From Hyalangium minutum (GTDB lineage Bacteria > Myxococcota > Myxococcia > Myxococcales > Myxococcaceae): 64,000 bases of DNA. Both the position numbers and the translations under genes were made by a program. Of the stretch, positions 1 through 64,000 are shown piece by piece. Numbering within the stretch: position 1 is the stretch's first letter; every line of letters begins with the position of its first letter. The stretch is from positions 186,001-250,000 of the forward strand of contig NZ_JMCB01000009.1 in the NCBI RefSeq assembly GCF_000737315.1, in the 5' to 3' direction. Below the pieces are notes generated by a model, which was given only the letters and a program-made list of their open reading frames with translations, searched no databases and was not told the origin of the DNA.

Positions 1-2
1 AG

Positions 3-611
3 GCCTTCGAGCTCAAAAACCTGGATCCCAGCTCGTCGTACCTGCTGACGCTCGTGCCGCTCGATCCCGGCGCCTACACCCGTGGAGAACAGGGCGGCCT
101 GCTGGACAAGCTCGCCTGCGTGAGGCTCTCGGACACGGAGGGCCCCACCCCGTCCTTCCGCGACCAGCAGTTCCTGCTCCGCGCTGGAACGAGCCTCCCG
201 CTCTCGGGTGCCACCCGTCTGCTCTGCGGCGTCATCGATGACGATCCCTCCGACAACGCCGGCGAGCTTCAGATCGCAATCACCCGCACGAGCGGAGGCC
301 CCGAGTGGACCAGCCCCTCGCCCTACACCCTGGTGATTCCCAGCAAGAGCGGTGAGATCAAGTCCTCCTTCGAGCAGGCCATGCGCTTCTTCCGGAACAA
401 GCAGTACGACCGGGCCGCGATCTTCGCCGAGCGCTGCCTCTCGCTCGCTCCACGCGATGCGGATTGCCGTCTGCTCGCCGGCGCCATCTACGCCTCGCTC
501 CCAGGCCAGCAGGACAAGGCGGCGCAGAACTACCGCCTCTTCATGGATCTGGCGCCGAACCATCCGCGCGTCTCACACGTCCAGCGGCACCTCGCGGACC
601 TCGCGCCATAG
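3..611 (+). CDS. 5'-partial protein with C-terminal TPR-like helical repeat
   Basis: Frame is open from base 3 (AFELKNLDPSS...). C-terminus has a TPR-like pattern (AMRFFRNKQYDRAAIFAERCLSLAP...AAQNYRLFMDLAPNHP). Confidence 0.65.
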   Translation, partial: AFELKNLDPSSSYLLTLVPLDPGAYTRGEQGGLLDKLACVRLSDTEGPTPSFRDQQFLLRAGTSLPLSGATRLLCGVIDDDPSDNAGELQIAITRTSGGPEWTSPSPYTLVIPSKSGEIKSSFEQAMRFFRNKQYDRAAIFAERCLSLAPRDADCRLLAGAIYASLPGQQDKAAQNYRLFMDLAPNHPRVSHVQRHLADLAP

Positions 612-747
612 TCCCGCGAGGCAGGCCAGGTCCAACTGTTCAGTGAATGACAGATGCGCGCATCGCGTCACGCGGGCCTGCGCCTGAGGGAGGCGGACAA
701 GCGCCACGCCGTGTGCATAAGATTGAGACTCGCAGTGGGGGGAGAAC

Positions 748-1230
748 ATGACGCACGCGTTGGACATGACATGGGCTCGCCCACCAGTGGACCCCATGCC
801 GCAGCATGCAGACTCAGAGGGTGGGTGCGCTTCTCGGAAGACGGTCTCGAGCCCGGTCCGACGCGGACGGATCCTCATCGTGGATGACGAGCCCCACTTC
901 GGCCAAACGCTGCGCATGCTCCTGGGCCTCTCCCACGACGCCACCTATACGCCCAGTGCCCGCGAGGCCCTGCGCTGGCTCCAAGAGGGCCACCGCTACG
1001 ACGCCATCCTGAGCGATCTCATGATGGCCGAGATGCAGGGCGAGCAGTTCTCCAACGAGCTCACCTCGCGCGCGCCGGAGTTGGCCCGCCGCGTCATCTT
1101 CATGAGCGGGGGCGCCTATACCCCGGCCTCGCTGGAGTTCGTCTCGCGGATGGCCCACCCGCTGCTCATCAAGCCGTTCAAGCACACGGAGCTCGAGCAG
1201 CTGCTCCGGCCGCTCTTGCCGCCGGTTTAG
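748..1230 (+). CDS. Single-domain response regulator (receiver)
   Basis: RILIVDDE, phospho-acceptor region ILSDLMM, IFMSG, KPF motif; G-rich RBS before the ATG. Confidence 0.85.
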   Translation: MTHALDMTWARPPVDPMPQHADSEGGCASRKTVSSPVRRGRILIVDDEPHFGQTLRMLLGLSHDATYTPSAREALRWLQEGHRYDAILSDLMMAEMQGEQFSNELTSRAPELARRVIFMSGGAYTPASLEFVSRMAHPLLIKPFKHTELEQLLRPLLPPV

Positions 1231-1321
1231 GACGGGAGAGCCTCACTCCACGACCCATGGGGCCATCACCCTGGTATAGGCAGGCCTGAAGTCCTCCGGC
1301 CAACCCCCGGCAAAGACCCCC

Positions 1322-4300
1322 ATGATGGGCGCCTCTCAGCGCCAAGAAGGAAGACGGGTGAAGAAACGATCGGCTCCCCGGCCATCGGCGGCATCGGCCC
1401 AGCGAAGCAGGACGGAAGCCATGCTTTACCCGGAGCGTTTTCCGCTGGTGGGCATCGGCGCCTCGGCGGGCGGATTGCCCGCCTTCCTCTCCCTGCTCAA
1501 GCACCTGCCCACGCAGACGGGCATGGCCTTCGTGATCGTGCAGCACCTGGCCCCGGCCCGCGAGAGCATCCTCGCTGGATTGCTGGCCAAGGCCACGGCC
1601 ATGCCTGTCCTGGAGGCCACCGATGGCCTCGATCTCGAACCCAACCACGTCTACGTCAGTCCTCCGGGCGTGGGCATCACCTTCGCCCAGGGGGCCTTGC
1701 GCCTGAAGGCGCGCCGGGCTCCTGGGCAGCGCAGGCATCTCATCGATAACTTCCTGACCTCCCTGGCACAGGCCTCTCCGGGCCGGGCCATCGGCGTCAT
1801 CCTCTCTGGAACGGGCACGGATGGTACCCAGGGGCTCCAAGCCATCCACGCGGCGGGCGGCACCACCCTGGTCCAGGAGCCAGCCTCCGCCGACTTCGAT
1901 GGCATGCCCTGGAGCGCCATCGCCGCGGGCTGTGTGGATCACGTCCTGCCACCCGAGGGCATCGCGGAGGTCCTCGCCCAGCTCGCGAACGTCACGGCCC
2001 CCTCCCCTGGGTCCTCGGCCTCTGCCACGGCCTCTCCCTTGCTGATGCCCCAGGAAGAGCTGGGGCAGATCTTCCAGCTGCTGCGGAGCACGGCCAGAGT
2101 GGACTTCACCCACTACAAGCCCACCACCATCCATCGGCGCCTGGAGCGGCGCATGAGCCTGTGCAGGGTAGGACAGCTCGGCGACTACGTGCGCTACCTG
2201 CGGGAGCACCCGGAGGAGCTCGAGCTGCTTCACCAGGATCTGCTCATCCACGTCACCGCCTTCTTCCGGGACCCCGCCACCTTCGAGGTGCTCCAGCAGA
2301 AGATCTTCCCTCAGCTCTTCGAGAACCGGCCCCAGGAGCTCCCCTTCCGCATCTGGGTCCCTGGATGCTCCACCGGCGAGGAAGCCTACTCCCTCGTCAT
2401 CTCGCTGCTGGAGTTCCTGGGGCCGGCCGCCGCGCCTCCGCCCGTGCAGGTGTTCGCGACGGATCTCAGTGAGGCCGCCATCGAGCAGGCCCGCACCGCC
2501 ATCTACCCCGCGTCCATCGCCTCGAGTGTCTCGCCCGAGCGCCTGCACCGCTTCTTCGTGCAGACCGACGGCGGCTACCGGATCACCAAGGCCGTCCGGA
2601 GCCTGTGCATCTTCGCGCAGCAGAACCTGGTGAGCGATCCGCCCTTCTCCCAGGTCGACCTCATCAGCTGCCGCAATGTCCTCATCTACCTGGGGCCCGT
2701 GCTCCAGAAGAAGGTCATGCCCATCCTCCACTACGCCTTACGCCCCGGGGGGTTCCTGGTGCTCGGCTCCTCGGAGACGGTGGGCAGCTCCGCGGACCTG
2801 TTCTCCCTCGTGGACAAGCGCTGCAAGATCTACCGGAAGAAGAACGTCTCCCCCCGGCCGGGAGTCCTCTTCAGCTACCGCGACGCCCACGCGGAGAAGC
2901 CCATCCCCTCCCGGCGCAAGCACGAGCCCACGACCATGACCGAGGAGCTGCAGAGAGAGGCGAACCGCCTGGTCCTGGCCCGGTACGGACCTCCCGGCGT
3001 CATCGTCAACGGGGAGCTGGAGATCCTCCACTTCCGGGGCCACACCGGCCCGTACCTCGAGCTCATCCCAGGCGCCGCCAGCCTCAACCTCCTCAAGCTG
3101 GTGCGCGAGGGGTTGGCGTTGGATCTGCGCTCGGCCCTCCACGAGGCGAAGAAGAGCGCCCGTCGCGTCCGCAAGGAGGGGCTGGTCCTGCCCGCCGAAG
3201 GCACGCTGCGCAAGGTCAACCTCGAGGTGCACCCGCTGTCCTCCGTCACCGCCGGGCGTGAGCCGTACTTCCTCGTGCTCTTCGAGGAGGTCCAGGAGGT
3301 GGCTTCCACTCAGCCCCAGGAAGACCGGGCTTCCGCCCGCCGCGGCCGATCCAGCGCGGCCCAGAGTGAGCTCGAGCGGCTGCGCGAGGAGCTGCTCACG
3401 ACCCAGGAGCACCTGAAGACCGTCCTGGCGCAGCAGGAGGCCACCCACGAGGAGCTCCGCACGGCCACCGAGGAGACCCAGTCCAGCAACGAAGAGCTGC
3501 AGAGCACCAATGAGGAGCTGGAGACGGCCAAGGAAGAACTCCAGTCCACCAACGAGGAGCTGACCACCGTCAACGAGGAGTTGGAGAACAGCAACCTCGA
3601 GCTCAGCCAGCTGAACAGCGACCTGAACAACCTGATCGGCAGCACGCACATCGCCACCGTCATGGTGGACAACGAGCGGCGCATCCGCCGCTTCACGCCC
3701 ATGGCCGCCGCCGTGCTGCGGCTGTCCGCCACGGACATCGGGCGGCCCATCCGCGATGTGCAGGGCAGCCTCTCCCTGCCTGATCTGGAGGCCGCCCTCA
3801 CCGAAGTCATCGAGCGCCTGACCCTCGTCGAGCAAGAGGTGTGCGACCGCGACGGGCACTGGTACTCGCTGCGCCTGCGGCCCTACAAGACGCTGGACAA
3901 CCGGATCGACGGCGCCGTGGTGACACTGCTGGACATTGACCGGCTCAAGCGCAGCCTCGACGACGTGCGCAAGACCCGGGAGTACGCCAAGGCCATTGTG
4001 GAGACGATGCGCGAGCCCTTCTTGGTGCTGGACGCAGCCCTGCACGTGCTCAACGCCAACCCCGCCTTCTATTCCACCTTCCACATCAAGCAGGAGCAGA
4101 CCCTGGGGCGCCCGCTGTACGCGCTCGGCAATGGACAGTGGAACATCCCCCGGCTCCGACAACTCCTGGAGGAGATCCTCCCGCTCAACACCCACCTTCA
4201 GGACTTCGTGATGGAGCACGAGTTCTACACCATCGGGAAACGGCGGATGCTCCTCAACGCCCGCCGGATCTCCAGCGATGAGCTGGGAAGCCCTTACATC

Positions 4301-4354
4301 CTCCTCTCCATCGAGGACATAACAAACAAACAACAATTCGATAAAAACAGGTAA
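1322..4354 (+). CDS. CheB methylesterase / CheR methyltransferase / coiled-coil / PAS fusion
   Basis: CheB motifs GASAGG, VQHL, LSGTGTDG. CheR motifs VTAFFRDP, WVPGCSTGEE, ISCRNVLIY. NEELQSTNEEL coiled coil and two PAS-like domains. Exact start uncertain. Confidence 0.9.
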   Translation: MMGASQRQEGRRVKKRSAPRPSAASAQRSRTEAMLYPERFPLVGIGASAGGLPAFLSLLKHLPTQTGMAFVIVQHLAPARESILAGLLAKATAMPVLEATDGLDLEPNHVYVSPPGVGITFAQGALRLKARRAPGQRRHLIDNFLTSLAQASPGRAIGVILSGTGTDGTQGLQAIHAAGGTTLVQEPASADFDGMPWSAIAAGCVDHVLPPEGIAEVLAQLANVTAPSPGSSASATASPLLMPQEELGQIFQLLRSTARVDFTHYKPTTIHRRLERRMSLCRVGQLGDYVRYLREHPEELELLHQDLLIHVTAFFRDPATFEVLQQKIFPQLFENRPQELPFRIWVPGCSTGEEAYSLVISLLEFLGPAAAPPPVQVFATDLSEAAIEQARTAIYPASIASSVSPERLHRFFVQTDGGYRITKAVRSLCIFAQQNLVSDPPFSQVDLISCRNVLIYLGPVLQKKVMPILHYALRPGGFLVLGSSETVGSSADLFSLVDKRCKIYRKKNVSPRPGVLFSYRDAHAEKPIPSRRKHEPTTMTEELQREANRLVLARYGPPGVIVNGELEILHFRGHTGPYLELIPGAASLNLLKLVREGLALDLRSALHEAKKSARRVRKEGLVLPAEGTLRKVNLEVHPLSSVTAGREPYFLVLFEEVQEVASTQPQEDRASARRGRSSAAQSELERLREELLTTQEHLKTVLAQQEATHEELRTATEETQSSNEELQSTNEELETAKEELQSTNEELTTVNEELENSNLELSQLNSDLNNLIGSTHIATVMVDNERRIRRFTPMAAAVLRLSATDIGRPIRDVQGSLSLPDLEAALTEVIERLTLVEQEVCDRDGHWYSLRLRPYKTLDNRIDGAVVTLLDIDRLKRSLDDVRKTREYAKAIVETMREPFLVLDAALHVLNANPAFYSTFHIKQEQTLGRPLYALGNGQWNIPRLRQLLEEILPLNTHLQDFVMEHEFYTIGKRRMLLNARRISSDELGSPYILLSIEDITNKQQFDKNR

Positions 4355-4418
4355 ATCAGACTAGCCTGGAGAAGGGGCGCGTGACTAAGCTCCCCTCTCT
4401 GTGTGTGTGGGGGGGGTA

Positions 4419-6125
4419 ATGGGTAACCAGCGGAGCATGTCGCGCGCGGAAGTGGAGCAGGCTGTGCACTCGCTCGAGTGCAATCCCACCGCGCCGGATG
4501 AGCTGAAGCACCTGCTGCGGGAGCTGCAGCGCCACCAGCTGGAACTCGAACTGCAGAACCGCGAACTCCAGGAGGCGCACCAAGCGCTGGAGGAGTCGCG
4601 CAACCGCTACATGGAGCTCTACGACTTCGCGCCCATGGCCTGCGTGAGCCTGAATGAGCGCGCGTGCATCCAGGATCTCAACCTGACGGGCGCGGCCCTG
4701 CTGCGCCAGGATCGCACCTTTCTCCAAGGCCTGCCCTTCACCCCTTTCGTGGATCCCCAGGACGTGAGCCGCTTCCTGCTGCACGTGCGCCAGTGCATCG
4801 CGGGCGAGACGTTGAGCACGGAGCTGCGGCTGCGCGTCGCCAGGAGCCAGTTCGAGGTCCGGCTCTACAGCGCCCCGCTCCAGGACGGGAGGCCGCACGA
4901 GCGCATGTGCCGCACGGCCATCATCGACATCACCGAGCTGCGGCAGGTGCAGCTGCGCCTGAGCCTCGCCGAGCGCCTGGCCACAGTGGGCACGATCGCG
5001 GCGGGCATTGCCCACGAGATCAACAACCCCCTGGCCTTCCTCATGGGGAACCTCACGCTCGCCACGCTCACGTTGCAGTCCCAGGCCCCCGAGGCTGAGG
5101 TGTCACGGCCGCCAGGCGCCCTGGAGGGACGTCCCCCCGCGGAGCGGGCCCTCAAGGCGTTGGCTGAGGCCCAGACGGGCGCCGAGCGCATCCGGGACAT
5201 CGTGAAGGATCTGGGCGCCTTCGCCCGCCCCACCGCCTCGAGGAAGGGGCGCGTTGACGTTCAGCAGGTGCTGGAGCTGTCGGTGAAGATGGCCATGGCC
5301 GAGATCCGCCACCGCGCCACGCTCGTGCGGGACTACGCCAAGGCTCCGGAGATCACCGCCGATTCCGCCCAGCTGGGGCAGGTCTTCCTCAACCTGTTGG
5401 TGAACGCGGCGCAAGCCATCCCGGAAGGCGCGGCTTCCCTTCACGAGATCCGCCTGCGCGTGCGCACCGAGGAGGACACGGTCCTTGTGCAGGTCGAGGA
5501 CACGGGCGAAGGCATCTCCGCCCAAATCCTCGATCGCGTCTTCGACACCTTCTTCACCACCAAGGCGCCGAGCCATAGCATGGGGCTCGGGCTCGCCATC
5601 AGCCACAGCCTGGTGTCGCAGATGGGAGGGACCCTCACTGTGGAGAGCAAGCTGGGCCGGGGAAGCACCTTCTCCGTCCGGTTCCCCGCTGCGGCGCCCC
5701 CACCGGCGCTCACGAGAGAACGAGCTTCTCACCCGGCGCCCCCATCCGCTCTCCAGGGGGGGCGGATCCTCATCGTGGATGACGAGCCGAAGTTCGGCGA
5801 GACCTTGCAAATGCTCCTGAGCCTCTCTCACGAGGCCGTCTACACCTCCAGTGCACGCGAGGCCTTGCTCTGGATCCAGGAGGGCCACCACTACGACGCC
5901 ATCCTCTGCGATCTCATGATGGCGGAGGTGACCGGCCGGCAGTTCTATGAAGAGCTCTGCCAGCTTGCGCCGGAGATGGCCCGCCGCGTCATCTTCATGA
6001 CGGGTGGAGCCTATACCCCCGCCTCCCAGGAATTCGTCTCCGGGATGACACGCCCTTTGCTCATCAAGCCGTTCAAGGCCGATGCGCTCGATCAGGCGCT
6101 GCGGCCCCTCCTGCCGTCGGTTTAG
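4419..6125 (+). CDS. PAS hybrid histidine kinase with C-terminal receiver
   Basis: H-box GIAHEINNPL, N-box QVFLNLLVNA, G1/F/G2 boxes DTGEG, FFTTK, GLGL; receiver RILIVDDE...KPF. ATG at 4419 preferred over GTG at 4401. Confidence 0.9.
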   Translation: MGNQRSMSRAEVEQAVHSLECNPTAPDELKHLLRELQRHQLELELQNRELQEAHQALEESRNRYMELYDFAPMACVSLNERACIQDLNLTGAALLRQDRTFLQGLPFTPFVDPQDVSRFLLHVRQCIAGETLSTELRLRVARSQFEVRLYSAPLQDGRPHERMCRTAIIDITELRQVQLRLSLAERLATVGTIAAGIAHEINNPLAFLMGNLTLATLTLQSQAPEAEVSRPPGALEGRPPAERALKALAEAQTGAERIRDIVKDLGAFARPTASRKGRVDVQQVLELSVKMAMAEIRHRATLVRDYAKAPEITADSAQLGQVFLNLLVNAAQAIPEGAASLHEIRLRVRTEEDTVLVQVEDTGEGISAQILDRVFDTFFTTKAPSHSMGLGLAISHSLVSQMGGTLTVESKLGRGSTFSVRFPAAAPPPALTRERASHPAPPSALQGGRILIVDDEPKFGETLQMLLSLSHEAVYTSSAREALLWIQEGHHYDAILCDLMMAEVTGRQFYEELCQLAPEMARRVIFMTGGAYTPASQEFVSGMTRPLLIKPFKADALDQALRPLLPSV

Positions 6126-6202
6126 TTGAAGGGAGGCCGTAACTCGTCAATCCTCCGTTGCGCAGGCCCGCCTCACTCCCCCTCGACCTCTGGAGGTCGC
6201 TC

Positions 6203-7450
6203 ATGGCCAAGCGCATCCTTGGAATGATCCTGGCCGGTGGCCAGGGAACCCGGCTCGCCCCCTTGACGTCGCGGCGCTCCAAGCCCGCGGTGCCGTTCGG
6301 CTCGAAGTTCCGCATCATCGACTTCGCGCTGAACAACTTCATCAACTCGGGCATCTATTCGATCTACGTGCTGACGCAGTTCAAGGCGCAGTCGCTCACC
6401 GAGCACATCCAGCGAGGCTGGCGCTTCGGCACGTTCCTGTCGGACTACTTCATCACGCTGGTACCGGCGCAGATGTACCGCTTCGAGGAGCTGGGGCCCG
6501 TCTGGTACCGCGGCACGGCGGACGCCATCTACCAGAACCTGCACCTGGTGGAGAACCACGGGGCGGACCACGTGGCCATCTTCTCCGGCGACCACATCTA
6601 CAAGATGAACGTGGCGCACATGCAGGAGGCGCACGAGTCCCAGCGCGCGGACATCACCATCGCCGCCTACCCGGTACCGGTGGCCGAGGCGAGCCGCTTC
6701 GGCATCATGCAGGTGGACGAGCGCGGCCGCGTCACGGACTTCCAGGAGAAGCCCAAGGAGGGCGCGAAGACGATCCCGGGCCGGCCGGACATGGTGCTGG
6801 CCAGCATGGGCAACTACATCTTCCGGCGGCAGGTGCTGCAGGACCTGCTCGAGCTGGATGCGCGCGAGGAGGGCTCGCAGCACGACTTCGGCAAGAACAT
6901 CCTCCCGCGGGCGCTGAAGGACGGGTACCACATCCAGACGTATGACTTCACGCGCAACCCCATCCCGGGGCGGGATGCGCCGAACACGTACTGGCGCGAC
7001 GTGGGGACGCTGCAGGCGTACCACGAGGCCTCGATGGACCTGGTCTCGGTGAACCCGGAGTTCGACCTGTACAACCCGCACTGGCCGCTGCGCACGGCGA
7101 ACGAGTACAGCCCGCCAGCGAAGTTCGTCCACGAGGCCGGGGATCGGGTGGGCCGGGCGCTCAACTCGCTGATTGCCGGCGGCTGCATCATCTCCGGCGG
7201 CGTGGTGCGCGAGAGCATCCTCTTCCGGTGGGTGCGCGTGAACTCGTACTCGGAAGTGTACCGCTCGGTGATCTTCGACGAGGTGGACATCGGCCGCCAC
7301 GCCCAGATCAAGAACGCCATCATCGACAAGGGTGTGCGCGTGCCGCCGAACACGAAGATCGGCCATGACCTGGAGCAGGACAAGGCGCGCGGCTTCACGG
7401 TGACGGACAACGGCATCGTCGTGGTGCCCAAGGGCTACAAGTTCGGCTGA
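6203..7450 (+). CDS. glgC: Glucose-1-phosphate adenylyltransferase
   Basis: [50 protein letters not shown]; GGAGG RBS before ATG 6203. Confidence 0.95.
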
Positions 7451-7463
7451 AGGTTGGCACTGC

Positions 7464-8618
7464 ATGCGGCGCAAGCTCCGAGCGGCGCTCCTGGGAGTTC
7501 TGGCCGCAGTGCTCGGGGCGAGCCTGCTGGTCGGGCCGCGGTACCTGCGAGGGCTCTCGCTGGTGGTCCGGGCCTCGGGGATGCAGGAGGAGTGGGCCAC
7601 GTCGCTGGCCCGATGGCAGACGGGGCCGTTCGAGGTGTCCGATCTCCAGGTCCCCTCGCGCCATGGGCCGCTCAGGGCCCGGCTCTACCGTCCTCGGGAA
7701 GCACGGGGACACCCGATCGTGCTCACATCGGGAGTCCACGCGGACGGTATTGATGAGCCACGGCTGGTGAAGCTGGCGAAGGACCTCGCCACGGGTGGCC
7801 AGGTGGTCCTCACGCCCGAGCCCACGGATCTCCTCCGCTACGAGATCACCCCTCGGCTCCCGGACATGATCGAGGACGCGGCAGCGTGGCTCTCCACACA
7901 GAAAGAACTCGCTCCCGACGGAAGGGTCAGCCTGTTTGGCATCAGCTTTTCCGGGGGGCTCTCGATCGTCGCGGCGGGGCGTTCTGAGTTGAAGGACAAG
8001 GTGGCCGCCGTGCTCTCGCTGGGCGGGCATGGCGATCTGTCGCGTGTGCTCTCTTTTCTGTGCACGGGGGTGTTGCCGGATGGCCGTCCGCTGAAGCCCC
8101 ACGATTACGGGGTGGTGGTCATTCTCATGAACGTCGCCGACCGGCTGGTGCCCCCGGAGCAGGTAGAGCCACTGCGCACGGGCATCCGAACGTTCCTGCG
8201 AGCCTCGCACCTCACGCTTCATGACGCGAAGCGGGCGGAGGAGACGTTCGAGGAGGCGCGTAGGATGCAGGGCCAGTTGCCCGAGCCCGCCTCTCGCCTG
8301 ATGGGGTACGTCAACACGCGGGATGTGGCGTCCCTGGGACCGTTGTTGCTGCCGCTGGTCCAGGACTTTGCCGCAGACCCCTCTGTGTCGCCGGAGCGCT
8401 CCCCTCCTCCGTCAGCCCCTGTGTATCTGCTGCACGGCGCGGACGACACGGTGATCCCCGCCGTGGAGGCCTCACTGCTGGCCCAGGCGCTGCGGCCTCA
8501 TACGAAGGTCCACCTGCTGGCGACTCCGCTGATCACCCACGCCGAGGTTGACCGGAGTGCGCAGTGGGGCGACGTCTGGGAGCTCGTGTCCTTCTGGACG
8601 CACCTGCTCGAAGAATAG
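7464..8618 (+). CDS. Alpha/beta-hydrolase fold protein, N-terminal signal/TM
   Basis: Nucleophile elbow GISFSGG, LLHGADD and C-terminal ITHAE; hydrophobic N-terminus. Confidence 0.75.
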   Translation: MRRKLRAALLGVLAAVLGASLLVGPRYLRGLSLVVRASGMQEEWATSLARWQTGPFEVSDLQVPSRHGPLRARLYRPREARGHPIVLTSGVHADGIDEPRLVKLAKDLATGGQVVLTPEPTDLLRYEITPRLPDMIEDAAAWLSTQKELAPDGRVSLFGISFSGGLSIVAAGRSELKDKVAAVLSLGGHGDLSRVLSFLCTGVLPDGRPLKPHDYGVVVILMNVADRLVPPEQVEPLRTGIRTFLRASHLTLHDAKRAEETFEEARRMQGQLPEPASRLMGYVNTRDVASLGPLLLPLVQDFAADPSVSPERSPPPSAPVYLLHGADDTVIPAVEASLLAQALRPHTKVHLLATPLITHAEVDRSAQWGDVWELVSFWTHLLEE

Positions 8619-8626
8619 CCTTCGCT

Positions 8627-9235
8627 TCAGGCTGCCGAGGAGGTGAGGAACTCCTCCAGCAGCTTCCGCCCATCGCGGAAGACGCACCAGCCGTCACCCA
8701 CGAGCAGGGCCTCCAATCGATCATAGGAGAGCACCCGCCGGAGCGAGGCCAGCGCCTTGGCTCGATCCTTGAGGTTCTGCTCGGGCTTCAGCAGCATCAG
8801 CTCGCCCGCGCGGTGCGAGCGCAGCAGGTCGCCCGCGATGAACGTCGTGTCCTCCAGCATCAAGGCCAGCTCACCGGGAGTCTTCGAGCCCTCCATCTCC
8901 AGGACTCGAAGCCCCGGTACCACCTCGTCCCCGTCCTGCAGCCAGCGATCACACGGGACGGGGAACCCTTCCCGCTCCGCCGCGGGCCCCGCGAGCTTGG
9001 CACCGAACTCCGCGGCAATCTCCTTGGCGCCGCGCACATGGGCCGAGTTGGTCACCACGATCCAAGCCGCGCCGCCCAGCTCCCGCAGGTGCTTGCGGTC
9101 ATGCTCGGACATTGGCAGTGGATCGATCAGGACGTTGCCGCCCTCGCGGATCCAGGCAAAGCCGTTGAAGTCGATGTCGAGCCGCTCGGCGAATGTGGAC
9201 CAGCAGTAGAGATCCTTGCGGTGCAGCCGCTTCAT
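8627..9235 (-). CDS. Metallo-beta-lactamase-fold protein (short, degenerate motif)
   Basis: NVLIDP, VVTNSAHVR (degenerate HxHxDH region), GSKTPGE, FIAGD, LLVGDG. Confidence 0.7.
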   Translation of the reverse strand: MKRLHRKDLYCWSTFAERLDIDFNGFAWIREGGNVLIDPLPMSEHDRKHLRELGGAAWIVVTNSAHVRGAKEIAAEFGAKLAGPAAEREGFPVPCDRWLQDGDEVVPGLRVLEMEGSKTPGELALMLEDTTFIAGDLLRSHRAGELMLLKPEQNLKDRAKALASLRRVLSYDRLEALLVGDGWCVFRDGRKLLEEFLTSSAA

Positions 9236-9294
9236 GGTGGGCGCTCCCTGAACCGAAGAGTGGAAGTCGATAACCTGCCTCGCACCCTACTCCG

Positions 9295-10635
9295 TCACAG
9301 ACGGCCGTGGGGAACCCGTCCCTGCTTCAGCGCCTCCACCTGCATGAAGGTGAAGGGTTGATCGTAGAGCACCCGGTCCTGCTGCCGCGTCCGGAAGAGA
9401 TCGACGATGAGGTTCATCCGATCCCCCAGGTCGCCCCAGTCCCTCGCCGCGCTCCCCGCCGTATCGTTCGGTGTTCGGTCCAGCGTCGCCATCAGCGAGA
9501 CGAGCTCCGGGTGCCCCAAGCGCGCGAGCGTGGGCGGGAAGTCCCGCTCGGCGTTCAGCGCCGGGATGTCCTCCCCGAGCCGCAGCGTCACATCCGGCAG
9601 CTCCAGCCGCATCAGCGATCGCGTCATCAGCTCCCGCCACAGCCGCTCCAGCTTGCCGGCGAGCGGACTGAAGGCGGCCTTCAGCGACATCTCGTGAAAC
9701 GGGCTCCCCTTGCGCGCCGACGTCACCCCCATCAGCTCCACCACCTGATCGAGGACCACCTGCCGCAGCGGCGCATGCAGCGCGCCCAGGATCGGCCCCT
9801 GGAGCCGGGTCTGCTCGTGGTAGCCCACCAGCGCGTTGGCCAGGAAGATGCGCTCGGCCCGCGCCTTGGTGTCCTGCTCGAACATGGCCTCGTAGGAGTG
9901 GGTAAAGGCCCGGATCAGCAGATCCTGTCCCTCACGAGACACTGGCCCCCGCGAGAGCCTGCCCAGGAACCGATCCAGCGTCGCCTGCTCGTACTGCTCG
10001 CTGTCCGAGAAGTGCTCGATCATGGCCACGAACAGTGGCGCGAGCTCCTCGAAGACCAGGAGATTGCCCCGAGCGACGTGCCGGGCCACCTCGTCCGCGA
10101 TCTGCTGGATGGCCCGCGTGAGCACCGTCTGGATGCCGAAGGGCGCCGCCCACGAGCCCAGCAACTCCGCCTGCAGCCCTCCCACGCTCCGCGTGAGCGA
10201 GTCCGCGCGGTCCAGCATCTCCCGGCTCAGAGAGGGCACCACCTCCTTGCGGATGAAGAACCCGGCCGTCTTCGAGGCCCACGTGGCGTGCGCGCACCAG
10301 GAGACGTTTTCCTCCCCGAGCAAGTCCGTCAGGGCGGTTGTCAGGACATGGTACGTGTGTGTGATGTGGAGGTTGCGCAGGACCGGGTCGGTCATGCGAA
10401 GAATCGCCTCGATCTCCGACGCCGTGGGGACCGGCCAGAAACGAGGCAGCGTGCCCCTCACCACCACGAGCCGCTCCGCCGCCAGCGAAGGAGCCGAGAC
10501 CCGGGTCCCCGTCCTCGGTCGCGCGGTGCGGCCCGAGCGCCCCCTCTGCGCACGCCCCGATCGGGGTGTGCCCGAGGGCCTCCCAGGGCTCTGCCGTGAC
10601 GATCGCCGGGGTCCCATTGCCCGCTCCTTGCCCAT
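9295..10635 (-). CDS. Hypothetical protein (possibly DUF2515-like)
   Basis: Strong GC3 bias and conserved-looking motifs NLHITHTYH, WCAHATWASKTAG, HEQTRLQ. The R/P-rich N-terminus may be an over-extension. Confidence 0.6.
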   Translation of the reverse strand: MGKERAMGPRRSSRQSPGRPSGTPRSGRAQRGRSGRTARPRTGTRVSAPSLAAERLVVVRGTLPRFWPVPTASEIEAILRMTDPVLRNLHITHTYHVLTTALTDLLGEENVSWCAHATWASKTAGFFIRKEVVPSLSREMLDRADSLTRSVGGLQAELLGSWAAPFGIQTVLTRAIQQIADEVARHVARGNLLVFEELAPLFVAMIEHFSDSEQYEQATLDRFLGRLSRGPVSREGQDLLIRAFTHSYEAMFEQDTKARAERIFLANALVGYHEQTRLQGPILGALHAPLRQVVLDQVVELMGVTSARKGSPFHEMSLKAAFSPLAGKLERLWRELMTRSLMRLELPDVTLRLGEDIPALNAERDFPPTLARLGHPELVSLMATLDRTPNDTAGSAARDWGDLGDRMNLIVDLFRTRQQDRVLYDQPFTFMQVEALKQGRVPHGRL

Positions 10636-10683
10636 GGGAGGCAGCGACCCGTGAGGCGAGCGCCTGCCTGATCCCCTGCTGGA

Positions 10684-12486
10684 TCAGACGATGCGGAACA
10701 CCCGCCCTGTGGGCACGAAGGGCAGGTGCCGCCCCTGCGGCAGCAGGAAGGCGTGCTCGCGCCGGAGCTGAAGCCGGTCGCACTCTCCATCCGTGATGAT
10801 GAGGATGGGCCCCTGTTTCGGGAAGTCCTCGGCTCGCTCCAAGAGATCGATCCCTGGCTGGAGGACCGTGCCACCTCGGCCGCGCACCCGCACCCGCTCG
10901 GCGATGGCCTCGGGTGCGACATAGCCTTCGTCGTACGCCACTGCGTCACAGAAGACGAGCCGCACCCGGGACACGTCCCGCGCCAAGCTGTAGCTCGCGA
11001 TGGCCCCGAGCGCCTTGGCCAGCAGCTTGCGGTCCATGGAGCCTGACGTGTCCAGCACCACCCCGAAGGTTCTCCCCTCCTGGGATTCCTCCCGAGGCAC
11101 CCACAGCGGCCGAGGAATGTCAGGGGTGGCCGACTGGCGCCGGCTGAGCCGTGTGTACGTCCGCCGCTTCTCCAGCGGGGAGAAGTGCGCGTCGAACCAC
11201 TGCGCCAACTCCACGTCCCATGGAATGGGCGGCTGATCCAGTGCGCGGATCTCCTCCACCAGGCCCGCAGGCAGGAAGCCCCGGCCCTCGGACTGGTGGT
11301 ACGCGAGTCCCTGCGACAAGCAGCGCCGGTAGAAGGCATCGAGCGTCATGCCATCGCCGTGCAGCCACCACTCGGGAGTGGTCCCGTCCAGCATGTCCCC
11401 GAGCCCGTAGCCGCGCAGCGTGGCCAGCTTCCGGTAGCGGCGCACGTCCGTGACAATCCGATCGTAGATGGCCTCCGCAGACAGCCCCTTGAGCTCGGGA
11501 TCGTAGAGGACGCCGAAGCTCGGCAGCTCGCCGACGCCCATCTCCACCAGCCAGCCGTTCACCACGTAGTCGCAGGCGACGTTCCACAGATAGGGATCCC
11601 GCCCCTGGCGGCGTGACTGGTGACGCAGGCCCACGTGAAGCAGTTCGTGCGCGATGACGAAGCGAGCGCTGCCCTCGTACAGCCCGGCCGAGGGGTTCAC
11701 GTAGATCTCCCGCGCCTCCTCGTCCACCGCCGCCACGGTGATCTGCATCCGCTGACAGACCAGCGGATCCTCCACCAGAGTGAAGTGCGCCGCGAGCGAG
11801 CCGAGCAGGGGGAACCGGGAGATGAACCACGAGCGCGCCCGCGAGGCCTCCGTGTGCACGCGCTCGCGCGGACTCATGGACTGCCGCAGCCCCGCAGCCA
11901 GCTCCACCGCCGAGTCCACCGCCTGCACGAGCCCCTGGGCCAGCAGCTTCTCCCAGTCCTGCTCCTGGCGGGTACTGGCCATTCCCACATCGACCATGTC
12001 GTAAGAGTTCGGGCCCGCCGCCCCGCAGCCCGCCAGCTTGGGAGGAATGCCGTCGCGAACGAAGCTCTCGTACAACCGCTCCTCGCTCTTGGAGCCGAAG
12101 TCCAGCTCCACCAGCATGTCCTCCGGCGGACGTCCAAACTTCAGATCCTTCAGGAAGCGCGCCACGAAGCAGTCGCACGCCGTCTGCCAAGCCACGGGCT
12201 CGGGGACGAGCTTGAAGTGGCCCAGTCCCAGGTGCAGCAGGCAGTGGGCGATGACGTAGGCCCACTCCTCCACCGAGCCGCGCCGCTTGGGATGCGCGTA
12301 GAGGACTCCGCCCGGGCCCACCACCATCCACCCGTTGGGCGGATACGGCGTGCTCTCGCGCCGGTACACAGCCGCACGCCACATCAGCGGGCCGAAGATG
12401 GGGTGGGCGCGCACCGTGCCGACGGCCTGCTCGAAGGCCTCAGTGGCGGGATCTCCTCCGCGCTTCTTGTCCTCCTTACGCGCCAT
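10684..12486 (-). CDS. DUF2201-type metallopeptidase + vWA protein with duplicated peptidase module
   Basis: AHCLLH and AHELLH motifs, each followed by an ACD motif; MIDAS VLDTSGSM, GGT and ITDG; overlaps the upstream ATPase by 11 bp. Confidence 0.85.
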   Translation of the reverse strand: MARKEDKKRGGDPATEAFEQAVGTVRAHPIFGPLMWRAAVYRRESTPYPPNGWMVVGPGGVLYAHPKRRGSVEEWAYVIAHCLLHLGLGHFKLVPEPVAWQTACDCFVARFLKDLKFGRPPEDMLVELDFGSKSEERLYESFVRDGIPPKLAGCGAAGPNSYDMVDVGMASTRQEQDWEKLLAQGLVQAVDSAVELAAGLRQSMSPRERVHTEASRARSWFISRFPLLGSLAAHFTLVEDPLVCQRMQITVAAVDEEAREIYVNPSAGLYEGSARFVIAHELLHVGLRHQSRRQGRDPYLWNVACDYVVNGWLVEMGVGELPSFGVLYDPELKGLSAEAIYDRIVTDVRRYRKLATLRGYGLGDMLDGTTPEWWLHGDGMTLDAFYRRCLSQGLAYHQSEGRGFLPAGLVEEIRALDQPPIPWDVELAQWFDAHFSPLEKRRTYTRLSRRQSATPDIPRPLWVPREESQEGRTFGVVLDTSGSMDRKLLAKALGAIASYSLARDVSRVRLVFCDAVAYDEGYVAPEAIAERVRVRGRGGTVLQPGIDLLERAEDFPKQGPILIITDGECDRLQLRREHAFLLPQGRHLPFVPTGRVFRIV

Positions 12487-13537
12487 CCTTGCGCTCCACC
12501 AGCCGAGGCAGATCGCGCACGATCTCCAGCAGCAGCCAATCCGGCAGCCCCTCGCCGTCCTGCCGTGCCACCACCATCTGCGCCATCTCGAAGCTGATGG
12601 CCGCCAGGTTCTTGATCAGCGCCTTGGCCCGGTGCGCCAGCTCGCGGTGGTGCTCAGCGAGCGCCTCGCGCGTACGCGGCAGCTCCTTGATGAGCTGGGC
12701 CCGCAGCGACTGCGAGAGGAAGTAGAGGACATCCCGATCCTCGGGCGCGTGGGGCCAGCCCATCTCGCCCCGGAGGATGGCGTTGAGCCGATACTTGCTG
12801 CGCGCCTGCTTCACGAACGCCTTGAACTGCCCCGCGTGCACGGGCGAGAGGCACCCGTAAGCCAGCACCTCCAGCGTGGCGTCCGGCACGTCCCCGCCAT
12901 ACTCCTTGAGGGCGTCGCTGAGCATGTGCCACGAGCGCGGCGTGGAGAACGGCTCCTCGTGCTTGGGAGGATTGCTCCAGAGGTGGTCTGGCCGCAGGCG
13001 GATGTAGTCGAGCACCATCGGGTGGAGTTCGGCCTGATGCGCCCACTCCAGCCAGTCTTGGTGCGAGGCCTGGAGCTGCACGTGGATCATCCGGTTGATG
13101 AGCGCCGAGGACATGGGCTTGACGATCGCGCTGTCCTGCGCCCGGTTGCCCGCGCCGATGACGATGGAGCCCGGGGGCAGCTCGTACTCGCCGATGCGCC
13201 GCTCGTGGATGAGGCTGTAGAAGGCCTTCTGCACCTCGTGCGAGCAGGCGTTCAGCTCGTCCAGGAAGAGGCAGTAGGGCTCACTGCGGGCAATCATCGT
13301 GGGCGGGCAGAAGCGGCTCTTGCCGTCGACGATCTGCGGCACACCGATGAGGTCCTCGGGCGCGAGCTGGCTGCCCAGCAACGACACGCACGGCAGCCCC
13401 ACCTGCTTGGCGAACTGCTGGACGATGGAGGACTTGCCGATGCCCGGTGGCCCCCAGATGAACACCGGCCGGATGACTGCGACGTGGAGGAGATACTCGG
13501 CCAGCGACTTCTGGGTCAGCGTCTGGACAGCGTTCAC
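12476..13537 (-). CDS. MoxR/dynein-related AAA+ ATPase
   Basis: Walker A GPPGIGKS, Walker B LFLDE, AGNRAQD, SALINR; GTG start with AGGAG RBS. Confidence 0.9.
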   Translation of the reverse strand: MNAVQTLTQKSLAEYLLHVAVIRPVFIWGPPGIGKSSIVQQFAKQVGLPCVSLLGSQLAPEDLIGVPQIVDGKSRFCPPTMIARSEPYCLFLDELNACSHEVQKAFYSLIHERRIGEYELPPGSIVIGAGNRAQDSAIVKPMSSALINRMIHVQLQASHQDWLEWAHQAELHPMVLDYIRLRPDHLWSNPPKHEEPFSTPRSWHMLSDALKEYGGDVPDATLEVLAYGCLSPVHAGQFKAFVKQARSKYRLNAILRGEMGWPHAPEDRDVLYFLSQSLRAQLIKELPRTREALAEHHRELAHRAKALIKNLAAISFEMAQMVVARQDGEGLPDWLLLEIVRDLPRLVERKDGA

Positions 13538-13612
13538 TCGGGAGTGCTCCTGGTGCCGTGGGCTCCGGAGGCCCCATGACGACAGGAGTGCGGACTTCTG
13601 ACAATCCCCGGG

Positions 13613-13711
13613 TCAGACCTTCAGGCCCGACCGGAATCGCCTCAGCACCGGCCCCAGCTCGCTCCCGGCGTTCACCTTCCACATCAGCAGCTCGGGAGGA
13701 GGCCGCGTCAT
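13613..13711 (-). CDS. Putative 32-aa ORF coupled to the RT stop (MTRPPPELLMWKVNAGSELGPVLRRFRSGLKV)
   Basis: ATGA overlap with the RT stop codon (13711-13708); mostly G/C-ending codons. Could be a remnant or spurious. Confidence 0.35.
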   Translation of the reverse strand: MTRPPPELLMWKVNAGSELGPVLRRFRSGLKV

Positions 13712-15123
13712 TCGCCCAGCAGCTCCTTCACCTCGCGCTGCCAGCGCTCGCCCAGCTCCGGGTGCACCATCTTCACGTACGCTGCGTAGCCTCGCAGCCA
13801 GCCCGAGAAGTCCTTGCGGCCCCGCGACTGGGACTCCACGCCGTGCTTGCGGCAGTTGTTCAGGATCGCCTTGAACCGGCGGCGCTCCTCGCGAGGAATG
13901 GACACCTGCTCGTTCACCGTCAGGCCCGTCACCCTCTGGCGCGAGTTCTTGCGCATCACCCGCCGCTTCGGCGCGTTCTCCAGGAAGCCCTCCTGCTGGA
14001 GGATGGCGTTCACCCACCACAGGAAGCGCCCCAGCTTCTCGGGCGGCTTCTCGAAGGAGAAGGACAGGTCATCCGCGTAGCGCGTGTAAGTGGCACCCGC
14101 CTTCTTCGCCAACGCCGTGAGCCGAGCGTCCATGCGCCGGCACACCAGGTTTGCGATCGCCGGAGACGTGGGCGCTCCCTGCGGCAGTGCTCCCGGCCAC
14201 ACCACTGTCCCATCCGGCAGCTTCGGCCGGTGCGTGGAGAGCCCCGCCAGCGTGCGGGCCACCTCGTCACCGTAGCCGTGCGCCTGGAACAGACCCTTCA
14301 CGCGCCGGTAGTGCACCGTGGGGAAGAAGTCCTCCAGATCCACGCGCACCACCACCGTGGCGCCCGTGTGCGGCTCGGCGTTGCTCACCGTGGAGCGCCC
14401 CTTCACGAAGCCGTGCGCGGCGTCGTGCGTGGGCATCTGCTCCAGGATCTTCTCGAGGATGGCGCGCTGCACCTCCTTGAGCTTCGCCCGAGGCGCCGAG
14501 ATGCGGCGCACCCCGCCCGAGCGCTTGGGCACCTCGAACTCCACGTACCCCGAGCCCGCCTCCGTGCCCGGCCGCATCAGCGCGGCGAGCTCCTCCTCTT
14601 GCACGCCCACCAGCTCCGCCACATCCTTCCGGGTGGACAGCTTGGGCAGCTTGCCCTTCAAGGGAGGCTGCTTCTTGGGGCGCCCTCCCCAGCGCATGGG
14701 GAGACCGAAGTTCCAGCCCGTGGGGTTCCAGCCGCCGCGGGACTGGGGCGTCGGGTGGCGCGGCGGCTTGAAGCGACGGTCCGGCGGCGCCACATCCGCC
14801 AGCCCCAGCTTGTGCACCGCGGCCCGCGCCGCTCCCGCCACCTGCTTGTCAGGGTCCTTCACCAACCGGCGCAGCTGCGCCGAGGCCGTTGCCCGCGCGA
14901 AGAGCAGCGGGATCTGCTGCGTGCCCTGGTGCCGCTCGCGCGGGTCCACGCTGCGCAGCATGCGCCCCACCGGCGCCAGCCACTGGCGGCTCACGTAGAA
15001 GCGCGCCACCTCGTACTCGGCCAGATTCTGGTGCTGCTCCAGCAGCGCGGTGATGCGCTTGAAGTTCGCTTCAGGGTCCGCCATCAGGGGCTTCAGCTCG
15101 AGGAGGAGGCCCACCAGGTCCAT
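13708..15123 (-). CDS. Retron-type reverse transcriptase with N-terminal HEAT-like helical extension
   Basis: Region X NAEPH, DLEDFFP, LPQGAPTSP, YADD, region Y VTG (RVTGLTV). Start placed at ATG 15123 (alternative 15129) downstream of GGAG. The longer ORF from 15504 runs through the ncRNA. Confidence 0.92.
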   Translation of the reverse strand: MDLVGLLLELKPLMADPEANFKRITALLEQHQNLAEYEVARFYVSRQWLAPVGRMLRSVDPRERHQGTQQIPLLFARATASAQLRRLVKDPDKQVAGAARAAVHKLGLADVAPPDRRFKPPRHPTPQSRGGWNPTGWNFGLPMRWGGRPKKQPPLKGKLPKLSTRKDVAELVGVQEEELAALMRPGTEAGSGYVEFEVPKRSGGVRRISAPRAKLKEVQRAILEKILEQMPTHDAAHGFVKGRSTVSNAEPHTGATVVVRVDLEDFFPTVHYRRVKGLFQAHGYGDEVARTLAGLSTHRPKLPDGTVVWPGALPQGAPTSPAIANLVCRRMDARLTALAKKAGATYTRYADDLSFSFEKPPEKLGRFLWWVNAILQQEGFLENAPKRRVMRKNSRQRVTGLTVNEQVSIPREERRRFKAILNNCRKHGVESQSRGRKDFSGWLRGYAAYVKMVHPELGERWQREVKELLGE

Positions 15124-15167
15124 TCCCATGCTCTCCCGGGGCTGCGGCCCCGCGCGTCGAAACCACT

Positions 15168-15326
15168 GCGCTCCTGGGGCCGCCGCCACCTGCACGGCAG
15201 ATGCACGAGTGGTCAGGGAAGCCCGCAAGGCGGACCACGCGCTGCGTCGTTCTTCAATGGGTATCGCTGGCAGCCGCGACGTGACATCGCGGACGGAAGG
15301 CTGGCTGCACGCGACCCCAGGAGCAC
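15168..15326 (-). ncRNA. Retron msr-msd non-coding RNA
   Basis: Transcript 5' arm GUGCUCCUGGGGUCGC (15326-15311) pairs with 3' arm GCGGCCCCAGGAGCGC (15183-15168): 16 bp including 2 G-U pairs. First unpaired base is G15310. Internal hairpins CCGCGAUG-UCA-CGUCGCGG, GUGGUC...GACCAC and CAUCUGC-CGU-GCAGGUG. Lies 45 nt upstream of the RT start. Confidence 0.8.
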
Positions 15327-15364
15327 TGTTGACTCCAGCACATTCGATTCCCAGAGGGAAGCAT

Positions 15365-18241
15365 TCACCGGGTCGGGGGAGGCTCGCCCTCCTCATCGAG
15401 GAGTGCCAGGAAGGTGTCTCGCGTCCCCCCGGGTGCCTGGCGGATGAGGGCGTTGAACTGCTGGGCCCGCGCGCGGACCCGCGCTCCGTGGGCCTGCATG
15501 GCACCGAGAGCCTCGGGGACCATGGTGGGCCGGGCGAGCACCTCCAGGTTCTGCGCCAGCTCGCGGTGGCTGCGGGGTGCGGAGAGGCAGGCGCTCACGC
15601 CGGGCTGCGAGAGGCTGTAGCGGTAGCAGTCCACCGCCGTGGGGAGCACGGCGTCCGCGGGCACCCCGGGCGCGGGCTGGAGCAACCGGCCATAGCAGGT
15701 GGCCGTGAAGGTGAGGACTCCAGTTCCCCGCGCGAGCGCCTCGGGGAAGAAGGAGGACTCCGCGCCTCGGTATGCGGCGCTGTGGCGCGTCATCACCACG
15801 GGCCAGGGGCGGCTCCGGATCGCTTCCGTGGCCACGTCTCGCAGGTGGGTGGAGAAGCCGAAGGCGCGGAGCTTGCCCTCGGCGCGGAGCTTCTCCAGGG
15901 CCTCGAAGTCCTCGTCATTGAGGCGCTCAGGCGAGCGCACCCAGAAGAGGAGAAAGACGTCCAGCCAGCTCGTGCGCAGCTGGCGCAGCGCGGACTCCAC
16001 GTCCCGGCGGAGCGCCGCAGGGCCCGAGTGGTACGAGCCCGCGACCAGCACGAGTCCCTCCCGCTGGCTCCGGAGAGAGCGCAGGAAACGGGTGAGCTGG
16101 AGGTACTCTGTCTCCCAGAAGAAGGTGTTCACACCGGCCTCATGGGCCTCGGCCAGCGAGGCGGCGGACAGGCCGTTGGCGCCCGAGAGCACCAGCGGGG
16201 AGACGCGCAGCCCCGTGTTCCCGAGGAGGCGCAAGGAGGGCCGAGAGGGGCTCTCGGGAGGCGTGCGCTTCGTGGGGGTCTTGTCCCGGCGAGGCCGTGT
16301 GGGCCGGCGCTGCTCCAGGTCAGGGGCTGAGGAGAAGACCTCGTCCGGGAAGATGAGGGTCATCGCCTCGAGGTGGGCGACCACCCGCTGTGGCTCCGAG
16401 GTGTCTCGTAGCGCGGCGGCCAGGTGCTGGAAGGCGGTGGAGTCCGCACGGCGCAACAGCCAAGTGTAGGCGGAGGCGCGAAGATCGGGCTCCCGCGTAC
16501 GCATGGGGCCTCGCAGCAGGCCGGCCAAGAGCGCGTCGAGTGTCTCGCACGCCTCGAGCACGGCTGCGGCAGCGGCTCGAACCATCGGAGAGGAATCGAG
16601 CGACAGGCGAAGGAGCGCCTCCAGTTCTTCCCGTGCGCCCTCTGCGTGAAGCAACTCTGCGCCACGGGCGCGCATCCACGGATCGGGGGAGCGCGCGCTG
16701 GCAAGGCCCACGCTGCGCAGTTCATTCGGTGAGAGGCTCACGCGGTGGGAGGCCAGGAGCGCGAGTGCCGATCGCCGTACCGAGAGGTCCGGATCGGACT
16801 CACATGCCTCTCGCGCCGAGGTCACGTCCAGCACAGCCGTGCGGATCCAGGGGTCCTCGTGCGAGAGGGCGTCGCGGCGTTCCTCCTCCGTGAGGGTTCC
16901 CTGCTCCGAACGCTCCCCGAGGGCCACTGCACGAACCGACACATCGGCATCGGTCGAGAGGCGCGCGAGCAAGGCCTCGTCGCCGACGCACCCGGCGGCC
17001 CCCGCAACGGCGCGGCGCTCGTGCGGAGTACAGGCCTGGGGAGCGAAGGCCACGAGGGCCCGCGCGAAGGCCAGAATGGCCGAGGGCGCAGGAGGCCGCT
17101 GCTCCCAGGCAGCGATGACCTCGTCACGCACGGACGCGTCCGGGTCACTGAGCGCAGCGAGCACCACTTCGCGGCTTGCGGGATCGTGTACGAGACCGGA
17201 GAGAGCTGCGCGCCGGACGGCGGGCTCCGCATGCCGGGCCAGGGCTTGGACCTGCTGGATGAGCTCGGGGTGATCCCTGCGCACCGCGATGCGGGCGGCC
17301 CAAGCGACCGCGCCCGGCCTTGGAGGTTCACCGAGGATACGCGAGGCCAGGGCGAGTTCATCCAGGTCGATCCGCTGAAGCAGAGAGCGAACCTCATCGG
17401 CGGAGTGAGGAACGCGCGGCTCATCCAGCCAGCGCATCACGAGCCTGACAGCCTCGGGATCCCGGAGTTCGATCAGACGCCGCCGCGCGAGGGAACGGAG
17501 CGGCTCGTGCGGATCTCCCAACCACTCCACCAGCTTGATGAGCGGCACCTCTGAGGCAGAGAGCCGCTCAAGCCGGGCTGTGACCACGGCGGGATCCTGG
17601 TCGTCCAGTCCCGCCTCGGCAGGTACCGGGAGAGGCCCCGCGAAGCTGCCCTCCTGAGGTGACGGAGCGGAAGAAGTCCAAGCGCCTTCGAGATACGCGG
17701 CGGCCGCCCGGACTGAACCGGGCCCTGCTGCATCACCTACGGCGCGCACACGTTGGCGGACCTCCGCGTGGGTCTCTCCCAGCCAGAGCAGCGCCTGCAC
17801 GGCCGCGCTTCGCACCCGCCAGAAGGGATCCTCTAAAGTTTGGATGAGCAATTCGAGCGCGCCGGTGCCTGCGACGGAGGCAGCAGCTCTGACGGCGGCC
17901 CGCCGCACCCACCAGACCGGCTCCTCACGGACGGCCTGTTCCGCCTGAGGAAGCAGTTCCCGCGTCCCCATTCGGGCCAGGGCGCGCCACACGCGATCGC
18001 GAACCATGGGAAGAGGGTCGCGCAGCGCCTCAATGAGCGCGCGGGCAAAGAGGCGATCCCGCGCCTCGCCGAGCCGCCGTGCGGCGGAGGCCCGGACCTC
18101 GGCGTCCTCATCCCCCAACAGGGCCTGCCTGAGCGCGTAGCGGCCCGTGAGCGTCGTGGCATCCACGGCGTCCACAGCCTCGCGGCGCACCTCAGCGGAC
18201 TCATCGAACAGCCGCACTGCGGCCGGGTTCAAAGGCGTCAT
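15365..18241 (-). CDS. HEAT/ARM-repeat protein fused to a C-terminal aldo-keto reductase-like domain
   Basis: Many L.DP...VR..AA.AL repeats over the first ~660 aa; AKR-like N-terminal motif LGNTGLRVSPLVL at ~16.24 kb, plus SALRQLRTSWLDVF and KLRAFGFSTH. Confidence 0.85.
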   Translation of the reverse strand: MTPLNPAAVRLFDESAEVRREAVDAVDATTLTGRYALRQALLGDEDAEVRASAARRLGEARDRLFARALIEALRDPLPMVRDRVWRALARMGTRELLPQAEQAVREEPVWWVRRAAVRAAASVAGTGALELLIQTLEDPFWRVRSAAVQALLWLGETHAEVRQRVRAVGDAAGPGSVRAAAAYLEGAWTSSAPSPQEGSFAGPLPVPAEAGLDDQDPAVVTARLERLSASEVPLIKLVEWLGDPHEPLRSLARRRLIELRDPEAVRLVMRWLDEPRVPHSADEVRSLLQRIDLDELALASRILGEPPRPGAVAWAARIAVRRDHPELIQQVQALARHAEPAVRRAALSGLVHDPASREVVLAALSDPDASVRDEVIAAWEQRPPAPSAILAFARALVAFAPQACTPHERRAVAGAAGCVGDEALLARLSTDADVSVRAVALGERSEQGTLTEEERRDALSHEDPWIRTAVLDVTSAREACESDPDLSVRRSALALLASHRVSLSPNELRSVGLASARSPDPWMRARGAELLHAEGAREELEALLRLSLDSSPMVRAAAAAVLEACETLDALLAGLLRGPMRTREPDLRASAYTWLLRRADSTAFQHLAAALRDTSEPQRVVAHLEAMTLIFPDEVFSSAPDLEQRRPTRPRRDKTPTKRTPPESPSRPSLRLLGNTGLRVSPLVLSGANGLSAASLAEAHEAGVNTFFWETEYLQLTRFLRSLRSQREGLVLVAGSYHSGPAALRRDVESALRQLRTSWLDVFLLFWVRSPERLNDEDFEALEKLRAEGKLRAFGFSTHLRDVATEAIRSRPWPVVMTRHSAAYRGAESSFFPEALARGTGVLTFTATCYGRLLQPAPGVPADAVLPTAVDCYRYSLSQPGVSACLSAPRSHRELAQNLEVLARPTMVPEALGAMQAHGARVRARAQQFNALIRQAPGGTRDTFLALLDEEGEPPPTR

Positions 18242-18260
18242 GCCCCTCAGACTCTACGCG

Positions 18261-18292
18261 CCTTGGTAGAATCGCGCCCATGCCTGACATGC
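18261..18292 (+). repeat. Direct repeat copy 1 (extended -10 TGgTAGAAT + ATGCCTGACATGC)
   Basis: CCTTGGTAGAATCGCGCCCATGCCTGACATGC; 31/32 identical to 20470-20501. Confidence 0.9.
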
Positions 18293-19641
18293 GGGCGTTG
18301 CAGGGGAAGATGCGCTGGGTGCTCTCGCACCGGTTGGGGCCTCTGGCGCTGGCCCTGCTGGTGGGATGCAGCAGTTCCACGCGGATCCTGCGCCTGGAGG
18401 CGGAGCAGCCCGAGCCCATCGTCCACATTGCTCCCGGAGACCGAGCGCCCGTGCGAGTGGACAGCGCGGCCTTCCTGGAAGCCTTCTCCACGCATGCCTT
18501 GCAGGTGCAGCCTGCCCCACAACCGCTCCAGCAAGCGCAGCGCTTGTGGCTGCTCCCCTCTCGAAGCGCTCCCTACGCCACTGCGCGCAGCCGCCTGGGC
18601 CTCGTCTCCGTGAATACTCAAGAGGACATGCCTCGGGGTCACCTGCTTCCAGAGACCTCTGCAGCGGAGGGCTCCATTTCGCGTGATTATGGCCTGTGGT
18701 GCGAGAGCCGCTCCCTGCCTCTGGACTGCCTTCAGCTACTGGACGGGGGAGCACTGCTGAGCCATGACGGCAAACGCGCCCTGGCCCTGCACTTCGCCCT
18801 GACCTCCCTCTGGCTGGAGACGAAAGACGCGCTGGAGCAGATGGTGGACCCGTTGGCGATTCAGACCACCCTCGTCTCCGCCATGACGATGTACCTCATG
18901 CTCTGGGTTCTTCCCGAGCCTCTCTCCAAGGGCATCGCTGCGGCCATGACCGTGGCCCTTATTGGCTACCTGGGCTTCGACACTGTCTGGAGCCTGTTCC
19001 AAGGGTGGGCCCTGCTGGTCGAGGACGTGGACAAGGCCACCTCCTTCGACCAGGTACGGGATGCCGGACGCCGGTTCAGCAGAGTGCTGGGGCCCAACGC
19101 CGCCCGTGTCTTCGCCATGCTCTTCACTGTCGCCGCAGGCAACACGGCGGCCGGCTTTGCCTCCAAGCTGCCCTCCCTACCCGGCGCGCCTCAGGCAACC
19201 CTGGCAGTTGCAATCCCTGGAGGTACCCCTCTCTCCCTCGCGGCCGCGGTGGACTCCGTCACCGTCTCCGCCTCAGGCGCCACCCTCGTCCTGGCACCTG
19301 GCGCCGTGGCCATGGCCAGCTCGGGCGACACGACCGTCTACATCTCGAGAAACGGAGGACAACTCCAATACGTAGGCATCACGAACGACCTTGCACGGCG
19401 CGCAGCGGAGCAACTCCGCGAGAAGGGAATCCACATTGAAGACCTGATGAATAATCTCTCAAGAGAGGATGCTCGTGCCGTCGAACAAGTCCTCATCGAG
19501 ATCCATGGTCTTCAGAAGAATGGCGGTACTCTTCTGAACCGCATCAACAGCATTGCTCGCTCAAACCCCAAGTACGCCCGCGCGCTGCGTCGAGGCAAAG
19601 AACTCCTCAAGACCCTCAAGAATGGGGACCAATTGGAATGA
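18280..19641 (+). CDS. SitA5-like polymorphic toxin lipoprotein with GIY-YIG/URI-type nuclease tip
   Basis: Lipobox LLVGC; conserved myxobacterial body (YGLWCE, DCLQLL, PEPLSKG, GFDTVW, APGAVAM); AT-richer tip VYIS...YVGITNDLARR...EQVLI. True start may be ATG 18310. Confidence 0.75.
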   Translation: MPDMRALQGKMRWVLSHRLGPLALALLVGCSSSTRILRLEAEQPEPIVHIAPGDRAPVRVDSAAFLEAFSTHALQVQPAPQPLQQAQRLWLLPSRSAPYATARSRLGLVSVNTQEDMPRGHLLPETSAAEGSISRDYGLWCESRSLPLDCLQLLDGGALLSHDGKRALALHFALTSLWLETKDALEQMVDPLAIQTTLVSAMTMYLMLWVLPEPLSKGIAAAMTVALIGYLGFDTVWSLFQGWALLVEDVDKATSFDQVRDAGRRFSRVLGPNAARVFAMLFTVAAGNTAAGFASKLPSLPGAPQATLAVAIPGGTPLSLAAAVDSVTVSASGATLVLAPGAVAMASSGDTTVYISRNGGQLQYVGITNDLARRAAEQLREKGIHIEDLMNNLSREDARAVEQVLIEIHGLQKNGGTLLNRINSIARSNPKYARALRRGKELLKTLKNGDQLE

Positions 19642-20456
19642 CCGGCTCGCGCAAAAAAGCGAAGTTCGGAGACATCGCCGAAGTTCGCACGCCTCGAGGG
19701 CTCGCCTATGTGCAGTACACCTCCAAGCATCCGAGATACAGCGATACCATCCGTGTGCTTCCTGGGCTTTTCAAGATACGCCCTTCTAACGACGAACTCG
19801 CTGCGCTCGCAACCCAAGAAGGGTACTTCGTCTTCTATCTTGTGAGCCTCGCCGTCAAACATGGGCTTGTGGAGATCATCGGTCATTACCCGATCCCCGT
19901 AGGGCTCGATGCTCCAGCCAAGCTGCTGAGAGTCGGCTTCATCGCGCCCGGGGGAAAAGTCATGACCTGGGTTCTTCTCGAAGGCGCTAAGGAGACTCTC
20001 ATCAAGAGAGAGCTCTCTCCCGAGGAGAAACGCCTCTCTCGCGCTTCTATGTGGAACCACGAGTATCTGGTGCAGCGCCTGGCAGAGCAGTGGCGGCCTG
20101 AACATGAGCATGAGCCACGCCCGCCCGCTCCCGTGACCAGCACGCCGCCGGAACCTTCGGGACAAGCGGAAGCGCCCCCCACCGCGTCCTCCGCCACCAC
20201 TCCGCTGCGCATGAGCCACTACCTCTACTTCCCTCTCACCAAGGACGGTAAAGCCGTCGCTGCAGAACTGCGTCGCCGTGGCTTCGAAATCGAGAGCCGC
20301 AAAGGCGCCGATGGTGTGAACTGGCTCGTCCTCGTCCACCACACCCTCTCCTCCTCCGAGGATGAGGCCGCGCTCACCGTCCGCGACGAACTGGAGCGCC
20401 TCGCCCAGCAACACTCCGGCGAGTATGACGGCTCGGAGACCGCGCTCCCGGAGTGA
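19638..20456 (+). CDS. Cognate immunity protein (Imm26-like N-terminus + RraB-like C-terminal domain)
   Basis: ATGA overlap with the toxin stop; N-terminal GDIAEV...YVQY pattern; Pro-rich linker; C-terminal HYLYFP...GEYDGSET. Confidence 0.6.
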   Translation: MTGSRKKAKFGDIAEVRTPRGLAYVQYTSKHPRYSDTIRVLPGLFKIRPSNDELAALATQEGYFVFYLVSLAVKHGLVEIIGHYPIPVGLDAPAKLLRVGFIAPGGKVMTWVLLEGAKETLIKRELSPEEKRLSRASMWNHEYLVQRLAEQWRPEHEHEPRPPAPVTSTPPEPSGQAEAPPTASSATTPLRMSHYLYFPLTKDGKAVAAELRRRGFEIESRKGADGVNWLVLVHHTLSSSEDEAALTVRDELERLAQQHSGEYDGSETALPE

Positions 20457-20469
20457 ATGTGGCAGCGCC

Positions 20470-20501
20470 CCTTGGTAGAATCCCGCCCATGCCTGACATG
20501 C
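20470..20501 (+). repeat. Direct repeat copy 2
   Basis: CCTTGGTAGAATCCCGCCCATGCCTGACATGC; one mismatch versus 18261-18292. Confidence 0.9.
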
Positions 20502-21142
20502 TGGCCATCATCAGCAAGGCGGTCTTCGAGAAGGAGGCTGCCGGCCTCAAGCCTGGGGACGTCCTTCCCCTCGACCGGTACCGCAGCGCGAGCCGCCACC
20601 TCGATCCCTTGAAGTCCGGCGGCCGCCTCTTCCTCGTCACCGTGCGCCCTCCGAAGGAGGCGCTCTGGTGGGTGGCCGTCCTCGAAGGCCTCAAGTTCCA
20701 GGACGAAGAGTGGCGCGCTACGCCCAACCGCATCCCCATCACCGACATCACCCGCCTCATCCCAAAGCTCCGCTTCGAGTCCGGCAAAGGCATCACCGCC
20801 GCCAAGGGCGCCCTGGGCATGTCTCTCCAGACGCCCCGCGTCCTCGCCGCTGAGGACCTCGCGCTGCTCCTGCCCTCCGGCAACAACGGCCCCGCCGAGG
20901 CCCCCGCCCCCGCAGGCCCCATCAACCTCACCGCCCACGAGCCGGACTCGCCCCTGCCTTGCCTGTGCAAGCGCTGCCTGCCCAAGGCCCCCGAGCGGGC
21001 CCAAGCCAAGGGTATGGCGTTCACCCGCGCCCACGTCGAAGCCGCGGACCGCGTCCTCCACTACTGGCTCCCCGATGAGCTGCTGCACGACGCCGCCCGC
21101 GTCTCCCAATCCGTGCTCGGAGCCCTGCACGCCCGGCTCTAA
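20489..21142 (+). CDS. Hypothetical protein with C-terminal CxCxxC motif
   Basis: Strong GC3 bias; starts MPDMLAIISK inside repeat copy 2; PCLCKRC motif. Confidence 0.7.
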   Translation: MPDMLAIISKAVFEKEAAGLKPGDVLPLDRYRSASRHLDPLKSGGRLFLVTVRPPKEALWWVAVLEGLKFQDEEWRATPNRIPITDITRLIPKLRFESGKGITAAKGALGMSLQTPRVLAAEDLALLLPSGNNGPAEAPAPAGPINLTAHEPDSPLPCLCKRCLPKAPERAQAKGMAFTRAHVEAADRVLHYWLPDELLHDAARVSQSVLGALHARL

Positions 21143-21157
21143 CGCCCTCCCGCACGC

Positions 21158-22225
21158 TCACACCCGGTACTCCACGAAGGCCTCCCGGCACGCGGGCCCC
21201 GCAGCCACCCACATCGTCCTCCGCGCGGGCGCCATCACCACCGCCGCCTTCGTCGCCATGGGCATCGCCCCAGGCGCCACGGGCTCGTCATGGCGGCACA
21301 GCCGCCCACCCGGATTGCCGTGGTCGGCCAGGAACCCCATCAGCCGCTCCGGCGTCAACCGCCCGTAGTCCGCGTCGATGAGCTCGCGCAGCTTCTGTGC
21401 GCGGCCATGAGTGCACGGCACGAAGTGGTGCGTCACATCCAACGCCTGAAGCCGCTCCGCCTGGTAGTGATTCGCGTGCACGAGCACTCCCCGCTCGGGC
21501 TCCAACACCGCCCGGTCGTCATACGTGCTCTCCAGTCCCAGCACCCGCCCCGCGGCATCCCCCAGCAGATACGCCCCGAAGCCCCGCGCCACTCCCGCCA
21601 ACACCTCCATGGCCGCGCGCAGGCCCGGCTGCCGCATCGCCCGAGGCAAGTAGACCCCCAGCGGCACGAGCGACTGGCACGGCTGCGGCGCGACGATCGT
21701 CAGGTTGGAGCAATTGGCGAACCCCTCACTGCTCAGGTGGTAGTACGGCGCGCACCCCAGGCACAGCGACAGCAGCGAGCGCCCATCCGGATAGCGCACC
21801 CGGATCAGATCCACCGTGGCCTCCGGGTTCCAGTCCACGTTCTGGCCCACCAGCGTCTGCCCATCCGCCGTGGCCGGGCCCGTCACCGCGAACGAGGTGC
21901 ACATACCGCCGATCTGCTGGTAGTTGATGGCCACCTCGAGCATGCACTGGAGCGCGAAGGCCTCCTCGTATGGGATGGCTGCCCCTTCCGCCTGGCCTCG
22001 GATGAGCTCCAGCGCCTCCGGATCGAAGGCCCGAACGTTGGCCTCCAGCTTCATCGCCGTCCCTACCACCGCCGCCCGCGAGGCCTGGAAGGGCCCCTCG
22101 GCCAGCCCCCGGAAGAGCGCCTCTACCGAGGCCCGGAAGCTCCCCCGGCACCCCTCTCCCCACTGTTGGCCGATCTGCCGGGCGGTTCCCTGGCACTCCA
22201 CGATCTGCAGCTTGCGCGTCGTCAT
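21158..22225 (-). CDS. Peptidase C45 family (Ntn-hydrolase, acyl-CoA:6-APA acyltransferase-like)
   Basis: Autoprocessing site GGM-CTSF, GQNVDW, HANHY. Confidence 0.85.
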   Translation of the reverse strand: MTTRKLQIVECQGTARQIGQQWGEGCRGSFRASVEALFRGLAEGPFQASRAAVVGTAMKLEANVRAFDPEALELIRGQAEGAAIPYEEAFALQCMLEVAINYQQIGGMCTSFAVTGPATADGQTLVGQNVDWNPEATVDLIRVRYPDGRSLLSLCLGCAPYYHLSSEGFANCSNLTIVAPQPCQSLVPLGVYLPRAMRQPGLRAAMEVLAGVARGFGAYLLGDAAGRVLGLESTYDDRAVLEPERGVLVHANHYQAERLQALDVTHHFVPCTHGRAQKLRELIDADYGRLTPERLMGFLADHGNPGGRLCRHDEPVAPGAMPMATKAAVVMAPARRTMWVAAGPACREAFVEYRV

Positions 22226-22285
22226 GCGCCGGAAGCTACGTCCCTGCCTCCCCTCTCCGCTTGAACGAATCCGACACGCGGAGCT

Positions 22286-23044
22286 TCAGCGCCCCGCGCG
22301 GAACTCGCTCGGCGCACGGCCCATGAGCGCCCGGAACTCCCGCGTCAGGTGGGCATGATCCGCATAGCCACTCTCGGCCGCCAACTCGGCCAGCGAGCCT
22401 GCCTGCCCCGAGCCCAGTCCCGCCAGGACCCTCTGCAGGCGCTGGATCCTCCGGAACGTCCTCGGAGACAGCCCCAGCCGTTCCTGAAAAGCACGCTCCA
22501 GGGTGCGCTCGCTGAGGTGGAGCGCCTCTGACAGCTCGGCCACTCCTGGCGTCTCACCGCGCGCAGCGAGATGGCGCCAAGCCCGATCAAACGTATCCAG
22601 GGGCGGCCACTTCGCTCGCGCCAGCGCCGCCCCCAGCCGCACCCAGCGCTGCTCCATCGAACCGGCGCGAGACAATTGCTCGCCCAAGGCCTCCACCGGC
22701 ACGCCTCCCACCTCCCACAGCTCCACGGCGCGATCCACCAATTCCGCCGGGTGCGCGTCCACCAGCCGCGGCATGGCCCCCGGGTGAAAGTGGACGACCG
22801 CATAGGTGCACCGCGCCTGCGTGGAGATCCTCGTCAGCCGCGTCACTGGCCCGTACACCCACGCCCGGAACCCCGTCTCCGACAGCTCGACGAGCAGATC
22901 TCCATTGGCGTCCGGGGCCACCTCATGCACCCGGGCCTGCGCGGACTCGGCAGGCTGCCAGAGCAGGAACTCGACGCGATCCTTCCAAGGCGCGGGAGGC
23001 CGCCCCCACTGGATACGGGCATCGGGTTTTGTCGTGGCCGGCAT
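22286..23044 (-). CDS. AraC-family transcriptional regulator
   Basis: C-terminal double HTH (SERTLERAF...LSP...GYADHAHLTREFR). Confidence 0.9.
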   Translation of the reverse strand: MPATTKPDARIQWGRPPAPWKDRVEFLLWQPAESAQARVHEVAPDANGDLLVELSETGFRAWVYGPVTRLTRISTQARCTYAVVHFHPGAMPRLVDAHPAELVDRAVELWEVGGVPVEALGEQLSRAGSMEQRWVRLGAALARAKWPPLDTFDRAWRHLAARGETPGVAELSEALHLSERTLERAFQERLGLSPRTFRRIQRLQRVLAGLGSGQAGSLAELAAESGYADHAHLTREFRALMGRAPSEFRAGR

Positions 23045-23125
23045 GGCGCTTCCTCCCTGGGCCCATTCTCCTCCATCTTGCGTCCCGCCGAGAGCCCCTC
23101 CCCGCCCGCCCCCGCCGCTTTTCAG

Positions 23126-24142
23126 CTACGAGGCCCGCCGAATCGACGGCCGGGCCGCGTTCGTCAGCTCCAACTGCTTGGCGCGGTAGAGCTTCTCCAG
23201 ATCGCTCCGCTCCTGGTCGGTGATGCGCCCGCCCGCGCGGGCCTCCTTGATGGACATCCCCACCTTGCGCAGCGACCGCGCATCCCGCGCCCCAGCAATC
23301 CCCCGGGCCAGGTTGCTCCCCTCGCCCCACGTGAGCGGCACCTGAGGGGTGACCGGCTCGCTCTTGCCCGGGCCGAAGTCGAACGACGGGCCGGGCTCGG
23401 CCACTGCCAGCGCCGGAGCAGCCTCGGAGGCCCCCTCCGCACGCGACGCCGAGCCGCTGCCGAGGTCCAGCGAGAAGTCTTCCACGTCCTGGGTGAACAT
23501 GTCCGAGCACCGCGCCAGAGCGATGGCCCCATCCACCTGGGCCCGCTTCTTCGCCATCTTCAGGATCGTGTTGTCCAGATCCGCGATGTCCTCGTTCACC
23601 ACCCGGCCCACCGTCTGGCTGGTGATGCGCTCGTCCGTCGCCACGTACTTCTCGCCGCAGCCGCCCTTCTTCTTGAAGCACACCCAGCCGCCGCCGTACT
23701 CGCTCTTGCCCTGGATGATCGCGTCCTTGCTGCAGGCCGGGCACTTGCGGTGCGCCAGACGCCAGCGGAACCGGCTCTCGCGGCTGTTGGCCGAGCCGTA
23801 GCCCTCCGCCAGCACCGCTCCCAAGTCCCGGCTGATGATGCGGCAGCGGAACGTGTACTTGAAGAAGCCCGTCTCGAAGTCCTCGTGGCAGAACTCCGGC
23901 ACCAGGGTGAACTCGGGCGTGCAGCTGAACAGATCGATCAGCTTCTCCGCGCCGGGCTTGAGCAGCGTGGGCTTCTCCGAGCCCAGGATGCGCCCGTAGT
24001 CCGTCCCCTCCACCATGCACTGCTTCACATACTGGGAGAGGAACTGGTGCTGCTCCCGCTCCTCCCTCAGCAACTCAGCCGAGAGCTGCGCGCGGCGAGG
24101 AGCCGGCATCCCTGTTTCGCTGCGAACCATCTCGCCTTGCAT
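23126..24142 (-). CDS. Phage-type DNA single-strand-annealing-like protein with Zn-finger insert (tentative)
   Basis: Motifs GTDYG, KPTLLKPGAEKL, EGYGSANS, NTILKMAKKRAQVD and FTQDVED resemble phage recombination proteins from memory; CPAC...C...C insert. Confidence 0.45.
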   Translation of the reverse strand: MQGEMVRSETGMPAPRRAQLSAELLREEREQHQFLSQYVKQCMVEGTDYGRILGSEKPTLLKPGAEKLIDLFSCTPEFTLVPEFCHEDFETGFFKYTFRCRIISRDLGAVLAEGYGSANSRESRFRWRLAHRKCPACSKDAIIQGKSEYGGGWVCFKKKGGCGEKYVATDERITSQTVGRVVNEDIADLDNTILKMAKKRAQVDGAIALARCSDMFTQDVEDFSLDLGSGSASRAEGASEAAPALAVAEPGPSFDFGPGKSEPVTPQVPLTWGEGSNLARGIAGARDARSLRKVGMSIKEARAGGRITDQERSDLEKLYRAKQLELTNAARPSIRRAS

Positions 24143-24287
24143 GGTGTCCTCCGTCCCAATGCACTTAGGTTTAATGCAGGGGTCTGACGTTCACGCTCTC
24201 GGTAGGATCGCCATGGCCCTCAGGCGTGGCGCCTCACGCCTCTCTGAGGCTCCAAGTCCTCGGAAAAACAGAGTAGGAGGCCTCTCC

Positions 24288-25835
24288 ATGCCTGCTCGCC
24301 CGCTTGCTCGACGTGTCCTGGCCGTCGCCCTGCTCGGAGCCCTCGCCACCCCCGCGTGCCGGACGATGAGGGAGGCCAGGGAGGACGTGGAGATCACTCT
24401 CCTGTCCATGGCCGACTACCACTCGCACGCCGTGCCCTTGTATTCCGAGGGCCAGCATGACCAAGCCGGCATCGCCCGCGTGGTGGCCTACCTCCAGGAG
24501 GCTCGGAAGCGCCCCAACACGCTCGTGGTGTCCGGCGGGGACACGATGAACCTGGGCACCCCCACCTGGAGCGACGAGTACCACTGCATCGAGTGGGCTT
24601 GGCTCAATGGGCTGGTGGACGTCATGGCCGTGGGCAACCACGATCTCGACTATGGCGCGGACGAGTTCCTCCGCTGCATGGGCACCGCGAACTACCCCGT
24701 CATCAGCTCCAACCTCGTGGGGAGCGATGGCACCCCACTGCTGAAGCCCAGCGGCAAGCCCTACGTCGTCCGCGAGGTGCAGGGCGTGCGCATCGGCTTC
24801 TTCGCCCTCGGTGGCCCGGACTTCCCCGCGCTCGTGCGCGCCGATCGCATGCCCGCAGGCTCCTCCTGGAAGGATCCTCTCGCCGCAGCCCAGGACACCG
24901 TGAAGACCCTGCGCGAGGTGGAGAAGGTCAATGCCGTGGTCTTCATCGGCCACGAGCACCGCCAGGACGACGAGGCCATGGCCAGGGCTGTCACTGGGAT
25001 CGATCTGATCTTCGGCTCGCACTCGCACCAGAAGAACGAGCTGGTCCAGTTGCCGGACAGCTCCACCTGGTTCATCTCTCCGTACCAGTACGGCGCCTAC
25101 CTGGGAGAGGTGCGGCTGCGCTTCCGCGAGGGCTCGTTGCAGCAAGTGTCAGGCGAGCTCGTGAAGCTGGATGAGACGCGCCCACAGGCCCCCGCTACGA
25201 AGGCCCAGGTGGATGAGCTGCAGCGCCAGCTCGTCGCCAAGCGGCCGGAGCGCTTCAGGGTACTCGGCCAGGCGCAGGTGGAGCTGAGCGACGCGAACCT
25301 CAACTCTGGCGAGTGCGTACTCGGCAACTGGGCCACCGAGGTGCTCCGCAAGGCAGCCCGTGCGCACATCTTCTTCTCCACCGCCTCCAGCTTCCGCGCG
25401 GGCATTCCTCCGGGCGACATCACCGTGGAGACCTTCTACACGGCCATCCCCTACAAGAACGAAGTCGTCACCGCGGACGTCACCGGGGAGCAACTCCGCG
25501 CTTGGGTGGAGCTGAGCGTGGCCAAGCGGGGCTCGGACGCGTTCAGCCAGCAGACGGGCGTGCGCTACCGCGTGGTGGACGGCAAGCCCACGGACCTCCA
25601 AGTGCTCCAGGATCCCGCCCGCCCCGAGCGGGGCTACACGGCGCTGGTGCCGAGCGCCACCTACCGGCTGAGCACCAGCAACTTCCAGGCGCTCGTGGCC
25701 GCGGGATACAAGGAGCTGTTCGCCACCTTCTCCCATCCGGTGCGCACGGGGATGGATGCGCACGCGCTGCTCATCCAGGCCCTCCAGGCCGCTCCCATCA
25801 CCGCCACCCTGGATGGCCGCACCGGCGGAGGCTGA
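24288..25835 (+). CDS. Bifunctional metallophosphatase / 5'-nucleotidase lipoprotein
   Basis: ADYHS, GGD, GNHDLDYG, GHE, GSHSH motifs; lipobox TPAC; 5'-nucleotidase C-terminal domain. Confidence 0.9.
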   Translation: MPARPLARRVLAVALLGALATPACRTMREAREDVEITLLSMADYHSHAVPLYSEGQHDQAGIARVVAYLQEARKRPNTLVVSGGDTMNLGTPTWSDEYHCIEWAWLNGLVDVMAVGNHDLDYGADEFLRCMGTANYPVISSNLVGSDGTPLLKPSGKPYVVREVQGVRIGFFALGGPDFPALVRADRMPAGSSWKDPLAAAQDTVKTLREVEKVNAVVFIGHEHRQDDEAMARAVTGIDLIFGSHSHQKNELVQLPDSSTWFISPYQYGAYLGEVRLRFREGSLQQVSGELVKLDETRPQAPATKAQVDELQRQLVAKRPERFRVLGQAQVELSDANLNSGECVLGNWATEVLRKAARAHIFFSTASSFRAGIPPGDITVETFYTAIPYKNEVVTADVTGEQLRAWVELSVAKRGSDAFSQQTGVRYRVVDGKPTDLQVLQDPARPERGYTALVPSATYRLSTSNFQALVAAGYKELFATFSHPVRTGMDAHALLIQALQAAPITATLDGRTGGG

Positions 25836-25886
25836 GCGCCCGCGCAGTGGTCCGGCTCGGCGCCCCGGTGGTAGGGTGCGCGCCCC

Positions 25887-26120
25887 ATGGCCAAGTCCCC
25901 CTGCCCCGTGTCCCTGCCCCAGTTCCTCGAGAAGGCCGAGCCCCTCAAGGTCGTCATCAACGGCCAGGAGATGCTCGCCGAAGTGAAGTCGTTCTCCACC
26001 GGCTCGTTTGGCTGGTACATCAATGGAAAGACGACCGTCACCGTCGACGGCAAGCTGCTCTCGGTGCAGATCGGCATGAACCTGACCGTCGTCGGCTCGA
26101 AGGAAGCCCCGCGCGAGTAG
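25887..26120 (+). CDS. Small beta-rich hypothetical protein (77 aa)
   Basis: Clean GC3 bias; FSTGSFGW motif. Confidence 0.75.
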   Translation: MAKSPCPVSLPQFLEKAEPLKVVINGQEMLAEVKSFSTGSFGWYINGKTTVTVDGKLLSVQIGMNLTVVGSKEAPRE

Positions 26121-26132
26121 GCTCCGGCCGCC

Positions 26133-27467
26133 TCAGCGCCGGAACAGCCCGAGCAACCGCTGGAAGAACCCCTGCCGCGGCTTGTCCTGAGGCGCAGCGG
26201 TGGGGGGCTCCTCCTTCTGCTCCGTCTGTTCTTTCTCCACCGCCCGGACCACTCCGCAGATCTTCCCCTCCGAGATGATCAGCGGCGTGGTCGAGATGGG
26301 CTCCGAGGCGTTCTTGGCATGCTCGGCGGCCAGAATGGCCATCAGCCCATTCATCAACTGCGGCGATCGCACATCCCCGATGAACAGCAGCCCCTTGCGT
26401 GGCACTCCGGCCACGAGCAGCGGGGTCTTCAGCCGCTCGTGCATGCCGCGCAGGAACTCCCCATCCAGGAGCTTCTCCGCGGCGAAGTAGCTGCCCGAGA
26501 CCACGAAGAGCTTCCCCTCGGTCTCGTCGATCTCCTGGACTTCGACCTCCACCTCCTTCAGCGTCTCCACCGCCTGCGCGTGCAGTGACTCCACCTCCAG
26601 CTCGCGCGTGCCGTCCTTCACGAAGATGGCGAACGAGTTCGGCATGTCCTCGCCATAGGCCATCAGCGGCACCTCGGCGGCCGTCTTCTCGCCCTCCAGC
26701 ACCGGCCGGCACACCGTCTTGTCCCGGCCTGCCCAGTCCGGCGGCTTGAGCGTCAGGAGCACCCGCTTGGGCTGCTCCTTCCGGTTCAGATGGTCCTCGG
26801 CCATGCGCAGCAGGTGCACCAGACTGTCCCGCTCCCCGTTCTTCAGGAAGCGCTCGGCCCGGCCCACCGCGTTGATGCGCGGACTCGACTCTCCGCCCGG
26901 CGCCAGGTGAAAGATGAAGGGCAGCGTCGCCATGCCCTGCACCTCGATCCACCGGCCTCCACACCGGGTCCGCAACAGCTCTCCCGCCACGGCCGCCAGC
27001 GCCACCACCCGCGTCCAGTGGCCGATCTCATCATCTTCCGGGCCAGGCGCCCCCAGGTAGTCACGCTCCAACGCGACAAGGGACCTCTCCTCCACCGGCA
27101 AGTCCCGCTCGCGGAGCACCCGTCTCGCCAGCTTCCGGAACGCCTCGTCCGCCAGCTCCTCGGGAGTGCCCAGCACGCCCTCGTAGATGAGATCGTCGTC
27201 GTTCACCATGAGCCGGCCCCCGGCGGCCGTCACGACGCGCTGCAGGAAGTCGGGAGGCCGCTCGAAGCTGACATAGAGCACCCGGACGCCGCCCTCGCGC
27301 TCACCCATCTGCCGCGCGTTCAGCACCCGCGTCAGCGCGAAGAGGGTGGAGACCTCGGCCTCCTGCTGCACCTCCACGGTGGGGCGGTGGTCCGTCTGGT
27401 GGAAGGACTTCTTTCCGGTCCGGGGGTCCTGGGTGACCAGATCGATGCGATCGAGACTGCTGTACAT
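26133..27467 (-). CDS. Hypothetical protein
   Basis: Long ORF with GC3 bias; likely start MYSSLDRID at 27467; no family recognised with confidence. Confidence 0.7.
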   Translation of the reverse strand: MYSSLDRIDLVTQDPRTGKKSFHQTDHRPTVEVQQEAEVSTLFALTRVLNARQMGEREGGVRVLYVSFERPPDFLQRVVTAAGGRLMVNDDDLIYEGVLGTPEELADEAFRKLARRVLRERDLPVEERSLVALERDYLGAPGPEDDEIGHWTRVVALAAVAGELLRTRCGGRWIEVQGMATLPFIFHLAPGGESSPRINAVGRAERFLKNGERDSLVHLLRMAEDHLNRKEQPKRVLLTLKPPDWAGRDKTVCRPVLEGEKTAAEVPLMAYGEDMPNSFAIFVKDGTRELEVESLHAQAVETLKEVEVEVQEIDETEGKLFVVSGSYFAAEKLLDGEFLRGMHERLKTPLLVAGVPRKGLLFIGDVRSPQLMNGLMAILAAEHAKNASEPISTTPLIISEGKICGVVRAVEKEQTEQKEEPPTAAPQDKPRQGFFQRLLGLFRR

Positions 27468-27522
27468 CCATTCTCCAATGCATGAGCGAAATCGAAGTAC
27501 CACCGCCCACGGCCCAAGCGGC

Positions 27523-27702
27523 TCAGTCGTCGAAGCCGCTCGAAGGGGGTCCCTCCTGCTCCGCTGGCTCCTCCGCCTCCTGGCCCTCGGAGGTCGTGGG
27601 ATCCTCGATCAGCGAGGCCAGCCAGTGGAACATGGCCCATCCGCCCCCGAGCAAGAGGAGCCCTGCCCCAAAAAAGACGCCCACTTTGGTTCCAGGATCC
27701 AT
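27523..27702 (-). CDS. Small single-pass membrane protein (59 aa), absent from the ORF track
   Basis: MDPGTKVGVFFGAGLLLLGGGWAMFHWLASLIEDPTTSEGQEAEEPAEQEGPPSSGFDD; GGTGAGG RBS immediately upstream; hydrophobic helix followed by an acidic tail. Confidence 0.55.
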   Translation of the reverse strand: MDPGTKVGVFFGAGLLLLGGGWAMFHWLASLIEDPTTSEGQEAEEPAEQEGPPSSGFDD

Positions 27703-27836
27703 GCCTCACCTACACCTTTGGACCACCTTCTAATCTAGCCTAACCCCTCCGAGTCCGGGGAGAGGCCAGCCGAAGTCCAGCCTCTTCCAGGGATGGTGCT
27801 GGCCAGTAAACAGCGGGTGCGATAGACCGGGAGTGA

Positions 27837-28802
27837 ATGCTCCGATACTCCGCCGACCGTCGAACCCTTCTGTGGTGCGCAGCGATGCCCGTGGTGGCGT
27901 TGTCCATGTACGCCAACCCAGGCCTCATCCCGTGGCTGTCCCCCCTGGCGTGCTACCTGGCGCTGTCGGCGGGAGTCATCGCCCACAACCACAACCACTG
28001 CCCCACCTTCACGAACCGGAAGCTGAACAACGCGTTCGGCATGTGGTTGTCCATCTTCTACGGGTACCCGACCTTCGCGTGGATCCCCACCCACAACCTG
28101 AACCACCACAAGTTCGTCAACAAGGCGGGGGACGCCACCATCACCTGGCGGTACACCAACAAGCACAACCTCTGGGTGGCCCTCACCTACTTCTTCGTCT
28201 CGTCCTACTTCCAGAGCGATCCGATCAAGGCCTTCATCCGCAAGGCGCGCACCAACAACCCCACCCTGTTCCGGCAGATCGTCACCCAGTACGTGGTGTG
28301 GGCCGGCACGCACGTGCTCCTGCTGGCGCTGGCCATGGTGCTACACGGGGTGTGGGCGGGCGCGCGGGTGTGGCTGTTCGCCTTCGCCATTCCGGCCGTG
28401 TTCGCGCTGTGGACGATCATGTTCTTCAACTACATCCAGCACGTGCACACGGATCCGTGGAGCGAGCACAACCACAGCCGCAGCTGGACGGGGAAGGCCA
28501 TCAACTTCTTCCTCTTCAACAACGCGCTCCACGCCGCGCACCATGAGATGCCCGGCGCCCACTGGAGCACGCTGCGCGAGGCCCACGCCCGCATCGAGCC
28601 GGAGATCCACCCCGAGCTCAAGCCGCGCTACTTCTTCCCGTGGTGCTTCGCCAACTACGTGCTGGCGCCCGTCCTCCCCCGTTTCGGCACACAGCAGGTC
28701 GGCCGCCCCCCCTTCTCCCCGCCCAGCGGAGAGAAGGCGGAGGTGGCCTTCGGCGACGAGCTGGATGCCGTGGAGTCCGGCGTCAACGCCGCGCGCGTGT
28801 AG
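27837..28802 (+). CDS. Membrane fatty acid desaturase family protein
   Basis: Three His boxes HNHNH, HNLNHH and HAAHH; TM segments. Confidence 0.88.
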   Translation: MLRYSADRRTLLWCAAMPVVALSMYANPGLIPWLSPLACYLALSAGVIAHNHNHCPTFTNRKLNNAFGMWLSIFYGYPTFAWIPTHNLNHHKFVNKAGDATITWRYTNKHNLWVALTYFFVSSYFQSDPIKAFIRKARTNNPTLFRQIVTQYVVWAGTHVLLLALAMVLHGVWAGARVWLFAFAIPAVFALWTIMFFNYIQHVHTDPWSEHNHSRSWTGKAINFFLFNNALHAAHHEMPGAHWSTLREAHARIEPEIHPELKPRYFFPWCFANYVLAPVLPRFGTQQVGRPPFSPPSGEKAEVAFGDELDAVESGVNAARV

Positions 28803-28823
28803 GCCGCGGCGCCGAGCGGCCGC

Positions 28824-29471
28824 TCACCTCAGCGAGGGCGGCCGCTTCGCCGGGACGCACCGCAGCTGCGTCGGGTCACACACAGTGGAGAAGTCGGGGT
28901 TGATGCCGCCGGCATTCGCGCAGATGCCGTTGTCCGGCTCCCCCGCCTCGTTGGCGCAGTCCACGTCTCCCGGCCACATGCCCCACACCTCGTACTCCGC
29001 CGTACACCCGTCCTCGGTGTACGTCAGGTCCGCCACCATCTGAGTGCCCGGCGCCAGCGGAAGCGCGAGGATCCGCACGTTGCTCCACGCGTAGGTGATG
29101 CTCGTGGCGGGCAGGTCCGCGGTGGCGGGCGCCTGCTTCTCCGCCGTGCCCACCGTGGCCGAGCAGAAGCCCTCCGCGTCCGCCTCCTTCGCCAGCGCGC
29201 CGATGGAGTACGCCAGCCGCTCCGGATCCCGCTCGTCCAGCGCCACGAGCGTGGCCGGCTTGATGGACAGCTGCTCCTCGCCCGTGGGCGTGGAGAACTT
29301 CTGGATGCCGAGCTGCTCGCCGGCCTTCACCGGACAGCTGCTCGGGCCCTTGGGCTTGTAGGTGACAGCCCAGGTGAGGCTCTGCACCGGACAGCCAATG
29401 GGCGGCTGCTCCGTCTCACAGGCCGCCATCAGCGAGGCGGCCACCAGCATTCCAAGGAGTCGTCGATTCAT
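28824..29471 (-). CDS. mlpA: MlpA-like lipoprotein
   Basis: Lipobox MAAC, Cys-rich, directly downstream of the Oar-like receptor as in the M. xanthus oar-mlpA arrangement. Confidence 0.6.
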   Translation of the reverse strand: MNRRLLGMLVAASLMAACETEQPPIGCPVQSLTWAVTYKPKGPSSCPVKAGEQLGIQKFSTPTGEEQLSIKPATLVALDERDPERLAYSIGALAKEADAEGFCSATVGTAEKQAPATADLPATSITYAWSNVRILALPLAPGTQMVADLTYTEDGCTAEYEVWGMWPGDVDCANEAGEPDNGICANAGGINPDFSTVCDPTQLRCVPAKRPPSLR

Positions 29472-29500
29472 GGGAGAAACCTTTCCAAGGTGCAGCGCGA

Positions 29501-32500
29501 CTAGAACGACACCCGGGCGCCGAAGCGGAACGAGCGCGGCGCCTGATACGCGGTGGGCTTGCCGAAGTTCTTGTTGATGGCCTCGTCGGGGATCGGCTCC
29601 TCCGTCTCGGCGTCCAGCACCTTGCCGGGCAGATCCGCCCGCGTGCCGCCCACGATGGGCAGCACCGGCGAGTACGTGTAGTTCTGGTCGTACGCCGTGG
29701 CCGTCTGGAAGTTGAACACGTTGAACACATCCAGGCTCACCGAGGCCGTGATGTCCTTCGCCAGCTGGTAGTTGACCGCCAGGCGGCTGTCGAAGCGGTT
29801 CACCCAGGGCAGCCGGCCCGCGGTGCCGCGCGGCAGGATGTAGGCCTGCCCCGCGCCGTAGTCCACGTGCGCCCCCAGGTAGCTCAGCGGCGTGCCCGAG
29901 CTTCCCCGGTACGACAGGCCCAGGTTCAGGCTCAGCCCCGGCCGCAGCACGAACTCGCGCGCGCCGAACGCCTTGAGCTGGTGCGTCCGGTCCGCTGGCA
30001 GCAGGCCGCTCCGGTTGGGCAGCAGCGACACCAGGTCGAAGTCCGAGTTGATGTTCGGATCCAGCTGGCCGGTGTCCGAGCGGAACAGCCCCTCGTAGTT
30101 ACCGTAGAGCCGCGACCACGTGTAGCTCACCTGCGCCAGCCACAGGTTGGAGAAGTTCTTCTGGAAGAAGAGCGTCATCCCATCGTAGTTGCGCTTCGGC
30201 TTCACGAAGTCCTTGGCGAAGCCGTAGCCCGGGTTGCCGATGAAGTACGTGGCGCCGTCATCGCGGCTCATGTCCTCGATGGCGATGTTCAGCGTGCGCC
30301 GCGTGTACGACAGGCCCACGCGCGCGTTGGCGATCACCTCGTACTCGCCGCCCACGGTGAACTCGTCCGTGGACTGGGGCTTGATGGCCGGATCCACGAT
30401 GGTGGCGCCCGCGCCCACCGTGCTCCAGAGGGCGTTGGCGTCCAGCGGATCCTGATCGCGCAGGCGCACCTCGTCGCTCTGGCAGATACCGCGCTGCTGC
30501 TCCGGATCCCTCGGGTCGCACTTGGTGGCGTCCTTGCTCGAGCGCACGCCCGGCTCGCCTGGGAACGAGCGGTCCACCATGTCCAGCGGCACGCTCTCGT
30601 AGTACCGCGCATAGCTGCCGAAGATCTTCATGCGGCCCGTGCGCGTCGGATCCACAATGAGGCCCAGCCGCGGAGACCACTGGTACGGCAGCACCAGTGC
30701 CGTCTTCCCGCCGCCGACGAGCTGCTGCGTGTCGTAGCGCAGGCCCAGGTTCAGCGTGGCCGTGTTGTCCAGCATCGTCCAGCTGTCCTGGACGAACGCG
30801 CCCGCGGCGTTGGACTTGGACAGCGGACTCTGCGAATCCTGGATCATCACCTGATCCGGCGCCACCAGGTAGCCGTACTGGCGGTAGTCGTAGAAGTAGT
30901 CCCCCTCGTCCGACTCGATGAGCACCGTGCGGCCCGTCACCGAGCGGGTGTGGTCGTAGACCATCTGCTCCAGATCGATACCGGCCTTGAAGACGTGCTG
31001 GCCCGCGGCGTTCACCAGGTAGGTGCCCACCGCCTTGGCCTGGTAGCGATCCAGCGTCGCGTCATCCAGGCGGCCTGGGCCACCCGTCAGGTACGAGAGC
31101 ACCGGGCACAGCGTGGAGATCGCCGGGTTGGGCGAGTCGCACACGGACGGATCCTGCAGGGACTCGAACTCGGTGATGGAGTGCTGCGAGGGCGTGGTCC
31201 GCTGCCAGGTGACGTTGGAGATGCCCGCCAGCCCCTCCATGGTGCCGCCCTGCGTGCCGTCCGAGGCGCGCACCGAGAGCTTCTGGTGATGCCAGCCCAC
31301 CGTGGCGTTGAAGAGCAGCCGCTTCTCCAGGAACGAGGAGGACCACTTGAGGCTGGTGTCCAGGCTGCTGTTGCTGCGCTGGGTGGCGATGGCGCCGTAC
31401 TCACCCGAGATGCGATCCACCTCGGGCGCGCCCGTGCGCTCGCTGATGGAGAACTTGCCCGAGCCTCCCGACGACGAGGGAGAGCCCGTCACCGTCACCG
31501 CCACGTTGTGGTCCGCGTTGAGCAGATAGGTGAGCTTGCCGATGTACTGGAACGTCTTCTGATCCGCGAAGTAGAACTTCTGCGTGCCCTCGATGGGCCG
31601 CGTCTGCGTGAAGCCGCGCTCGTCCTGGGCGAGCTCGCCGTTCTCGCCCAGCACCAGGGCGTTGAGGTTGCGCTCCAGCTGGTAGCGCGTGAACGAGGGT
31701 GCCACGCCCACGTAGAACCAGAGCTTGTCCTTGAGGATGGGTCCGCCCAGCTCCGCGCCCACGTCGCCCAGGTTCCACAGAGAGGACCGGCCGGAGATGG
31801 TGCCCGCCTCCTGGCGGATCTCCGTGGGGCTGCCGCTGAGCCCTCCCGGGGAGAAGTTGCCGAACACCGAGCCGTGGAACTCGTTGGAGCCGGACTTCGT
31901 CACCGCGTTGACGACGCCGCCCGTGGAGCGGCCGTACTCCGGCAGGTAGCCGCCGCTGATGACGTTCACCTCGCCGATGAACTCCACGCTCAGCGGCGTG
32001 CCGTTGATACCGAAGCCTGGATCATTCACCGAGATACCGTCGACGATGTATTGGTTCTCGGGAGACGTGGCGCCGCTCACCGAGACACCGTAGGTGTCCG
32101 CGTTAGCGCCCGGGGCCAGCTCGGCCAGGGACTCGAAGGAGCGCGAGGCCGCCCCCTTCCCCGTCGGCGCCACCACGGCGATGTTCCGCACGAAGGACTC
32201 GCTGACGTTCACCCCCGAGGAGGTGGAGCCGATGTCCACCGTGGGGGCCTGCGCCACCACCTGGATCTCCTCGGTGAGCGCGGACTCGGGAATAAGCTCC
32301 ACGTTGACACGCACCGAGTAGTCCAGCCGCAGGGCGATGTTCTCCCGGCTGTAGGGCTTGAAGGCCTCTTTCTCGAAGCGGAGCGTGTAGACGCCGGGGG
32401 GCAGCTGGGGGATGCGGTAGTTGCCGTCTTCATCCGTGACGACCGCCTGCTCACCCTGCAGCTTGGGAGACGTGGCCGTCACCACCACGTCGGCCACAGG

Positions 32501-32629
32501 GCGCTTCGTCACGGTGTCCGTCACATTGCCGAGCAACACCGAGGTGCCTTGAGCCAGGGCCTGGCTGCTCGCCAAACACAGGGCTAGCACCAACAGTCCG
32601 GCGCACCGGGGAGTCCTTCTCTCTGTCAT
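29501..32629 (-). CDS. oar: Oar-like TonB-dependent receptor with carboxypeptidase-regulatory-like N-domain
   Basis: Signal peptide, G.VTD...ATSP.LQG, ENQYIVDG, GGYLPEYGRSTGGVVNAVTKSGSNEFHG, C-terminal FGARVSF. Start set at MTERR (32629). Orthologue versus paralogue not resolvable. Confidence 0.8.
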   Translation of the reverse strand: MTERRTPRCAGLLVLALCLASSQALAQGTSVLLGNVTDTVTKRPVADVVVTATSPKLQGEQAVVTDEDGNYRIPQLPPGVYTLRFEKEAFKPYSRENIALRLDYSVRVNVELIPESALTEEIQVVAQAPTVDIGSTSSGVNVSESFVRNIAVVAPTGKGAASRSFESLAELAPGANADTYGVSVSGATSPENQYIVDGISVNDPGFGINGTPLSVEFIGEVNVISGGYLPEYGRSTGGVVNAVTKSGSNEFHGSVFGNFSPGGLSGSPTEIRQEAGTISGRSSLWNLGDVGAELGGPILKDKLWFYVGVAPSFTRYQLERNLNALVLGENGELAQDERGFTQTRPIEGTQKFYFADQKTFQYIGKLTYLLNADHNVAVTVTGSPSSSGGSGKFSISERTGAPEVDRISGEYGAIATQRSNSSLDTSLKWSSSFLEKRLLFNATVGWHHQKLSVRASDGTQGGTMEGLAGISNVTWQRTTPSQHSITEFESLQDPSVCDSPNPAISTLCPVLSYLTGGPGRLDDATLDRYQAKAVGTYLVNAAGQHVFKAGIDLEQMVYDHTRSVTGRTVLIESDEGDYFYDYRQYGYLVAPDQVMIQDSQSPLSKSNAAGAFVQDSWTMLDNTATLNLGLRYDTQQLVGGGKTALVLPYQWSPRLGLIVDPTRTGRMKIFGSYARYYESVPLDMVDRSFPGEPGVRSSKDATKCDPRDPEQQRGICQSDEVRLRDQDPLDANALWSTVGAGATIVDPAIKPQSTDEFTVGGEYEVIANARVGLSYTRRTLNIAIEDMSRDDGATYFIGNPGYGFAKDFVKPKRNYDGMTLFFQKNFSNLWLAQVSYTWSRLYGNYEGLFRSDTGQLDPNINSDFDLVSLLPNRSGLLPADRTHQLKAFGAREFVLRPGLSLNLGLSYRGSSGTPLSYLGAHVDYGAGQAYILPRGTAGRLPWVNRFDSRLAVNYQLAKDITASVSLDVFNVFNFQTATAYDQNYTYSPVLPIVGGTRADLPGKVLDAETEEPIPDEAINKNFGKPTAYQAPRSFRFGARVSF

Positions 32630-32804
32630 GGGGTGTGTCTTGCCCGGGGGGTTATGCTGCTCTCCGCCGGGCTCCTCGCGGGGGCGTAAGAAATGTCCGC
32701 GCGCGGACAGAATCAAGTGTTGCGTTCAGTCAACACAGGGATCCCCTTAGTGCATGTGGGGTGAAGCGCCTGATACCTGGGGCTAGGCTGTAGCGGGGTA
32801 CATC

Positions 32805-34733
32805 ATGGCAAGCACTTCCTCCTCTGCGGCCCTCTCTGACTCATTCCGCTCCTCGGTTCCAGAAGGAACCTCCAGAAAACCCCGGTCGTGGATCCTGGAC
32901 CGCCTGGACTCGCTGCTCTCGAAGGAGCTCCGGCAAGGCACGCCCTCGGCGCTGGTGCGCAACCGTGTCCTTGCGGGGAGCAGCGTCCTGCTGCTGCTGC
33001 TGGCCGTGATCAGCGTGGTGACGTTCCCCGAGCCCGGGCTGCGCATCGTCGTGGGCATCCTCTGCGTGCTCTATGGCTCCGCGACGGTGATGTTGAGGCG
33101 TGTGAAGTCCCACCTGCTCCCGGCGAGCATCTTGTGCGCCGCCTCGTTCGTGGGAGGCGGGACGTTGCTCGTCATGCTGCGGGATGGGGCGCCCTACTTT
33201 GGGACGCACGCGGGGCTGATGCTGCAGCCCGCGCTGGCAGTCTACCTGCTGGGCGCGCGGCGGGGACTCTTCGTGGCGCTCGCCTGGGTCTGTGTGTCGC
33301 TGCTCTTCCCGTTCTATTACACGCAGTTCGGCCAGGGCGCGAGGGGGCTGGCGGACATGCTCCTGTGGCCGCTCTACTTCTGCGCCGCCTTCTCCTTCTT
33401 CAGCTCCTGGGGGCTGGGCTCGCTGCACAGCTCCGCGCTCACCGAGGCCCAGGGCACCATCGAGCGCACGCTGAAGGAGCTGCGCGACAGCGAGAACCAC
33501 CTGTCCAGCCTCATCGAGAGCACGGATGATCTGGTGATCTCCCTGGACACCGAAGGGCGGATGGTGACCGCCAACACCGCGGCGAAGCGGGTGTGCCAGA
33601 AACTCTTCGGCCAAGCGCCCGTGGTGGGCCATTCCTTCTTCCCTGAGCACCTCGGCGAGATGCGGGAGCTCTGGGAGCAGCGGCTGTCCCTGGCGCTCGC
33701 CGGACAGCGCCAGCGCTACGAGGAGGAGCAGGAGCTCGACGGTGTCCACATGACGTTCGACATCAGCGTCAACCCCATCCACGACACCGAGGGACGCATC
33801 AAGGGCGTCACCGTCTTCGCCCGGGACATCACCGCGCGCAAGGAGGCGGAGCTGCGGCTGGGAGAGATGCACCGAACCCTGGTGGACGTGTCCCGCCAGG
33901 CAGGCATGGCGGAGATTGCCACCGGCGTGCTGCACAACGTGGGCAACACCCTCAACAGCGTCAACGTCTCCACGACGCTCGTCATCGACAAGCTGCGCCA
34001 GTCCCGCCTCCCCGGGCTGTCCCGGGCCTGCGCTCTGATGGAGGAGCGCACCCCGGATCTGTGCCGGTTCCTCACAGAGGATCCCCAGGGCAAGCTGCTG
34101 CCCTCATACCTGTCCGCCCTGTCCGATCAGCTCCAGCAAGAGCACACCGCCGCGCTCAAGGAGCTGCGCTCGCTCAGCGACAGCATCGAGCACATGAAGT
34201 TCGTCATCAGCATGCAGCAGAAGTACGCGCGCACCGCTGGAACCTCGGAGGAGCTGTACGTGCCCCAGCTCATCGACGAGGCGCTGCGCCTGCACGCCGT
34301 CTCCTTCGAGAACCTGGGCATCCGCATCGAGCGCGACTACGCGGGTGTGCCCCCCGTGCTGCTCGACAGGCACCGGCTGCTCCAGATCCTGGTGAACCTG
34401 CTGAGCAATGCCCGAGACGCGCTCATCTCCAGCGGCACTCGGGAGAAGCGGCTGACCATTGGCATCCACCCCGCCTCCGAGAGCGGGCGCCTGCTGATCC
34501 AGGTGTCGGACAACGGCATCGGCATTGCCCCGGAGAACACGGCGCGCATGTTCACCCAGGGCTTTACGACGAAGAAGGACGGCCACGGCTTCGGCCTGCA
34601 CATCAGCGCCCTGGCGGCCATGGAGATGAAGGGCCGGCTCACCTGCTCCAGCCCCGGACTGGGCCAGGGCGCCACCTTCACGCTGGAGCTGCCTACCGCC
34701 GCCGAGGCCCCCGCCGAGCGCGCCTTCGCCTGA
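32805..34733 (+). CDS. Membrane PAS sensor histidine kinase
   Basis: Several TM helices, PAS domain, H-box GVLHNVGN, QILVNLLSNA, DNGIG, FTTK, GFGL. Confidence 0.9.
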   Translation: MASTSSSAALSDSFRSSVPEGTSRKPRSWILDRLDSLLSKELRQGTPSALVRNRVLAGSSVLLLLLAVISVVTFPEPGLRIVVGILCVLYGSATVMLRRVKSHLLPASILCAASFVGGGTLLVMLRDGAPYFGTHAGLMLQPALAVYLLGARRGLFVALAWVCVSLLFPFYYTQFGQGARGLADMLLWPLYFCAAFSFFSSWGLGSLHSSALTEAQGTIERTLKELRDSENHLSSLIESTDDLVISLDTEGRMVTANTAAKRVCQKLFGQAPVVGHSFFPEHLGEMRELWEQRLSLALAGQRQRYEEEQELDGVHMTFDISVNPIHDTEGRIKGVTVFARDITARKEAELRLGEMHRTLVDVSRQAGMAEIATGVLHNVGNTLNSVNVSTTLVIDKLRQSRLPGLSRACALMEERTPDLCRFLTEDPQGKLLPSYLSALSDQLQQEHTAALKELRSLSDSIEHMKFVISMQQKYARTAGTSEELYVPQLIDEALRLHAVSFENLGIRIERDYAGVPPVLLDRHRLLQILVNLLSNARDALISSGTREKRLTIGIHPASESGRLLIQVSDNGIGIAPENTARMFTQGFTTKKDGHGFGLHISALAAMEMKGRLTCSSPGLGQGATFTLELPTAAEAPAERAFA

Positions 34734-34737
34734 CCCT

Positions 34738-35712
34738 TCAGGAAGCGGCCCGCACCTCGGTCATCACGGCCAAGGCCTTCCCGTAGCGCCCGGACTCGTA
34801 GGACCAGTCGAGGTTGCCGCGCACCCAGCAGCGCAGGCCCTTCAAGTAGCGCTGGAGCGCCACATCCGTCTCCAGCCCGTAGGAGGGCAGGCCCCGCTCC
34901 AGCTCCACGTACTCGCGCATGCGCTGGTTGTAGAGCCGCGCGGCATGGTCCATTGCCCCCTGCGCGCTCAGCCCGTACTCATGCTGCAGAACGAGGACCA
35001 GGTTGTGCACGTCCCCCGCCCGTACTTCCTTGTCGAGCGAGAGCATATCGTTCACCCAGGACACGCCATCGTCCGCCCGCACCTCCAGCGCGTGGACGTA
35101 CTCGAGGATCTCCGGCGTCAGCGCCACTCCCTCCACCAGCTCCACCAGCGAGAAGAACTGATAGAGCGCGGAGGTGTGCCGCCGGAACTCCATGTACTCG
35201 GCCAGCGGGGGAACCCGGTGGCTGGCCCGGTTCTCCGCCTCCCAGTGGCAGGCGTAGGCGTAGCCCTCGAAGGTCTGGATGAAGCGCTGCTCCCAGCGGG
35301 GCGTGCCGCGCTGGCGCATCCGCTCCCAGAGGTCCGCCAGGCCCACCATCACCGGGCCTTCATCCCCCCGCAGGGGACGGGGATGTTTCATGCGATCGAT
35401 GATCTCGCCGAGCTGGGCCTTCAAGCGCTCCGGGTAGCGCCCCATCTCCGCCTCGTCGTACAGATCATCCACCAGGAACAGCCAGCTCATGTAAGTGGCC
35501 ACCAGGAGCAGATCCTCGAAGCTGGCATCCGGGTGCACCCGGCCCGTCAGCCAGGCGAACTTGGCCGCCTTGAAGCGCTCCAATTGCGCCTCCGTGCGGA
35601 AGTAGCGCCGGGCCTGCATCCATTGGTTGACCTGTTTCTGGACCGCTTCCACGTGAGGACTGATGGCTGCTGGAAACGGGCAATACAGCTCCGGGATTTC
35701 GATGGTCCTCAA
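34738..35712 (-). CDS. Class I (sesqui)terpene synthase, single domain
   Basis: DDLYDE, effector Arg in FRRHTS, NSE motif NDMLSLDKE, WSYESGRY; TTG start with GGGGAG RBS. Confidence 0.92.
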   Translation of the reverse strand: MRTIEIPELYCPFPAAISPHVEAVQKQVNQWMQARRYFRTEAQLERFKAAKFAWLTGRVHPDASFEDLLLVATYMSWLFLVDDLYDEAEMGRYPERLKAQLGEIIDRMKHPRPLRGDEGPVMVGLADLWERMRQRGTPRWEQRFIQTFEGYAYACHWEAENRASHRVPPLAEYMEFRRHTSALYQFFSLVELVEGVALTPEILEYVHALEVRADDGVSWVNDMLSLDKEVRAGDVHNLVLVLQHEYGLSAQGAMDHAARLYNQRMREYVELERGLPSYGLETDVALQRYLKGLRCWVRGNLDWSYESGRYGKALAVMTEVRAAS

Positions 35713-35878
35713 CGTGAACTCCCCCTGTATGGGCCCAGTGATCGCCCTCCTGGGCCTGGAGACATCGTAACGTGGACAGGCGGCCTACCGCATGTTTCCG
35801 GGACCTGTCAGGTGGGGCCGCACCTCCTGGCTCCTGTAACGCTTCGCGCCAGTCGCTTCATGAAACACCGCTAGAGTC

Positions 35879-36574
35879 ATGCATGTGACGAAAATGCCTC
35901 ACCTCCAACCGATGGGTGATTCAGCCTTCATCCTCCGCTTCGGAGACGCCATCTCCCTGGAGATCCATGAGCGCGTCGTCGCGACCTTGCGCGTCCTCGA
36001 TTCTTGGCGTGAGCGCTGGGTCGTGGATCTCGTGCCCGGCTACGCGAGCGTCATGGTCCACTACGACGCGCTACAGGTGGATCCCGAGCGGGTACGGCGC
36101 TGGCTGGAGGACGCGCTCCCCCGCGCGAGGCCCGAGGCCACCCCCCACCGGATCATCGAAGTGCCGGTCTGGTACCACCCGTCCGTCGCGCCGGATCTCG
36201 AGCCCCTCGCACAAGAGAAGGGCCTCACCGTGGAGGAGCTCGTCCGCCTCCACACGGCTCCTGAATACATTGTCTACATGCTGGGTTTCCGTCCCGGCTT
36301 CCCATTTCTGGGCGGGCTGAATCCCCGCTTGTTTTCACCCCGCCTGGCGACGCCTCGCCCCACCATACCTGCTGGGTCGGTTGGGATCGGTGGCCAGCAG
36401 ACAGGCATTTATCCGCTCAAGAGCCCGGGTGGCTGGCGGCTGATCGGGCGGACTCCCTGGAAGCTCTTTGATCCAGGAGTGGATCCGCCCGTGACCCTGG
36501 GTGTGGGAGATCACCTTCGCTTCGTCTCCATCACCGAAGCTCAGTTTCGAGAGCTCGGCGGAGGCGTGCAGTGA
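35879..36574 (+). CDS. pxpB: 5-oxoprolinase subunit B
   Basis: VPGYASV, YIVYMLGFRPGFPFLG, PAGSVGIGGQQTGIYP..SPGGW.LIGRT. Confidence 0.9.
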   Translation: MHVTKMPHLQPMGDSAFILRFGDAISLEIHERVVATLRVLDSWRERWVVDLVPGYASVMVHYDALQVDPERVRRWLEDALPRARPEATPHRIIEVPVWYHPSVAPDLEPLAQEKGLTVEELVRLHTAPEYIVYMLGFRPGFPFLGGLNPRLFSPRLATPRPTIPAGSVGIGGQQTGIYPLKSPGGWRLIGRTPWKLFDPGVDPPVTLGVGDHLRFVSITEAQFRELGGGVQ

Positions 36575-37500
36575 GCCTCCACGTCCAGAAGCCAGGGCTG
36601 TTCACGACGATCCAGGATGCTGGCCGGCCGGGGCACGGACGGTGGGGCGTGTCTCCGGGCGGTGCGATGGATCCGCTCGCGCTGGCGCTCGCCAATCGTC
36701 TGGTAGGAAACAGTGCCCAGGCTGCGGCGCTCGAGGTGACGGCCCTAGGACCGGAGCTGGTGTTCGAGGAAGAGGCCACCTTCGCGGTGACAGGAGCGGA
36801 TCTCAGCGCCACCTTGGAGGGAATTCGGCTGCCGCTGGCTCAGGCCCACCGCGCCCGCTCCGGGCAGGTACTCAAGTTCGGTGCCCGAGTTCAGGGCGCG
36901 CGAGCGTATGTGGCAGTGGCTGGAGGGTTGGCTCGCGGCGCGCGGCCCTTCATGGGCAGTGTGGCCACCGACATCGAGACAGGACTGGGGGGGCTCAGTG
37001 GCAGGCCGTTGCGCGCGGGGGATGTGCTCGAGCTGGAGCCTCAGCCCTCCTTTCAGCCGAGAACGGTCCCGTCAGGCTGGGAGCGCTGGTACGAACCTCG
37101 CGACGTGGTGCGCTTCATCCCCGAGGAGGGCACACGGCTCCTGCCCGAGGCGCTCGAGCGCTTCACGGGCTCGCGCTTCCGGATCTCGCCGCGCTCGAAC
37201 CGCGTGGGGTACCGGCTCGAAGGCACGCCCCTGCCCACGGAGTCCACCGGGATGCAGCTCTCGGAGCCTGTCGCCCCCGGGACCCTTCAGCTCCCTCCGG
37301 ACGGCAACCCCATCGTGCTGATGGCGGATCGGCAGACCACCGGGGGCTATCCTCGGCTCGGACACGTCATCCGCGCCGACGTGCCCAAGCTCGCACAGCT
37401 GTGGCTGGGAGACAGGGTGAGCTTCCGTGCCGTCGCGCTCGAAGAGGCCCGGCAGGCCCTGCACGAGCTGCAGTCCTGGCTCGACACGGCGGTGGTGTGA
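36571..37500 (+). CDS. pxpC: 5-oxoprolinase subunit C
   Basis: TTIQDAGR.G, GAMD, GARAYVAV, SNRVGYRL, DRQTTGGYP. Confidence 0.9.
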   Translation: MSLHVQKPGLFTTIQDAGRPGHGRWGVSPGGAMDPLALALANRLVGNSAQAAALEVTALGPELVFEEEATFAVTGADLSATLEGIRLPLAQAHRARSGQVLKFGARVQGARAYVAVAGGLARGARPFMGSVATDIETGLGGLSGRPLRAGDVLELEPQPSFQPRTVPSGWERWYEPRDVVRFIPEEGTRLLPEALERFTGSRFRISPRSNRVGYRLEGTPLPTESTGMQLSEPVAPGTLQLPPDGNPIVLMADRQTTGGYPRLGHVIRADVPKLAQLWLGDRVSFRAVALEEARQALHELQSWLDTAVV

Positions 37501-38237
37501 TGGCGGAAGGAGCGACGTCCATGGACTGTCTTCTCAACATTGATCTCGGTGAGCTGCCCGGGGAGGACGAGCAGCTCTATGCGCTCGCCCATGTGGCCAA
37601 CATCGCCTGCGGCGGCCACGCGGGGGATGAAGCCTCCATCCGCTCCGCCCTGGAGCAGTGCCTCCGCCATGGAACCCTGGCCGGCGCCCACCCCTCCTAC
37701 GCGGATCGCGAGGGCTTCGGGCGGCGCGCTCTGGACGTGCCTCCCGAGGTGCTGCGCGCCCAGGTGGTGGAGCAGTGCACCCGGCTCGCCACCCAGGCCC
37801 GAGCCCTGAGCCTGCCGGTGAAGTACGCCAAGCCGCACGGTGCGCTCTACCACTCGGCCAACAAGTCCCCGGAGCTGGCGCGGGCAGTGGTGTCCGCAGT
37901 GCGCGAGGTGCTCGGCTCCGACGTCACCGTCATCGGCCCGCCCTCCGGCGCACTGCGCGAGGCGGCCCAGGGAGAGGGGCTCGCCTACGCTCGGGAAGGA
38001 TTCGCGGATCGCGGCATACTGCCGGACGGCTCGCTCATTCCCCGAGGCCAGCCTGGTGCCGTCATCACCGATCCCCAGGTGGCCCGGCAGAACGCGATCC
38101 GCCTGGCCCAGGCGGGATCCATCGATACCCTCTGCGTCCATGGCGACACCCCAGGCGCGGTGACCGTGGCGCGAGAGGTCCGTGCCGCGCTCGATGCGCT
38201 GACGAAAAAGTCCCAGGCCCGCACCGCGAGGACGTAA
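37500..38237 (+). CDS. pxpA: 5-oxoprolinase subunit A (LamB/YcsF)
   Basis: LNIDLGE, NIACGGHAGD, GAHPSY.DREGFGRR, KPHGALY, EGFADR, TLCVHGD; ATG overlaps the pxpC stop. Confidence 0.9.
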   Translation: MAEGATSMDCLLNIDLGELPGEDEQLYALAHVANIACGGHAGDEASIRSALEQCLRHGTLAGAHPSYADREGFGRRALDVPPEVLRAQVVEQCTRLATQARALSLPVKYAKPHGALYHSANKSPELARAVVSAVREVLGSDVTVIGPPSGALREAAQGEGLAYAREGFADRGILPDGSLIPRGQPGAVITDPQVARQNAIRLAQAGSIDTLCVHGDTPGAVTVAREVRAALDALTKKSQARTART

Positions 38238-38240
38238 AAC

Positions 38241-38268
38241 GGCTCCTCCCTCTACCCCGGGAGGAGCC
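38241..38268 (+). promoter_or_regulatory. Perfect 10-bp hairpin enclosing the Shine-Dalgarno of the next gene
   Basis: GGCTCCTCCC-TCTACCCC-GGGAGGAGCC immediately before GTG 38269. Confidence 0.55.
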
Positions 38269-39429
38269 GTGAACCGAACCCCTGCGCTGTCGATGCCGCT
38301 GCTCGTTTCCCTCCTGTCTGCCGCGCCGATCCTCGGCTGCGCGACGACTGCCCCCTCCCCACAGTCCGAGCCACCTCCGCAAGACGCCCAGACCGCTCCA
38401 CCCGCTCCGCTCGGCGATCGGGTGATCCCGCCGCTGCCCGCTTGGACCGACAGGTTCGCCAAACCCAACGAGGTCCCGCCTCCCTTCTTCGCCATCACCC
38501 GGCTCATGGAGCGCTACTCGCTCACCCGCGCCCAGGCCGTCGAGCTGCAGAACCACTACCGCGATCTCACCCGCGCCAACGCGAGCCTCGATCCGGAGCA
38601 GGCCTTCGCCACCGCCCTGAAGCGGGTGCAAGAGAACCAGTTCGAGCGCCCCTTGGATGTGGAGCAGCTCCGCCAGGCGAAGTTCATCGTCGTGTTCGAT
38701 CTGGATGAGACGCTCTGGAGCCAGTACGACCCGGCCAGGACTCCCGTCACGTGCGCCGACTTCGTCATGCAGGGAGCGCAGGCCGCTGGCACGCCGAACG
38801 TGAAGCTCATCCCCGGCTGGCAGCAGGCCTTCGAGCGCATCCGGGCACTGGGCGGCGCCATCGTCATCTTCTCCGCCAACCTGGACGATCCCACCCTCGC
38901 CCGGCTGGAGCAGTGGAAGTTCCACGGCACCCCGCTCCTCCAGTCCCCCGAGATCGCTGGCGTCCTCACCAACAGCCACCTCATCCTGCAGGACAAGGCC
39001 GAGGAGCCGAAGAACAACCCCGTCCGCGAGCCCTCCAAGGATCTGCGCATCTTCAATGACGATCCCAAGGCCAAGGGAGTCTCGGAGAAGGTGATCATCG
39101 TCGACGACAACCCGGTGCGCCTCTTCAACGATCAGCTGACCCACGCCCGCGTCATCAAGAAGTTCGAGGCCAAGCACTACTGCGCATCCCCCGGGGATCC
39201 GCGGGTGCGCAAGGCCTTCGATGACTCGCTGGCGGAGGTGGTGCGCGAGCTCGAAGAGTCAGCCCAGTACATGAACCAGAAGGGCGTGGGCTTCTCGAGG
39301 GCCTTCCTGCCCTACTCATGGCTGGGGCAGCTCACCGTGCGCTTCCTCATGGAGAGCGGCGGCCTGGATCGCGCCCAAGCCATCGACTCCGTGCGCAGCA
39401 ATCCCGAGACCGTGGATCAGAAGTTCTGA
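38269..39429 (+). CDS. HAD-superfamily (NIF/FCP1-like) phosphatase lipoprotein
   Basis: Lipobox ILGC; motif I VFDLDETL, motif II IFSA, motif IV IVDDN. Confidence 0.7.
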   Translation: MNRTPALSMPLLVSLLSAAPILGCATTAPSPQSEPPPQDAQTAPPAPLGDRVIPPLPAWTDRFAKPNEVPPPFFAITRLMERYSLTRAQAVELQNHYRDLTRANASLDPEQAFATALKRVQENQFERPLDVEQLRQAKFIVVFDLDETLWSQYDPARTPVTCADFVMQGAQAAGTPNVKLIPGWQQAFERIRALGGAIVIFSANLDDPTLARLEQWKFHGTPLLQSPEIAGVLTNSHLILQDKAEEPKNNPVREPSKDLRIFNDDPKAKGVSEKVIIVDDNPVRLFNDQLTHARVIKKFEAKHYCASPGDPRVRKAFDDSLAEVVRELEESAQYMNQKGVGFSRAFLPYSWLGQLTVRFLMESGGLDRAQAIDSVRSNPETVDQKF

Positions 39430-39603
39430 AGTGGGCGCCGACCCTCCCTCGAGATTCAGGCAAAGCGGAAAGGTTGACCAACACCGGCCGCTCCTCGTGC
39501 ACGGCGGACACAGGGCGGCGACGCCGGGCCGCTTCTTCGCCATACTGTCCGCGCACGTGGAGACCCGCTCCACGGCGAGTGCTGGATTCAGGTGGAGGGT
39601 CGC

Positions 39604-40197
39604 ATGAGGGTCTTCGTTCCGCTCTTCCTCGGACTGTGCCTCGTGGGAGGCACCGCTCAGGCTGGCGCCGTCAAGCAGCGCAAGCCCAAGGGCCGAGAGC
39701 TGGCCCTCGTGAAAGAGGCACTCGGGGGCAAGGAGCCCGTCCCCAAGAAAGTCCTCTTCGTCTCCATGAAGAGCACCGGCGCCTTCTTCTTCGTGCCGGT
39801 GATGGACTTCACCGCGAGACCGCCCCTCCAGCTACACCTGGTGCAGGACAAGAAGCTCCTCGGCACGCTGGCGCCCACGCCTGCGGACAAGAGCTGGCCC
39901 GTGCTCCGCTTCGAGGGCGCCGTCTTCAAGGACGTGAACGACGATGGCCTCGAGGACGTCATCACCCTGACGCGGTACATGCCGGTGACGGGCCCCAAGG
40001 CGGACCAGGTCTTCAATCAGGCCGCCATCTACCTGGGCCGCGAGGGCAAGACCTTTGAGCTGCTCTCGGGCCCCGTGCTCGACGCCCTCAACGAGAAGCC
40101 GCCGCCCTCCATGGGCGAGGTGCTCAAGCGGCTGAAGAAGCTCGACAAGCAGAAGCTCGCCCTGCCCGCGCGCGTCAGCTCCGGCCCCAAGCCGTGA
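39604..40197 (+). CDS. Secreted hypothetical protein with FG-GAP-like Ca-binding motif
   Basis: Signal peptide ending AQA; DVNDDGLEDVI. Confidence 0.65.
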   Translation: MRVFVPLFLGLCLVGGTAQAGAVKQRKPKGRELALVKEALGGKEPVPKKVLFVSMKSTGAFFFVPVMDFTARPPLQLHLVQDKKLLGTLAPTPADKSWPVLRFEGAVFKDVNDDGLEDVITLTRYMPVTGPKADQVFNQAAIYLGREGKTFELLSGPVLDALNEKPPPSMGEVLKRLKKLDKQKLALPARVSSGPKP

Positions 40198-40416
40198 GCC
40201 GCTCGCCGTCCGTCGGCGGGATTTCAGCCCGCCGCGAAGTCTCCAGCGCCTGCGGTACGCATGTCTGGATTCAGGCGCCAATCCTTCCAGTCCGCACCGA
40301 AGTCTCCGCCTCGATTGCGCCGTCCCCGCCTCGTTTCAGCCAGTGAGAATTCGCTTCTCACTTACCAAGAAATGCATGCCATCATCCTCGGAGAAGTGAT
40401 TCTCACGAGGTGAGAA

Positions 40417-42117
40417 ATGCGTCGGACGGACTTGGGTCGTCGCGGTGCTGGCTCCCGGAGAAACACCCCCTGGCTGCGCTCGTGGGGCGCCTGGGGAGCC
40501 CTGCTGATCACCCTGGCGGGCTGTCAGGGAATGCCCACGGACTCGGAGGGAAAGGGTCCTGGCGATGGGGACAAGGTGGCGGTGGGCCCCATTCCCTCGC
40601 AGGCGATTCGCCGGCTCACCCGCACCGAGTACCTGAACACAGTGCGCGAGTTGCTGGGCCCCAGCGCTACCACCTCGCAGGTGCTGCCCGCAGATGACCT
40701 GGTGGACGGCTACGACAACAACACGCAGGTGCTGGGCATCGGCTCGCTGCTGCTGGAGAAGTACGCACTGGCGGCGGAGGATCTGGTGAGCTCAGCGCTG
40801 GCCTCCGGCAACGCGGACGGGCGGGCACGGCTGCTGACGTGTGACTTCTCCGGCGTGAACGAGACGCCGTGCGCGCGGCAGATCCTCTCCAGCTTCGGGC
40901 GCAAGGCGTGGCGCCGGCCGCTGACCTCCGAGGATGTGGAGCGGCTGATGGGGTTGGTGCAGGCCAGCCGCGCGGCTGGGGACTCCTTCGAGGTGGCGCT
41001 GGGCGTGGGGATGCAGGCGATCCTCACCTCGCCGCACTTCCTGTTCCGCGTGGAGGTGGATCCGTCTCGCGGCGTGGTGAGCTCGCACCTGCTCAGCCCG
41101 CACGAGCTGGCCACGCGGCTGGCGTACTTCCTCTGGAGCAGCCCGCCGGATGAGGCGCTGATGGCGGCGGCCGAGGCGGGCACCCTGCAAGAGCCCGCGG
41201 AGCTGGAGCGGCAGACGCGGCGCATGCTGTCCGCTCCGAAAGCCCAGGCGCTGGTGGACAACTTCGCCAGCCAGTGGCTGCGCACGCGCCAGCTCACTCA
41301 GGCGCAGCCCTCTCCCGCGCTGTTCCCCACCTTCACCTCGCTCCAGCTCGCGCAGGCCATGAGCCAGGAGACGGCGCTCGTCTTCGCCGAGCTGCTCAAA
41401 GGGGACCGGAGCATGTTGGATCTGCTGGACGCGGACTTCACCTATGTGAACTCGGCGCTGGCGGCGCACTACGGGATTCCGGGCACCTTCGATCCGGTCC
41501 GTTTCACGCGGGTGGCCCTGCCCGAGAGCAGCAACCGCCGCGGCCTCCTCACCCACGGCAGCATCCTCGCGCTCAACGCCACGCCCACGCGCAACTCCAC
41601 GGTGAAGCGCGGCAAGTGGGTGCTGGGCCGGCTGCTGTGCCAAGAACCCCCTCCTCCTCCTGCTTCCATTCCCCAGCTTCCCTCCGGGCCCACCACCGGC
41701 TCGCTGCGCCAGCGCATGGAGCAGCACGTGAGCTCGCCCATGTGCTCCTCGTGCCACGCGCAGATGGATCCCATCGGCTTCGCGCTGGAGCACTACGACG
41801 CCATTGGTGCCTGGCGCGCCACAGATGGTGAATACGCCATCGACGCGCGCGGCACGCTGCCGGATGGGCGCTCGTTCGACGGGGCCATCGAGCTGGGCCG
41901 CACGCTCAAGGCGGATGCGGCCCTGCCCAGCTGCATGGTGCGCCACCTCTTCACCTACGCCCTGGGCCGCCAGCCCGAGGTGGATGACGAGGCAGTGCTG
42001 AAGCAGCTCACGCAGTCCTTTGGAGATCAGGGCTACCGCATGAAGGAGCTGCTGGTGCAGCTCACCCTCAGTCCCACGTTCCGGATGCGCACCTCGCAGC
42101 AGGAGGCTCACCAATGA
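40417..42117 (+). CDS. DUF1592-cluster protein (DUF1587/1595/1592/1588/1585), lipoprotein, one CxxCH
   Basis: RRLTRTEYLNTVRELL, AWRRPL, ELATRLAYFLWSSPPD, RGKWVL, CSSCH. Confidence 0.88.
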   Translation: MRRTDLGRRGAGSRRNTPWLRSWGAWGALLITLAGCQGMPTDSEGKGPGDGDKVAVGPIPSQAIRRLTRTEYLNTVRELLGPSATTSQVLPADDLVDGYDNNTQVLGIGSLLLEKYALAAEDLVSSALASGNADGRARLLTCDFSGVNETPCARQILSSFGRKAWRRPLTSEDVERLMGLVQASRAAGDSFEVALGVGMQAILTSPHFLFRVEVDPSRGVVSSHLLSPHELATRLAYFLWSSPPDEALMAAAEAGTLQEPAELERQTRRMLSAPKAQALVDNFASQWLRTRQLTQAQPSPALFPTFTSLQLAQAMSQETALVFAELLKGDRSMLDLLDADFTYVNSALAAHYGIPGTFDPVRFTRVALPESSNRRGLLTHGSILALNATPTRNSTVKRGKWVLGRLLCQEPPPPPASIPQLPSGPTTGSLRQRMEQHVSSPMCSSCHAQMDPIGFALEHYDAIGAWRATDGEYAIDARGTLPDGRSFDGAIELGRTLKADAALPSCMVRHLFTYALGRQPEVDDEAVLKQLTQSFGDQGYRMKELLVQLTLSPTFRMRTSQQEAHQ

Positions 42118-43466
42118 AGAAGTCCTGGGAGCTGTCTCGGCGAACCTTCCTCCGAGGCGCAGGCACGCTGATGGCGCTGCCCGTGCTGGAGGCCATGGCC
42201 CCCTCCCTGGCGCGGGCGCAGACTGCGGGCCAGCCGTCACCTCGGCGAATGATGGCCTTCTTCGTTCCCAACGGCATGTACCCGGCCGAGTGGTACCCCA
42301 CCACCAGCGGCGAGAACTACACGCTGAGCCCGCTGCTGTCGCCGCTGGAGTCCTACAAGAGCGACTTCCTGGTGCTCTCGGGGCTGGCGAACAAGCCGAG
42401 CCACTTTTCCTCGGTGGACGTGGGGCACGTGGCTTCCACGTCCACGTTCCTCACGGGCACCTCGGTGGCGGAGCTGCCGCTGCGCAACGGCATGTCCATG
42501 GACCAGGTCGCCGCCGCCCAGCTCAAGCAGTACACCCGCTTCCCCTCGCTGGAGCTGGGCACGAAGAGCGGCACCTCGTACGTGCTGCACAACAACATCT
42601 CCTGGGGTGCCAACTCCACGCCAATGCCCAAGGAGATCCGTCCGGACATCCTCTTCGACCGGCTCTTCGAGGGCCAGACCGGCTCGCAGAGCGCCGAGGC
42701 GGCCGAGGCCCGGCGCCGGCGGCGCCTGAGCGTGCTGGACTCCGTGAAGCAGGACACGGAGCGGCTCGAGGCAAAGCTGGGGCGGGAGGATCGGCTCCGG
42801 ATGGACGAGTACCTGACGGGCGTGCGCGAGCTGGAGCAGCGGGTGCAGCAGACGCGGGTGGCGCAGTGCACCCCGGGCACGCGGCCGGCGCAGACCTCGG
42901 ATGTGCGCCAGCAGGTGAAGCTGATGCTGGACATGGTGGTGCTGGCGTTCCAGTGCGATCTGACGCGCGTGGCGACCTTCATGTACGGCGAGGCGGTGGA
43001 CGACACCAGCTATCCCTTCCTCTCGATTCCGGACGGCCGGGGCGGCTCCATTCCGGTGAGCCAGGGTCACCACACGCTGAGCCATGAGATCGCCGCGGGC
43101 TCGCAGAGCCAGAAGATGTACAGCGCCATCTGCAAGTGGGAGGTGGAGCAGTTCGCCTACCTGCTTGGGAAGATGAAGGCGGTGCAGGAGCCGGACGGCA
43201 CGCTGCTGGACAACTCGGTGGTGCTCTTCGGCAGCGGCATCGGCGAGTCCAACCTGCACGACACGCTCAACATGCCGGTGCTGCTGGCCGGCAAGGGCGG
43301 CGGGAAGATCCGGCCGGGGCGGCACATCGTCTACAAGGACCCGCTGAACTTCTATACGCAGGGCGTGCCCATCGCGAAGCTGTTCGTGTCCATGCTCGGC
43401 GCGGTGGGCGTGAACGCGACGAAGTTCGGCGACGACGGGGACGGCCTTCTGCCCAACCTGGCGTAG
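42114..43466 (+). CDS. DUF1552 family protein with Tat signal
   Basis: SRRTFLRG Tat motif, PNGM, FQCDLTRV, HHTLSH, TLLDNS; ATGA overlap with the upstream gene. Confidence 0.9.
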   Translation: MKKSWELSRRTFLRGAGTLMALPVLEAMAPSLARAQTAGQPSPRRMMAFFVPNGMYPAEWYPTTSGENYTLSPLLSPLESYKSDFLVLSGLANKPSHFSSVDVGHVASTSTFLTGTSVAELPLRNGMSMDQVAAAQLKQYTRFPSLELGTKSGTSYVLHNNISWGANSTPMPKEIRPDILFDRLFEGQTGSQSAEAAEARRRRRLSVLDSVKQDTERLEAKLGREDRLRMDEYLTGVRELEQRVQQTRVAQCTPGTRPAQTSDVRQQVKLMLDMVVLAFQCDLTRVATFMYGEAVDDTSYPFLSIPDGRGGSIPVSQGHHTLSHEIAAGSQSQKMYSAICKWEVEQFAYLLGKMKAVQEPDGTLLDNSVVLFGSGIGESNLHDTLNMPVLLAGKGGGKIRPGRHIVYKDPLNFYTQGVPIAKLFVSMLGAVGVNATKFGDDGDGLLPNLA

Positions 43467-43506
43467 GGCCGCCTCCAGTCAGGTACTCCCGAGGCTCAAA
43501 GCCCTC

Positions 43507-43854
43507 TCAGTGCGAGCGGCCGTCGAAGTGCTGGACGGGGATGGCGGTGAAGTCCACGCCCTCGAGGCAGCGAACGTTGACCGCCGCCATGCGGTTGCCG
43601 GAGGGATCGGTGCCCTCTCCAAACGGGTGAATGCCGCACTTCGCGCAGAACCGATGCTGGATGACGTGCTTGTTGAAAGTGTAAGTGCCCATCCGGTCCG
43701 CGGGCGTTGTCAGACGCAGGCTGTCCCGAGGAACGAACCAGAGCAGCGAGCCCCTCCGCGAACACATGGAGCAGTTGCACGACACGACCTGCTTGATGTC
43801 CCCCTCCACCTCGAAGGCGATACCTCTGCAGTGGCAGCTTCCCTTGTAGTTCAT
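43507..43854 (-). CDS. GFA/CENP-V family protein
   Basis: GSCHC, CNCSMC, FCAKCG, VNVRCL. Confidence 0.92.
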   Translation of the reverse strand: MNYKGSCHCRGIAFEVEGDIKQVVSCNCSMCSRRGSLLWFVPRDSLRLTTPADRMGTYTFNKHVIQHRFCAKCGIHPFGEGTDPSGNRMAAVNVRCLEGVDFTAIPVQHFDGRSH

Positions 43855-43940
43855 CGCAATCCCTCCCAGGCTCAGCGTTTCGGCGGAGGGTATGCCCTAG
43901 CCCCTGTGTCTGCGCATCCTCTTTCATCTATGGTCCTGCC

Positions 43941-45041
43941 ATGAACCCTCTGCTGATTTCGAAGCTGTCCTCGAAGTGGAGTGCTTCTCGTTTCCGCGCC
44001 ACGGCGCTCCTGAGCGCGTGTGTGCTCTCCCTGGCCGTGGGCTGTGGGGAGGACGAGCCCGCCAAGCCCCTAGACAGAGGGGTACTCCTGGTGGGCAACA
44101 CGCGGGCCAACAACATCGTCTCCTTCGATGAGCAAACGGGCGAGTTCCTCGGGGACTTCGTGACCGCGGGGAGCGGAGACTTGGTGGCCCCGGACTCGCT
44201 GGTCATCGGTCCGGACGGCTCCCTGTATGTCGCCAGCGGGGACACCGCGCAGAACTCGGCCGTGCTGCGCTATGACGCGAAGACGGGCAAGTTCATCGAC
44301 CGGTTCGCTTCGGGCGGCGGCCTGATCCGTCCGTACGGCGTGGCGTTTGGCCCGGACCAGCGGATGTACGTGAGCAGCTTCCTCACCGATCAGGTGCTGC
44401 GCTTCAACGCCCAGACGGGCGCCTTCGTGGACGTGTTCGCCACGGGCTCGGGACAGCCGGGCGGGCTCAACGGCCCCAATGCGCTGGTGTTCGGCCCGGA
44501 CGGCAAGCTGTACGTGAGCACCGAGGGCACCATCGCCGTCAACGGACAGCCGACCTTCCCGGGGCTGCCCAGCCAGGTGCTGCGCTATGACATCACCACA
44601 CGCCAGGGCGAGGTCTTCATCGATCAGCCAGCGCTGTCTCCGGCAGGCGCGGGCTACGTGAGCCTGCTCGGGCTGGTGTTCGGGCCCGACTGCGGCACCC
44701 CGAGCGGCGCGTGCGATCTCTTCGTCAGCGACTTCGCCAACGACATCCGCCGGTATGACCTGGGCACGCGGGCGCTCGAGGCGACCCTGTCCACCAACTA
44801 CTCCGGCACCGTGCCCACGAAGAACAACCTGGGCAGCCTGACGTTCGGCGCGGATTTCAACCTGTTCACCGTGGGCTTCGACAACACACCCGAGGGACAG
44901 GCAAAGGGCGCCATTCTGCGCTTCGACGGCAAAGGGAACACGCCGAACCCGCTGGCGGGCCAGGCGGGCGCGCTGTTCGTGCCCCCCGAGGAGCACCTGG
45001 TCCGTCCGATCGGCATCCTCTACACGCGCCTCCCGAAGTAA
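43941..45041 (+). CDS. Beta-propeller (NHL/Vgb-like) lipoprotein
   Basis: Lipobox AVGC; repeated FGPDG.LYVS...VLRYD units. Confidence 0.8.
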   Translation: MNPLLISKLSSKWSASRFRATALLSACVLSLAVGCGEDEPAKPLDRGVLLVGNTRANNIVSFDEQTGEFLGDFVTAGSGDLVAPDSLVIGPDGSLYVASGDTAQNSAVLRYDAKTGKFIDRFASGGGLIRPYGVAFGPDQRMYVSSFLTDQVLRFNAQTGAFVDVFATGSGQPGGLNGPNALVFGPDGKLYVSTEGTIAVNGQPTFPGLPSQVLRYDITTRQGEVFIDQPALSPAGAGYVSLLGLVFGPDCGTPSGACDLFVSDFANDIRRYDLGTRALEATLSTNYSGTVPTKNNLGSLTFGADFNLFTVGFDNTPEGQAKGAILRFDGKGNTPNPLAGQAGALFVPPEEHLVRPIGILYTRLPK

Positions 45042-45282
45042 CCGGCGGCAGCGGTCTCGCTACAACTCCTTCACCTTCTTGGCCTGCGCCTTCAGTTCCT
45101 TCAACCACCCCAGGTGTGGGAAGAGGCTGGTGAACACGTAGCCGTTCTCCTGCTTCTTGTAGACGTAGGTATCCGTCCGGTCAGTGACGTGCTGACGGGC
45201 TTGAGGACGGACCGGTGCTGTGCTCGGCGAGGATCGCGAGCTCGAGTCGAACGAGGGGCGTTGAGGCTGGAGCGGAGCGCGA

Positions 45283-46779
45283 TCAGGACGAGTCGACGTC
45301 CCGCGGCTTCCACAGGTGAGGCAGCAGCTCGTCGATGCGCGAGTGAGGGTGAGTCTGCACGCGCAGCAGCACGTCAGCCAGGTACAGCTCGGGGTTGAGG
45401 CCGTTGGCCTCACAGGTGGCCACCAGCGCGTACAGGCCCGCGAGGTTGGCCCCGGCCTGTTCGTGCCCGACGAAGAGGAAGTTCTTTCGGCCCAGCGCGG
45501 CCTTTCGCAGGGCTCCTTCAGAGCGGTTGTTATCCAGAGGCAGGCGCTCGTCCTGGGTGAAGTGGCCCAGCGCCAGCCACTGGTTGAGCGCATAGCGGAT
45601 GGCCTGCCCCAGAGGGCTCTTGGGCGGGTGCTGCGTGCGCTGGACTTGAAGCCACTCGTGTAGCCTCATGAGCACCGGGGAACTCATCTGTTGCCGCAGG
45701 GCACGGTGGGCCGCGGTGCGCACAATCCCGGCCTGCACGGCCTGGGCCTCCACGCGGTAGAGCGCGAGGATGAGGTCCAACGCTTGCTGCGCCTCGGGCG
45801 CGGTGGCCAGCGCGTCGAAAAACTTCCTGCGGACGTGGGCCCAACAGCCCACACGCACCCGCCCCCCCGGCAGTGTCACCGGGTTGTAGCCGGTGTACGC
45901 ATCCACCACGAGCGCGCCCTCGGTGCCGCCCAGCACCTGCTGAGGTGTCTTGCCCGAGCGGCCCATGCTGAAGCGGTAGCCGATGAGCCACTGTCCCTGC
46001 TCATTCTGGGTGAGAAAGGTCCACAGGTAGCCCAGCTTCGTCTTCTTCACCTGAAGCACGCGCACCGGCGTCTCATCGGCCCACACTACGGGGGCCTGGC
46101 TGATGAGCAGCAGCAGACGCGCGGCCAGCGGAGCCACCACCTCGGCGGCGCGATGGAACAAGTCCGTCAGCGTGCTGCGGCTCATGGGCACACCTCCTCG
46201 TTCCACGCGCTGGGCCAGCCGATGCAGGGGCATGGCGTCGGCACACTTGGAGGCCACCACGTGCGCGATGAAGCCGGGGCCGTACTCCCCCTTGTCCACC
46301 ACCTTGGGCGGCGGAGGCGCCGTCACCACGCCTTGCCCGCACGCGCACGCAAGCACCTGTTGCACGTGCACCTGCCGCTCGAAGCGCGGCGGAATGTATT
46401 CGTACAGGACGCTGGTGCGGCCCTGTCCCAGAGGCTTCAACTCGTGGCTGCCGCAGCAAGGACACTGGCGCTGCTGCTCGGACACCGCGTGGTGCACCTG
46501 TCGAGTCACAGCCCCGTCCGCCCTGCGGGCCGCGCGCTGCCTTCTGTTCTCCAGGGCCGCCTGGGCTCTGGCTGCAGCCTCCTGCTCAGACTGCTCGCCC
46601 CGCAGCTGCTGCTGCACACCTGGCAGCCGCTCGGCTTTCTTTCCGAACACATGCCGCTCCAAGGCGGCCATCTTCGCCTCGAGCGTGGTGAGCCGCTCGC
46701 GCAGCTCCTCGGCCTCTTCTCTCCAGGGGCAGAAATGGTCTAACGGCAGCTCTCGGGGCACCGGCTTCCAACAACCCAC
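45283..46779 (-). CDS. tnpC: IS66 transposase TnpC
   Basis: FGKKAER, CPCCG zinc finger, WADETP, VDAY, CWAHVRRKF, DNNRSE, LVATCEANG. Confidence 0.95.
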   Translation of the reverse strand: MGCWKPVPRELPLDHFCPWREEAEELRERLTTLEAKMAALERHVFGKKAERLPGVQQQLRGEQSEQEAAARAQAALENRRQRAARRADGAVTRQVHHAVSEQQRQCPCCGSHELKPLGQGRTSVLYEYIPPRFERQVHVQQVLACACGQGVVTAPPPPKVVDKGEYGPGFIAHVVASKCADAMPLHRLAQRVERGGVPMSRSTLTDLFHRAAEVVAPLAARLLLLISQAPVVWADETPVRVLQVKKTKLGYLWTFLTQNEQGQWLIGYRFSMGRSGKTPQQVLGGTEGALVVDAYTGYNPVTLPGGRVRVGCWAHVRRKFFDALATAPEAQQALDLILALYRVEAQAVQAGIVRTAAHRALRQQMSSPVLMRLHEWLQVQRTQHPPKSPLGQAIRYALNQWLALGHFTQDERLPLDNNRSEGALRKAALGRKNFLFVGHEQAGANLAGLYALVATCEANGLNPELYLADVLLRVQTHPHSRIDELLPHLWKPRDVDSS

Positions 46780-46804
46780 CGGGTAGGCGCACTTCCCTCC
46801 TACT

Positions 46805-47173
46805 TCACGAGGCGGCTGTGCGGTTGGGGGGCTCCCAGGCAGCGGGCCGTTTCACCTCCGCCACATCGATACCATCCAGCACCATCGCCAGCTGCGTGGC
46901 ATCCAGCCTCACAGACTGCGCATCCGCCTCCACCGGCGGCAGCCGGAACCGGCCTTGCTCCAGGCGCTTGTAGTACAGGATGAAGCCGCCCCGGCTGAAG
47001 GTGAGAATCTTTACCCGGTCCCCCCTCCGACTGACGAAGACAAACAGATGCCCGGAGTAGACGTCCTCGCCAAAGCTGGAGCGCACCACCGCCATCAGTC
47101 CGTCGATGGACTTGCGCATGTCCACCGGCTCGGTGGCCAATACAATGCGCACCGCCGAGGGCAGCGTCAGCAC
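46805..47173 (-). CDS. tnpB: IS66 accessory protein TnpB
   Basis: PVDMRKSIDGL, LFVF.SRRGDRVKIL, YKRLEQGRF; GTG start overlapping the tnpA stop. Confidence 0.93.
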   Translation of the reverse strand: MLTLPSAVRIVLATEPVDMRKSIDGLMAVVRSSFGEDVYSGHLFVFVSRRGDRVKILTFSRGGFILYYKRLEQGRFRLPPVEADAQSVRLDATQLAMVLDGIDVAEVKRPAAWEPPNRTAAS

Positions 47174-47496
47174 GAGCCACCACGCTCCAGCGCCGCCACC
47201 AACTGCGCCACGTAGGATACGTCCGTGCCCATCGTGAAGCTCACGCGCACGCCCCTGGCGGTGAGCACCTCCATCTTCCCCGCGCTGCTCATGGCCGGCG
47301 CGGCCACCTCCACCGGCAGCAGGCGCACAGGCGGTGCACTGGGCGCGGCCACTTGGCGCCTCCGCCGGTAAACCCACGACTGCACGGTACTCAGCGGCAG
47401 CCCTTGCTGCTGGGCGAACTGCTTCTGCGTCAGTCCGCTCTGCTCAAACTGCTCGGCGATGCGGACCCACTGCGGCTTGTCGGCTGGCTTGGTCAT
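47167..47496 (-). CDS. tnpA: IS66 accessory protein TnpA (HTH)
   Basis: W..IAEQFEQSGLTQKQFAQQQG...W..R pattern. Confidence 0.88.
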   Translation of the reverse strand: MTKPADKPQWVRIAEQFEQSGLTQKQFAQQQGLPLSTVQSWVYRRRRQVAAPSAPPVRLLPVEVAAPAMSSAGKMEVLTARGVRVSFTMGTDVSYVAQLVAALERGGSC

Positions 47497-47924
47497 GGGT
47501 CCAGGGGTGTCCCACCTCGCTCAACTCAACAAGGTCTCTCAGCACGTCGTCCGCCGGACGGATACAGACGTAGCCCGTCACCTTGGCCCGCTTCGCGCAC
47601 GTCGAAGTGTCCACGCTGTCAGGAGATTTGCCGGTCACGCACACGCAGTGGCCGGCTGTCAGGACAAGATTCGGCTCCAACAGGACGCCACTGCAGAAGG
47701 CATACGGTGAGCCTTCGCTCTCGACAATGAGCGTGGACAGGTAGCGGTTCTCCGTGTCCTCTTGAGCGTTCAACATGAAGAACTGCGTGTCACGAGGCCA
47801 CGTGCCAGACCGAGTGCGTGAGGCCTGTTCATCATCCGCAGGGAATTCGCCCGAAGCCTGTGCTGCGCATCCCAGGCCTACACCCAGGACGCCCAGCAGT
47901 GCCCACAAACGCATGCCTCTGCTC

Positions 47925-49127
47925 TCACGGTGCGGCATCGAGCACTCTTCCCCTCGGAGCCATTGGCGGAGTTGCTGACGACTCAGCAACCCCCGTCACC
48001 CTGGCCCGCTCAAGTTCCGAGTTCAGCCAGTCCCGGAAGAAGAAGGTGCTGGTGAATGACAGTCCCTCTTTTGTGCTCAAGCCCGAAATCCCCACCAGCC
48101 ACCGTCCCTCCCCCTCCTCCCGGAAGCACGGCCCACCGTCGAAGCCCTCGTAGAGAGAGGACCCCTGCTGTGCGTACAGCGCTCGAGGGTCCTCCGAAGT
48201 GGGAGCCCGCGTCACCTGACTCTTCTTGAAGTAGCGAGCCCCATGACGCCCCCCTACGACGCGATCATGGCCATAACCGGTCATCATGAGGGATTCCTGC
48301 GCCTGAACCTCGGAGTCAGGAAGCCGCACGTCCACGGCGGGAGGTCCCTCAGGTTGATCCAACAAGACCACTGCGAGATCAGCAGAGCTCGTTCTCGCGG
48401 CTCCCGCTTCATCCAAGAGAAGTTTGAAGCGGGGATGAGAACGGACCTGCCCCTCAAAGGAGCGAATCCGGAGGGTAGGCCTCTCTGGGTTCTCCGAGGC
48501 TTCGTAGGTGACGGTCGTCACACTGGCGCGTGCCGAGCAGTCAGTCCCGTCGATGAGCGTCCCCTGCCCTCCCTCCGGGAGAACCACCTGACGCCGTGGG
48601 CAAACACAGTGTGCCGCCGTGAGCGCAAGCCGGGGATGGAGGAGAATGCCGCTACAACCGCCATTCACACTCAAGCCCTGCGGGGCCACCATGACGGTGG
48701 ATGCGTATTGATTCGCACGGTCCAACGTTCCCGCATGATCGAGCAGGCGCCTGTCGAACGGCTGGAACTCCAGATTCCCGGGTGCCCCGCCGCCCCGCAT
48801 CTGTTGCTGCGCCTCGGAAGCTTCGGGCCCTGCGGGCCGCGCCGACGAGGCGCTAGAACGGCCGGGTTCAGCGGACGGGGGCGCATCCTTGGAACACCCG
48901 TGGCTCAAGGCCACGGCGCCCATCGTGAACACCGTGGGGAGAAGCCCGCTGCTCGTATGCCGCCAGTTCAAGTTCCTCCCCGAAGTGCCCTGGTCGCAGA
49001 CCCACATCGGTCCTTTCATCCTCTGTACGCTCGCTGAGGAGCATAGCAGACTCAGGGTGGACACCCCGTCGCGCTCTGCCGGTGCACGCGCGTGCGTGCA
49101 CCGGCTCCCCCTGAATGTCCGCGCCAA
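47925..49127 (-). CDS. Trypsin-like fold lipoprotein lacking the catalytic Ser
   Basis: CSGILL, TAAHC and ADLAV are present, but GFDGGP replaces GDSGGP; lipobox SHGC. True start is probably near 49007 or later. Confidence 0.75.
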   Translation of the reverse strand: MARTFRGSRCTHARAPAERDGVSTLSLLCSSASVQRMKGPMWVCDQGTSGRNLNWRHTSSGLLPTVFTMGAVALSHGCSKDAPPSAEPGRSSASSARPAGPEASEAQQQMRGGGAPGNLEFQPFDRRLLDHAGTLDRANQYASTVMVAPQGLSVNGGCSGILLHPRLALTAAHCVCPRRQVVLPEGGQGTLIDGTDCSARASVTTVTYEASENPERPTLRIRSFEGQVRSHPRFKLLLDEAGAARTSSADLAVVLLDQPEGPPAVDVRLPDSEVQAQESLMMTGYGHDRVVGGRHGARYFKKSQVTRAPTSEDPRALYAQQGSSLYEGFDGGPCFREEGEGRWLVGISGLSTKEGLSFTSTFFFRDWLNSELERARVTGVAESSATPPMAPRGRVLDAAP

Positions 49128-49708
49128 ACTCCCCTGCCCTGCATCCGTCGACGTGGACCGCCCTCAAGATGTCGGGGGTGCTTCAGAGCACCGAGCACGG
49201 GCTCATCCAGAACTTCTACGGCACACAGAGCGCCAAGCGCAGCCAGGTTCCCTTCATGAACCACATTCATGAAGGGCTGGCAGTCATGCTCTGCACCGGC
49301 GCATCGCTTCAGGCGATGCGAGCGTTCTGCCTGCACCCGCTCGTTCAGAGCGACGCGGATCTAAAGAGCCAGTACGCCCAGATCACCCGGGCGCTGGAGA
49401 CTGTTCCTGACGGGGCCTTCGTGTTGGGACTCGCCATGGAGTACCGCTCCGTGGCCAACGAGTACGTCTCGCATCGCCCCATGCCACCCGAAGGCATCCG
49501 GCTCTCCCCACTGGCGGAGGTCAACGCCATGCTGGTGGGTGACAAAGTTCAGAACCGCAAGGACTTCGAGCTGTACCACGCGGAGACGCACGAACGCCGC
49601 GATCGGCTCGCCGAGTACTTCCAGCAGTGGTGCCAAGCGTTGCAGATCGAGCCGCTCTACCCTCAGTTCAAGGCGATGCTACAGGGCGCGGAGTGGACGG
49701 GCTCGTGA
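49115..49708 (+). CDS. Hypothetical protein, possibly divergent HD-fold
   Basis: PFMNH...FCLHPLVQSD...DKVQNRKD loosely follows the SpoT/Mesh1 hydrolase pattern with HD replaced by HP. Confidence 0.5.
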   Translation: MSAPNSPALHPSTWTALKMSGVLQSTEHGLIQNFYGTQSAKRSQVPFMNHIHEGLAVMLCTGASLQAMRAFCLHPLVQSDADLKSQYAQITRALETVPDGAFVLGLAMEYRSVANEYVSHRPMPPEGIRLSPLAEVNAMLVGDKVQNRKDFELYHAETHERRDRLAEYFQQWCQALQIEPLYPQFKAMLQGAEWTGS

Positions 49709-49808
49709 GTGCAGGCTGCGTGTTGCCGAACCCAGTTCCTCGTAAATGGGCACCCAAGAGCGGAAGATGCTGACGAACGCCTCGGCACGGCCGTACCAAG
49801 AAGAGTCG

Positions 49809-50525
49809 ATGAGCCGCTACTACTGGATCCGTGAGGCGCGGGAGCCTCGGCAGACCGGCCACCTCGACGCCTCCCACCCGTGGGGGTTGCCGGGTCTGAG
49901 CTGTCCCACCTGTGGCGTGACCTGGGCTGGAAGCGCTTCGGCTTTCCCCAGCGTGGATCTCACGTCACTGCCCGAGCGCGCCGCGTTCGAGAAAGCCCAG
50001 CCGGAGCCCCTCGATGAATTCGCGCGCCGGCGGGAGTTGGTCCGTCCGCTGGTGCCGCCCGGCGCGCAGCTTTTGCCAGGAGTGGAGTTTGGTCCGTTGG
50101 AAGGAACGGCTTCTGGCTCTTTTGGCCAGTTCTTCCTTCAGAGCGCATGGATGCCGCTCATCCGCCGAGAAGCATGGGAGCGCCTTCAGTCGGCAGGGTT
50201 GCGAGGGCTGCGAGCGTTTCCCACCCGGCTTCGCTTTCGTCAAAAGAACCCGCCGGAGTTGCTTGAACTGGAACTGACCGCGCAGGGAAACCTTCACCCG
50301 GATTGCTTCTTGCCAGAGTTCCCCACGCGCTGTGCGCACTGCGACCGCCTCGGCGCCCGCCGTCCAGAGATTATGATCCTGGAGGCAGCCTCTTTGCCTG
50401 ATCAATGCGATTTGTTCCGGCTGGCCGACTTCGAGACAACTCTGATCGGCACGGAGCGCTTCATGAATACCGTGCGGCGTTTAGGGCTGGATGGTGCCGA
50501 ATGCGATGCTCTTACCGTGCGGTGA
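49809..50525 (+). CDS. Double-CXXCG motif protein (SitI6-type immunity), orphan
   Basis: HPWGLPGLSCPTCG and CAHCDRLG, DLFRLADF; no cognate toxin adjacent. Confidence 0.8.
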   Translation: MSRYYWIREAREPRQTGHLDASHPWGLPGLSCPTCGVTWAGSASAFPSVDLTSLPERAAFEKAQPEPLDEFARRRELVRPLVPPGAQLLPGVEFGPLEGTASGSFGQFFLQSAWMPLIRREAWERLQSAGLRGLRAFPTRLRFRQKNPPELLELELTAQGNLHPDCFLPEFPTRCAHCDRLGARRPEIMILEAASLPDQCDLFRLADFETTLIGTERFMNTVRRLGLDGAECDALTVR

Positions 50526-50731
50526 CCCTAGAGTCCGGAGCGCCTGTGGAGGTTCGACATCTGCTCCGTGCAGTCTTGCAGGTGAGGAAGCAAGAACCTA
50601 CTACTCCTGACCGAGAGCAGGGATCCAGCGCCATCCCCATCCCACCTGACCGCCTGTTCAGATAACACCTACGGGCTTCCTTGTCTTAGGAAGAGCTATC
50701 GTTTCAAGCGTCTCGAAAGGACGGCGCGACG

Positions 50732-51949
50732 ATGGCAACCCACTCCCCAAAGCGTGCACCCCAGCTCAAAGGCATCTCAACCGATAGCGCGCCGCAGGAG
50801 CCTCCTCCTCGCGATTACGTCGAGTACTTCAAATCAATTAACCTTGTCCTTGGACCACGCCTCGGTGTTGGCGGCTCGGGTAACGTCTACCGGGCTACCC
50901 AGACGCGCCTGAGGCGAGATCTTGCAATCAAACTCTTCGATCACCAAAGGTTCCGCGCAGATCCCAATGGCAGGAAGCGATTCGAGCACGAGGCACGTAT
51001 GCTCGCCATCGCTCAACACCCTTCCATCCCTTTCGTGATCTCGTCTGGCGACATGCCCATGCGTGGCGAAGCGCCAATACCCTACATCATCATGCAGTTC
51101 ATTGATGGTACCAGTCTGGAGACAGTAGTCGAAAAAAGCCGAACTGCTCCGCAACTCGCAGCCTCCTACATGAAGCAGGTTCTAGCTGCCTTGTCTTGCG
51201 CTCATTCGCACCGCCTCGTGCATCGAGACGTTAAGCCAGCTAACATTCTCCTCTCGAAAGACGGGCACTGCTATCTCATCGACTTTTCGATAGGAGTGAG
51301 TTTAGGTGTCATCCCCGGACTAACACGAATCACTGGAGAAGGGCGACACCCTGCCACATGGCGGTACGCATCTCCGGAACAGATAGAAGGGCGCGATGTC
51401 GATCACCGCACTGACCTTTATTCTGCCGGACTCGTCCTTTTTGAACTGCTTGCAGGCCGCCGCATCTCAATGCCCGAGGTTCCTGCTGCTGACATGTTGC
51501 AACTACCTCCTGTTGCCAAGGAACTACTCCGTAAAGCGTGCCATTCCGATCCTGCACAACGCTTTCAGACTGCTAAGGAATTCCTTGGAGCGTTGAACCG
51601 CCTAGAGGCACCTGGCATCAGTCGATCGGAGCCTCGAGACGCGCTTTGCCTTAACCTTACATGTGCTACTTGGGACCAGTTTACAGGCGAATATGAGAAT
51701 CCCCTAGTTGTAGAGGCAACCACCAAATCGTTCTGCAAGGATTGCAGATCTCCTTTAGTCTATCCTTGCGCACAATGCGGCGCAGAATACGACAATGCTC
51801 CTTTCTGCGCAGACTGCGGGCACCAGCACTACACCATTCCCAGTTGCGCAAAGTGCGGCAATCGCCTCACCTTTTTGGATGCCAATAAAAACACAATTCT
51901 CGCTGGGTGCTCTAGGTGCCCATCCTCTGAAGATGATATTCCCTTCTGA
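50732..51949 (+). CDS. Ser/Thr protein kinase with C-terminal multi-zinc-ribbon and EDDIPF tail; AT-rich
   Basis: GVGGSG, AIK, HRDVKPANI, DFS, ASPEQ, DLYSAG; six CxxC-type motifs; many A/T-ending codons. Confidence 0.88.
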   Translation: MATHSPKRAPQLKGISTDSAPQEPPPRDYVEYFKSINLVLGPRLGVGGSGNVYRATQTRLRRDLAIKLFDHQRFRADPNGRKRFEHEARMLAIAQHPSIPFVISSGDMPMRGEAPIPYIIMQFIDGTSLETVVEKSRTAPQLAASYMKQVLAALSCAHSHRLVHRDVKPANILLSKDGHCYLIDFSIGVSLGVIPGLTRITGEGRHPATWRYASPEQIEGRDVDHRTDLYSAGLVLFELLAGRRISMPEVPAADMLQLPPVAKELLRKACHSDPAQRFQTAKEFLGALNRLEAPGISRSEPRDALCLNLTCATWDQFTGEYENPLVVEATTKSFCKDCRSPLVYPCAQCGAEYDNAPFCADCGHQHYTIPSCAKCGNRLTFLDANKNTILAGCSRCPSSEDDIPF

Positions 51950-51959
51950 TTATCAGTCC

Positions 51960-52260
51960 GCGGGGAGTTCACATCCACAAGGACGCGATCGCTGTCAGAC
52001 AAATCAGCAATGACATACCAAGATCCAGATCCACCCATGTGTCCGAATTTCGCATATATGCGGGCTCTTTGGATCTAGGACAATCCGCGAAATATTTGAC
52101 TTGGAAGAGCCGCTCCATTGCTGTGCAAAAAGAATGCACACATTTCCAGTTCTAGACGCCATTTTTGCTGCTTCTCAAAAGCCTCAATCTCTTCAGGAGC
52201 AACGGAAGCATTGGGAAAGTGATGGGAGGAGAGTTCCTTCAACAAGGGCTCGATTGACAT
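51960..52260 (-). pseudogene. SMI1/KNR4-family immunity gene remnant
   Basis: MSIEPLLKELSSHHFPN...EEIEAFE...FFLHSNGA in one frame and GSWYVIADLSDSDRVLVDV in another. Frameshifted and truncated next to the kinase 3' end; downstream boundary approximate. Confidence 0.6.
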
Positions 52261-52379
52261 AGGTTTCAGCCCGCAGATGCCCAATTAGCCACGAACCCTT
52301 GTCCACAGAAAAGGGACTTCCCGGAAGGGTGGCAAATCCCGCAAGGTGCGCGGATCACCTCCGCCCCGGGAAGGTTCCC

Positions 52380-53912
52380 ATGCCGCTTCGTGTTCCCCTC
52401 CTCCTTGTGCTGTGCGCCCTGCTCGTCCCCCTTGCTCCCGCGCTCGCACAGCCCGCGTACAACGAGATCCGCCAGAAGTCGTCCCACAACTCGTACCAGC
52501 GCTCTGAGGCGCTGATCGATCAGCTCGTCTACCACCGCATCCGCTCCATCGAGCTGGACATTCACAATGGCAAGACTGGCTGGTCCGCCGTCTCGGGCAA
52601 CTGGTACGTCTACCACGCCACCACCGAGCCCGAGACCACCTGCCACCGCCTCTCGGACTGTCTGGACGAGCTGCGCGCCTTCCACCTCGCCAACCCCAAC
52701 CACGAAGTCGTCACCGTCTGGGTCGACCTCAAGGACGCCTTCGAGACCGGCCGCATGCCCGCCGATCTCGACACCCGCATCACCACCCACCTCCCCTCCG
52801 CCTGGCTCTTCAAGCCCTCGGACGTCATGGCCGGCTGCCCCGGCGTCTCCAGCCTCCAAGCCGCCGTCACCGGCGCCTGCACCTGGCCCGCCCACACCGA
52901 GCTGCGCGGACGCTTCATCTTCGTCCTCACCGGCGGAGACCTCTCCTCCTCCACCAGCAAGCTCAACACCTACGTCTCCAACGGCTCCACCGCCACCACC
53001 CGCGTCGCCTTCGTCGCCCCAGACCTCACCAGCAGCTCCGGCATCTCCTCGAAGACCTACGCCGTCTTCTTCAATATCCAGGCTCCCAACGCCTCCGTCG
53101 CCAACAACGTCCATCTGGCCAACTTCGTGGGCCGCGTCTGGGACGTGAACGACTCGGGCACCTGGAACGCCGTGCAGCCGCTCAACGTCAACCACATCGC
53201 CACCAACAAGGTGAACTACCACCAGGACACCTGGGCCGTGACGCACAACTCCCTGGGCTGGCCCTTCCAGTGCCTCGACGGCTGGGCCTGCGGCGGCTAC
53301 CAGGAGCCCGTGGATGTCATCGGCGCCGAGGTGAACACCGGCGACATCTGGAGCAGCAGTGACAGCTTCCTCTTCGCCCACGAGTCCAACACCGCCGTCA
53401 CCACCACTTCGTGGACCGCCTCCGTCTCCACCCCCAACAGCCACGTGGACGAGTGGGGCAAGGCCTGCCTCATGGTCCGCGCTGGCACCGCCGCCAACGC
53501 CCGCTACTTCGCCATCTGTCGCGCCGCCGACAACAACAAGCTCCGCATCCAGTACCGCTCCGCTACCGGCGGTGCCTCCTCCGCCTCCGAGGTGGACATC
53601 GTCCCCTCCGACACCGTGGACCAGGAGAGCCTCACCTTCCTCAAGCTCACCGTGCAGTACGACGGCACCCAGACGTGCGCCTGGGGCTATGGCTCGCAGA
53701 ACGGCTCCACCTGGAAGCTCGTCGGCAGCCAGTGCTTCTCCGGGCTGCTCGCCAACCAGGGCCTGGCGGCCGCCTCCCACGGCAGCGGCAAGATGAAGCT
53801 GCTCTTCTCCGGCGTGAAGCGCGGCTCCACCCTCTACCGCGCCGCCTCCTTCCCCTCCAAGACGGCCATTGGCTCGGTGAGCTCCTGGCGCGTCTTCGAC
53901 GGCTTCTTCTAG
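52380..53912 (+). CDS. Secreted PI-specific phospholipase C-like protein with C-terminal beta-sandwich
   Basis: Signal peptide; KSSHNSY, IRSIELDIH, WYVYH catalytic-domain motifs. Confidence 0.8.
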   Translation: MPLRVPLLLVLCALLVPLAPALAQPAYNEIRQKSSHNSYQRSEALIDQLVYHRIRSIELDIHNGKTGWSAVSGNWYVYHATTEPETTCHRLSDCLDELRAFHLANPNHEVVTVWVDLKDAFETGRMPADLDTRITTHLPSAWLFKPSDVMAGCPGVSSLQAAVTGACTWPAHTELRGRFIFVLTGGDLSSSTSKLNTYVSNGSTATTRVAFVAPDLTSSSGISSKTYAVFFNIQAPNASVANNVHLANFVGRVWDVNDSGTWNAVQPLNVNHIATNKVNYHQDTWAVTHNSLGWPFQCLDGWACGGYQEPVDVIGAEVNTGDIWSSSDSFLFAHESNTAVTTTSWTASVSTPNSHVDEWGKACLMVRAGTAANARYFAICRAADNNKLRIQYRSATGGASSASEVDIVPSDTVDQESLTFLKLTVQYDGTQTCAWGYGSQNGSTWKLVGSQCFSGLLANQGLAAASHGSGKMKLLFSGVKRGSTLYRAASFPSKTAIGSVSSWRVFDGFF

Positions 53913-53979
53913 GCCTCGTTGAATAAATGGGCGGCCCTTGCGTCACGGCCCTGCCATTCCCTTACCCGCAGGGCCGCCC

Positions 53980-54642
53980 ATGCTCCTTACCCTCCTTGGA
54001 CTCACGCTCCTCGCCTCCGCCCCGCCCGCTCCTCCCGCCAAGTGCCTGTCCGCCAATGGGCGCACTGCCTGTGGCTACTCGTGCCGCGCCAGCTTCAGCG
54101 AGGTCCGCTGCGCCAGCACCCCATACGGCACCTGTGCCACCTTCAATGATCGCGTGTACTGCTTCGATCCCCCCGCCTCGGCCATCCACCACCCCCCGGA
54201 CGAGGGCCTTCGCCCCGAGTGCAAGGGCGTGGCCGGGCAGGCCGCCTGTGGCTTCAACTGTCTCATCGCCAAGGGCCAGGTGGCCTGCGCCAGGACGCCT
54301 TATGGCGTCTGTCGCGAGCACTTCAACGAGCTGAAGTGCTTTGATCCGCCCGAGGGCACCCTCCACGAGTTCGGCTCCTCCATCCCCCGGCCTGCCTGCC
54401 TGACAGCCTCCACGGCCATCGAGTGCGGTTATGACTGCAAGGCGGACCGCTCGGAGGTGAAGTGCGCCACCACCCCCCGCGGCCGCTGCGAGAAGCACGA
54501 CAACCTGCTCGAGTGCTTTGATCCGCCCGTCCTGACGCAGTGCGCCCACGGCCAGCCGCCGGATCCGGACGAGGTGCGCAAGCCGAAGTCCCAGCGTCAG
54601 GACGAGCAGGAGGCTCAGGAGAAGGAGAAGGCCCAGCGCTGA
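53980..54642 (+). CDS. Secreted protein with three 6-Cys tandem repeats
   Basis: Signal peptide; three units C-x8-CG-x2-C-x8-CA-x-TP-x-G-x-C-x8-CFDPP. Confidence 0.8.
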   Translation: MLLTLLGLTLLASAPPAPPAKCLSANGRTACGYSCRASFSEVRCASTPYGTCATFNDRVYCFDPPASAIHHPPDEGLRPECKGVAGQAACGFNCLIAKGQVACARTPYGVCREHFNELKCFDPPEGTLHEFGSSIPRPACLTASTAIECGYDCKADRSEVKCATTPRGRCEKHDNLLECFDPPVLTQCAHGQPPDPDEVRKPKSQRQDEQEAQEKEKAQR

Positions 54643-54854
54643 CCGCGTCCTTCCATTCCGCTTCCTCCCCCGGCCCTGCCCCGCGAAGCACCTTCCCAGG
54701 GCGTGGAAGCAGATTGCCCCCCTCCGAACAACCCCTGGCCCACCCGAACCCCTGAAGGTTGCCACTCCGACCGGCACCCCGCCTGCAAGGCACCGCAGCG
54801 TAGACGTGCGCCCACTCGAACCGGGGCGCGCGGAGTTCAACCAGGGGGTCGGTC

Positions 54855-56762
54855 GTGGATGGGTGGAAGCGTGGAGCGAAGTGGGCGGTATGTGCCGCCG
54901 CAGTGGGGCTATGGGTGCAGTGCAGCGGGGAGCCGGAGTCTCCGGTCTCCATTACTACCGAGGAGAGCGGAGTCGTCGAAGAAGCCCGGACGTTCATTCC
55001 CATCGCGGATGCGCGCGTGGATGCCAACAACCCGGCGACGAACTACGGCGGTGATTCGGTCCTGAAGGTGGATGCGTCGCCGGATTACGAGACCTTCTTG
55101 CGCTTCGAGGTGAGCGGGCTGAGCGGCACCGTGCGCCGAGCCAAGCTCCGCCTGTATGCGACGGATGCCACGGCGAATGGGCCCTCTGTCTACACCACGG
55201 GCTCATCGTGGCAGGAGAGTTCGGTGACGTTCCAGACGAAGCCCTCCGTGCAGACGCACCTGTCCACGGCGGGCGCGGTGGCGGCCAACACGTGGGCCGA
55301 GTGGGACGTCACCGCCGCCGTCTCCGGCAACGGCACGGTAAACCTCGCGCTGGTGCCCACCGGGAGCGACGGCGCCGTCTTCTGGTCGCGCAACACGAGC
55401 TCGAACGCCGCCTACCGGCCGCAGCTCGTGGTGACGGTGGAGACGAGCACGCCCACACCGCCGCCGCCCGGTAGCGGGGGCTGGACCTTCTATGGCACCG
55501 CCCAAGGAGGGCCCCGCTACGTGTACGGGGTGAGCGCCGACGCGGGCGGCAACATCTGGGTGGCCGGTGGCGAGGAGGGACTCTTCGTCCTCCAGGCGGG
55601 CCATACGCGGTTCCGCCGCTTCACCATGGCGGATGGCCTCAGGCCCTACGGCTACATGCTCGACGGGAGGGCGCCTTCGGGAGTGAAGTACCTGAAGGTC
55701 ATCTCCGTGGCCGGAGGCCCCGCGGGCGTCGCCTTCGTGGGCTACCAGGGCAAGCCGCCCGCCTCGGGCATGCCCACCTGCGAGGACGAGTGGGATCAAG
55801 CCTACTACGCGGGCCGCACCCCAGACGCGAGCGTCTACAAGAGCGGCGACGCGGATCGGGTGACGCTCACCGCCACCGGCATCCATGTGGTGCACTACGA
55901 CTTGTCCACCGGTCCCAACAAGGTCGCCGCCGAGCCACGTGGCAGGGAGAAGCTCTGCAACATCTGGCGCATTGCCTATGACGCCCGGACGAACAGCGTC
56001 TGGTTCGGCGCCAACCACGGCTTTGCCTGGGGCCGCGCCAACTTCCCTGGCTACAGCTGCGCGCCGGGCACTTGGGACTACGGCTGCGCCGGGGTGATGG
56101 AGCACGTGCATCCGGCCATCAACGCGTGGAACTCCTCGAAGACGGGCGGCATCCTGCTCACCGACGCGTACTACGGCGTGTCGGTGGCCTCGAACGGAGA
56201 CGTGTGGTTCGGCGGCGCCAACCGCTCCACCCGCTTCCGCTACGGCACCAACGGCAACAACTACTGGCAGGCCCAGGTGGAGACCGAGGGCAGTTCCTAC
56301 ATATGGAACCGCATCGACATCTGGCCCGACGCCGTGGCCGAGCCCACCTGGCCTACTCGCGAGCAGCGCGTGGATGACCACGTGTCCGGCATGGCCGTCA
56401 TGAGTGATCAGACGGTCTGGGTGGGCAGTTGGGACCGGGGGCTCGCCCAGCTCAGCTCCTCGGGCCACGTTCTTCGACGGCTCTCCACGCAGCTGGCGGA
56501 TGGACACGGGTACGTGGCGTCCGTGGCAGCCGATCCGCTCGACAACAGCGTCTGGGCGGGCATGTCCTGGGGCGGAGGCCTGAGCCGCGTGCGCGGCAGC
56601 AGCATCCAGCACTACGGCAGCGGCGTCCTGCCCAGCTCGATGCTCAACCTCCGCGTGTCGGACATCCAGGTGGACCGCTCGGGCAGCCGCCGCCGCATCC
56701 TCGTCGGGTTCCTGGGCGACGCCTCCACGCCCGGCTCCGTCGGCATCTACACGGGACAGTAG
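54855..56762 (+). CDS. DNRLRE/CBM96-like domain + beta-propeller secreted protein
   Basis: ADARVDA..P.TNYG...L.VD.....TFLRFEVSG..G.V..AKLRLY module, Pro-rich linker, propeller repeats. Confidence 0.75.
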   Translation: MDGWKRGAKWAVCAAAVGLWVQCSGEPESPVSITTEESGVVEEARTFIPIADARVDANNPATNYGGDSVLKVDASPDYETFLRFEVSGLSGTVRRAKLRLYATDATANGPSVYTTGSSWQESSVTFQTKPSVQTHLSTAGAVAANTWAEWDVTAAVSGNGTVNLALVPTGSDGAVFWSRNTSSNAAYRPQLVVTVETSTPTPPPPGSGGWTFYGTAQGGPRYVYGVSADAGGNIWVAGGEEGLFVLQAGHTRFRRFTMADGLRPYGYMLDGRAPSGVKYLKVISVAGGPAGVAFVGYQGKPPASGMPTCEDEWDQAYYAGRTPDASVYKSGDADRVTLTATGIHVVHYDLSTGPNKVAAEPRGREKLCNIWRIAYDARTNSVWFGANHGFAWGRANFPGYSCAPGTWDYGCAGVMEHVHPAINAWNSSKTGGILLTDAYYGVSVASNGDVWFGGANRSTRFRYGTNGNNYWQAQVETEGSSYIWNRIDIWPDAVAEPTWPTREQRVDDHVSGMAVMSDQTVWVGSWDRGLAQLSSSGHVLRRLSTQLADGHGYVASVAADPLDNSVWAGMSWGGGLSRVRGSSIQHYGSGVLPSSMLNLRVSDIQVDRSGSRRRILVGFLGDASTPGSVGIYTGQ

Positions 56763-56888
56763 GCCTCAGGACCTGACACGGACTCCGGCGGGGGCCACAC
56801 GCTCCGCCGGAGCCGTTCCACTCGGGGATGAAGACTGGCAGCCCTGGGTTTCCACGGTGTATGAACGGCTCTCCACCGAGGAGAGCCC

Positions 56889-58295
56889 ATGCGTCTTCAG
56901 GACAGTCCACGAGGGGCCTCGCTTCTCCTGCTGGCCGCCGTACTGCTGTCCAGCACCGCGCTCGCGCAAGAGCCCGAGGTGCCGGACTGGGCGGAGGGTT
57001 GGAAGCAGACCTGGCTGGAGGCCTACAAGAACGGCTCCCTGCAGCTCTCCGCGAAGGTGAACCCCCGCTACCTGGGCAACGGCCCGCAGGAACTCCTCGC
57101 CGTGCTCGAGCTGCGCGCTCCAAACTTCCCCCCGGGCGAGCACCCTCCCGCCAGCGTGGCGCTGATCATCGACCACTCGGCCTCCACCGCGGGCCGCCAC
57201 CTGCTCATCGCCCGCAGGGCCGCGCTGGATGTGATGGATGGGCTCAAGGACTCGGAGCACCTGGCCATCATCAGCGTGAGTGACAAGCCGCGCGTCCTCC
57301 ATGTGGCGCCGCTGACGCCGGAGAACCGGCAGAAGATGCGCACCTACGTCTCCCAGCTCCAAGCCGAGGGCCGGAGCGATCTCTCCGCCGGCATCGACGC
57401 CGCCAACGCGGAGCTGGCCTCCCCCTCCGAGGCGAACTTCTACAAGCAGGTGATCATCCTCAGCGATGGGCGTCCCACCGACGGCATGGTGGACCAGGAC
57501 GGCCTGGCGGAGCTGGCCCGCGTGGCACGCGAGGAGAGCAGCATCCACACCAACACGGTGGCCGTGGGCAATGACGCGGACATCGACTTGATGGCGGGCA
57601 TTGCCAAGCAGGGCTGGGGCTTCGCGGCCACCCTGAACGACTCCTCCGCCACCGAGCGCGTGGCGAAGCGGCAGCAACTGGATCTCGTGCGGCGCGCAGC
57701 CAATGCGGTGGAGCTGCGCGTCAGGGCGGGCCCCACCGTCACCCTGGTGGACGTGATGGGCGCGGAGGCCACCATCAAGGGCAACCTGGCACGCATCTCC
57801 GTCGGAGAGATCGGCCCGGGAGAGACGATCCCCATCGTCCTCCACCTGTCCACGGACAACGTGGGCAAGCAGGTGCGCCCCATAGATCTGGCCCGGGTAG
57901 AGCTCACCTACGAGGATGCGCTCGTCGAGAAGCGCCGCACGCAGAACCTCACCGTGGAGGCGGAGCTCAACCCGGCCCAGGCCCGGGGACGCGGCTCGCT
58001 GAACGTCGAGGCGCTGCGGGCTGGGGCCCTGGCTTACGTGAAGGAGCACACCGCCCACGCCGACGAGGCCGCCGAGGATGGGGATCAGCTCACCGCCAAG
58101 GAGCTCCTCGACTCCACCCGCGAGAACGTGAAGCAGATGGGCGCCTTGGCCCGGCTGGAGATCACCGACGCGCTGGCCCTGCTCAACGAGCGCAGCAGCC
58201 AGATCCTCCAGCAGGCGCGCCCCCCCCCCAAGCCGGATCCGCTGGGCGACAAGAAGAAGAAGTCCTCCAAGCTCCAGAAGAAGAAGAAGCGTTAG
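56889..58295 (+). CDS. Secreted vWA domain protein
   Basis: Signal peptide; MIDAS DHSAS, ILSDG.PT; Lys-rich tail. Confidence 0.8.
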   Translation: MRLQDSPRGASLLLLAAVLLSSTALAQEPEVPDWAEGWKQTWLEAYKNGSLQLSAKVNPRYLGNGPQELLAVLELRAPNFPPGEHPPASVALIIDHSASTAGRHLLIARRAALDVMDGLKDSEHLAIISVSDKPRVLHVAPLTPENRQKMRTYVSQLQAEGRSDLSAGIDAANAELASPSEANFYKQVIILSDGRPTDGMVDQDGLAELARVAREESSIHTNTVAVGNDADIDLMAGIAKQGWGFAATLNDSSATERVAKRQQLDLVRRAANAVELRVRAGPTVTLVDVMGAEATIKGNLARISVGEIGPGETIPIVLHLSTDNVGKQVRPIDLARVELTYEDALVEKRRTQNLTVEAELNPAQARGRGSLNVEALRAGALAYVKEHTAHADEAAEDGDQLTAKELLDSTRENVKQMGALARLEITDALALLNERSSQILQQARPPPKPDPLGDKKKKSSKLQKKKKR

Positions 58296-58331
58296 CCCGC
58301 TGAGCGCCGCGACTCACCCGAGGAGTGCACC

Positions 58332-59162
58332 ATGAGCATCACTGTGTTCGACAAGCCCGGAGCGAAGGTCAAGCTCAGTACCCTCTCCGAGCAGCCTCCC
58401 AAGAAGCTAACCGAGGAGGATGCACGGCAGGAGTTCGACAAGCTGGGCCAGGAGTTGTTCGATCTGCAGGACCTGCTCTGGGGCGCGCGGATGAACTCCG
58501 TGCTCGTCATCCTCCAGGGACGCGACAGCGCCGGCAAGGATGGGACCATCAAGCACGTGGTGGGCTGCCTCAACCCTCGCGGCGTCCACGTCACCTCCTT
58601 CGGTGTGCCTACCTCGGAGGAACTCGAGCATGACTTCCTCTGGCGCATCCACCGCCACTCGCCGCGCAAGGGCGAGTTCGCCATCTTCAATCGCTCGCAC
58701 TACGAGGATGTGCTCGTCGTCCGGGTGCACGACCTGGTGCCCAAGTCCCTGTGGAAGGAGCGCTACGAGCACATCCGGGACTTCGAGGAGCTGCTCGCCG
58801 AGCACGGGACGATCGTCCTCAAGTTCTTCCTCCACATCAGCAAGGGCGAGCAGAAGAAGCGCCTGCTCAAGCGCGAGGAGGATCCGCGCACGGCGTGGAA
58901 GCTCAATGCGGGCGACTGGGAGGAGCGCGAGCTGTGGGACGAGTACACGGACGCGTATGAGGAGGCCATCTCCCGCACCTCCACGGAGCTGGCGCCGTGG
59001 CACATCGTCCCCGCGGACACCAAGTGGTACCGCAACCTCGTGGTGGCCCGCGCCATCGCGGCCGCGCTCCGGCCTCACCGCAAGGCGTGGCAGAAGCAAC
59101 TGGATGAAGTCGGAGCGAGCAAGAAGGCAGAGCTGGAGGCCTGGCGCAAGGGCCAGCGCTGA
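58332..59162 (+). CDS. ppk2: Polyphosphate kinase 2 family (class III-like)
   Basis: QGRDSAGKDG, HDFLWR, FNRSHYEDVL, KFFLHISK, PADTKWYR. Confidence 0.92.
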   Translation: MSITVFDKPGAKVKLSTLSEQPPKKLTEEDARQEFDKLGQELFDLQDLLWGARMNSVLVILQGRDSAGKDGTIKHVVGCLNPRGVHVTSFGVPTSEELEHDFLWRIHRHSPRKGEFAIFNRSHYEDVLVVRVHDLVPKSLWKERYEHIRDFEELLAEHGTIVLKFFLHISKGEQKKRLLKREEDPRTAWKLNAGDWEERELWDEYTDAYEEAISRTSTELAPWHIVPADTKWYRNLVVARAIAAALRPHRKAWQKQLDEVGASKKAELEAWRKGQR

Positions 59163-59254
59163 CCTCCGGGGCTCGGGAGGGTGGCGCACCTTATGGAATG
59201 GAACCCGGCGAGGGAAGCTGTAGGCTCCCGCGCCCTCAGGGCTGGAGGGCCAAC

Positions 59255-60238
59255 ATGAAGGCAGCGCGTTTGACGAAGTTCGGAGCTCCGCAGGACTCCA
59301 TTCACGTCGTGGAGGAGGAAGTCGGCCCGCTGGCGCCGGGCGAGGCCCTCCTGGAGGTGCTAGTCACCCCCATCAACCCGTCGGACATCGCCACCATCGC
59401 CGGGCTCTACGGAGTGCTACCCAAGCTACCGGGCGTGCCGGGCAACGAGGGCGTGGGCCGTGTAGTCCAGGTGGAGGGCGAGGCGCCCGTGCAGGTGGGC
59501 GATCTGGTGTTCCTGCCCATGGGCAGCGGCACGTGGCGCACCCACATGAAGGCCAAGGCCCAGCGCCTGCTGCCCGTGCCTCCTGGGAAGGATCTGCTGC
59601 AGATGTCCATGCTGTCCGTCAACCCGCCCACTGCGGAGCTGCTGCTGAGCGAGTTCGGCAAGCCCCAGCGCGGCGAGTGGGTCATCCAGAACACGGCCAA
59701 CTCGGCGGTGGGGCGCTACCTCATCTCCCTGGCGAAGCTGGAGGGCATCAAGACGATCAACGTCGTGCGCCGCAAGGAGCTGGAGCCGGAGCTGAAGGCC
59801 CTGGGCGCGGACGTGGTGCTGGAGGACGGTGACGGGCTGGCCGAGCGAGTGCGCGAGGCCACCGGCGGCGCGAAGGTGATGCTGGGCATCGACGCGGTGG
59901 GTGGCTCGGCGACGTTGAGGCTGGGCGACGCGGTGAGCGCAGGCGGCACGGTGGTGCACTACGGCTCCATGAGCGGCAAGGCGGCCACCCTCTCCCCCGC
60001 GGCCCTGATCTTCCGGAACGTGACGCTGCGTGGCTTCTGGCTGGTGCCCTGGTTCAACAACACCCCACGCGAGACCCAGGCCGCGCTCATGGCGCGCCTG
60101 GCGAAGCTGGTGGGAGACGGCACGCTGAACGTCCCGGTGGATGCCACCTTCCCGCTGGAGAACCTCCAGGAGGCGCTGGCGCGGGCCATGGAAGGCGGAC
60201 GCCAAGGCAAGGTGCTGCTCACACCCGTGAAGCGCTAA
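59255..60238 (+). CDS. MDR-family trans-2-enoyl-CoA reductase-like oxidoreductase
   Basis: PINPSD...[40 protein letters not shown]. Confidence 0.88.
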
Positions 60239-60261
60239 CGAAGGATACGGGGAGAACACGC

Positions 60262-61029
60262 ATGCCTGGACGAGTCGAAGGCAAGGTTGCACTGGTGACA
60301 GGGGCTGCATCGGGGCTCGGCGCGGCGATGGTGCGGATGCTCGTGCGCGAGGGCGCCAAGGTCGCCATCACGGATCTCAACGAGGCGTCGGGCCAGTCCC
60401 TCGCGAAAGAGCTGGGCGAGGCCACTCGCTTCTGGCGCCTGGACGTCACCAAGGAGGACGACTGGAGCTCCGTGGTGGACGCGGTGCTGGCCACCTTTGG
60501 CCGGCTCGACGTGCTGGTGAACAACGCGGGCATTGGCGTGGTGAAGGACATCGAGACGTGCTCGCTCCAGGAGTGGCGCCTGGTGCACGCGGTGAACCTG
60601 GATGGCGTCTTCCTGGGCTGCAAGCACGGCATCCGCGCCATGCGGCAGTGCGGCGCCAAGGGCTCCATCATCAACGTCAGCTCCGTGGCCGGGCTGGTGG
60701 GCGTGGCGGCCCTCCCCGCATACAGTTCCAGCAAGGGCGGCGTGCGATTGCTGTCCAAGTCCGTGGCGCTGCACTGCGCGAAGAAGGGCTACGGCATCCG
60801 CTGCAACTCCATCCACCCTGTGTTCGTGGAGACCCCCATGGTGGACGCACTCGCCAAGGCCATGGGCCCTGCCGACAAGAGCAGAGAGCGGCTGATCAAG
60901 AGCATCCCCATTGGCCGGTTCGGGCACCCGGACGAGGTGGCCAACGCCGTGCTGTTCCTCGCCTCGGATGAGTCCTCGCTGATGACGGGCTCCGAGGTGG
61001 TGCTGGACGGCGGCGCCACGGCGATGTGA
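60262..61029 (+). CDS. Short-chain dehydrogenase/reductase
   Basis: [25 protein letters not shown]. Confidence 0.93.
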
Positions 61030-61047
61030 GCGGCGCGGCCCGCCCGC

Positions 61048-61959
61048 TCAGCGGATGCGCACGCGCCCATCCTGGATGCGCGCGTCGCTCCCGAGATCCT
61101 CGGAGAGGCTCTGAATGAGCTGGGCCGCTCCGGGATCGTCCTGAACGAGCCGCGGCGGCTCTCGCAGCCCGGCTCGCAACGGCACGGCCTCCACGTCCAC
61201 CGCCGCGCCCTTCGCGTCGATGCGGAAGCGCAGCACGTAGGCGTCCCGCTCCTCGGTGCAGCGGCAGGAGAAGGCCACGTTTCCCAGCGAGTACGCGATG
61301 ACTCCCCTGCCCCGCCGCTCGATGCCCTGCGGCGTGTGCGGCCCGTGGCCCAGCACCGCCGTGGCCCCCGCATCGATCAACCTCGCCGCCAGCCTCCGCT
61401 GCTCCTTCGAGGGCAGCAGCGCCCCCGTTCGCCCCCAGTGCAGGGACACCAGCACCGGCCCCACCTTACGGGCCTCGCGCACCCGCGCCTCCAGCGCCAC
61501 CGCCGCTGCTTCCGGCCAGCCCTCGGTCACCTCCCGGGCGATAAGCCGCACCCGCTGGCCCTGACGGACGAGCTCGGCCTCCTCAGAGGCCGTGGCTGAC
61601 TGGATGCCCTGTTCCCGCAGGTGCGCCACTGTCTCCGCGAGCCCGGCCTCGCCCTGATCCAGCGCGTGGTTGTTCGCCAGGGAGACCCCGTCCACCTTGC
61701 CCTGGAGCCAGCGGGCCATGGCGGGCGGCGCGTTGAACTTCAGGGGGCCCTGCGGCTTGCCCTCGCCCGTGAGCCCGGACTCGCGGCCCGAGGCCGTCAG
61801 CGGTCCTTCCAGGTTGACGAAGCGGACATCCCCCTGGAGCAATGTGGCGAGCGGCGCCACCTGCGCCTCGGGCGTGCTGGCGCTGAGCTGCAAGTCCCCC
61901 GCGGCAGAGACGGTGACGGGCGAGGCCGCCAGGAGCAGCGACAGGAGCAGGCCCATCAC
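61048..61959 (-). CDS. CapA-family metallophosphoesterase
   Basis: [34 protein letters not shown]; 4-bp overlap with the kinase stop. Confidence 0.85.
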
Positions 61960-64000
61960 ACGGACCAGAGGGCCTCGACCCGCGTGCGCACCTTGAGCCG
62001 CTCCTCGCTGAACTCGGGGAGGAGCCGGAGGTTCGCCAGCGCCGGGCAGCGGTCAATCCACTCCAGATCGATCAGCGCCGTGTCCGCCGCACGCCGCAGG
62101 TACAGCAGCGCGCGCCGCGGCTCGTCCTTCAGGCACAGCACCTCCGTGGCGAGCTGACACATCATGGAGGCGAACCGGGGACTGAGCGGCTCCGCCAGCC
62201 GGTCGTCGAACACCGCCATCGCGGCATCCACCGCGACTTCCCCCAGGATTGCGGCCGAGTACTCCGTCGCGTTGCGTGCAACCAGGGCGGGTTCCTTGCG
62301 CAGTTCCTCGAGTGTGTATCGGACCTCATCGCGCTCGTTCAGCCAGGAGGCCACGCGCATGCGCAGGAGGAGCGTCGGGAGGTGGAGCAGCGGATAGCTC
62401 ATCAGCTGCGCGAGCGTCTTCCGGTAGTCCTCCAGCCGCCCCCGGAGCGCGCTGCAGCGGGCGATCTCGTAGAGGGCGATGGACAGGTTGGGCTCCAGCT
62501 CATAGGCCAGCCGCAGCCGCTCCATGCCCTCGTCCGCGCGCCCCGCCTCGCACTGGAGGCTGCCCAGGTACTGCAAGGCACCCGCGAACGTCGGCGCCGC
62601 GTCCAGGGCCGAGCGCAGGGACACCACCGCCGTGCGCCAGTCACCCACCTGGGTCGCCATCATTCCCTTGGCCATCAGTGTCTCGGCCAGATCCGGCGCC
62701 ACCCGGACGGCGCGCTCCACACTGGCCCGGGCCACGGCCGCCCAGTCGCGGGAGTGGTCCGCCGAGCGCATGAACCAGGCCCGCATCACGGAGACGGCGT
62801 GCAGCGCCTGGGCCGGCAGGAACTCGGGGAACTCTTCGATGCATCGCTCCAGCGGGGAGATGAGCTCGTCGGGCATGACGCGGGGCATGGAGTACACCTG
62901 GCTCAGCCCCTGCCGATACACCGCCATCGCCTCCGAAGAGACCTGGTCCCGGTAGGCGGCGATGAGCAGCTCGCTCCGGAGGGCCTCCGCCATGCGCCGG
63001 CCCAGCCGATCCTGCAGCGCGAACACGTCCTCGCCCGAGTCCTCGAAGCGCCCGCTCCAGAGCTGGATGCCCGAAGCCACATCCACCAGCCTCAGGGTGG
63101 CACGCACCGCCTTGCCCGCGCTCTGCACCGTGCCATCCGCCACGAGCCCCACGCCCAGCTCCCGCCCCACCACACGGGGATCGCGCTCGTTGCGGAAGCG
63201 CGCCGTGGCCCCGCTGCTCTGCACCTGGACGCCCCGGGTGCGCGCCAGCACGTCGATGACGACCTCGGTCAGCCCATCGCCCAGGTAGTCCTGATCGCGA
63301 GGCCCGATGAACCGCAGCGGCAGTACCGCCACCCCTTGCTCGGACGAGCGGAGAAAAGTCCGAGGCGTGGAACGAGCCACGCCAGCGCCCGTCACCGCGG
63401 GCTCCTCCCGGGTGGACGGCAGGGTCCTCGGCGTCGGCGGCGCGGTGGTGGATGTCCCCGAGCCCGGAGCGGGTGCACGAGGAACTGGCGTGCTTGTGGC
63501 CACCACCGCCTCGGTGGGCTCTCCCACCGAGTTCAGCCACGCCCGCAGCATCGCGGCCACCTCGAAGGCTCCGGATGGCCGCTCCTCGGGCTCTCGCGCC
63601 AGGCAGTTCCGCACCAGCAGGGCGAGCGTCTCCGGCACCCCCGGGCGCCCGGAAGGATCGGGAGGGGGCTGCCGCAGCCGGGCGAAGGCCACCGCCATGG
63701 GGGAGTCTCCGGTGAAGGGCGGCTCACCGGTGAGCATCTCGTAGAGCAGCAGACCCGCCGCGTACAAGTCCGAGCGGACCTCCACCACGCCACCGGAGAG
63801 CTGCTCCGGGGCCATGTACATGGGCGTGCCCACCATGCCCTGCGTGCGCGAGGCCGCCTCCCCCGCCATGGCCCGGGCGATGCCGAAGTCCGTGAGGACC
63901 ACCCGGCCGCCCTTCTCCACCAGCACGTTGGCGGGCTTGAGATCCCGGTGCACCACCCCCGCCGCATGCGCCGCGGCCAACCCCTCACACACCGCCAGTG
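61956..64000 (-). CDS. 5'-partial Ser/Thr kinase with TolB-like and TPR-like C-terminal region
   Basis: [26 protein letters not shown]...YLGDGL; runs off the window end. Confidence 0.9.

Follow-up and report, generated by a model that had tools for sequence, protein, structure and literature searches.

How many systems are encoded by the minus-strand cluster at positions 8627 to 18241 of the Hyalangium minutum window (the whole 64,000-nt stretch analyzed, GCF_000737315.1 NZ_JMCB01000009.1:186001-250000)? A sequence-only reading had proposed a single multi-gene retron, in which a HEAT scaffold holds the reverse transcriptase (RT) and its msDNA while a MoxR ATPase and a vWA-peptidase protein act as the effector. 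All of the genes and the msr-msd RNA are found where that reading placed them, every one on the minus strand (Table 1). We consider it probable, however, that the region consists of two unrelated units lying side by side, namely, a retron at 13613-18241 and a MoxR/DUF2201 cassette at 10684-13537.

Table 1. Features of the region, in window coordinates
Feature	Position	Strand	Basis
HEAT-AKR protein, 958 aa	15365..18241	-	Pfam HEAT_2 E = 1e-30, HEAT E = 3e-16, Aldo_ket_red E = 3e-7
Promoter-like element of the ncRNA-RT transcript (predicted)	15332..15360	-	Conserved motif and spacing
Retron ncRNA (msr-msd), 165 nt	15165..15329	-	Inverted repeat, covariation
Short helix GCCA/UGGC	15302-15305 with 15185-15188	-	Covariation
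Candidate priming G	15301	-	CAGC context; inferred
Invariant msr hairpin	15274-15292	-	Alignment A1
msd stem-loop	15203-15245	-	Covariation
Retron RT, 473 aa (471 from ATG 15123)	13708..15129	-	RVT_1 E = 2e-22
32-codon ORF ("sORF"), remnant of TIGR02996-LRR gene	13613..13711	-	Alignment to L001 LRR gene
MoxR-class AAA+ ATPase	12476..13537	-	AAA_5 E = 5e-13; Walker A GPPGIGKS; Walker B LFLDE
DUF2201_N/DUF2201 protein	10684..12486	-	DUF2201_N E = 1e-26, DUF2201 E = 5e-7
446-aa protein, no family	9295-10635	-	Pfam and PADLOC; outside both modules
Lactamase_B_5 metallo-beta-lactamase-fold protein	8627-9235	-	Pfam and PADLOC; outside both modules

The claim that a retron is present was borne out by the RNA as well as by the enzyme. 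The ncRNA has a 19-nt inverted repeat with 84% complementarity, the arms of which lie at 15311-15329 (a1) and 15165-15183 (a2). As described earlier, a1 begins close behind the HEAT-AKR stop (35 to 38 nt), and a2 is followed after 35 to 45 nt by the RT start codon (ATG 15129 or 15123). Taken alone, the window ncRNA has no significant fold (z = -1.4), and Rfam gave no match to it either at the gathering threshold or at E ≤ 10. In an alignment of 38 related ncRNAs (alignment A1), RNAalifold identified 14 pairs with compensatory changes, and the a1/a2 stem showed such change in 9 of 13 pairs. A manually built structure paired 95.6% of cells across the same 38 sequences, compared with 34 to 48% in slid controls; 19 of its pairs change on both sides (4 to 8 in the controls), and none of 500 shuffles reached the observed score. 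This covariation covers the a1/a2 stem, the GCCA/UGGC helix, and the msd stem and extends to the copies from Nannocystaceae, while the msr hairpin is invariant in all 38 sequences. Duplication of the ncRNA, with new a1/a2 arms, has taken place in some lineages, and some carry two to three ncRNAs in tandem. The tetranucleotide CAGC occurs at both 15300-15303 and 15304-15307. Since retrons prime from a G in a CAGC or TAGC context (PMC6868368) and distant copies of the ncRNA read UAGC, it is probably G15301 that primes synthesis.

Upstream of a1 lies a promoter-like element, TTCCCT followed after 17 nt by TGTGC-TGGAGT, with a predicted start at the 5' end of a1. This element was not called by a generic sigma-70 scan; the pattern TTCCC...TGTG-N-T....T upstream of a1 keeps its spacing in loci from both Cystobacterineae and Polyangiaceae.

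The RT carries the motifs NAEPH (NAxxH) at residue 250, YADD at 351, and VTG at 400, all of which are invariant in 31 relatives (alignment A2). A PADLOC search, which had been suggested as a check, matched it to 59 retron RT models, the best being RT_XIII (395 bits, E = 1e-118, versus 333 bits for RT_other), although RT_XIII was matched only over positions 107 to 423 of 469. Retron RTs (Ec86, Eco2, Eco7, and Ec78) were also the top Foldseek matches of its AF2 model (pLDDT 79.8), and the core shares its fold with the RTs of Ec86/Eco1, Ec78, Ec83, Eco7, Eco8, and Eco2 (E = 1e-14 to 1e-18). Together, the covarying RNA and the retron-type motifs and fold of the RT indicate that the retron is genuine. 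We describe the RT as type XIII-like, its placement in clade 10 being taken from the best HMM score and not from a tree. In the model, a six-helix HEAT-like N-terminal domain (residues 1 to 108) and a disordered linker (residues ~109 to 165) precede the RT core. The earlier label "HEAT-RT" needs one qualification: the six-helix repeat and the Pfam HEAT_2 matches at residues ~55 to 116 of relatives that are 57 to 61% identical speak for it, but no HEAT is detectable by Pfam in the N terminus of the window protein itself.

The HEAT-AKR protein had been put forward as a partner of the RT, with co-occurrence across genomes as the way to check it, and here the proposal held up well. Of 42 related loci (numbered with the prefix L where named below), 35 have its gene next to the RT, in three myxobacterial suborders and one planctomycete. 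The other seven are L019, whose chromosome carries the gene at a distance of 29 kb, and six loci for which the upstream sequence is short or incomplete (0 to 3.4 kb). Linkage thus spans Hyalangium, Polyangium, Nannocystaceae, and a planctomycete, and even HEAT-AKR homologs of merely 38 to 45% identity are still followed by one or more ncRNAs and the RT. The pair also survives rearrangement, persisting in divergent orientation in L038 and despite 1.5 to 29 kb of inserted cargo in Archangium; the planctomycete pair is divergent in orientation and has identical pseudo-catalytic motifs in its HEAT-AKR protein. The synteny could in part reflect inertia, the locus being vertically inherited, but this reading is weakened by the planctomycete case and by the survival of the pair across a 29-kb insertion. 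By these patterns of conservation, we regard HEAT-AKR as a true conserved retron partner.

The AKR domain occupies the C terminus of this protein (residues ~675 to 945). An AF2 model of the last 301 aa (pLDDT 91.6) matched AKR11A, AKR11C1, and AKRtyl in Foldseek (TM 0.62 to 0.72). Upon alignment to 6cia and 4wgh, the Asp-Tyr-Lys-His catalytic tetrad was not found in HEAT-AKR: the Lys is replaced by Gly (VAGSYH, residue 733) and the His by Phe (LLFWVR, residue 764), and the Asp position reads FFWE. Both the Lys and the His replacements are common to all 23 aligned family members. The domain, then, has the reductase fold but lacks the catalytic Lys and His and is predicted to be non-catalytic. 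Also among the Foldseek matches is SmbA, a nucleotide-messenger receptor (rank 45, TM 0.67 to 0.74). This Caulobacter protein (PDB 7b0e) has a TIM-barrel AKR fold without reductase chemistry, as is predicted for HEAT-AKR, and the likeness is one of fold only.

The short ORF behind the RT gene is present as reported, but its interpretation as a separate gene did not stand. Its start codon and the RT stop codon overlap in the sequence ATGA, its 5' end aligns with the start of an LRR gene in locus L001, and its 3' end aligns with the last codons of that gene (RFRSGLKV* versus RFGPGLKL*). By this alignment, the sORF is what an in-frame deletion has left of a third conserved retron gene, which the sequence-only reading had missed. 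The intact gene encodes ~325 aa with a TIGR02996 domain (39 bits against a cutoff of 29) and LRRs (LRR_6 and LRR_4 also match). Its ATGA overlap with the RT gene is seen in 21 loci, namely, 17 among the first 38 together with L041, L046, L048, and L049. A similar remnant, of 36 codons, is found in L006, and the gene has been lost repeatedly among the related loci. The ancestral retron would have comprised a HEAT-pseudoAKR gene, the promoter and ncRNA, an RT with a HEAT-like N-terminal domain, and a translationally coupled TIGR02996-LRR gene, in this order; in the window, an in-frame deletion has cut the LRR gene to 32 codons and left the other three parts intact.

The MoxR ATPase shows the hallmarks of a MoxR AAA+/vWA pair, namely, Walker A and Walker B motifs and an adjoining MIDAS protein, and it scored 25.7 against the bpMoxR model, below the cutoff of 27. 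The DUF2201 protein has two metallopeptidase-like domains, one degenerate (HCLLH) and one intact (HELLH), followed by a vWA domain (MIDAS DTSGS), and the overlap of its gene with the ATPase gene was confirmed and measures 11 nt. As a two-gene unit of an AAA_5 MoxR and a MIDAS vWA protein, the pair resembles NorQ-NorD, RavA-ViaA, CbbQ-CbbO, and the MoxR-vWA conflict systems (Kaur et al. 2020, PMC7159879). The overlap of the two genes is part of this resemblance. The pair differs from these systems in the N-terminal DUF2201_N metallopeptidase-like domains of its vWA protein, and it has no conserved third gene, be it a "VMAP" or an effector, next to it.

Is this pair the effector of the retron? 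The single-system model can draw on the common strand of all genes, on the conserved junction, in which MoxR starts 75 nt past the remnant stop in the window and 41 nt past the LRR gene in L001 on the same strand, on the presence of the cassette near the RT in six of the nine closest genomes (window included), and on the reported linkage of MoxR-vWA systems to other RTs (DGRs) in multicellular bacteria (PMC7159879). Yet, only 5 of the 42 related loci have the cassette near the RT. All five belong to the closest clade, and in these the distance varies from 1.0 to 3.0 kb with other genes in between: L007 has an arginase-like gene there, L008 an LRR gene and 2 kb more, and L003 and L004 carry unrelated ORFs. 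The 37 loci that lack it include L002, L005, and L006, the RTs of which are equally close (83 to 86% identity). Conversely, MoxR is paired with DUF2201 with no RT nearby in L042 to L045, and DUF2201 relatives of 60 to 69% identity occur in Nannocystis, Pyxidicoccus, cyanobacteria, Brevibacillus, Paenibacillus, and Armatimonadota, the cassette standing alone without an RT in Firmicutes and cyanobacteria. MoxR is 94 to 96% identical among the Hyalangium-clade loci and still 69% identical to the Brevibacillus protein. In one genome, that of Pyxidicoccus parkwayensis, the cassette is 6 Mb away from the retron. Furthermore, PADLOC gave no meaningful match for MoxR or DUF2201. We consider it very unlikely, therefore, that the pair is the retron effector; by its distribution, MoxR/DUF2201 is an independent two-gene cassette, a neighbor and not a retron component. 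It would be a widespread, mobile remodeling unit that landed 3' of the retron in the Hyalangium clade. The 170-bp gap between RT and MoxR and the TTGTCA hexamer at 13604-13599 are both present as noted before, but this gap yielded no two-hexamer promoter, and L001 does not share the hexamer. Read-through co-transcription from the retron into MoxR may occur in the sub-lineage of the window and L001.

The retron itself might be a canonical, already defined system. Type XIII corresponds to RT clade 10 with Retron-Mxa1/Mx162, Sau1/Sa163, Nex2/Ne144, and Mxa2/Mx65 (Mestre et al. 2020, PMC7736814). Its primary protein (cluster 114_1) has a DEDE motif, a winged helix, and a C-terminal SWIM motif, CxCx12CxH, and its RTs associate and co-evolve with HEAT/ARM proteins (accessory clusters 216, 259, 1688, and 3262) (PMC7736814). 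Like the type XIII retrons, the window retron has RT_XIII as its best RT model, the extended RT N terminus typical of myxococcal retrons, the CAGC context of Mx162 and Sa163, a Myxococcota host (with planctomycete relatives), vertical inheritance, and an alpha-solenoid (HEAT/ARM) protein associated with the RT. The defining cluster 114_1 protein, however, is absent: the SWIM motif CxCx(10-16)CxH was found in none of the ORFs of >= 200 aa (GC3 ≥ 0.75) in the 42 RT loci, a search with a spacer of 6–25 found none in the predicted genes at 1 to 29.5 kb of the window, and PADLOC matched no SWIM protein among the neighbors tested. The sole PADLOC match of HEAT-AKR is the generic HEAT/ARM model HEAT-ARM_XIII, at just 33 bits and over 136 residues of a 1972-position model; the LRR protein, whose gene is translationally coupled to the RT in this family, has no PADLOC match at all. 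The RT_XIII match is partial, as described above, the ncRNA, at 165 nt, falls well short of the 241 nt of Mx162, some related lineages carry tandem ncRNAs, and NAxxH is intact whereas its Asn is lost in Mx65. Given these differences, the window retron is none of the validated myxobacterial retrons, and identity with a canonical type XIII system seems improbable to us. Apparently, HEAT-AKR has the same kind of fold as the type XIII HEAT/ARM proteins but belongs to a different family, one with a C-terminal pseudo-AKR domain. The system is best described, then, as a type XIII-like retron without the defining SWIM protein. Its designation as undescribed is justified for the AKR fusion, which is represented in none of the PADLOC type XIII models, but not for the type XIII-like RT and its HEAT/ARM association, which was already known (PMC7736814). 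The retron unit is likely to be chromosomal and largely vertically inherited within a myxobacterial lineage of this type.

We are reasonably confident, overall, in a real retron that has a HEAT-pseudoAKR partner and is unrelated to MoxR/DUF2201. How might it work? Judged by the conserved promoter-like motif, the ncRNA-RT transcript would start at a1. The a1/a2 stem and the short GCCA/UGGC helix form, as shown by covariation, and the CAGC guanosine, by its motif and position probably G15301, would prime synthesis. As in every retron studied, the RT would then reverse transcribe the msd stem-loop, which would give a branched msDNA of ~65 to 80 nt. Linkage across phyla, the HEAT-like domain of the RT, and the published co-evolution of type XIII RTs with HEAT/ARM proteins all suggest that the RT-msDNA particle would sit on the HEAT solenoid of the partner. 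As the AKR fold lacks the catalytic Lys and His, the pseudo-AKR domain would serve as a ligand- or protein-binding module and not as a reductase, and the LRR protein would be a dispensable adaptor or sensor. The solved tripartite retrons share with the window, as known from its sequence, an a1/a2-armed ncRNA beside the RT and the expected logic of an RT-msDNA particle with a partner. In contrast, their partners are toxins or nucleases (NDT, PtuAB, OLD/Toprim, and others), whereas the partner seen here is a scaffold with a pseudoenzyme in which no killing activity can be read.

An msDNA-guarded surveillance or defense complex is, tentatively, the most likely function. No toxin-like effector is recognizable among the conserved retron genes, which leaves the defense reading without an output step. 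Nearly as likely, if somewhat doubtful in its own right, is a domesticated housekeeping or developmental RNP of Myxococcota without an anti-phage role, in which the HEAT-pseudoAKR and LRR proteins are cellular interaction partners. The same possibility has been raised for type XIII by Mestre et al. (PMC7736814). The system is found, with conserved flanks, across the three myxobacterial suborders, the msr hairpin does not vary, the conserved core is devoid of any toxin, nuclease, TIR, protease, or transmembrane effector, and the chromosomal neighbors (CheB/CheR-PAS, a histidine kinase, and a sugar nucleotidyltransferase) are ordinary, all of which would suit a cellular role. Such a role fits less well with the repeated loss of the LRR gene, the ncRNA duplications with new a1/a2 arms, and the variable cargo at the locus, which includes an OLD-like ATPase, Rpn-like genes, and a SitA toxin. 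Moreover, to our knowledge, every retron tested to date acts in phage defense.

Two further genes lie outside both modules. Among the related loci compared, the gene for the 446-aa protein is seen only in the window and L001, while the metallo-beta-lactamase-fold gene and an adjoining alpha/beta hydrolase gene are ordinary syntenic neighbors in L002 to L007, with or without the MoxR cassette.

The HEAT-AKR gene, which encodes a HEAT-repeat protein fused to an aldo-keto reductase (AKR) fold, was found by tblastn upstream of the reverse transcriptase (RT) gene in 35 of the 42 loci that carry a related RT, which supports the partnership of the two proposed in the sequence-only reading of the window. 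Six of the seven exceptions are on contigs that end 0 to 3.4 kb upstream of the RT; in the seventh, Archangium minus, HEAT-AKR is on the same strand at a distance of 29 kb. At E <= 1e-10, the HEAT-AKR family numbers 196 proteins, and among the 120 matches listed, all named organisms are myxobacterial or "Deltaproteobacteria". Members that are only 38 to 45% identical (Nannocystaceae and a metagenome bin) are followed by a 450- to 550-nt spacer with copies of a noncoding RNA (ncRNA) and then the RT, and a Planctomycetaceae contig carries HEAT and AKR open reading frames (ORFs), divergent from the RT, with the same unusual motifs. The linkage thus outlasts inversion, insertions of 1.5 to 29 kb, and a change of phylum, which argues for a functional connection rather than inertia.

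The C-terminal 301 residues of HEAT-AKR are predicted to form an AKR TIM barrel (pLDDT, 91.6) that resembles AKR11A, AKR11C1, and AKRtyl (TM, 0.62 to 0.72). The catalytic Lys is replaced by Gly and the catalytic His by Phe, and these substitutions, together with FFWE at the Asp position, are kept in all 23 aligned members. Because the catalytic residues are replaced, the domain is best regarded as a conserved pseudoenzyme. The structural matches also include SmbA, a noncatalytic AKR-fold receptor. A literature search for retrons together with AKR, TIGR02996, or LRR returned nothing relevant.

The spacer between HEAT-AKR and the RT contains a retron ncRNA. Folded as a single sequence, the 165-nt stretch was no better than shuffles (z = -1.4), and we therefore relied on comparative data from 38 fetched genomic loci encoding RT relatives. 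All loci that extend far enough upstream contain the element. Across the 38 aligned copies, the msr hairpin CCGCGAUG-UCA-CGUCGCGG is invariant, and heavy compensatory change is seen outside it. In a covariation test of a manual structure, with pairing partners slid by 1 to 3 columns as controls, 95.6% of cells were paired (34 to 48% in the slid controls), 19 pairs had changed on both sides (4 to 8), and the observed score was equalled by none of 500 shuffles. In the complementary 5' and 3' arms, a1 and a2, 9 of 13 pairs covary, for instance GUGCUCCUGGGG/CCCCAGGAGCGC to GCUCACGGGAGG/CCUCCCGUGAGC in Polyangium. The comparative evidence shows that the RNA structure is real. Rfam recognized neither a retron nor any other family in the whole window at the gathering threshold or in 13400-15600 at E <= 10, and a literature search for the invariant hairpin sequence yielded nothing relevant.

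Directly inside a1/a2 is a short GCCA/UGGC helix (GCUA/UAGC in Nannocystaceae copies), the inner end of which leaves a G in a CAGC context (UAGC in Nannocystaceae copies). The priming guanosine of known retrons has the same position and motif (PMC6868368), and on this basis we propose G15301 as the branch point of an msDNA of probably 65 to 80 nt. A conserved pattern upstream of a1, TTCCCT, 17 nt, TGTG-N-TGGAGT, looks like an ncRNA promoter; a generic scan of 13400-15500 returned no promoter, and so no call for this pattern, and the single terminator-like site that it gave is in the wrong orientation.

The positions and distances reported from the sequence alone were off by a few bases at most, and a TTGTCA hexamer is present before the ATPase gene, as noted there. 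Antisense frames over the HEAT-AKR ORF, suggested by a GC3-based gene caller, were dismissed, since homology indicates that the minus-strand ORF (GC3, 0.81) is real.

Features of the window and of related loci (L numbers, genomic loci fetched for comparison)
Feature	Position	Strand	Remarks
HEAT-AKR, 958 aa	15365-18241	-	HEAT_2 E = 1e-30; Aldo_ket_red E = 3e-7
Spacer, 235 nt	between HEAT-AKR and RT		holds 19-nt inverted repeat
Inverted repeat, 19 nt	15311-15329 with 15165-15183
Promoter-like pattern	15360-15332
Reverse transcriptase, 473 aa	13708-15129	-	RVT_1 E = 2e-22
Gap, 170 bp	between RT and MoxR gene
MoxR-type AAA+ ATPase	12476-13537	-
DUF2201_N/DUF2201 vWA protein	10684-12486	-	overlaps MoxR gene
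Protein without family, 446 aa	9295-10635	-
Lactamase_B_5 protein (MBL fold)	within 8627-18241	-
SitA5-family toxin	18280-20456	+	toxin NCBIfam, 289 bits; span includes RraB-domain ORF
Double-CXXCG-type ORF	49746-50525
Ser/Thr-kinase-like ORF	50732-51949		HRDVKPANILL
Upstream gene, Myxococcus and Pyxidicoccus	L046:6275-6922, L048:7332-7964, L049:7331-7963	-	~210 aa, divergent
Upstream gene, Nannocystaceae type	L039:7623-7985, L040:7630-7992, L041:1443-1844	+	120-133 aa, codirectional
Cargo, HEAT-AKR/ncRNA split	L011:6700-9800, L014:5670-9800, L016:2030-9800, L034:7130-9800, L047 versus L019 (A. minus, 29 kb)
Cargo, ncRNA/RT split	L021:5800-9990, L024:6560-9990, L031:7700-9990, L036:8750-9990
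Tandem ncRNAs, Polyangium	L020:2810-3210, L021:5370-5775, L024:6150-6550, L031:7280-7680, L036:8340-8740
Tandem ncRNAs, Nannocystaceae type	L039:10900-11376, L040:10913-11360, L041:4776-5323

The RT matches 59 PADLOC retron RT models, best RT_XIII (395 bits; E = 1e-118), and its motifs NAEPH, YADD, and VTG are invariant in 31 relatives. An AF2 model (pLDDT, 79.8) comprises a six-helix repeat (residues 1 to 108), a disordered linker, and the RT core, and in structure it most closely resembles the RTs of retrons Ec86, Eco2, Eco7, and Ec78. The earlier label "HEAT-RT" is reasonable: Pfam finds no HEAT repeat in the N-terminal domain of the window protein, but the model has the six-helix repeat, and HEAT_2 is detected, at or near the gathering score, at residues ~55 to 116 of relatives that are 57 to 61% identical.

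Type XIII retrons are defined by clade-10 RTs (Mx162, Mx65, Sa163, and Ne144) together with a DEDE/winged-helix/SWIM protein and usually also have HEAT/ARM proteins that coevolve with the RT (PMC7736814). The window locus shares with them its RT affinity, N-terminal extension, CAGC context, host range, and solenoid theme. In contrast, scans for the SWIM motif of the primary type XIII protein, covering window genes to 29.5 kb and the ORFs of at least 200 residues in the 42 loci, found none, and the partner proteins differ from the ones for which PADLOC has models. Identity with Mx162, a type XIII retron and the first retron ever found, was rejected, the window transcript being 165 nt versus 241 nt. 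Mx65, with its msDNA of ~65 nt and a 49-nt RNA whose fourth base is G, is a rough match in size, but membership in that lineage was likewise rejected: in Mx65 the motif is GAGC and the Asn of NAxxH is substituted, whereas the window has CAGC and an intact NAEPH. We class the locus as a variant of the type XIII kind that falls outside type XIII in its defined sense.

The sequence-only reading had combined HEAT-AKR, ncRNA, and RT with a 32-codon "sORF" and the MoxR/DUF2201 gene pair into one system, and for the last two components the comparison points elsewhere. A gene whose ATG overlaps the RT stop as ATGA is present in 17 of the first 38 loci as well as L041, L046, L048, and L049. It encodes a ~325-residue protein with an N-terminal TIGR02996 domain (39 bits; cutoff, 29) and ribonuclease-inhibitor-like LRRs, which has no PADLOC match. 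The "sORF" is a remnant of this gene: it retains the ATGA start, some 10 codons from the beginning, and the final 9 codons, joined in frame (RFRSGLKV* versus RFGPGLKL* in L001); L006 has a similar remnant. The unit therefore originally comprised HEAT-pseudoAKR, ncRNA, RT, and TIGR02996-LRR, and the window carries it in shortened form. Loss of the LRR gene has occurred more than once, and none of the Polyangiaceae loci has it, which suggests that it is dispensable.

The MoxR/DUF2201 pair occurs near the RT only in L001, L003, L004, L007, and L008, at 1.0 to 3.0 kb and with differing intervening genes, and is absent from the equally close relatives L002, L005, and L006. DUF2201 proteins 60 to 69% identical are found in Nannocystis, Pyxidicoccus, cyanobacteria, Brevibacillus, Paenibacillus, and Armatimonadota, in four such contexts as a two-gene cassette with a 353- to 354-residue AAA+ protein and no RT. 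In Pyxidicoccus parkwayensis the two units are far apart, with the cassette at 3.15 Mb and the complete retron at 9.17 Mb. The sole point in favor of coupling is that in the window and in L001 the junction that follows the LRR gene is short and conserved, which could allow read-through transcription into the cassette. Judged by its distribution, the pair is an independent cassette, a passenger beside the retron. Such a neighbor mimics an effector module, and guilt by association in a single genome would have yielded a false "new system". PADLOC returned nothing meaningful for the MoxR, DUF2201, 446-residue, MBL, and LRR proteins. The MoxR protein is unusually conserved (94 to 96% within the clade versus 81 to 87% for the RT; 69% to Brevibacillus), and the DUF2201 protein has a degenerate metallopeptidase-like unit, HCLLH (residue 81), and an intact HELLH (residue 280).

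In the mechanism that we propose, the ncRNA would be transcribed from a1 and primed at G15301 to give an msDNA of ~70 nt, and the RT-msDNA complex would dock on the HEAT solenoid, perhaps via the HEAT-like domain of the RT itself. The pseudo-AKR may bind a ligand or protein, and the LRR protein might be a sensor that is not always required. We see no killing module in the retron locus. A role in surveillance or defense has a little under an even chance in our estimate, and domestication is a somewhat weaker candidate. Tentatively, and with the odds leaning against it, HEAT-pseudoAKR, one or more ncRNAs, HEAT-RT, and TIGR02996-LRR might constitute a distinct retron type, found throughout Myxococcota and in Planctomycetota, that lacks a toxin-like effector, has as its output a pseudoenzyme that is carried on a solenoid scaffold and senses a ligand, and in some lineages supplies one RT with two or three different ncRNAs from an array. 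If true, this would represent either a new defense logic or the domestication of a retron for some role in the cell. To our knowledge, type XIII is the one large retron class without known function, structure, or effector mechanism. The subfamily delineated here is clean and conserved, with an ncRNA model backed by covariation, a partner whose sole enzyme-like domain is inactive by sequence, and a dispensable second LRR partner; it offers a tractable entry point to type XIII-like retrons and raises the question of what a retron without a toxin does.

The arrangement of the parts varies by lineage, and variable cargo splits the retron at either of two sites: between HEAT-AKR and the ncRNA in Archangium and Vitiosangium, and between the ncRNAs and the RT in Polyangium. 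Genes for an OLD-like ATPase and an Rpn/YhgA-like protein are among the Polyangium cargo, and the RT there has its own promoter-like TTAAAA...TAGGAT. The separated parts would evidently work in trans. Polyangium has two tandem ncRNA copies ~207 nt apart after HEAT-AKR, each with a1/a2 arms of its own that compensate each other; the msd of the second copy is longer. Nannocystaceae-type loci have two or three copies, and in one of these the msr hairpin, invariant elsewhere, has changed in a compensated way. Several ncRNAs seem to be served by one RT.

The window has a GC content of ~67 to 70%, its nearest relatives are Hyalangium and other Myxococcaceae genomes, and a tRNA scan found none. One flank of the locus consists of ordinary chromosomal genes (CheB/CheR-PAS, hybrid kinase, nucleotidyltransferase, and hydrolase), and the other of a SitA5-family polymorphic lipoprotein toxin gene followed, with a 4-nt overlap, by a RraB-domain ORF that may be its immunity gene. 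The C terminus of the toxin resembles GIY-YIG (YVGITNDLARR), and local GC falls to ~64%; L001 carries a toxin of this family in the corresponding position (69% identity). The toxin gene occupies the slot directly upstream of HEAT-AKR in which other lineages keep a conserved gene of unknown function. The 446-residue ORF between the DUF2201 and MBL-fold genes has an Arg/Pro/Gly-rich N terminus and no Pfam, NCBIfam, or PADLOC match and is common to the window and L001 only. Farther away, a patch at 49700-52400 (GC, 51 to 58% versus 67%) contains two ORFs, a double-CXXCG-type and a Ser/Thr-kinase-like one with a Cys-rich C-terminal tail, and looks horizontally acquired.

Follow-up and report, generated by a model that had tools for sequence, protein, structure and literature searches.

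The intergenic gap between two minus-strand genes in the 64-kb stretch of Hyalangium minutum DNA analysed here (hereafter referred to as the window) contains a 159-base element bounded by complementary arms, and the question raised by this locus is whether the element is the msr-msd RNA gene of a retron and, if it is, which guanosine would prime reverse transcription. The RNA of a retron serves as the template for a small single-stranded DNA, made by the reverse transcriptase encoded next to it. The upstream neighbour encodes a HEAT-repeat/aldo-keto-reductase protein and the downstream neighbour a reverse transcriptase (RT), the start codon of which (15123) is located 45 nt from the a1 end of the element (15168), on the same (minus) strand. 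The 5' arm (15326–15311, GUGCUCCUGGGGUCGC on the minus strand) pairs with the 3' arm (15183–15168, GCGGCCCCAGGAGCGC) over 16 consecutive base pairs, two of which are G-U, and the interior between the arms is 127 nt long. A weak extension of this pairing is possible to 15165–15329, and a repeat search identified the corresponding 19-nt arms (15165–15183 and 15311–15329; 84% Watson-Crick) as the best inverted repeat of the region. The closing stem had a score of 32, versus a mean of 9.9 and a maximum of 23 for shuffled sequences, none of the 500 shuffles reaching the observed value. The single-sequence fold contained three interior hairpins: P3 (15292–15274), a long stem-loop (15248–15200) with an apical mini-hairpin, and a 3-bp triloop hairpin (15199–15191). 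An earlier annotation made from the letters of the window alone (hereafter referred to as the sequence-only reading) had described a 16-bp closing stem around 127 nt with at least three hairpins, and this description was upheld by the pairing, the fold, the shuffle test and the 44 homologous copies considered below.

The folding energy of the whole element was no better than that of shuffled sequences (z = −0.76 for the minus strand and −0.48 for the plus strand). In DNA with a GC content of 70%, energy alone is uninformative, and comparison was therefore used instead. Rfam yielded no match at the gathering threshold for the whole window, and none at E values of up to 10 for positions 15000–15500, the matches listed being due to chance. 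This negative result carries little weight, because the Rfam retron family was built from other lineages and includes no model for this one.

The RT encoded downstream was best matched by the PADLOC model RT_XIII (E = 9.7e-119; 395 bits, versus 333 bits for the next model), and the other top matches were all retron RTs. Its start codon was fixed by the alignment of homologues. The motifs NAEPH (NAxxH) at position 248, YADD at position 349 and VTG at position 398 are invariant in the family alignment, and the N-terminal extension is annotated as HEAT-like in some relatives. On the basis of similarity to the PADLOC profile, this RT belongs to the type XIII clade (clade 10). The closest RTs were from Hyalangium (85–87% identity), and the family is also present in Archangium, Vitiosangium, Pyxidicoccus, Myxococcus, Corallococcus, Polyangium and uncultured Myxococcota. 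Among solved structures, those nearest to this RT were the RTs of retrons Ec67 and Ec86, and a search of the Protein Data Bank found no structure for an RT of type XIII. The sequence-only reading had identified the element as an msr-msd on the minus strand, and this identity is supported by its location directly upstream of a retron-type RT and with the presence of an a1/a2 stem, an msr hairpin and an msd stem-loop.

Homologous RNA was found upstream of RTs with 50–90% identity, in Myxococcota. A first genome scan, with an alignment-based RT query and the generic YTRYADDL pattern, identified at least about 10 close loci. Most of the matches obtained when metagenomes were scanned with a pattern were chance hits in coding sequence, and filtering left about 20 real loci. 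The final set of 44 distinct RNA copies was compiled from RT-upstream regions and the metagenome pattern scan, and then by nhmmer and covariance model searches. The covariance model (R1) matched positions 15170–15324 of the minus strand (160 bits, E = 7e-42), the sole copy in the 64-kb window, and nhmmer gave an E value of 9e-37 for the element. The closing stem was present in all 44 copies, with a length of 11–25 bp, and was built from 39 different arm sequences, each pairing with its partner. Each of these stems outperformed its dinucleotide shuffles (0–3 of 500). In a plain MAFFT alignment of 24 sequences, on which the core structure was drawn by hand (A3), 87.8% of the cells were paired, versus 28–43% when the partners were slid. 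In a model-fitted alignment of 47 rows (A4), the counts of which lean towards the structure because the alignment was fitted to the model, 93.2% of the cells were paired, versus 72% for shuffled and 34–49% for slid partners, and double changes were observed in 34 of the 46 pairs, including all 14 pairs of the a1/a2 outer stem. Covariance modelling, proposed in the sequence-only reading as a check, recovered a structure maintained with covariation in the 44 copies.

Both P3 and the P4/P5 stem-loop that follows it covary. Exchange between C-G and U-A in P3 was recorded at 17:7 on A3 and 30:13 on A4, and this hairpin is likely to be the one recognised by the RT. The msd stem is the most variable part of the RNA. 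Some relatives carry two to four RNA units in tandem before a single RT, the window having a single unit; at one such locus (L097), three tandem copies have wholly different msd stems around the same apical CCGCUCUUGCGG. A closing repeat free to vary, a fixed recognition hairpin and a template stem-loop free to vary together constitute the anatomy of an msr-msd, which argues for a genuine retron RNA gene. We therefore consider it highly probable that the 159-base element is a retron msr-msd RNA gene belonging to an unstudied lineage of myxobacteria, with an RT of the type XIII clade.

Two other origins were weighed against these data. A structured leader or regulatory RNA of the RT gene (an attenuator, a riboswitch-like element or a stability element), never reverse transcribed, would share with the element its location in the 5' region of the RT gene, its high degree of structure and its conservation, and the msDNA of this locus is a prediction. 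Nevertheless, the architecture is exactly that of an msr-msd (variable inverted repeat, invariant AGC, short hairpin, long variable stem-loop), its partner is a retron RT with retron-specific motifs, and the two to four tandem copies with different stem-loops in relatives suit templates rather than a leader. Moreover, a terminator scan around the element, performed together with a sigma-70 consensus scan that found no promoter, detected no terminator-like site. A leader RNA is, on this evidence, very unlikely. The unremarkable folding z-scores and the many short inverted repeats nearby would fit a chance inverted repeat, or a dispersed intergenic palindrome of a GC-rich genome, but the probability of such an origin is negligible given the single occurrence in 64 kb, the conservation of the position between the same two genes across families of Myxococcota, the strong covariation and the performance of the stem against shuffles.

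Coordinates of the retron features and neighbouring genes in the window, with the evidence for each.
Feature	Positions	Strand	Evidence
Retron RT, 471 aa, with an N-terminal extension of ~155 aa	13708–15123	minus	Pfam RVT_1, PADLOC RT_XIII
msr-msd ncRNA gene, a2 to a1 (159 bases)	15168–15326	minus	Covariance model R1 and nhmmer
a1, 3' arm of the closing stem	15168–15183	minus	Inverted repeat, covariation, shuffle test
Inner helix P2, 3' strand (GGUGGC region)	15185–15189	minus	100% paired on A3, 98% on A4
UGCCGNGCA triloop hairpin and 3' repeat copy CGUGCAG (15196–15190)	15190–15199	minus	Invariant in the alignments
Predicted msDNA, ~59–66 nt, starting with CTGCACGGCAG	15190–15255	plus	Predicted from Ec86-like geometry and family anatomy
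msd stem-loop P4, with conserved apical mini-hairpin CCGC-CUU-GCGG at 15233–15223	15200–15248	minus	Double changes in all P4 pairs
Linker motif GAAGAACG, msr/msd junction	15248–15255	minus	Conserved across alignments
msr hairpin P3, 8 bp, loop UCA	15274–15292	minus	99.6% paired (A3)
Motif AGCCAGC (AGYNAGC in the family), with candidate priming guanosines G15301 and G15305	15300–15306	minus	Invariant in A2 and A3
Direct repeat CGUGCAG, 5' copy, adjoining the inner helix on its 5' side	15305–15311	minus	Co-varies with the 3' copy
Internal loop, 5' side, GUGCA, including G15310	15306–15310	minus	Spacer variable in length and sequence
a2, 5' arm, variable outer helix	15311–15326	minus	Inverted repeat and covariation
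Upstream motif CTTCCC-N13-TGTGCT, possible RNA promoter (weak)	15337–15360	minus	Conserved; read from aligned flanks
HEAT-repeat/aldo-keto-reductase-like fusion, 958 aa, candidate accessory component	15365–18241	minus	Pfam HEAT_2, HEAT, Aldo_ket_red
217-aa protein, candidate further component	20489–21142	plus	Co-occurrence with the retron family, and domain fusions

The sequence-only reading placed the branch at G15310, as the first unpaired base past the 5' arm. With respect to position, this was correct: on the minus strand, G15310 is the first base after the 5' arm, and it is unpaired in the single-sequence fold. A branch at this base, with cDNA synthesis starting next to a1 at 15184, would conform to the textbook expectation, by which the a2 arm is followed by the priming G (PMC6868368), and the spacer sequence GUGC is constant within the window's own subgroup. 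The comparison did not sustain the proposed role. The homologous base was C in 15, A in 13, G in only 12 and T in 4 of the 44 copies, and the spacer separating the arm from the conserved motif varied in sequence and in length (0–7 nt), being absent from four copies. In addition, G15310 is not in an AGC context, and the covarying inner helix P2 would fall downstream of such a branch and would have to be melted to serve as template. G15310 is thus highly unlikely to be the priming guanosine. G15312, which the same reading had put forward for mutation together with G15310, lies inside the variable part of the arm.

The comparison pointed instead to the inner end of the stem, which is composite, with a variable outer helix and a conserved inner helix of 4 bp (GCCA/UGGC). 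The pairs of P2 are G15305-C15185, C15304-G15186, C15303-G15187, A15302-U15188 and C15300-G15189, with G15301 bulged. The third of these pairs (C15303-G15187) was C-G in 12 copies, U-A in 18, U-G in 10, A-U in one and mismatched in three. The A, G, A, G and C of AGYNAGC were invariant in alignments A2 and A3, and, in every copy, the second AGC came directly after the A-U pair that ends the inner helix. In Ec86, the priming site consists of an A-U pair, the G and a C-G pair, and the template starts one base further. This arrangement is matched exactly by G15301 in all the copies. Given the composite nature of the stem, the expected priming position is the end of the inner helix, at G15301. In validated retrons, the priming G is found in a T/C/G-AGC context, either at the inner end of the 5' arm or directly past it (PMC6868368), and an AGC-context guanosine at this end is provided by AGYNAGC and not by G15310. 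The contexts of G15301 across copies were CAGC, TAGC, AAGC or GAGC, and those of G15305 were CAGC in the window and GAGC in many relatives, matching the contexts reported for Mx162/Sa163 and Mx65. The same two candidate guanosines were present at canonical type XIII loci (L051 type). From the aligned copies, G15301 would be the preferred priming guanosine, with a geometry like that of Ec86, and we favour it cautiously; G15305 is a second candidate, possible but less probable. As both are invariant, comparison alone cannot separate them.

With priming as in Ec86, G15190 is predicted to be the first base to be copied. Most copies had 64–69 nt between the predicted template start and GAAGAACG, and those of a class with longer stems had about 83 nt; the GAAGAACG region is the likely site of cDNA termination and of the 3' RNA-DNA overlap. 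The small msDNA anticipated by the sequence-only reading is plausible, and the product predicted here lies within the interval, 15184–15310, to which that reading had assigned it. This product folds as a stem-loop with an energy of −13.2 kcal/mol, a value not better than those of shuffled sequences.

A direct repeat provides a further indication of the template start. The 6–7 nt preceding the inner helix recur just 5' of the 3' strand of this helix, and the two copies change together by lineage (CGUGCAG, CGAGCAG, CCGAGC, CGGAGC, CAGAGC, GAGAGC, GCGAGC and CCACGCA). Repeat identity was 3.1 of 4, versus 2.2 ± 0.14 for permuted copies (0 of 10,000 permutations, in a test that ignores phylogeny), and the copies were mismatched in about a quarter of the RNA copies. 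An analogous repeat (GCAGUAC) was found at L051-type loci. In the window's subgroup, the repeat ends at the predicted first template base, and the template would begin at about 15190. Two RNA segments of identical sequence are unable to pair, but reverse transcription of the 3' copy would yield a DNA complementary to the 5' copy, through which the msDNA 5' end would be able to fold back on the msr. Fold-back beside the branch is the simplest reading of the repeat, and would leave a loop of 3–5 nt if G15301 is the branch.

In the 958-aa protein encoded upstream, the HEAT repeats (HEAT_2, E = 1e-30) are followed by a C-terminal aldo-keto-reductase-like domain, and the protein lacks a WGR domain; it matched the PADLOC model HEAT-ARM_XIII only weakly (E = 2.7e-9). 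The order of this gene, the RNA and the RT gene is retained down to RTs with about 50% identity. The 217-aa protein encoded further away was not assigned to any family in Pfam, NCBIfam or PADLOC, but has the same taxonomic distribution as the RT family and is encoded on the same contigs. In distant relatives, the N-terminal domain of this protein forms the start of an LRR protein whose gene immediately follows that of the RT, and the C-terminal domain is joined to the N-terminal end of the HEAT protein; such domain fusions argue for a functional link between the 217-aa protein and the retron. A fold search with its AlphaFold (AF2) model (pLDDT 87.5) gave only weak matches to YTH domains (E = 0.04–0.2), and none with an E value of 0.001 or better. 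The canonical type XIII locus L051 encodes a 1031-aa WGR-HEAT protein and a 554-aa SWIM protein. No homologue of the WGR-HEAT protein was found in the 64-kb window, and tblastn searches of the window with the SWIM protein of L051 found nothing at E = 1e-3, nor was any such gene adjacent in syntenic relatives. The AAA_5 and DUF2201 genes downstream of the RT gene were considered as core parts and rejected, as they are missing from a locus (L001) with an RT 83% identical to that of the window.

Together, these observations suggest the following sequence of events. The RNA would be transcribed from the minus strand, from near 15330 and possibly through the RT gene, and the folded RNA would be closed by the variable a2/a1 arms and the conserved inner helix. 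The RT would bind the msr hairpin and would use, for priming, the 2'-OH of a conserved guanosine located where the inner helix ends; the bulged G15301 is the most likely choice and G15305 a less likely one. Synthesis of cDNA from about G15190, through the msd stem-loop, to GAAGAACG would yield a branched, RNA-linked single-stranded DNA of ~59–66 nt, the template being removed by the host RNase H. The msDNA 5' end could then fold back onto the msr next to the branch, because the start of the template repeats the 7 nt that immediately precede the inner helix. The RT-msDNA complex would probably act with the HEAT/aldo-keto-reductase fusion, and perhaps with the 217-aa protein, in phage-sensing defence, a function assumed only by analogy to other retrons.

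Type XIII corresponds to RT clade 10 and includes Retron-Mxa1/Mx162, Sau1/Sa163, Mxa2/Mx65 and Nex2/Ne144 (Mestre et al. 2020, PMC7736814). Its inheritance in myxobacteria is described as vertical, and the protein associated with it (cluster 114) combines a DEDE motif with a winged helix and, at the C-terminus, a SWIM zinc finger (PMC7736814). The locus studied here resembles type XIII in having RT_XIII as its best model, an extended RT N-terminus, a myxobacterial host, a vertical-looking distribution, a HEAT-repeat neighbour and an ncRNA that precedes the RT and contains both an a1/a2 stem and an AGC motif. Thus, of the features of type XIII, the RT clade and a HEAT/ARM neighbour (with a weak PADLOC match) are present, and the SWIM protein is not. 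The window differs from type XIII in having neither a gene of the SWIM/winged-helix cluster 114 nor a WGR-HEAT gene, in the fusion of its HEAT protein to an aldo-keto-reductase-like domain and in the co-occurrence of the 217-aa protein. The predicted msd is also short (~59–66 nt), versus 162, 163 and 144 nt in type XIII. At the sequence level, the features of an msr-msd and of a retron RT are all found at the locus, and a match to a curated RNA family is not. The possibility that the L051-type RT lineage is Mx162 or Sa163 was considered and rejected.

Retron-Eco1 (Ec86) shares with the window the geometry of the priming site and the succession of an msr hairpin and an msd stem-loop; the NAxxH, YADD and VTG motifs are also common to the two RTs, that of Ec86 being among the nearest solved structures. 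By contrast, Ec86 has no sequence similarity to the element, which is distinguished from it by the composite closing stem with an internal loop of 2–8 nt, by the co-varying direct repeat flanking the branch and template start, and by different effectors.

Retron Mx65 is reported to produce a small msDNA, of 65 nt, on a 49-nt RNA branched at G4. Were the locus an orthologue of Mx65, it would already have been characterised, and several features are compatible with this reading: the predicted ~59–66 nt is close to 65 nt, the first AGC is in a GAGC context in many relatives, as reported for Mx65, and both retrons are myxobacterial and of type XIII. RT-Mx65 has 427 residues, versus 471 for the RT studied here, and no M. 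xanthus protein was present among the best 120 RT matches at 55% identity or above. The two are set apart by a trait of the RT: the Asn of NAxxH is reported to be substituted in RT-Mx65 (PMC6868368) but is invariant (N250) in all 19 aligned members of the family studied here, including those from Myxococcus species. Orthology with Mx65 is therefore unlikely. The sequence-only reading had stated that it did not recognise the sequence, fairly so in view of the lack of an Rfam match and of this difference from RT-Mx65, the one reported trait that could be checked.

Type XIII is the founding group of retrons (Mx162), for which searches of the literature and the Protein Data Bank found no structure and no identified effector mechanism. 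The locus described here offers a compact RNA of ~155 nt with a predicted msDNA of ~59–66 nt and a comparative model based on 44 copies. This model indicates which bases to mutate, as the a1/a2 arms and the msd stem are free and the inner helix and AGYNAGC are fixed, and this definition of free and fixed parts renders the priming site and the ends of the msDNA directly testable. It also corrects a natural mistake, that of taking the first G past the visible stem as the branch. If confirmed, the variant features of the locus, namely its composite stem, its direct repeat and its different accessory genes, would increase its interest. The related loci suggest that the accessory modules of the type XIII clade are more varied than the current classification and the PADLOC models capture.

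The lineage could, more tentatively, be a distinct retron subtype, defined by a composite stem with a bulged priming G and fold-back repeat, by natural arrays and by a different accessory set. A literature search found no description of these three features for retrons. In such a subtype, the HEAT/aldo-keto-reductase fusion and the YTH/PUA-like 217-aa protein would replace the SWIM and WGR-HEAT pair.

Arrays of retron ncRNAs ("multitrons") have been engineered for multiplex editing (PMC10370050), and a literature search found no report of natural msr-msd arrays. The two to four tandem msr-msd units per RT in relatives of the window have the same layout as multitrons but are natural. In the subtype reading, one RT would make several different msDNAs, and these related loci suggest that several templates per RT can occur naturally in retrons.

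Natural tandem arrays of two to four complete msr-msd units were found in relatives of the window retron, which itself has a single unit. RT identity for the array-bearing relatives was 50-57%, with a value of 69% for locus L004. The arrays are flanked by the HEAT-repeat/aldo-keto-reductase gene on one side and a single RT gene on the other. The units of an array differ in their msd stems and, at some loci, also in the a1 and a2 arms of the closing stem. No mention of natural retron msr-msd arrays was found in the published literature. Two of these loci are interrupted: the RT gene of L010 is split by an insertion of ~3.9 kb, and the two RNA units of L004 are separated from the RT by ~3.4 kb. 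Both interruptions are likely to be mobile-element insertions.

A CTTCCC-N13-TGTGNT motif, immediately upstream of a2, is common to the close relatives and the window retron. In the array-bearing relatives, a TAyyrT-like hexamer lies ~8 nt before the a2 arm of each unit, and this recurrence in the sequence suggests that every array unit may have its own promoter. A scan for promoter consensus sequences found no promoter.

Hyalangium and Archangium also have a second lineage of type XIII retrons, one of canonical composition, with a WGR-HEAT protein, a SWIM protein, an ncRNA and a 533-aa RT. The ncRNA of this lineage has a1/a2 arms of ~32 nt and, in the L051 type, GCAGUAC as its 5'/3' direct repeat. 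The layout near the branch is that of the window retron; in the L051 type it reads a2, AG(U), ACCUU, a bulged G, and a C paired with the G of G-AAGGU.

Features of the window and of related loci (L-numbers)
Feature	Locus	Positions	Strand
Tandem msr-msd array	L097	295-855	
Tandem msr-msd array	L159	312-847	
Tandem msr-msd array	L149	536-2114	
Split RT gene of an array locus	L010	3327-8605	
Stretch between the RNA units and the RT of an array locus	L004	2542-6001	
Further tandem arrays	L133, L138, L143, L162, L170, L183, L186		
Canonical type XIII	L051	563-7170	
Canonical type XIII	L055, L061, L073, L040		
CTTCCC-N13-TGTGNT	window	15337-15360	-
AAA_5 (MoxR-like) ATPase and DUF2201 metallopeptidase/VWA-like protein	window	10684-13537	-
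Two overlapping genes	window	18280-20456	+
217-aa protein, no family match	window	20489-21142	+

The AAA_5 and DUF2201 genes, directly downstream of the RT gene, were considered as retron components. They are present in the related locus L168 and absent from L001, and are therefore probably an unrelated pair that does not belong to the retron.

The 217-aa protein, with the invariant motifs GxLGMSLQTPR and PCLCxxC, co-occurs with the RT family of the window retron, and in distant relatives both of its domains are fused to RT-neighbour proteins. Its AF2 model is confident; a fold search returned weak YTH/PUA-like matches and nothing stronger. The two overlapping genes that separate the 217-aa gene from the HEAT gene encode a 453-aa protein without family and a 272-aa protein with an RraB-like domain, and have a GC content of 0.60-0.64, versus ~0.70. 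This pair may be a toxin/immunity-type insertion; in L003 and L119, the HEAT gene directly adjoins the 217-aa gene, without the pair between them.

Follow-up and report, generated by a model that had tools for sequence, protein, structure and literature searches.

A HEAT-repeat protein with a pseudo-aldo-keto reductase barrel as a candidate subunit of a type XIII-like retron in Myxococcota

The window analyzed here, a 64,000-nucleotide stretch of Hyalangium minutum DNA (NCBI RefSeq assembly GCF_000737315.1, contig NZ_JMCB01000009.1), carries a gene for a HEAT-repeat protein that ends in an aldo-keto reductase (AKR)-like barrel, hereafter HEAT-AKR, and, downstream of it in the same orientation, a retron-type non-coding RNA (ncRNA) and a retron reverse transcriptase (RT). 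The HEAT-AKR gene (15365..18241, minus strand; 958 residues plus stop) coincides exactly with one ORF, with its ATG at 18241 and its stop codon at 15365-15367. Its product is matched by the Pfam families HEAT_2 (E=1e-30 over five stretches), HEAT (E=2.8e-16) and Aldo_ket_red, and was modeled in full length with AlphaFold2 (AF2; pLDDT 87.6, pTM 0.77). Residues 1-643 (16313..18241, minus strand) are predicted to form an α-solenoid of about 20 HEAT repeats, with ~40 helices over residues 6-643 and a disordered loop inside it at residues 191-208. This solenoid is acidic (pI 5.5, net charge -15), its best PDB sequence matches are αRep/PBS-HEAT proteins, and the family alignment contains two invariant motifs in this part, EPVWWVRR and DPFWRVR. 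With its tandem helix-turn-helix repeats, HEAT profile matches and modeled α-solenoid, the predicted N-terminal part is of the PBS-HEAT type; a fold search with the full-length protein returned no HEAT-specific relative besides αRep. A Pro/Arg-rich linker follows at approximately residues 644-669 (16235..16312, minus strand), which is basic (pI 11.6), variable in the family alignment and predicted to be disordered, with pLDDT <50 at residues 650-664. The remainder of the protein, residues 670-958 (15368..16234, minus strand), is a basic (pI 9.2) pseudo-AKR domain modeled as an (α/β)8 barrel with two C-terminal helices. The initial annotation had described a HEAT-repeat scaffold fused to an AKR fold, and Pfam, AF2 and Foldseek agree with that description.

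By sequence, Pfam Aldo_ket_red (PF00248) reaches 30.1 bits (cut-off 24), aligned over residues 741-809 only, and the HEAT-AKR family profile matches AKRs in the PDB with E=9e-15. An AF2 model of residues 660-958 (pLDDT 91.9) has eight β/α units arranged as an eight-stranded β/α barrel. Comparison of this barrel model with the PDB by Foldseek gave best matches that are all AKRs (E ~5e-16, TM 0.62-0.70), and SmbA is the sole exception among the top 50. The closest solved members of the AKR superfamily are AKRtyl (8jwk/8jwl), AKR11C1 (1ynp/1ynq), AKR11A (1pyf), 4pmj and 6cia. With these enzymes the domain shares the (α/β)8 barrel, the N-terminal β-hairpin ‘LG.TG..VS’, the motifs ‘LxRLxxDxxDv’ and ‘GKxRaxGxS’ and part of the 2'-phosphate motif. 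It differs from them in that loop A is missing, two long C-terminal helices are added, and ~640 residues of HEAT repeats invariably precede the domain in the same chain.

The catalytic tetrad is likewise altered, D-Y-K-H in AKRs reading F-Y-G-F in the aligned barrel, where Tyr alone survives. The segment GVNTF|FWETEY aligns without gaps to GVTTF|DTAxxY, and the alignments together with the AF2 strand positions place Phe708 (codon 16118-16120) at the Asp position and Tyr713 (16103-16105) at the Tyr position. Residue alignment puts Gly735 (16037-16039) at the Lys position (VSKVY in AKRs vs VAGSY) and Phe766 (15944-15946; all codons on the minus strand) at the His position (LLHW vs LLFW). Phe708 and Gly735 occur in every one of the 67 family members compared, while Phe766 is ~90% and Tyr713 ~84% conserved, with His in some. 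Because the replacements are conserved across these members, the losses are fixed family traits and not those of a decaying copy. An earlier alignment by eye, in which three of the four catalytic residues looked replaced, is borne out at Asp, Lys and His, with Tyr713 kept. With fixed substitutions at three of the four tetrad positions, the barrel, judged by these alignments, cannot work as a canonical AKR.

The catalytic face of the barrel is nonetheless its best-conserved surface. Where the β-strands end C-terminally, identity averages 0.82, whereas their N-terminal ends average 0.71 and all other positions 0.70 (Mann-Whitney p=0.002), a pattern that indicates a pocket still under selection. 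The invariant residues assigned to this pocket from sequence and strand topology include E710, R769, H799, R801, R819, Y850 and R852.

Such a pocket could in principle still hold a cofactor, and the initial annotation read the barrel as an NADP(H)-binding sensor rather than an enzyme. The fixed tetrad loss upholds the departure from canonical AKR chemistry, while NADP(H) binding is left unsupported by the residues at the cofactor site. Under this explanation the barrel would bind NADP(H) without turnover and report redox state to the retron, in the manner of the Kvβ subunits (AKR6). In Kvβ an AKR barrel serves as the regulatory subunit of a larger complex, the tetrad is kept and NADPH is bound tightly; the HEAT-AKR family differs in retaining Tyr alone of the tetrad. 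Aside from the conserved pocket face, several features are consistent with a cofactor of this kind. The adenosine-2'-phosphate half-site is partly kept, ‘IPK[ST]..R..EN’ of AKRs reading ‘APR...EL..N’; in the sequence alignment the Ser of the AKR ‘SN’ pair is retained as S797 and the nicotinamide-stacking aromatic as Phe845; and, like 4pmj, the barrel has ‘GRLL’ after β7. Set against these, both AKR contacts to the carboxamide of nicotinamide have been lost, Asn being replaced by Thr798 (SN to ST) and Gln by Met817, the latter nearly invariant in the family (≥90%). The G-T-W/M positions of the AKR β1-loop are the small residues S-G-A in the barrel, and the tetrad Asp, Lys and His have become Phe, Gly and Phe. 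Several polar contacts have turned into hydrophobic side chains, predicted to lie at the place where nicotinamide binds in AKRs. On balance, we consider a redox sensor of this kind unlikely.

A second possibility makes the barrel the retron's toxic output, with a newly acquired catalytic center of, for example, a hydrolase or transferase whose substrates are nucleotides or nucleic acids. Invariant Glu, His and Arg residues clustered where the β-strands end C-terminally (E710, H799, R801, R819, H820, E828) would suit such a center, and no other obvious enzyme is universal in the cluster. Retron partners are usually enzymes restrained by the RT-msDNA complex (PMC7736814). The barrel itself gives this proposal little to build on: it matches no hydrolase or nuclease family, its sequence and fold neighbors are all AKRs or SmbA, and no metal-binding motif was recognised in it. 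In addition, vertical inheritance across a phylum suits a suicide toxin poorly, though it is compatible with one, and two uncharacterised proteins of the cluster described below (P225 or the LRR protein) could equally be the output. We therefore regard a new enzymatic activity as improbable.

The retron-type ncRNA (msr-msd; 15168-15343, minus strand) was delimited by alignment, RNAalifold and a covariance model (R1), which scores 200.7 bits at this site. It begins 21 nt past the HEAT-AKR stop codon, in line with the earlier claim that the gene stands directly upstream of a retron ncRNA. Its inverted repeats a1 (15312-15325) and a2 (15169-15182), on the same strand, form a 14-bp closing stem in which all 14 bp covary. 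Across the alignment 93% of cells are paired, and both partners vary in 37 of 43 pairs, as compared with 15-23 in slid controls. As predicted from these sequences, the ncRNA has the organization of a retron: it is located just upstream of the RT gene on the same strand, and a1/a2 enclose msr and msd hairpins. An Rfam scan of window positions 10000-22000 gave no match at E≤1, the msr family included. The Rfam msr family is largely built on enterobacterial retrons, which makes this miss weak negative evidence. In the supplement of a retron census a type XIII retron of Enhygromyxa salina is listed, but the ncRNA hairpin had no match there. A scan of viral contigs for the msr hairpin gave two hairpin-only matches, which were judged to be chance, and a promoter/terminator scan of the locus was uninformative at 70% G+C. 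Copies of the ncRNA also occur in tandem and as dispersed or orphan elements. On 15 metagenome contigs the ncRNA is present with neither a HEAT-AKR nor an RT gene nearby, and the RNA is thus not strictly tied to the HEAT-AKR protein.

The RT gene (13708..15129, minus strand; 473 residues) was identified by Pfam RVT_1 and by the PADLOC model RT_XIII, which scores 395 bits, the next-best model reaching 333. RT_XIII is also the best PADLOC model for six distant RTs of the family; over all seven the scores are 365-395 bits, ~60 bits above the next model. Its sequence identifies the protein as a retron-clade reverse transcriptase and, with the best PADLOC model score taken as a proxy, would place it in the type XIII clade (clade 10 of Mestre 2020). 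The best solved relatives are the retron RTs Ec67, Ec86 and Ec78, and no type XIII protein was among the matches of this solved-structure search. The protein is very basic (net charge +31) and carries a family-specific basic N-terminal extension of ~158 residues that is conserved along with the HEAT-AKR gene. Pfam gave no match to this N-terminus in the window RT itself; the only HEAT likeness there is a match in one homologue that, at 25 bits, stays below the cut-off of 27.7. A search of 5.8 billion proteins with the N-terminal 176 residues of the RT gave six fragments only. Compared with an approximate sequence of the Mx162 RT, identity is 42% over the core with none in the N-terminal extension, which may hint at a paralogous lineage.

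All 218 HEAT-AKR homologues are from Myxococcota, and every full-length one has both domains. We compared 80 genome loci from Hyalangium, Archangium, Myxococcus, Pyxidicoccus, Corallococcus and Polyangium as well as from Nannocystaceae, Enhygromyxa, Kofleriaceae, Haliangiales and Labilithrix. An RT gene lies downstream on the same strand in 69 of the 72 loci with enough downstream DNA to be informative, in 55 of those less than 1 kb away, and model R1 has matches in 70 of 74 loci, each of them after the HEAT-AKR gene and in its orientation. The concern that the gene might commonly be found without any retron is answered by these counts, and its tie to the retron is genuine and closer than had been claimed. 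In three loci (L004, L035 and L040) there is no RT within 10 kb; L035 and L040 have kept the ncRNA. In Polyangium and at L058, insertions put the RT 1.6-4.6 kb off while the ncRNA stays beside the HEAT-AKR gene. The identities of the AKR domain and of the RT core to those of the window co-vary (r=0.96, n=67), a co-divergence that is equally expected from vertical inheritance of two unrelated neighbors. No member of the family turned up in M. xanthus or in the majority of Corallococcus species, and the family is for this reason considered accessory, not core. Across these loci, HEAT-AKR has the conserved place beside the RT that is typical of a cognate accessory or effector gene of a retron.

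Clustering of ORFs over all loci brought out a conserved unannotated 217-residue protein, P225 (20489..21142, plus strand; the ORF as listed begins at 20453), in 65 of the 80 loci, in four different arrangements. P225 shifts strand and position and is even split, yet it remains in the cluster. In the window a sitA5/sitI cassette lies between P225 and the HEAT-AKR gene, and in Archangium and Pyxidicoccus the two genes have adjacent locus tags. Searches of Pfam, NCBIfam, PADLOC and the PDB with P225, as a single sequence and as a profile, gave no match, and its database homologues are all labelled ‘hypothetical protein’. A gene for a TIGR02996-LRR protein, present in 39 of the 80 loci, is the second extra gene that travels with the cluster. 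A view drawn from three gene-called loci, in which only the HEAT-AKR and RT genes are conserved, was overturned by this clustering. The cluster is wider than first described, with P225, the LRR protein and tandem ncRNAs in addition. The annotated neighbors of three distant genomes (M. stipitatus, Nannocystaceae ST9 and P. aurulentum) differ, P225 and LRR excepted. MoxR and DUF2201, encoded directly after the window RT, were considered as retron effectors and set aside, as they occur in the Hyalangium clade only and at variable distance from the RT.

That HEAT-AKR is an ordinary myxobacterial gene which, without any functional link, has stood beside an ancient retron insertion ever since the ancestor of the phylum would agree with HEAT-AKR identity tracking taxonomy, with a downstream metallo-β-lactamase-like gene that is also syntenic within Hyalangium, with tolerated inserts of up to 9.5 kb between the HEAT-AKR and RT genes and with the three loci lacking a nearby RT, but it is highly improbable given an accessory family, distant genomes that otherwise share no annotated neighbors, an ncRNA 21 nt after the stop that remains when the RT is displaced, and a P225 gene that stays through rearrangement and splitting. 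The association outlasts insertions and changes of gene order.

Taken together, these observations make it reasonably likely that HEAT-AKR serves a retron of the type XIII RT clade, spread across Myxococcota by vertical inheritance, as its dedicated non-RT protein subunit. It is probably an uncharacterised retron partner and not a metabolic enzyme, and most likely a non-redox subunit that binds a ligand or nucleic acid within a type XIII-like retron. The HEAT-AKR protein and the ncRNA may be produced from one transcription unit, and gene linkage, co-divergence and complementary charge suggest that the protein joins the RT-msDNA ribonucleoprotein. There, the acidic HEAT solenoid could act as a docking platform for the very basic RT, whose N-terminal extension has a faint apparent likeness to HEAT repeats. 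The basic pseudo-AKR barrel would serve as a binding module rather than an oxidoreductase, with its Arg/His/aromatic-rich pocket holding a phosphate-bearing ligand, either a part of the msDNA or RNA or a nucleotide. The complex might be an abortive-infection defense or a domesticated cellular device, either being possible. A bolder elaboration, which we hold to be quite unlikely as a whole, is that the barrel is a nucleic-acid or nucleotide reader fashioned from a former cofactor site, in which the surviving adenosine-2'-phosphate half-site recognises either the branched guanosine of msDNA with its 2'-5' link or a phosphorylated nucleotide that serves as a signal. HEAT-AKR would then be the sensing subunit of a multi-template retron machine of P225, RT and LRR protein, fed by tandem and dispersed ncRNAs, kept vertically throughout the phylum and perhaps acting beyond phage defense.

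The type XIII class is reportedly where msDNA was first discovered (Mx162, 1984), and we found no function or mechanism for this type in the literature searched. Its members include Mx162/Retron-Mxa1, Mx65, Sa163 and Ne144; a HEAT/ARM-repeat protein is the partner reported to co-evolve with the RT, and the hallmark is a linked SWIM zinc-finger/DEDE/winged-helix protein, cluster 114_1 (Mestre et al. 2020, PMC7736814). The present lineage resembles type XIII in its best RT model (RT_XIII), HEAT partner, myxobacterial host and vertical inheritance. It departs from type XIII in that no SWIM/DEDE/winged-helix protein adjoins it: none is among the window neighbors by Pfam or PADLOC, and no member of the SWIM family lies within ±10 kb in M. 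stipitatus, Nannocystaceae ST9 or P. aurulentum. The HEAT protein also bears a pseudo-AKR barrel where type XIII has a WGR-like domain, and its match to PADLOC HEAT-ARM_XIII is 33 bits over 136 residues only. The N-terminal extension of the RT is different as well, and P225 and the TIGR02996-LRR protein are extra partners. The HEAT-AKR family may correspond to one of the clusters 259_1, 1688_1, 3262_1 or 216_2 of Mestre et al., which are described only as ‘HEAT/ARM-repeat containing protein’; the HEAT/ARM-repeat accessory proteins of type XIII are those of clusters 216_1, 259_1, 1688_1 and 3262_1.

SmbA of Caulobacter crescentus (PDB 6gs8, 6gtm, 7b0e), which is also among the fold matches (TMt 0.64-0.73), has an AKR-like TIM barrel that acts as a non-catalytic receptor for ppGpp and c-di-GMP (PMC9944927). 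Its ligand-binding residues are R78, N111, Q114, R143 and E188, and it signals to a partner through movements of a loop and a C-terminal helix (PMC9944927). The likeness is one of fold only; SmbA was not among the matches of PDB sequence searches with the barrel and, unlike HEAT-AKR, it stands alone, without HEAT repeats and without a retron. The HEAT-AKR lineage adds a case in which an enzyme fold appears to have been taken over for a non-catalytic role within a retroelement. It also presents the type XIII problem in compact form, with an RT of the same clade, a strongly covarying ncRNA and a partner whose single globular domain combines a recognisable fold with a predicted dead active site and a conserved pocket. 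M. xanthus, apparently without the cluster, may offer a natural null host in which to rebuild the system. Database labels for HEAT-AKR genes vary among ‘aldo/keto reductase’, ‘predicted oxidoreductase’ and ‘HEAT repeat protein’, and the reductase labels are probably misleading.

The HEAT-AKR gene (window 15365-18241, minus strand) occupies exactly one ORF of 958 codons in surroundings of ~70% G+C. Pfam finds HEAT repeats in its product (HEAT_2, E=1e-30 in five stretches; HEAT, E=2.8e-16), with a weaker match to Aldo_ket_red (30.1 bits; cut-off 24) over residues 741-809 only. A full-length AlphaFold2 model made with an alignment of 67 homologues (pLDDT 87.6, pTM 0.77) has ~40 helices across residues 6-643, interrupted by a disordered loop (191-208), then a disordered Pro/Arg-rich linker (650-664) and a β/α barrel. 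Modelled separately (660-958; pLDDT 91.9), the barrel consists of eight β/α units and two long C-terminal helices. Its top Foldseek matches in the PDB are all aldo-keto reductases (AKRtyl, AKR11C1, AKR11A and L-galactose dehydrogenase; E ~5e-16, TM 0.62-0.70), and PA4992 (TMt 0.76-0.78) and SmbA are also listed. The initial annotation of a HEAT scaffold joined to an AKR fold is therefore borne out by Pfam, AlphaFold2 and Foldseek alike. The two parts differ in charge, with a pI of 5.5 (net -15) for the acidic HEAT region and of 9.2 for the basic barrel.

The 218 homologues returned by a database search belong without exception to Myxococcota or to MAGs labelled delta-proteobacteria, and go under the names 'aldo/keto reductase', 'predicted oxidoreductase' and 'HEAT repeat protein'; every full-length member carries both Pfam domains. 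With HMMER, 224 of 1.84 billion cluster representatives matched the barrel domain at E≤1e-30. Among the best 150 of these 224, the domain is C-terminal in proteins of ~900-1100 aa, and the shorter proteins are probably fragments. The fusion is a fixed architecture of the family.

By eye, the AKR catalytic Asp-Tyr-Lys-His tetrad had been read as lacking its Asp and keeping its Tyr in GVNTFFWETEY, with the Lys (at VAGSY) and His (at DVFLLFW) replaced, and our alignments agree on all four. In pairwise and profile alignments, the Lys of solved AKRs aligns with Gly735 (VSKVY vs VAGSY) and the His with Phe766 (LLHW vs LLFW). The family profile 'AGVnlF' matches 'AGVTTF' of MtmW and the alignment ends there, AKRs continuing as 'DTAxxY' and the HEAT-AKR family as 'FWEPxY'. 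The β2 strand ends at residues 706-708 in the models, and an ungapped reading places the Asp at Phe708 and the Tyr at Tyr713; the Asp is also missing from a HMMER alternative with a five-residue gap. No change is seen across the 67 homologues at Phe708, Trp709, Glu710 and Gly735; ~90% keep Phe766 and ~84% Tyr713 (His in some members). On these alignments, the barrel does not qualify as a canonical AKR enzyme.

The cofactor site is altered as well. In AKRs the nicotinamide carboxamide is held by the Asn of 'SN' after β5 and a Gln after β6. These positions read 'ST' (Thr798) and Met817 in HEAT-AKR, the latter nearly invariant (at least 90%), and the β1-loop 'G-T-W/M' becomes 'S-G-A'. The aromatic after β7 (Phe845) and Ser797 are retained, and 'IPK[ST]..R..EN' is kept in part as 'APR...EL..N'. 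Binding of NADP(H) in the usual mode appears doubtful. The earlier proposal of an NADP(H)-binding sensor that is not an enzyme thus survives in its second half, canonical catalysis being unsupported by the tetrad, but its first half is undercut by replacement of the nicotinamide contacts, and we regard a true NADP(H) sensor as unlikely.

In an effort to compare the barrel faces, β-strand positions were taken from the model, and identity and entropy were calculated per face. At the C-terminal β-strand ends, which form the catalytic face in TIM barrels, mean identity is 0.82 and entropy 0.65 bits, as against 0.71 and 1.21 bits for the N-terminal face and an identity of 0.70 for the remaining barrel (Mann-Whitney p=0.002). 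Invariant or nearly so on the catalytic face are S686, G687, F707-E710, G735, Y737, L764-W767, R769, S797, H799, R801, R819, H820, A823, F845, Y850, R852 and A888-R890. This pattern suggests that the pocket is under selection even now. A conserved catalytic face would also suit a neo-enzymatic effector, one acting through a different catalytic centre; we give this reading little credence. In the near-invariant pocket motif RHSAAH, residue 824 (window 15770-15772) is Tyr in the window protein and His in 97% of the family.

The position directly upstream of a retron ncRNA held up: a 176-nt element (15168-15343, minus strand) starts 21 nt after the HEAT-AKR stop codon, on the same strand. Between Cystobacterineae and Polyangium it is conserved above the flanking coding sequence. 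The RNAalifold structure is closed by a stem of 14 bp (a1 15312-15325, a2 15169-15182) and contains two invariant, nested hairpins as well as a variable one that shows compensatory changes. A covariance model built from 13 sequences scores 200.7 bits in the window and matches 70 related genome loci; the ncRNA region has no match in Rfam. The resulting alignment (91 rows) has 93% of its cells paired and both sides changed in 37/43 pairs, with covariation at 14/14 pairs of the a1/a2 stem; while fitting to the model biases this alignment towards structure, controls with slid partners are nonetheless far lower (15-23 pairs). The reverse transcriptase (RT; 13708-15129, minus strand, 473 aa, Pfam RVT_1) starts 39 nt after a2 and scores 395 bits for PADLOC RT_XIII vs 333 for RT_other. 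Among solved structures, the retron RTs Ec67, Ec86 and Ec78 come closest to it; a search of such structures with the RT found no type XIII protein. By its anatomy, the locus reads as a retron.

Scanning one genome from each GTDB species turned up 99 relatives, and 80 loci were retained together with 10 kb on either side. As to whether homologues always precede retrons or often occur without one, 72 loci have 2.9 kb or more available downstream, and in 69 of them the HEAT-AKR strand carries the same RT there, complete with its specific N-terminal extension (within 1 kb in 55 of those 69). Of the 74 loci offering 0.5 kb or more, 70 contain the ncRNA. Three genome loci (L004, L035 and L040) have no such RT downstream; in L035 and L040 the ncRNA still adjoins the HEAT-AKR gene, with no RT within 10 kb. 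Insertion sites vary by lineage: inserted DNA separates the ncRNA from the HEAT-AKR gene in Archangium, and from the RT in Polyangium and L058. Identity to the window of the AKR domain tracks that of the RT core (r=0.96, n=67), as would be expected of co-inherited partners, though vertical descent alone could give the same. Mere synteny we consider very improbable.

The Polyangium insertion (ORFs at L018:14503-15165 (+) and at L023:14468-16345 (+) and 16397-17473 (+)) encodes a YhgA-like (Transposase_31) protein, and in L023 it also carries a defence-type OLD-family ATPase-TOPRIM gene with likeness to type I-B retron effectors.

According to Mestre et al. 2020 (PMC7736814), type XIII retrons (Mx162, Mx65, Sa163, Ne144) combine clade-10 RTs and a distinctive ncRNA with a SWIM/DEDE/winged-helix protein (cluster 114_1), often preceded by a HEAT/ARM protein; the RT co-evolves with the HEAT/ARM and not the SWIM protein, and inheritance is vertical. 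Going by that account, the HEAT-AKR system is alike in RT clade, HEAT partner and inheritance pattern. It differs in having no SWIM protein nearby (in the window and within 10 kb in three distant genomes), in scoring only 33 bits against PADLOC HEAT-ARM_XIII, and in carrying a pseudo-AKR barrel in place of the WGR-like domain. Some cluster labelled just 'HEAT/ARM-repeat' in that work might be the HEAT-AKR family, which limits novelty, clusters being compared by description. A full-text literature search found no paper connecting retrons with an aldo-keto reductase domain. The description that suits the gene best is HEAT-pseudoAKR partner of a type XIII retron variant that is SWIM-less and undescribed.

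We lean towards a composite mechanism, which we hold to be reasonably probable. HEAT-AKR would be a subunit of an RT-msDNA complex, its acidic solenoid docking the RT, a basic protein (net +31) with an N-terminal extension that may be weakly HEAT-like, judging from one homologue's sub-threshold HEAT_2 match. The basic barrel would hold a phosphate-bearing ligand (msDNA/RNA or a nucleotide) and catalyse no reduction. SmbA offers a functional analogy, with no membership claimed: its AKR-like barrel is a non-catalytic nucleotide receptor, signalling to a partner through a loop and the C-terminal helix (PMC9944927).

Two more genes recur at these loci, as clustering of all surrounding ORFs showed. 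P225 (20489-21142, plus strand, 217 aa) has no relative in Pfam, NCBIfam, PADLOC or the PDB, and its database homologues are all labelled 'hypothetical protein'. It is divergent from and abuts the HEAT-AKR gene in 32 loci, lies upstream on the same strand in 6, is split in 17 (C-terminal CxCxxC domain upstream, N-terminal domain directly after the RT) and is reduced to the C-domain in 10. The second, an LRR gene (TIGR02996 + LRR, ~326 aa), is found in 39 loci, behind either the RT or the P225 N-domain; a close relative has it (L016:9503-10480), but the window does not (13538-13707). In three distant genomes the annotated neighbours share nothing except these two genes. A cluster that stays constant while order, strand and domain fusion vary bears the usual mark of a functional module.

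P225 and the HEAT-AKR gene are separated in the window by an inserted sitA5/sitI toxin-immunity cassette (18280-20456). The cassette comprises a SitA5-family polymorphic toxin (18280-19641, plus strand; NCBIfam SitA5_escort, 2.5e-86), whose C-terminal region looks GIY-YIG-like by eye, and an overlapping RraB-like ORF (19638-20456, plus strand), likely the immunity gene; among related loci, the pair occurs also in L016 only. About 170 nt separate the RT stop from a directly following MoxR-type AAA+ ATPase (12476-13537, minus strand; AAA_5, weak bpMoxR), whose ORF overlaps a DUF2201 VWA/metallopeptidase gene (10684-12486, minus strand). This pair, reminiscent of MoxR-vWA conflict systems, is confined to the Hyalangium clade (L002, L009, L014, L016, L037). 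Downstream of DUF2201, a 446-aa ORF (9295-10635, minus strand) has no Pfam, NCBIfam or PADLOC match, and its C-terminal half is common to L016. A CheB-CheR fusion with PAS domains (1322-4354, plus strand) and the hybrid histidine kinase after it (4401-6125, plus strand) are ordinary, unrelated signalling genes.

Neither the homologue searches nor the GTDB-species scan showed the family in M. xanthus or most Corallococcus species, so the gene is accessory, not core. The phylum-wide vertical pattern leans to a domesticated cellular function; the defence-type insertions, toxin cassette and patchy loss lean to a defence island. The recognisable fold, conserved pocket and apparent absence from M. 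xanthus, which may serve as a null host, make the system of experimental interest.

In many related loci, the HEAT-AKR gene and the one RT flank two tandem ncRNA copies (L018, L020, L022, L023, L024, L038, L042, L049, L053, L057, L062, L066, L071, L075, L076 and L078; for example L022:13010-13185 and 13218-13408), and metagenome contig L097 has three, which suggests several templates served by one RT. Further metagenome contigs contain orphan retron-like ncRNAs that match the ncRNA model over its full length (37-105 bits), with no HEAT-AKR gene or RT nearby (L085-L087, L089, L091-L095, L098, L101, L102, L105, L106 and L108; for example L089:3636-3808(-) and L098:7507-7707(-)). In the two long contigs these orphans sit amid housekeeping genes, aminotransferase/isocitrate lyase in one and amine oxidase/HflX in the other.

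Follow-up and report, generated by a model that had tools for sequence, protein, structure and literature searches.

It is very probable that, in the DNA analysed here (a stretch of 64,000 nucleotides from Hyalangium minutum, hereafter the window), a sitA5-sitI operon with no promoter of its own entered a resident gene on a single occasion, at a point about 47 nt into that gene, with about 71 nt of the target left on both sides of the insert. The pair is bracketed by two copies of the promoter-like region and start codon of the gene that follows it, and both the sites that lack the pair and the sites that share it in related genomes bear on how this arrangement arose.

The repeat lies at 18261-18292 and at 20470-20501 and is identical at 31 of 32 positions, the sole difference being G18274 in the upstream copy and C20483 in the downstream one. 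The 32-nt pattern occurs exactly twice within the 64-kb window and found no match in 100 dinucleotide-preserving shuffles, so that the 32-bp duplication of a promoter and start region reported in a preliminary description of this DNA is real. Ungapped extension gives 18257-18296 for the upstream copy of the duplicated target (copy A) and 20466-20505 for the downstream copy (copy B), both on the plus strand, with 37/40 identity. The 13 coding nucleotides that had been assigned to the repeat are present in both copies, and this coding part reaches 17 nt if one mismatch is allowed. Copy A runs on from the native intergenic sequence ACTCTACGCGCC, as at empty sites, and would be the present promoter and start of sitA5, and copy B, separated from the sitI stop by a gap of 9 nt that is unlike the native upstream sequence, would be the promoter and start of the resident gene. 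Deleting one repeat and the interior in silico yields the arrangement found in relatives with an empty site, which matches the earlier claim that such a removal leaves an intact resident gene.

The interior between the repeats holds only two overlapping genes, both on the plus strand. The first, sitA5 (18280-19641), encodes a predicted 453-aa polymorphic lipoprotein toxin of the SitA5 family, the product matching NCBIfam NF050093 (SitA5_escort) over residues 23-291 (2.5e-86; 289 bits, cutoff 160). Its signal peptide MPDMRALQGKMRWVLSHRLGPLALALLVGC, taken from the translation, corresponds to 18280-18369 on the plus strand, and by pattern inspection the lipobox is LLVGC with Cys30. The C-terminal ~100 aa make up a putative GIY-YIG-like toxin tip which is 54-72% identical to RHS toxin tips; some homologues of the tip carry PF01541, and the tip from the window itself has a weak match to Pfam GIY-YIG (E=0.007) that falls below Pfam's cutoff. 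The stop codon of sitA5 overlaps the start of the second gene in the sequence ATGA (19638-19641). This gene, sitI (19638-20456, plus strand), is a putative immunity gene of 272 aa with a C-terminal RraB-like domain (Pfam RraB, 8.2e-08), no Pfam family being found for the N-terminal half of its product. At all loci with this toxin type (L001, L026-L031, L091 and L092), the gene after sitA5 is a homologue with an RraB domain. Searches of PDB sequences with the toxin tip and with SitI returned nothing significant. The reading of the pair as a toxin-immunity cassette is upheld by the NF050093 match and by the putative immunity gene directly downstream. The toxin tip has a G+C content of 54% and sitI one of 61.5%, compared with 70-71% in the flanks, which suggests a foreign origin of the cassette, and the lower G+C content together with a toxin tip common to RHS toxins argues for its horizontal acquisition.

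The resident gene (20489-21142, plus strand) is intact and encodes a conserved hypothetical protein of 217 aa beginning MPDMLAIISKAVFEK. The protein has 540 homologues across the Myxococcota, most of the best 120 of which start with MPDM or MPDV, and no match to a Pfam or NCBIfam family was found. As an N-terminus the conserved MPDM is native to the resident protein; it does not belong to SitA5 as encoded at other loci, so it is from the resident gene that the promoter and start were copied. To its left the insertion site is flanked, outside the cassette, by a divergent gene for a HEAT-repeat/aldo-keto-reductase protein of 958 aa (HEAT-AKR; 15365-18241, minus strand; Pfam HEAT_2 1e-30 and Aldo_ket_red 3.4e-07), the start of which lies 19 nt ahead of the 32-nt repeat and 38 nt ahead of ATG 18280, and an ortholog of this gene adjoins the resident gene in all related loci. 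The preliminary description was right about the 19-bp distance; the RT/HEAT-AKR cluster is conserved at empty sites also and its proximity is thus no evidence of involvement. For the same reason there is no support for the cassette being a reverse-transcribed mRNA copy made via the neighbouring RT, and the end of the cassette, 9-10 nt after the stop codon and with neither a terminator nor an A-tail, also counts against a retro-copy.

The comparison with relatives covered 24 species-level genomes, these being the sequenced relatives from two myxobacterial families. An empty site, where 36-40 nt separate the start of HEAT-AKR from the resident ATG and the motif is present once, is found in 23 of the 24 and also in Hyalangium rubrum, whilst the remaining genome (L002) has no cassette and a frameshifted HEAT-AKR gene, which was excluded from the distance count. 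The preliminary description had proposed integration at the 5' end of the resident gene, with the promoter captured and a copy regenerated, and had named a lack of relatives with an empty site as one ground for refuting it; such relatives exist, and together with the native MPDM they support the proposal. The pair sitA5-sitI is found at the same position in L001, L026, L029, L031, L032, L091 and L092. A neighbour-joining tree of HEAT-AKR, built without bootstrap and taking in the six occupied loci with a full-length HEAT-AKR, places the window, L001, L026, L029, L031 and L032 in one clade that is sister to the empty L003 and L006; the tree of the short resident gene does not resolve the occupied clade, the monophyly of which rests on the longer HEAT-AKR tree. 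That the occupied sites fall in one clade points to a single old insertion, one that would have been inherited within the clade and would not be recent, which amends the earlier account. It had also been suggested that the cassette could excise through recombination between the repeats. This finds no support, as the cassette is kept in all nine occupied contigs sampled (the window, L001, L026, L027, L029, L031, L032, L091 and L092) and the longest perfect run shared by copies A and B is 18 nt. L027 was considered as a cassette that had moved to a new locus together with a resident promoter, which was rejected in favour of the same locus in a decayed state; downstream of the cassette the resident gene persists there as its final 12 codons.

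More of the duplication is kept in some relatives than in the window. In L031 a 71-nt duplication survives with 91.5% identity and includes 16 resident codons; these are not read in the frame of sitA5, for which L031 has a separate GTG start and an SD-like GAGG. In L001 55-60 nt of the duplication are present and fused in frame, and there is no in-frame ATG ahead of the lipobox. In its original form the duplication measured ~71 nt, from about -24 to +47, with the 32-40 nt of the window as its selected remnant, a further amendment to the preliminary description. Judging by the sequences, the window retains the selected part only, that is TGnTAGAAT, the 7-nt spacer, the ATG and four codons. The first ~13 codons of the SitA5 signal peptide are derived from the MPDMLAIISKAVF of the resident gene, and SitA5 homologues at the same locus form an N-terminal series of MPDMLTIISKATF, MPHMLAVICRAIF, MPDMLARLGK and MPDTRVLLGK. 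A second in-frame ATG at 18310, with GGGGAAG before it, could be an alternative start of sitA5 in the window. A possible likeness between the left end of the L031 cassette and the hsdM start of another locus, L030, may be due to chance in G+C-rich DNA.

The putative promoter is an extended -10-like element, TGGTAGAAT, found on the plus strand at 18264-18272 in copy A, where 7 nt (18273-18279) separate it from ATG 18280, and at 20473-20481 in copy B, 2209 nt downstream, again 7 nt before the ATG (20489). This leaderless-type geometry of element, 7-nt spacer and ATG is seen in both copies in the window and in every related locus examined, and the TG-g-TAGAAT exactly 7 nt before the ATG of the earlier account is thus confirmed at both copies. 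A TAnnnT hexamer is present at -12 to -14 in all copies examined, 33 from copy B or empty sites (one of them at -14) and 8 from copy A, and is mostly preceded by TG. A two-hexamer promoter scan of 18100-20700 found no promoter, such a scan being uninformative for an extended -10 that lacks a -35, and as no -35/-10 pair was found, it is the extended -10 motif, together with its conservation, on which the promoter call is based. From this we infer promoter activity and leaderless translation at both copies; myxobacteria have been proposed to make leaderless sigma-A transcripts (PMC12754779). Within a genome, copies A and B reach an identity of 0.87, which is on a par with the 0.85-0.86 found between genomes and argues that constraint, not gene conversion, keeps the copies alike, and gene conversion was rejected as the keeper of this likeness in favour of purifying selection. 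A CTTGG variant is common to copies A and B of the window and to copy B of L026, a likeness too weak to count.

The sequence of events may then be pictured as follows. A promoterless operon of sitA5, predicted to encode an outer-membrane-exchange lipoprotein toxin, and sitI, its putative immunity gene, would have been inserted once in the ancestor of the Hyalangium-like clade, about 47 nt inside the resident gene, and the ~71 nt of target then found on both sides would have comprised the extended -10, the start codon 7 nt further on and codons 1 to 16. From the upstream copy sitA5-sitI would be transcribed, probably as a leaderless mRNA, and in most lineages, including that of the window, the resident codons would have joined the sitA5 reading frame and been reshaped into the charged N-terminal part of the SitA5 signal peptide. 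The resident gene, still intact, would have its own promoter in the downstream copy, and it is because its 5' end was regenerated that this gene survived. The 32-40-nt repeat in the window would be what purifying selection has preserved of the duplication in both copies. The insertion itself was probably an illegitimate, duplication-coupled capture of DNA that used no dedicated recombinase, for which a tandem-duplication junction, end joining or template switching are candidate routes, and selection would favour those insertions that gained a promoter without killing the target gene.

A search of other sitA5 loci for similar duplications, as proposed in the preliminary description, found them. 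At 7 of 29 independent sitA5 loci (a count that takes metagenome contigs to be distinct sites) the cassette is flanked by direct repeats of 35-112 nt, compared with 4 of 262 windows of the background (Fisher p=1.2e-5). If the count is limited to target-derived repeats that are short and at least 84% identical, the figures are 5/29 loci and 0/262 background windows (p=7e-6), none of the four background repeats being both short and near-identical, and in five of the seven repeat-flanked loci the repeat is duplicated target sequence. In L030 the cassette is located in a type I R-M operon with repeats of 112 and 89 nt, and the segment after the cassette is a mini-hsdM, in which the promoter and 21 codons run on into the final ~100 nt and the start of hsdS; the duplication is equivalent to about 1.8 kb. 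The repeats are 87 nt long in L053, 67 nt in L067 and at least 101 nt in L060. The duplicated segments of L053 and L060 are 3' gene ends with no obvious use, and as the downstream copy in L053 faces a convergent gene it suggests that duplication comes from the insertion process itself. The repeat of L083, a 35-nt hairpin that also matches the minus strand, is an ambiguous case. No flanking repeat is found at 22 of the 29 loci, which may be due to age or to a different entry route.

A wider and rather doubtful possibility is that stand-alone sitAI cassettes have spread by recurrent target-duplicating insertion, with no element-encoded recombinase, and have taken over resident promoters and starts in the process. 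Capture of the cassettes might then take place where the chromosome is broken, through end joining or template switching, and the nuclease toxins could themselves be the cause of such breaks. If this is true, variable duplications from tens to roughly 1,800 nt would be left behind, bare toxin-immunity pairs would also recruit resident codons into signal peptides, and it would represent a distinct mode of gene-cassette mobility.

Other ways of arriving at the same structure have to be considered. A circle carrying sitA5-sitI and ~70 nt of the resident 5' region could have integrated by a single homologous crossover of the Campbell type, which predicts exactly the structure observed, a homologous segment on both sides, and would fit L030 especially well, with its ready-made mini-hsdM after the cassette; such a circle, excised from an occupied strain, could also re-enter a naive strain. 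It is nevertheless an unlikely course of events, as it leaves unexplained how the cassette and the target fragment were first joined, 70 nt is a very short substrate, the phylogeny at this locus has a single origin with no sign of repeated re-entry, and in L053 and L060 the 3' gene ends that are duplicated have no obvious use. Direct repeats that flank an insert and restore the 5' end of its target also recall integrative elements, which restore the ends of tRNA genes, and the repeat could be the attL/attR core of a non-autonomous element whose integrase is encoded elsewhere. This is very unlikely, with no recombinase or integrase gene found within the cassette or next to it, repeats that are locus-specific target sequence and vary from 35-112 nt up to the equivalent of a whole gene, no common core in related cassettes, and only 9-10 nt between the sitI stop and the repeat.

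Long and variable target duplications are also made by the IS1634/IS1549 group, and those seen here could be the work of a transposase acting in trans. No transposase gene was found in or near the cassette either, and the earlier statement that the cassette carries neither integrase nor transposase holds, its interior having two genes only. The ends of the cassette have no terminal inverted repeats, and amongst the cassettes at three loci there are no conserved non-coding ends and no common core, homology extending from the signal-peptide region to the sitI stop only. With duplications that vary from 35-112 nt or longer, and that of L030 equivalent to about 1.8 kb, transposition in trans is extremely unlikely. 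It could lastly be argued that there was no insertion and that two independent promoters are alike via a common regulator or promoter type, given that both copies are under constraint and that the motif resembles a generic extended -10. However, the identity passes through the start codon into coding sequence and the motif is found nowhere else in the 64-kb window, and this reading is effectively refuted by the empty sites and by the relatives that keep a duplication of 55-71 nt, with up to 16 resident codons before sitA5.

The sitAI toxins of myxobacteria are delivered by TraAB outer-membrane exchange, and sitAI loci often sit on prophages or other mobile elements (PMC5562445; PMC8546572), with 25-80 sitAI cassettes per myxobacterial genome (PMC8546572). 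These papers give no account of how stand-alone cassettes enter the chromosome and come to be expressed (PMC5562445; PMC8546572), and a full-text literature search for sitAI with 'direct repeats' returned nothing relevant. The pair in the window is like known sitAI of the SitA5 family in having an escort domain, a lipoprotein signal peptide, a putative modular C-terminal nuclease-type tip and a putative downstream immunity gene, but unlike the sitAI on mobile elements it is a bare gene pair bracketed by a duplicated target promoter and start. In being promoterless ORFs that depend on a promoter at the landing site it is akin to integron cassettes, from which it differs in having no attC after the ORF, for which the 9 nt between the sitI stop at 20456 and position 20466 leave no room, and in lacking an integrase and a fixed attI platform; its promoter belongs to an ordinary gene and was duplicated by the event. 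End joining and template switching give rise to tandem duplications with captured DNA at the junction, and here too a variable target duplication surrounds a foreign insert with no element-encoded machinery. To our knowledge this has not been described as a promoter-gaining route for bacterial toxin-immunity cassettes.

SitA toxins define kin groups in myxobacteria, whose genomes carry dozens of sitAI loci, and the locus described here offers a complete natural series, from many empty sites through the near-original L031 to progressively remodelled descendants that include the window. In this series a promoterless toxin operon appears to have gained expression via a duplicated leaderless-type promoter and start of a resident gene, and duplicated resident codons have been recycled into a lipoprotein signal peptide. 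The flanking duplication could serve as a practical genome marker of recent cassette gains, and its signature at other sitA5 loci makes the mechanism of insertion open to laboratory test. In Rhs/CDI arrays, too, recombination leads to a build-up of orphan toxin-immunity modules that have short repeats of adjoining gene fragments on their flanks, and there the repeats derive from the toxin gene's own conserved part. The repeats in the window come instead from an unrelated resident gene, and it is only L041 that resembles the orphan type, its repeat being derived from the cassette and not from the target, in the form of a 62-nt 3' fragment of sitI ahead of sitA5.

The cassette comprises sitA5 (18280-19641, + strand), encoding a 453-aa protein with a SitA5 escort domain, and sitI (19638-20456, + strand), a putative immunity gene whose product carries a C-terminal RraB-like domain, the two genes overlapping by ATGA. 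The SitA5 escort domain is recognised by NCBIfam NF050093 (2.5e-86, far over the curated cutoff), and the protein has a lipobox (LLVGC, Cys30). At every related locus an RraB-domain gene directly follows sitA5, and it is from its position that the second gene is judged to be the putative immunity gene. SitA5 toxins are lipoproteins moved by TraAB outer-membrane exchange; their nuclease tips are modular, and for entry the escort domain makes use of ExbB1 (PMC5562445, PMC8546572). The cassette itself belongs to this known kind, SitA5/SitI. The last ~100 residues of the toxin are 54-72% identical to RHS toxin tips from unrelated phyla, annotated from Desulforamulus, Hyphomicrobium, Bacteroidia and Planctomycetota (proteins P0210-P0235), some homologues of the tip carry the GIY-YIG Pfam domain, and the window protein has a weak match to GIY-YIG (E=0.007). 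The two flanking genes have a G+C content of 70-71% and the window one of 67%, whereas the toxin tip (19320-19641) has 54% and sitI 61.5%, low values that fit a foreign origin of the cassette.

The 32-nt sequence CCTTGGTAGAATCNCGCCCATGCCTGACATGC has exactly two occurrences in the window, 18261-18292 and 20470-20501, as the preliminary description had it, with no chance match in 100 dinucleotide-preserving shuffles. Ungapped extension gives 18257-18296 (copy A) and 20466-20505 (copy B, separated from the sitI stop by 9 nt), with 37 of 40 positions identical and a longest perfect run of 18 nt. Common to both copies is the arrangement of TGGTAGAAT, 7 nt and ATG. Downstream of copy B is the resident gene (20489-21142, + strand), encoding a 217-aa hypothetical protein that has 540 homologues across Myxococcota. 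Among the best 120, the majority begin MPDM or MPDV, the others being mostly gene calls that begin at the fourth codon, so MPDM is native to the resident gene.

Orthologues of the resident gene were found at 25 loci in a scan that took one genome for each species. At 23 of these, the start codon of the HEAT-AKR gene (15365-18241, - strand, 958 aa, the divergent left neighbour of the cassette in the window) is 36-40 nt from the resident ATG, with one copy of the motif, and the sequence resembles the left flank of copy A joined to the right flank of copy B. These are the empty site that had been predicted, and the site is empty in Hyalangium rubrum (L093) too. The cassette is also absent from L002, which was excluded from the spacing count as its HEAT-AKR frame is shifted, the orthologue (5100-7962) matching residues 1-205 in one frame and, with an overlap, residues 202-955 in another, either through a frameshift or an assembly error of this metagenome-assembled genome. 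The site is occupied in L001, a Hyalangium sp. metagenome-assembled genome, and in L026, L029, L031, L032, L091 and L092, which were reached by way of homologues of SitA5 or of the resident protein. The 958-aa HEAT-AKR protein was used for a neighbour-joining tree that covers the six occupied loci where it is full length (L091 and L092, where it is not, were left out); in this tree the window, L001, L026, L029, L031 and L032 form one clade, with the empty L003 and L006 as its sister group. The simplest reading is one old insertion, afterwards inherited; whilst the insertion proposed in the preliminary description is supported, the event is to be seen as old and single. Identity among the occupied lineages goes down to 79-87% for HEAT-AKR and to 63-79% for SitA5/SitI. 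A decayed form of the same occupied locus is found in L027 (GCA_034680565.1, 4950-7530), where what is left of the resident gene is a promoter remnant joined to the final 12 codons (SKPVLGALLARL*), the SitA5 start MPYMLAVIR is still behind the native promoter and the HEAT-AKR side has been swapped for other genes.

The duplication of promoter and start is present as noted, although its original length was about 71 nt and not 32 nt. At L031, copy A is still 71 nt long (91.5% identity), spanning about -24 to +47, and its 16 resident codons are not in the reading frame of sitA5, whose GAGG and GTG start are its own. The duplicated resident start there (4943-5010, JGI 3300031825) opens an out-of-frame upstream ORF (MPDMLATIREAVFEKDEVPC...) running into sitA5; translation of sitA5 has to begin at that GTG after the GAGG, an arrangement that may be the ancestral state preceding in-frame fusion. 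At L001 the repeat is 55-60 nt and the resident codons MPDMLTIISKATF continue in frame into PLPCRLLSLGLVALLVGC, and the stretch between lacks an in-frame ATG. The SitA5 proteins begin MPDMLARLGK... at L029, MPDTRVLLGK... at L026 and MPDMRALQGK... in the window. Given the longer duplications in relatives, the 13-17 coding nt of the window are the point to which similarity has decayed and not an insertion junction, and the duplicated codons have turned into the charged N-terminal region of the SitA5 signal peptide. On its left side the duplication ends near -24, a little before the TG of the -10 element, and what was copied includes no -35 region.

Every copy examined in two families (33 B or empty-site copies and 8 A copies) has TAnnnT at -12 to -14, mostly with a preceding TG, and none of these has a Shine-Dalgarno sequence. 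This supports, without proving, that copies A and B are extended -10 promoters with leaderless transcripts; a two-hexamer promoter scan at the window locus found nothing, and sitA5 of the window may instead start at ATG 18310. Over -22..+5, identity of A to B is 0.87 within genomes versus 0.85-0.86 between genomes, thus one and the same functional constraint appears to hold both copies, and gene conversion as the keeper of their likeness was rejected. The 38-nt intergenic region (18242-18279, also in L002-L025 and L093) apparently has two back-to-back -10 elements, TGnTAGAAT pointing at the resident gene and the conserved GACTCTAC, on the minus strand TAGAGT, about 9 nt from the HEAT-AKR start codon, with the left end of the duplication lying between them.

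Similar duplications were sought at other sitA5 loci, as the preliminary description proposed, by comparing 650 nt around the sitA5 start with 1.3-6.5 kb downstream on the same strand. Flanking repeats were found at six loci beyond the resident-gene locus, in total 7 of 29 independent loci, against 4 of 262 background windows drawn from empty-site loci and the remainder of the window (Fisher p=1.2e-5), the background matches all being long paralogue matches of <=79% identity. When only short target-derived repeats are counted this becomes 5/29 against 0/262 (p=7e-6). A direct repeat of 240 nt (79% identity) that surfaced in the background control, at about 1001-1240 and about 5896-6135 of the window, probably reflects two paralogous stretches of genes. 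At L030 the cassette interrupts a type I R-M operon, separating hsdM from hsdS, with repeats of 112 nt (93%) and 89 nt (89%) that duplicate the hsdM 3' end and hsdS start and also the hsdM promoter and 21 codons, and the sitA5 GTG comes immediately after 12 nt of hsdS. After this cassette (900-5100, JGI 3300018432) is a 54-codon mini-hsdM, made of the promoter and the first 21 and last 33 codons, which restores the overlap of hsdM stop and hsdS start. The repeat of L053 (87 nt, 84%) covers the upstream gene 3' end and intergenic DNA, its copy B being without obvious use because the downstream gene is convergent; that of L067 (67 nt, 85%) covers the putative start codon of the next ORF along with the sequence ahead of it; and that of L060 (at least 101 nt, 93%, bounded by the contig ends) covers the upstream gene 3' end. 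The 62-nt repeat of L041 is cassette-derived and not target-derived, a fragment of the 3' end of its own sitI just upstream of sitA5 (4438-4499 and 6475-6536), which resembles the orphan modules of Rhs/CDI loci and suggests a past tandem array or cassette replacement. The 35-nt repeat of L083 is an ambiguous hairpin that also matches the minus strand, and in the minus-strand control it alone fell below E=1e-3, with two marginal matches at E about 0.01.

The duplications range from tens of nt to the equivalent of a whole gene and the repeat sequences are specific to each locus, which argues against a transposase or an integrase acting on an att core. As noted earlier the cassette has no integrase or transposase, its interior holding only the two overlapping + strand genes with no room for another; no inverted repeats were found at its ends, and DNA homology among the related cassettes at L031, L030 and L035 is confined to the stretch between the signal-peptide region and the sitI stop. 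The variation of the duplications fits an illegitimate, duplication-coupled capture, or the entry by single crossover of a circle already carrying target sequence. Selection probably contributes to the pattern of flanking duplications, as a promoterless cassette would be useful only after landing behind a promoter, and one in the 5' end of a gene would be tolerated only where that 5' end is regenerated. Excision through the repeats is formally possible, and the suggestion that it occurs found no support, with perfect identity limited to 18 nt and the cassette kept in all sampled descendants; by inference from PMC5562445, loss of immunity among kin still delivering the toxin should be lethal. 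The earlier interpretation is therefore supported with corrections to the length, age and number of the event, to excision and to the part of the reverse transcriptase cluster. The mode of entry and expression of this SitA5/SitI cassette has three parts, in that resident promoter and start are duplicated, resident codons are reused in the signal peptide and flanking duplications recur; no description of any of the three was found in the searchable literature.

The nearness of the cassette to a retron cluster, pointed out in the preliminary description, appears to have no part in this, as empty sites have the same neighbours in conserved order, namely the genes for a reverse transcriptase, a MoxR-type ATPase and a VWA/metallopeptidase protein. 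The cluster (10684-18241, - strand: VWA/DUF2201 metallopeptidase, MoxR-type AAA ATPase, reverse transcriptase, HEAT-AKR) looks like a conserved chromosomal cluster and not a mobile island, with its synteny beside the resident gene seen in L026, L029, L031 and L093, at occupied and empty sites. In relatives its reverse transcriptase (RVT_1) has a length of about 471 aa, and conservation of HEAT-AKR extends over two families. In Citreicoccus inhibens (L024, 4157-7379) a ~3.2-kb insertion with two ORFs, of 649 aa (+ strand) and 413 aa (- strand), divides the HEAT-AKR gene.
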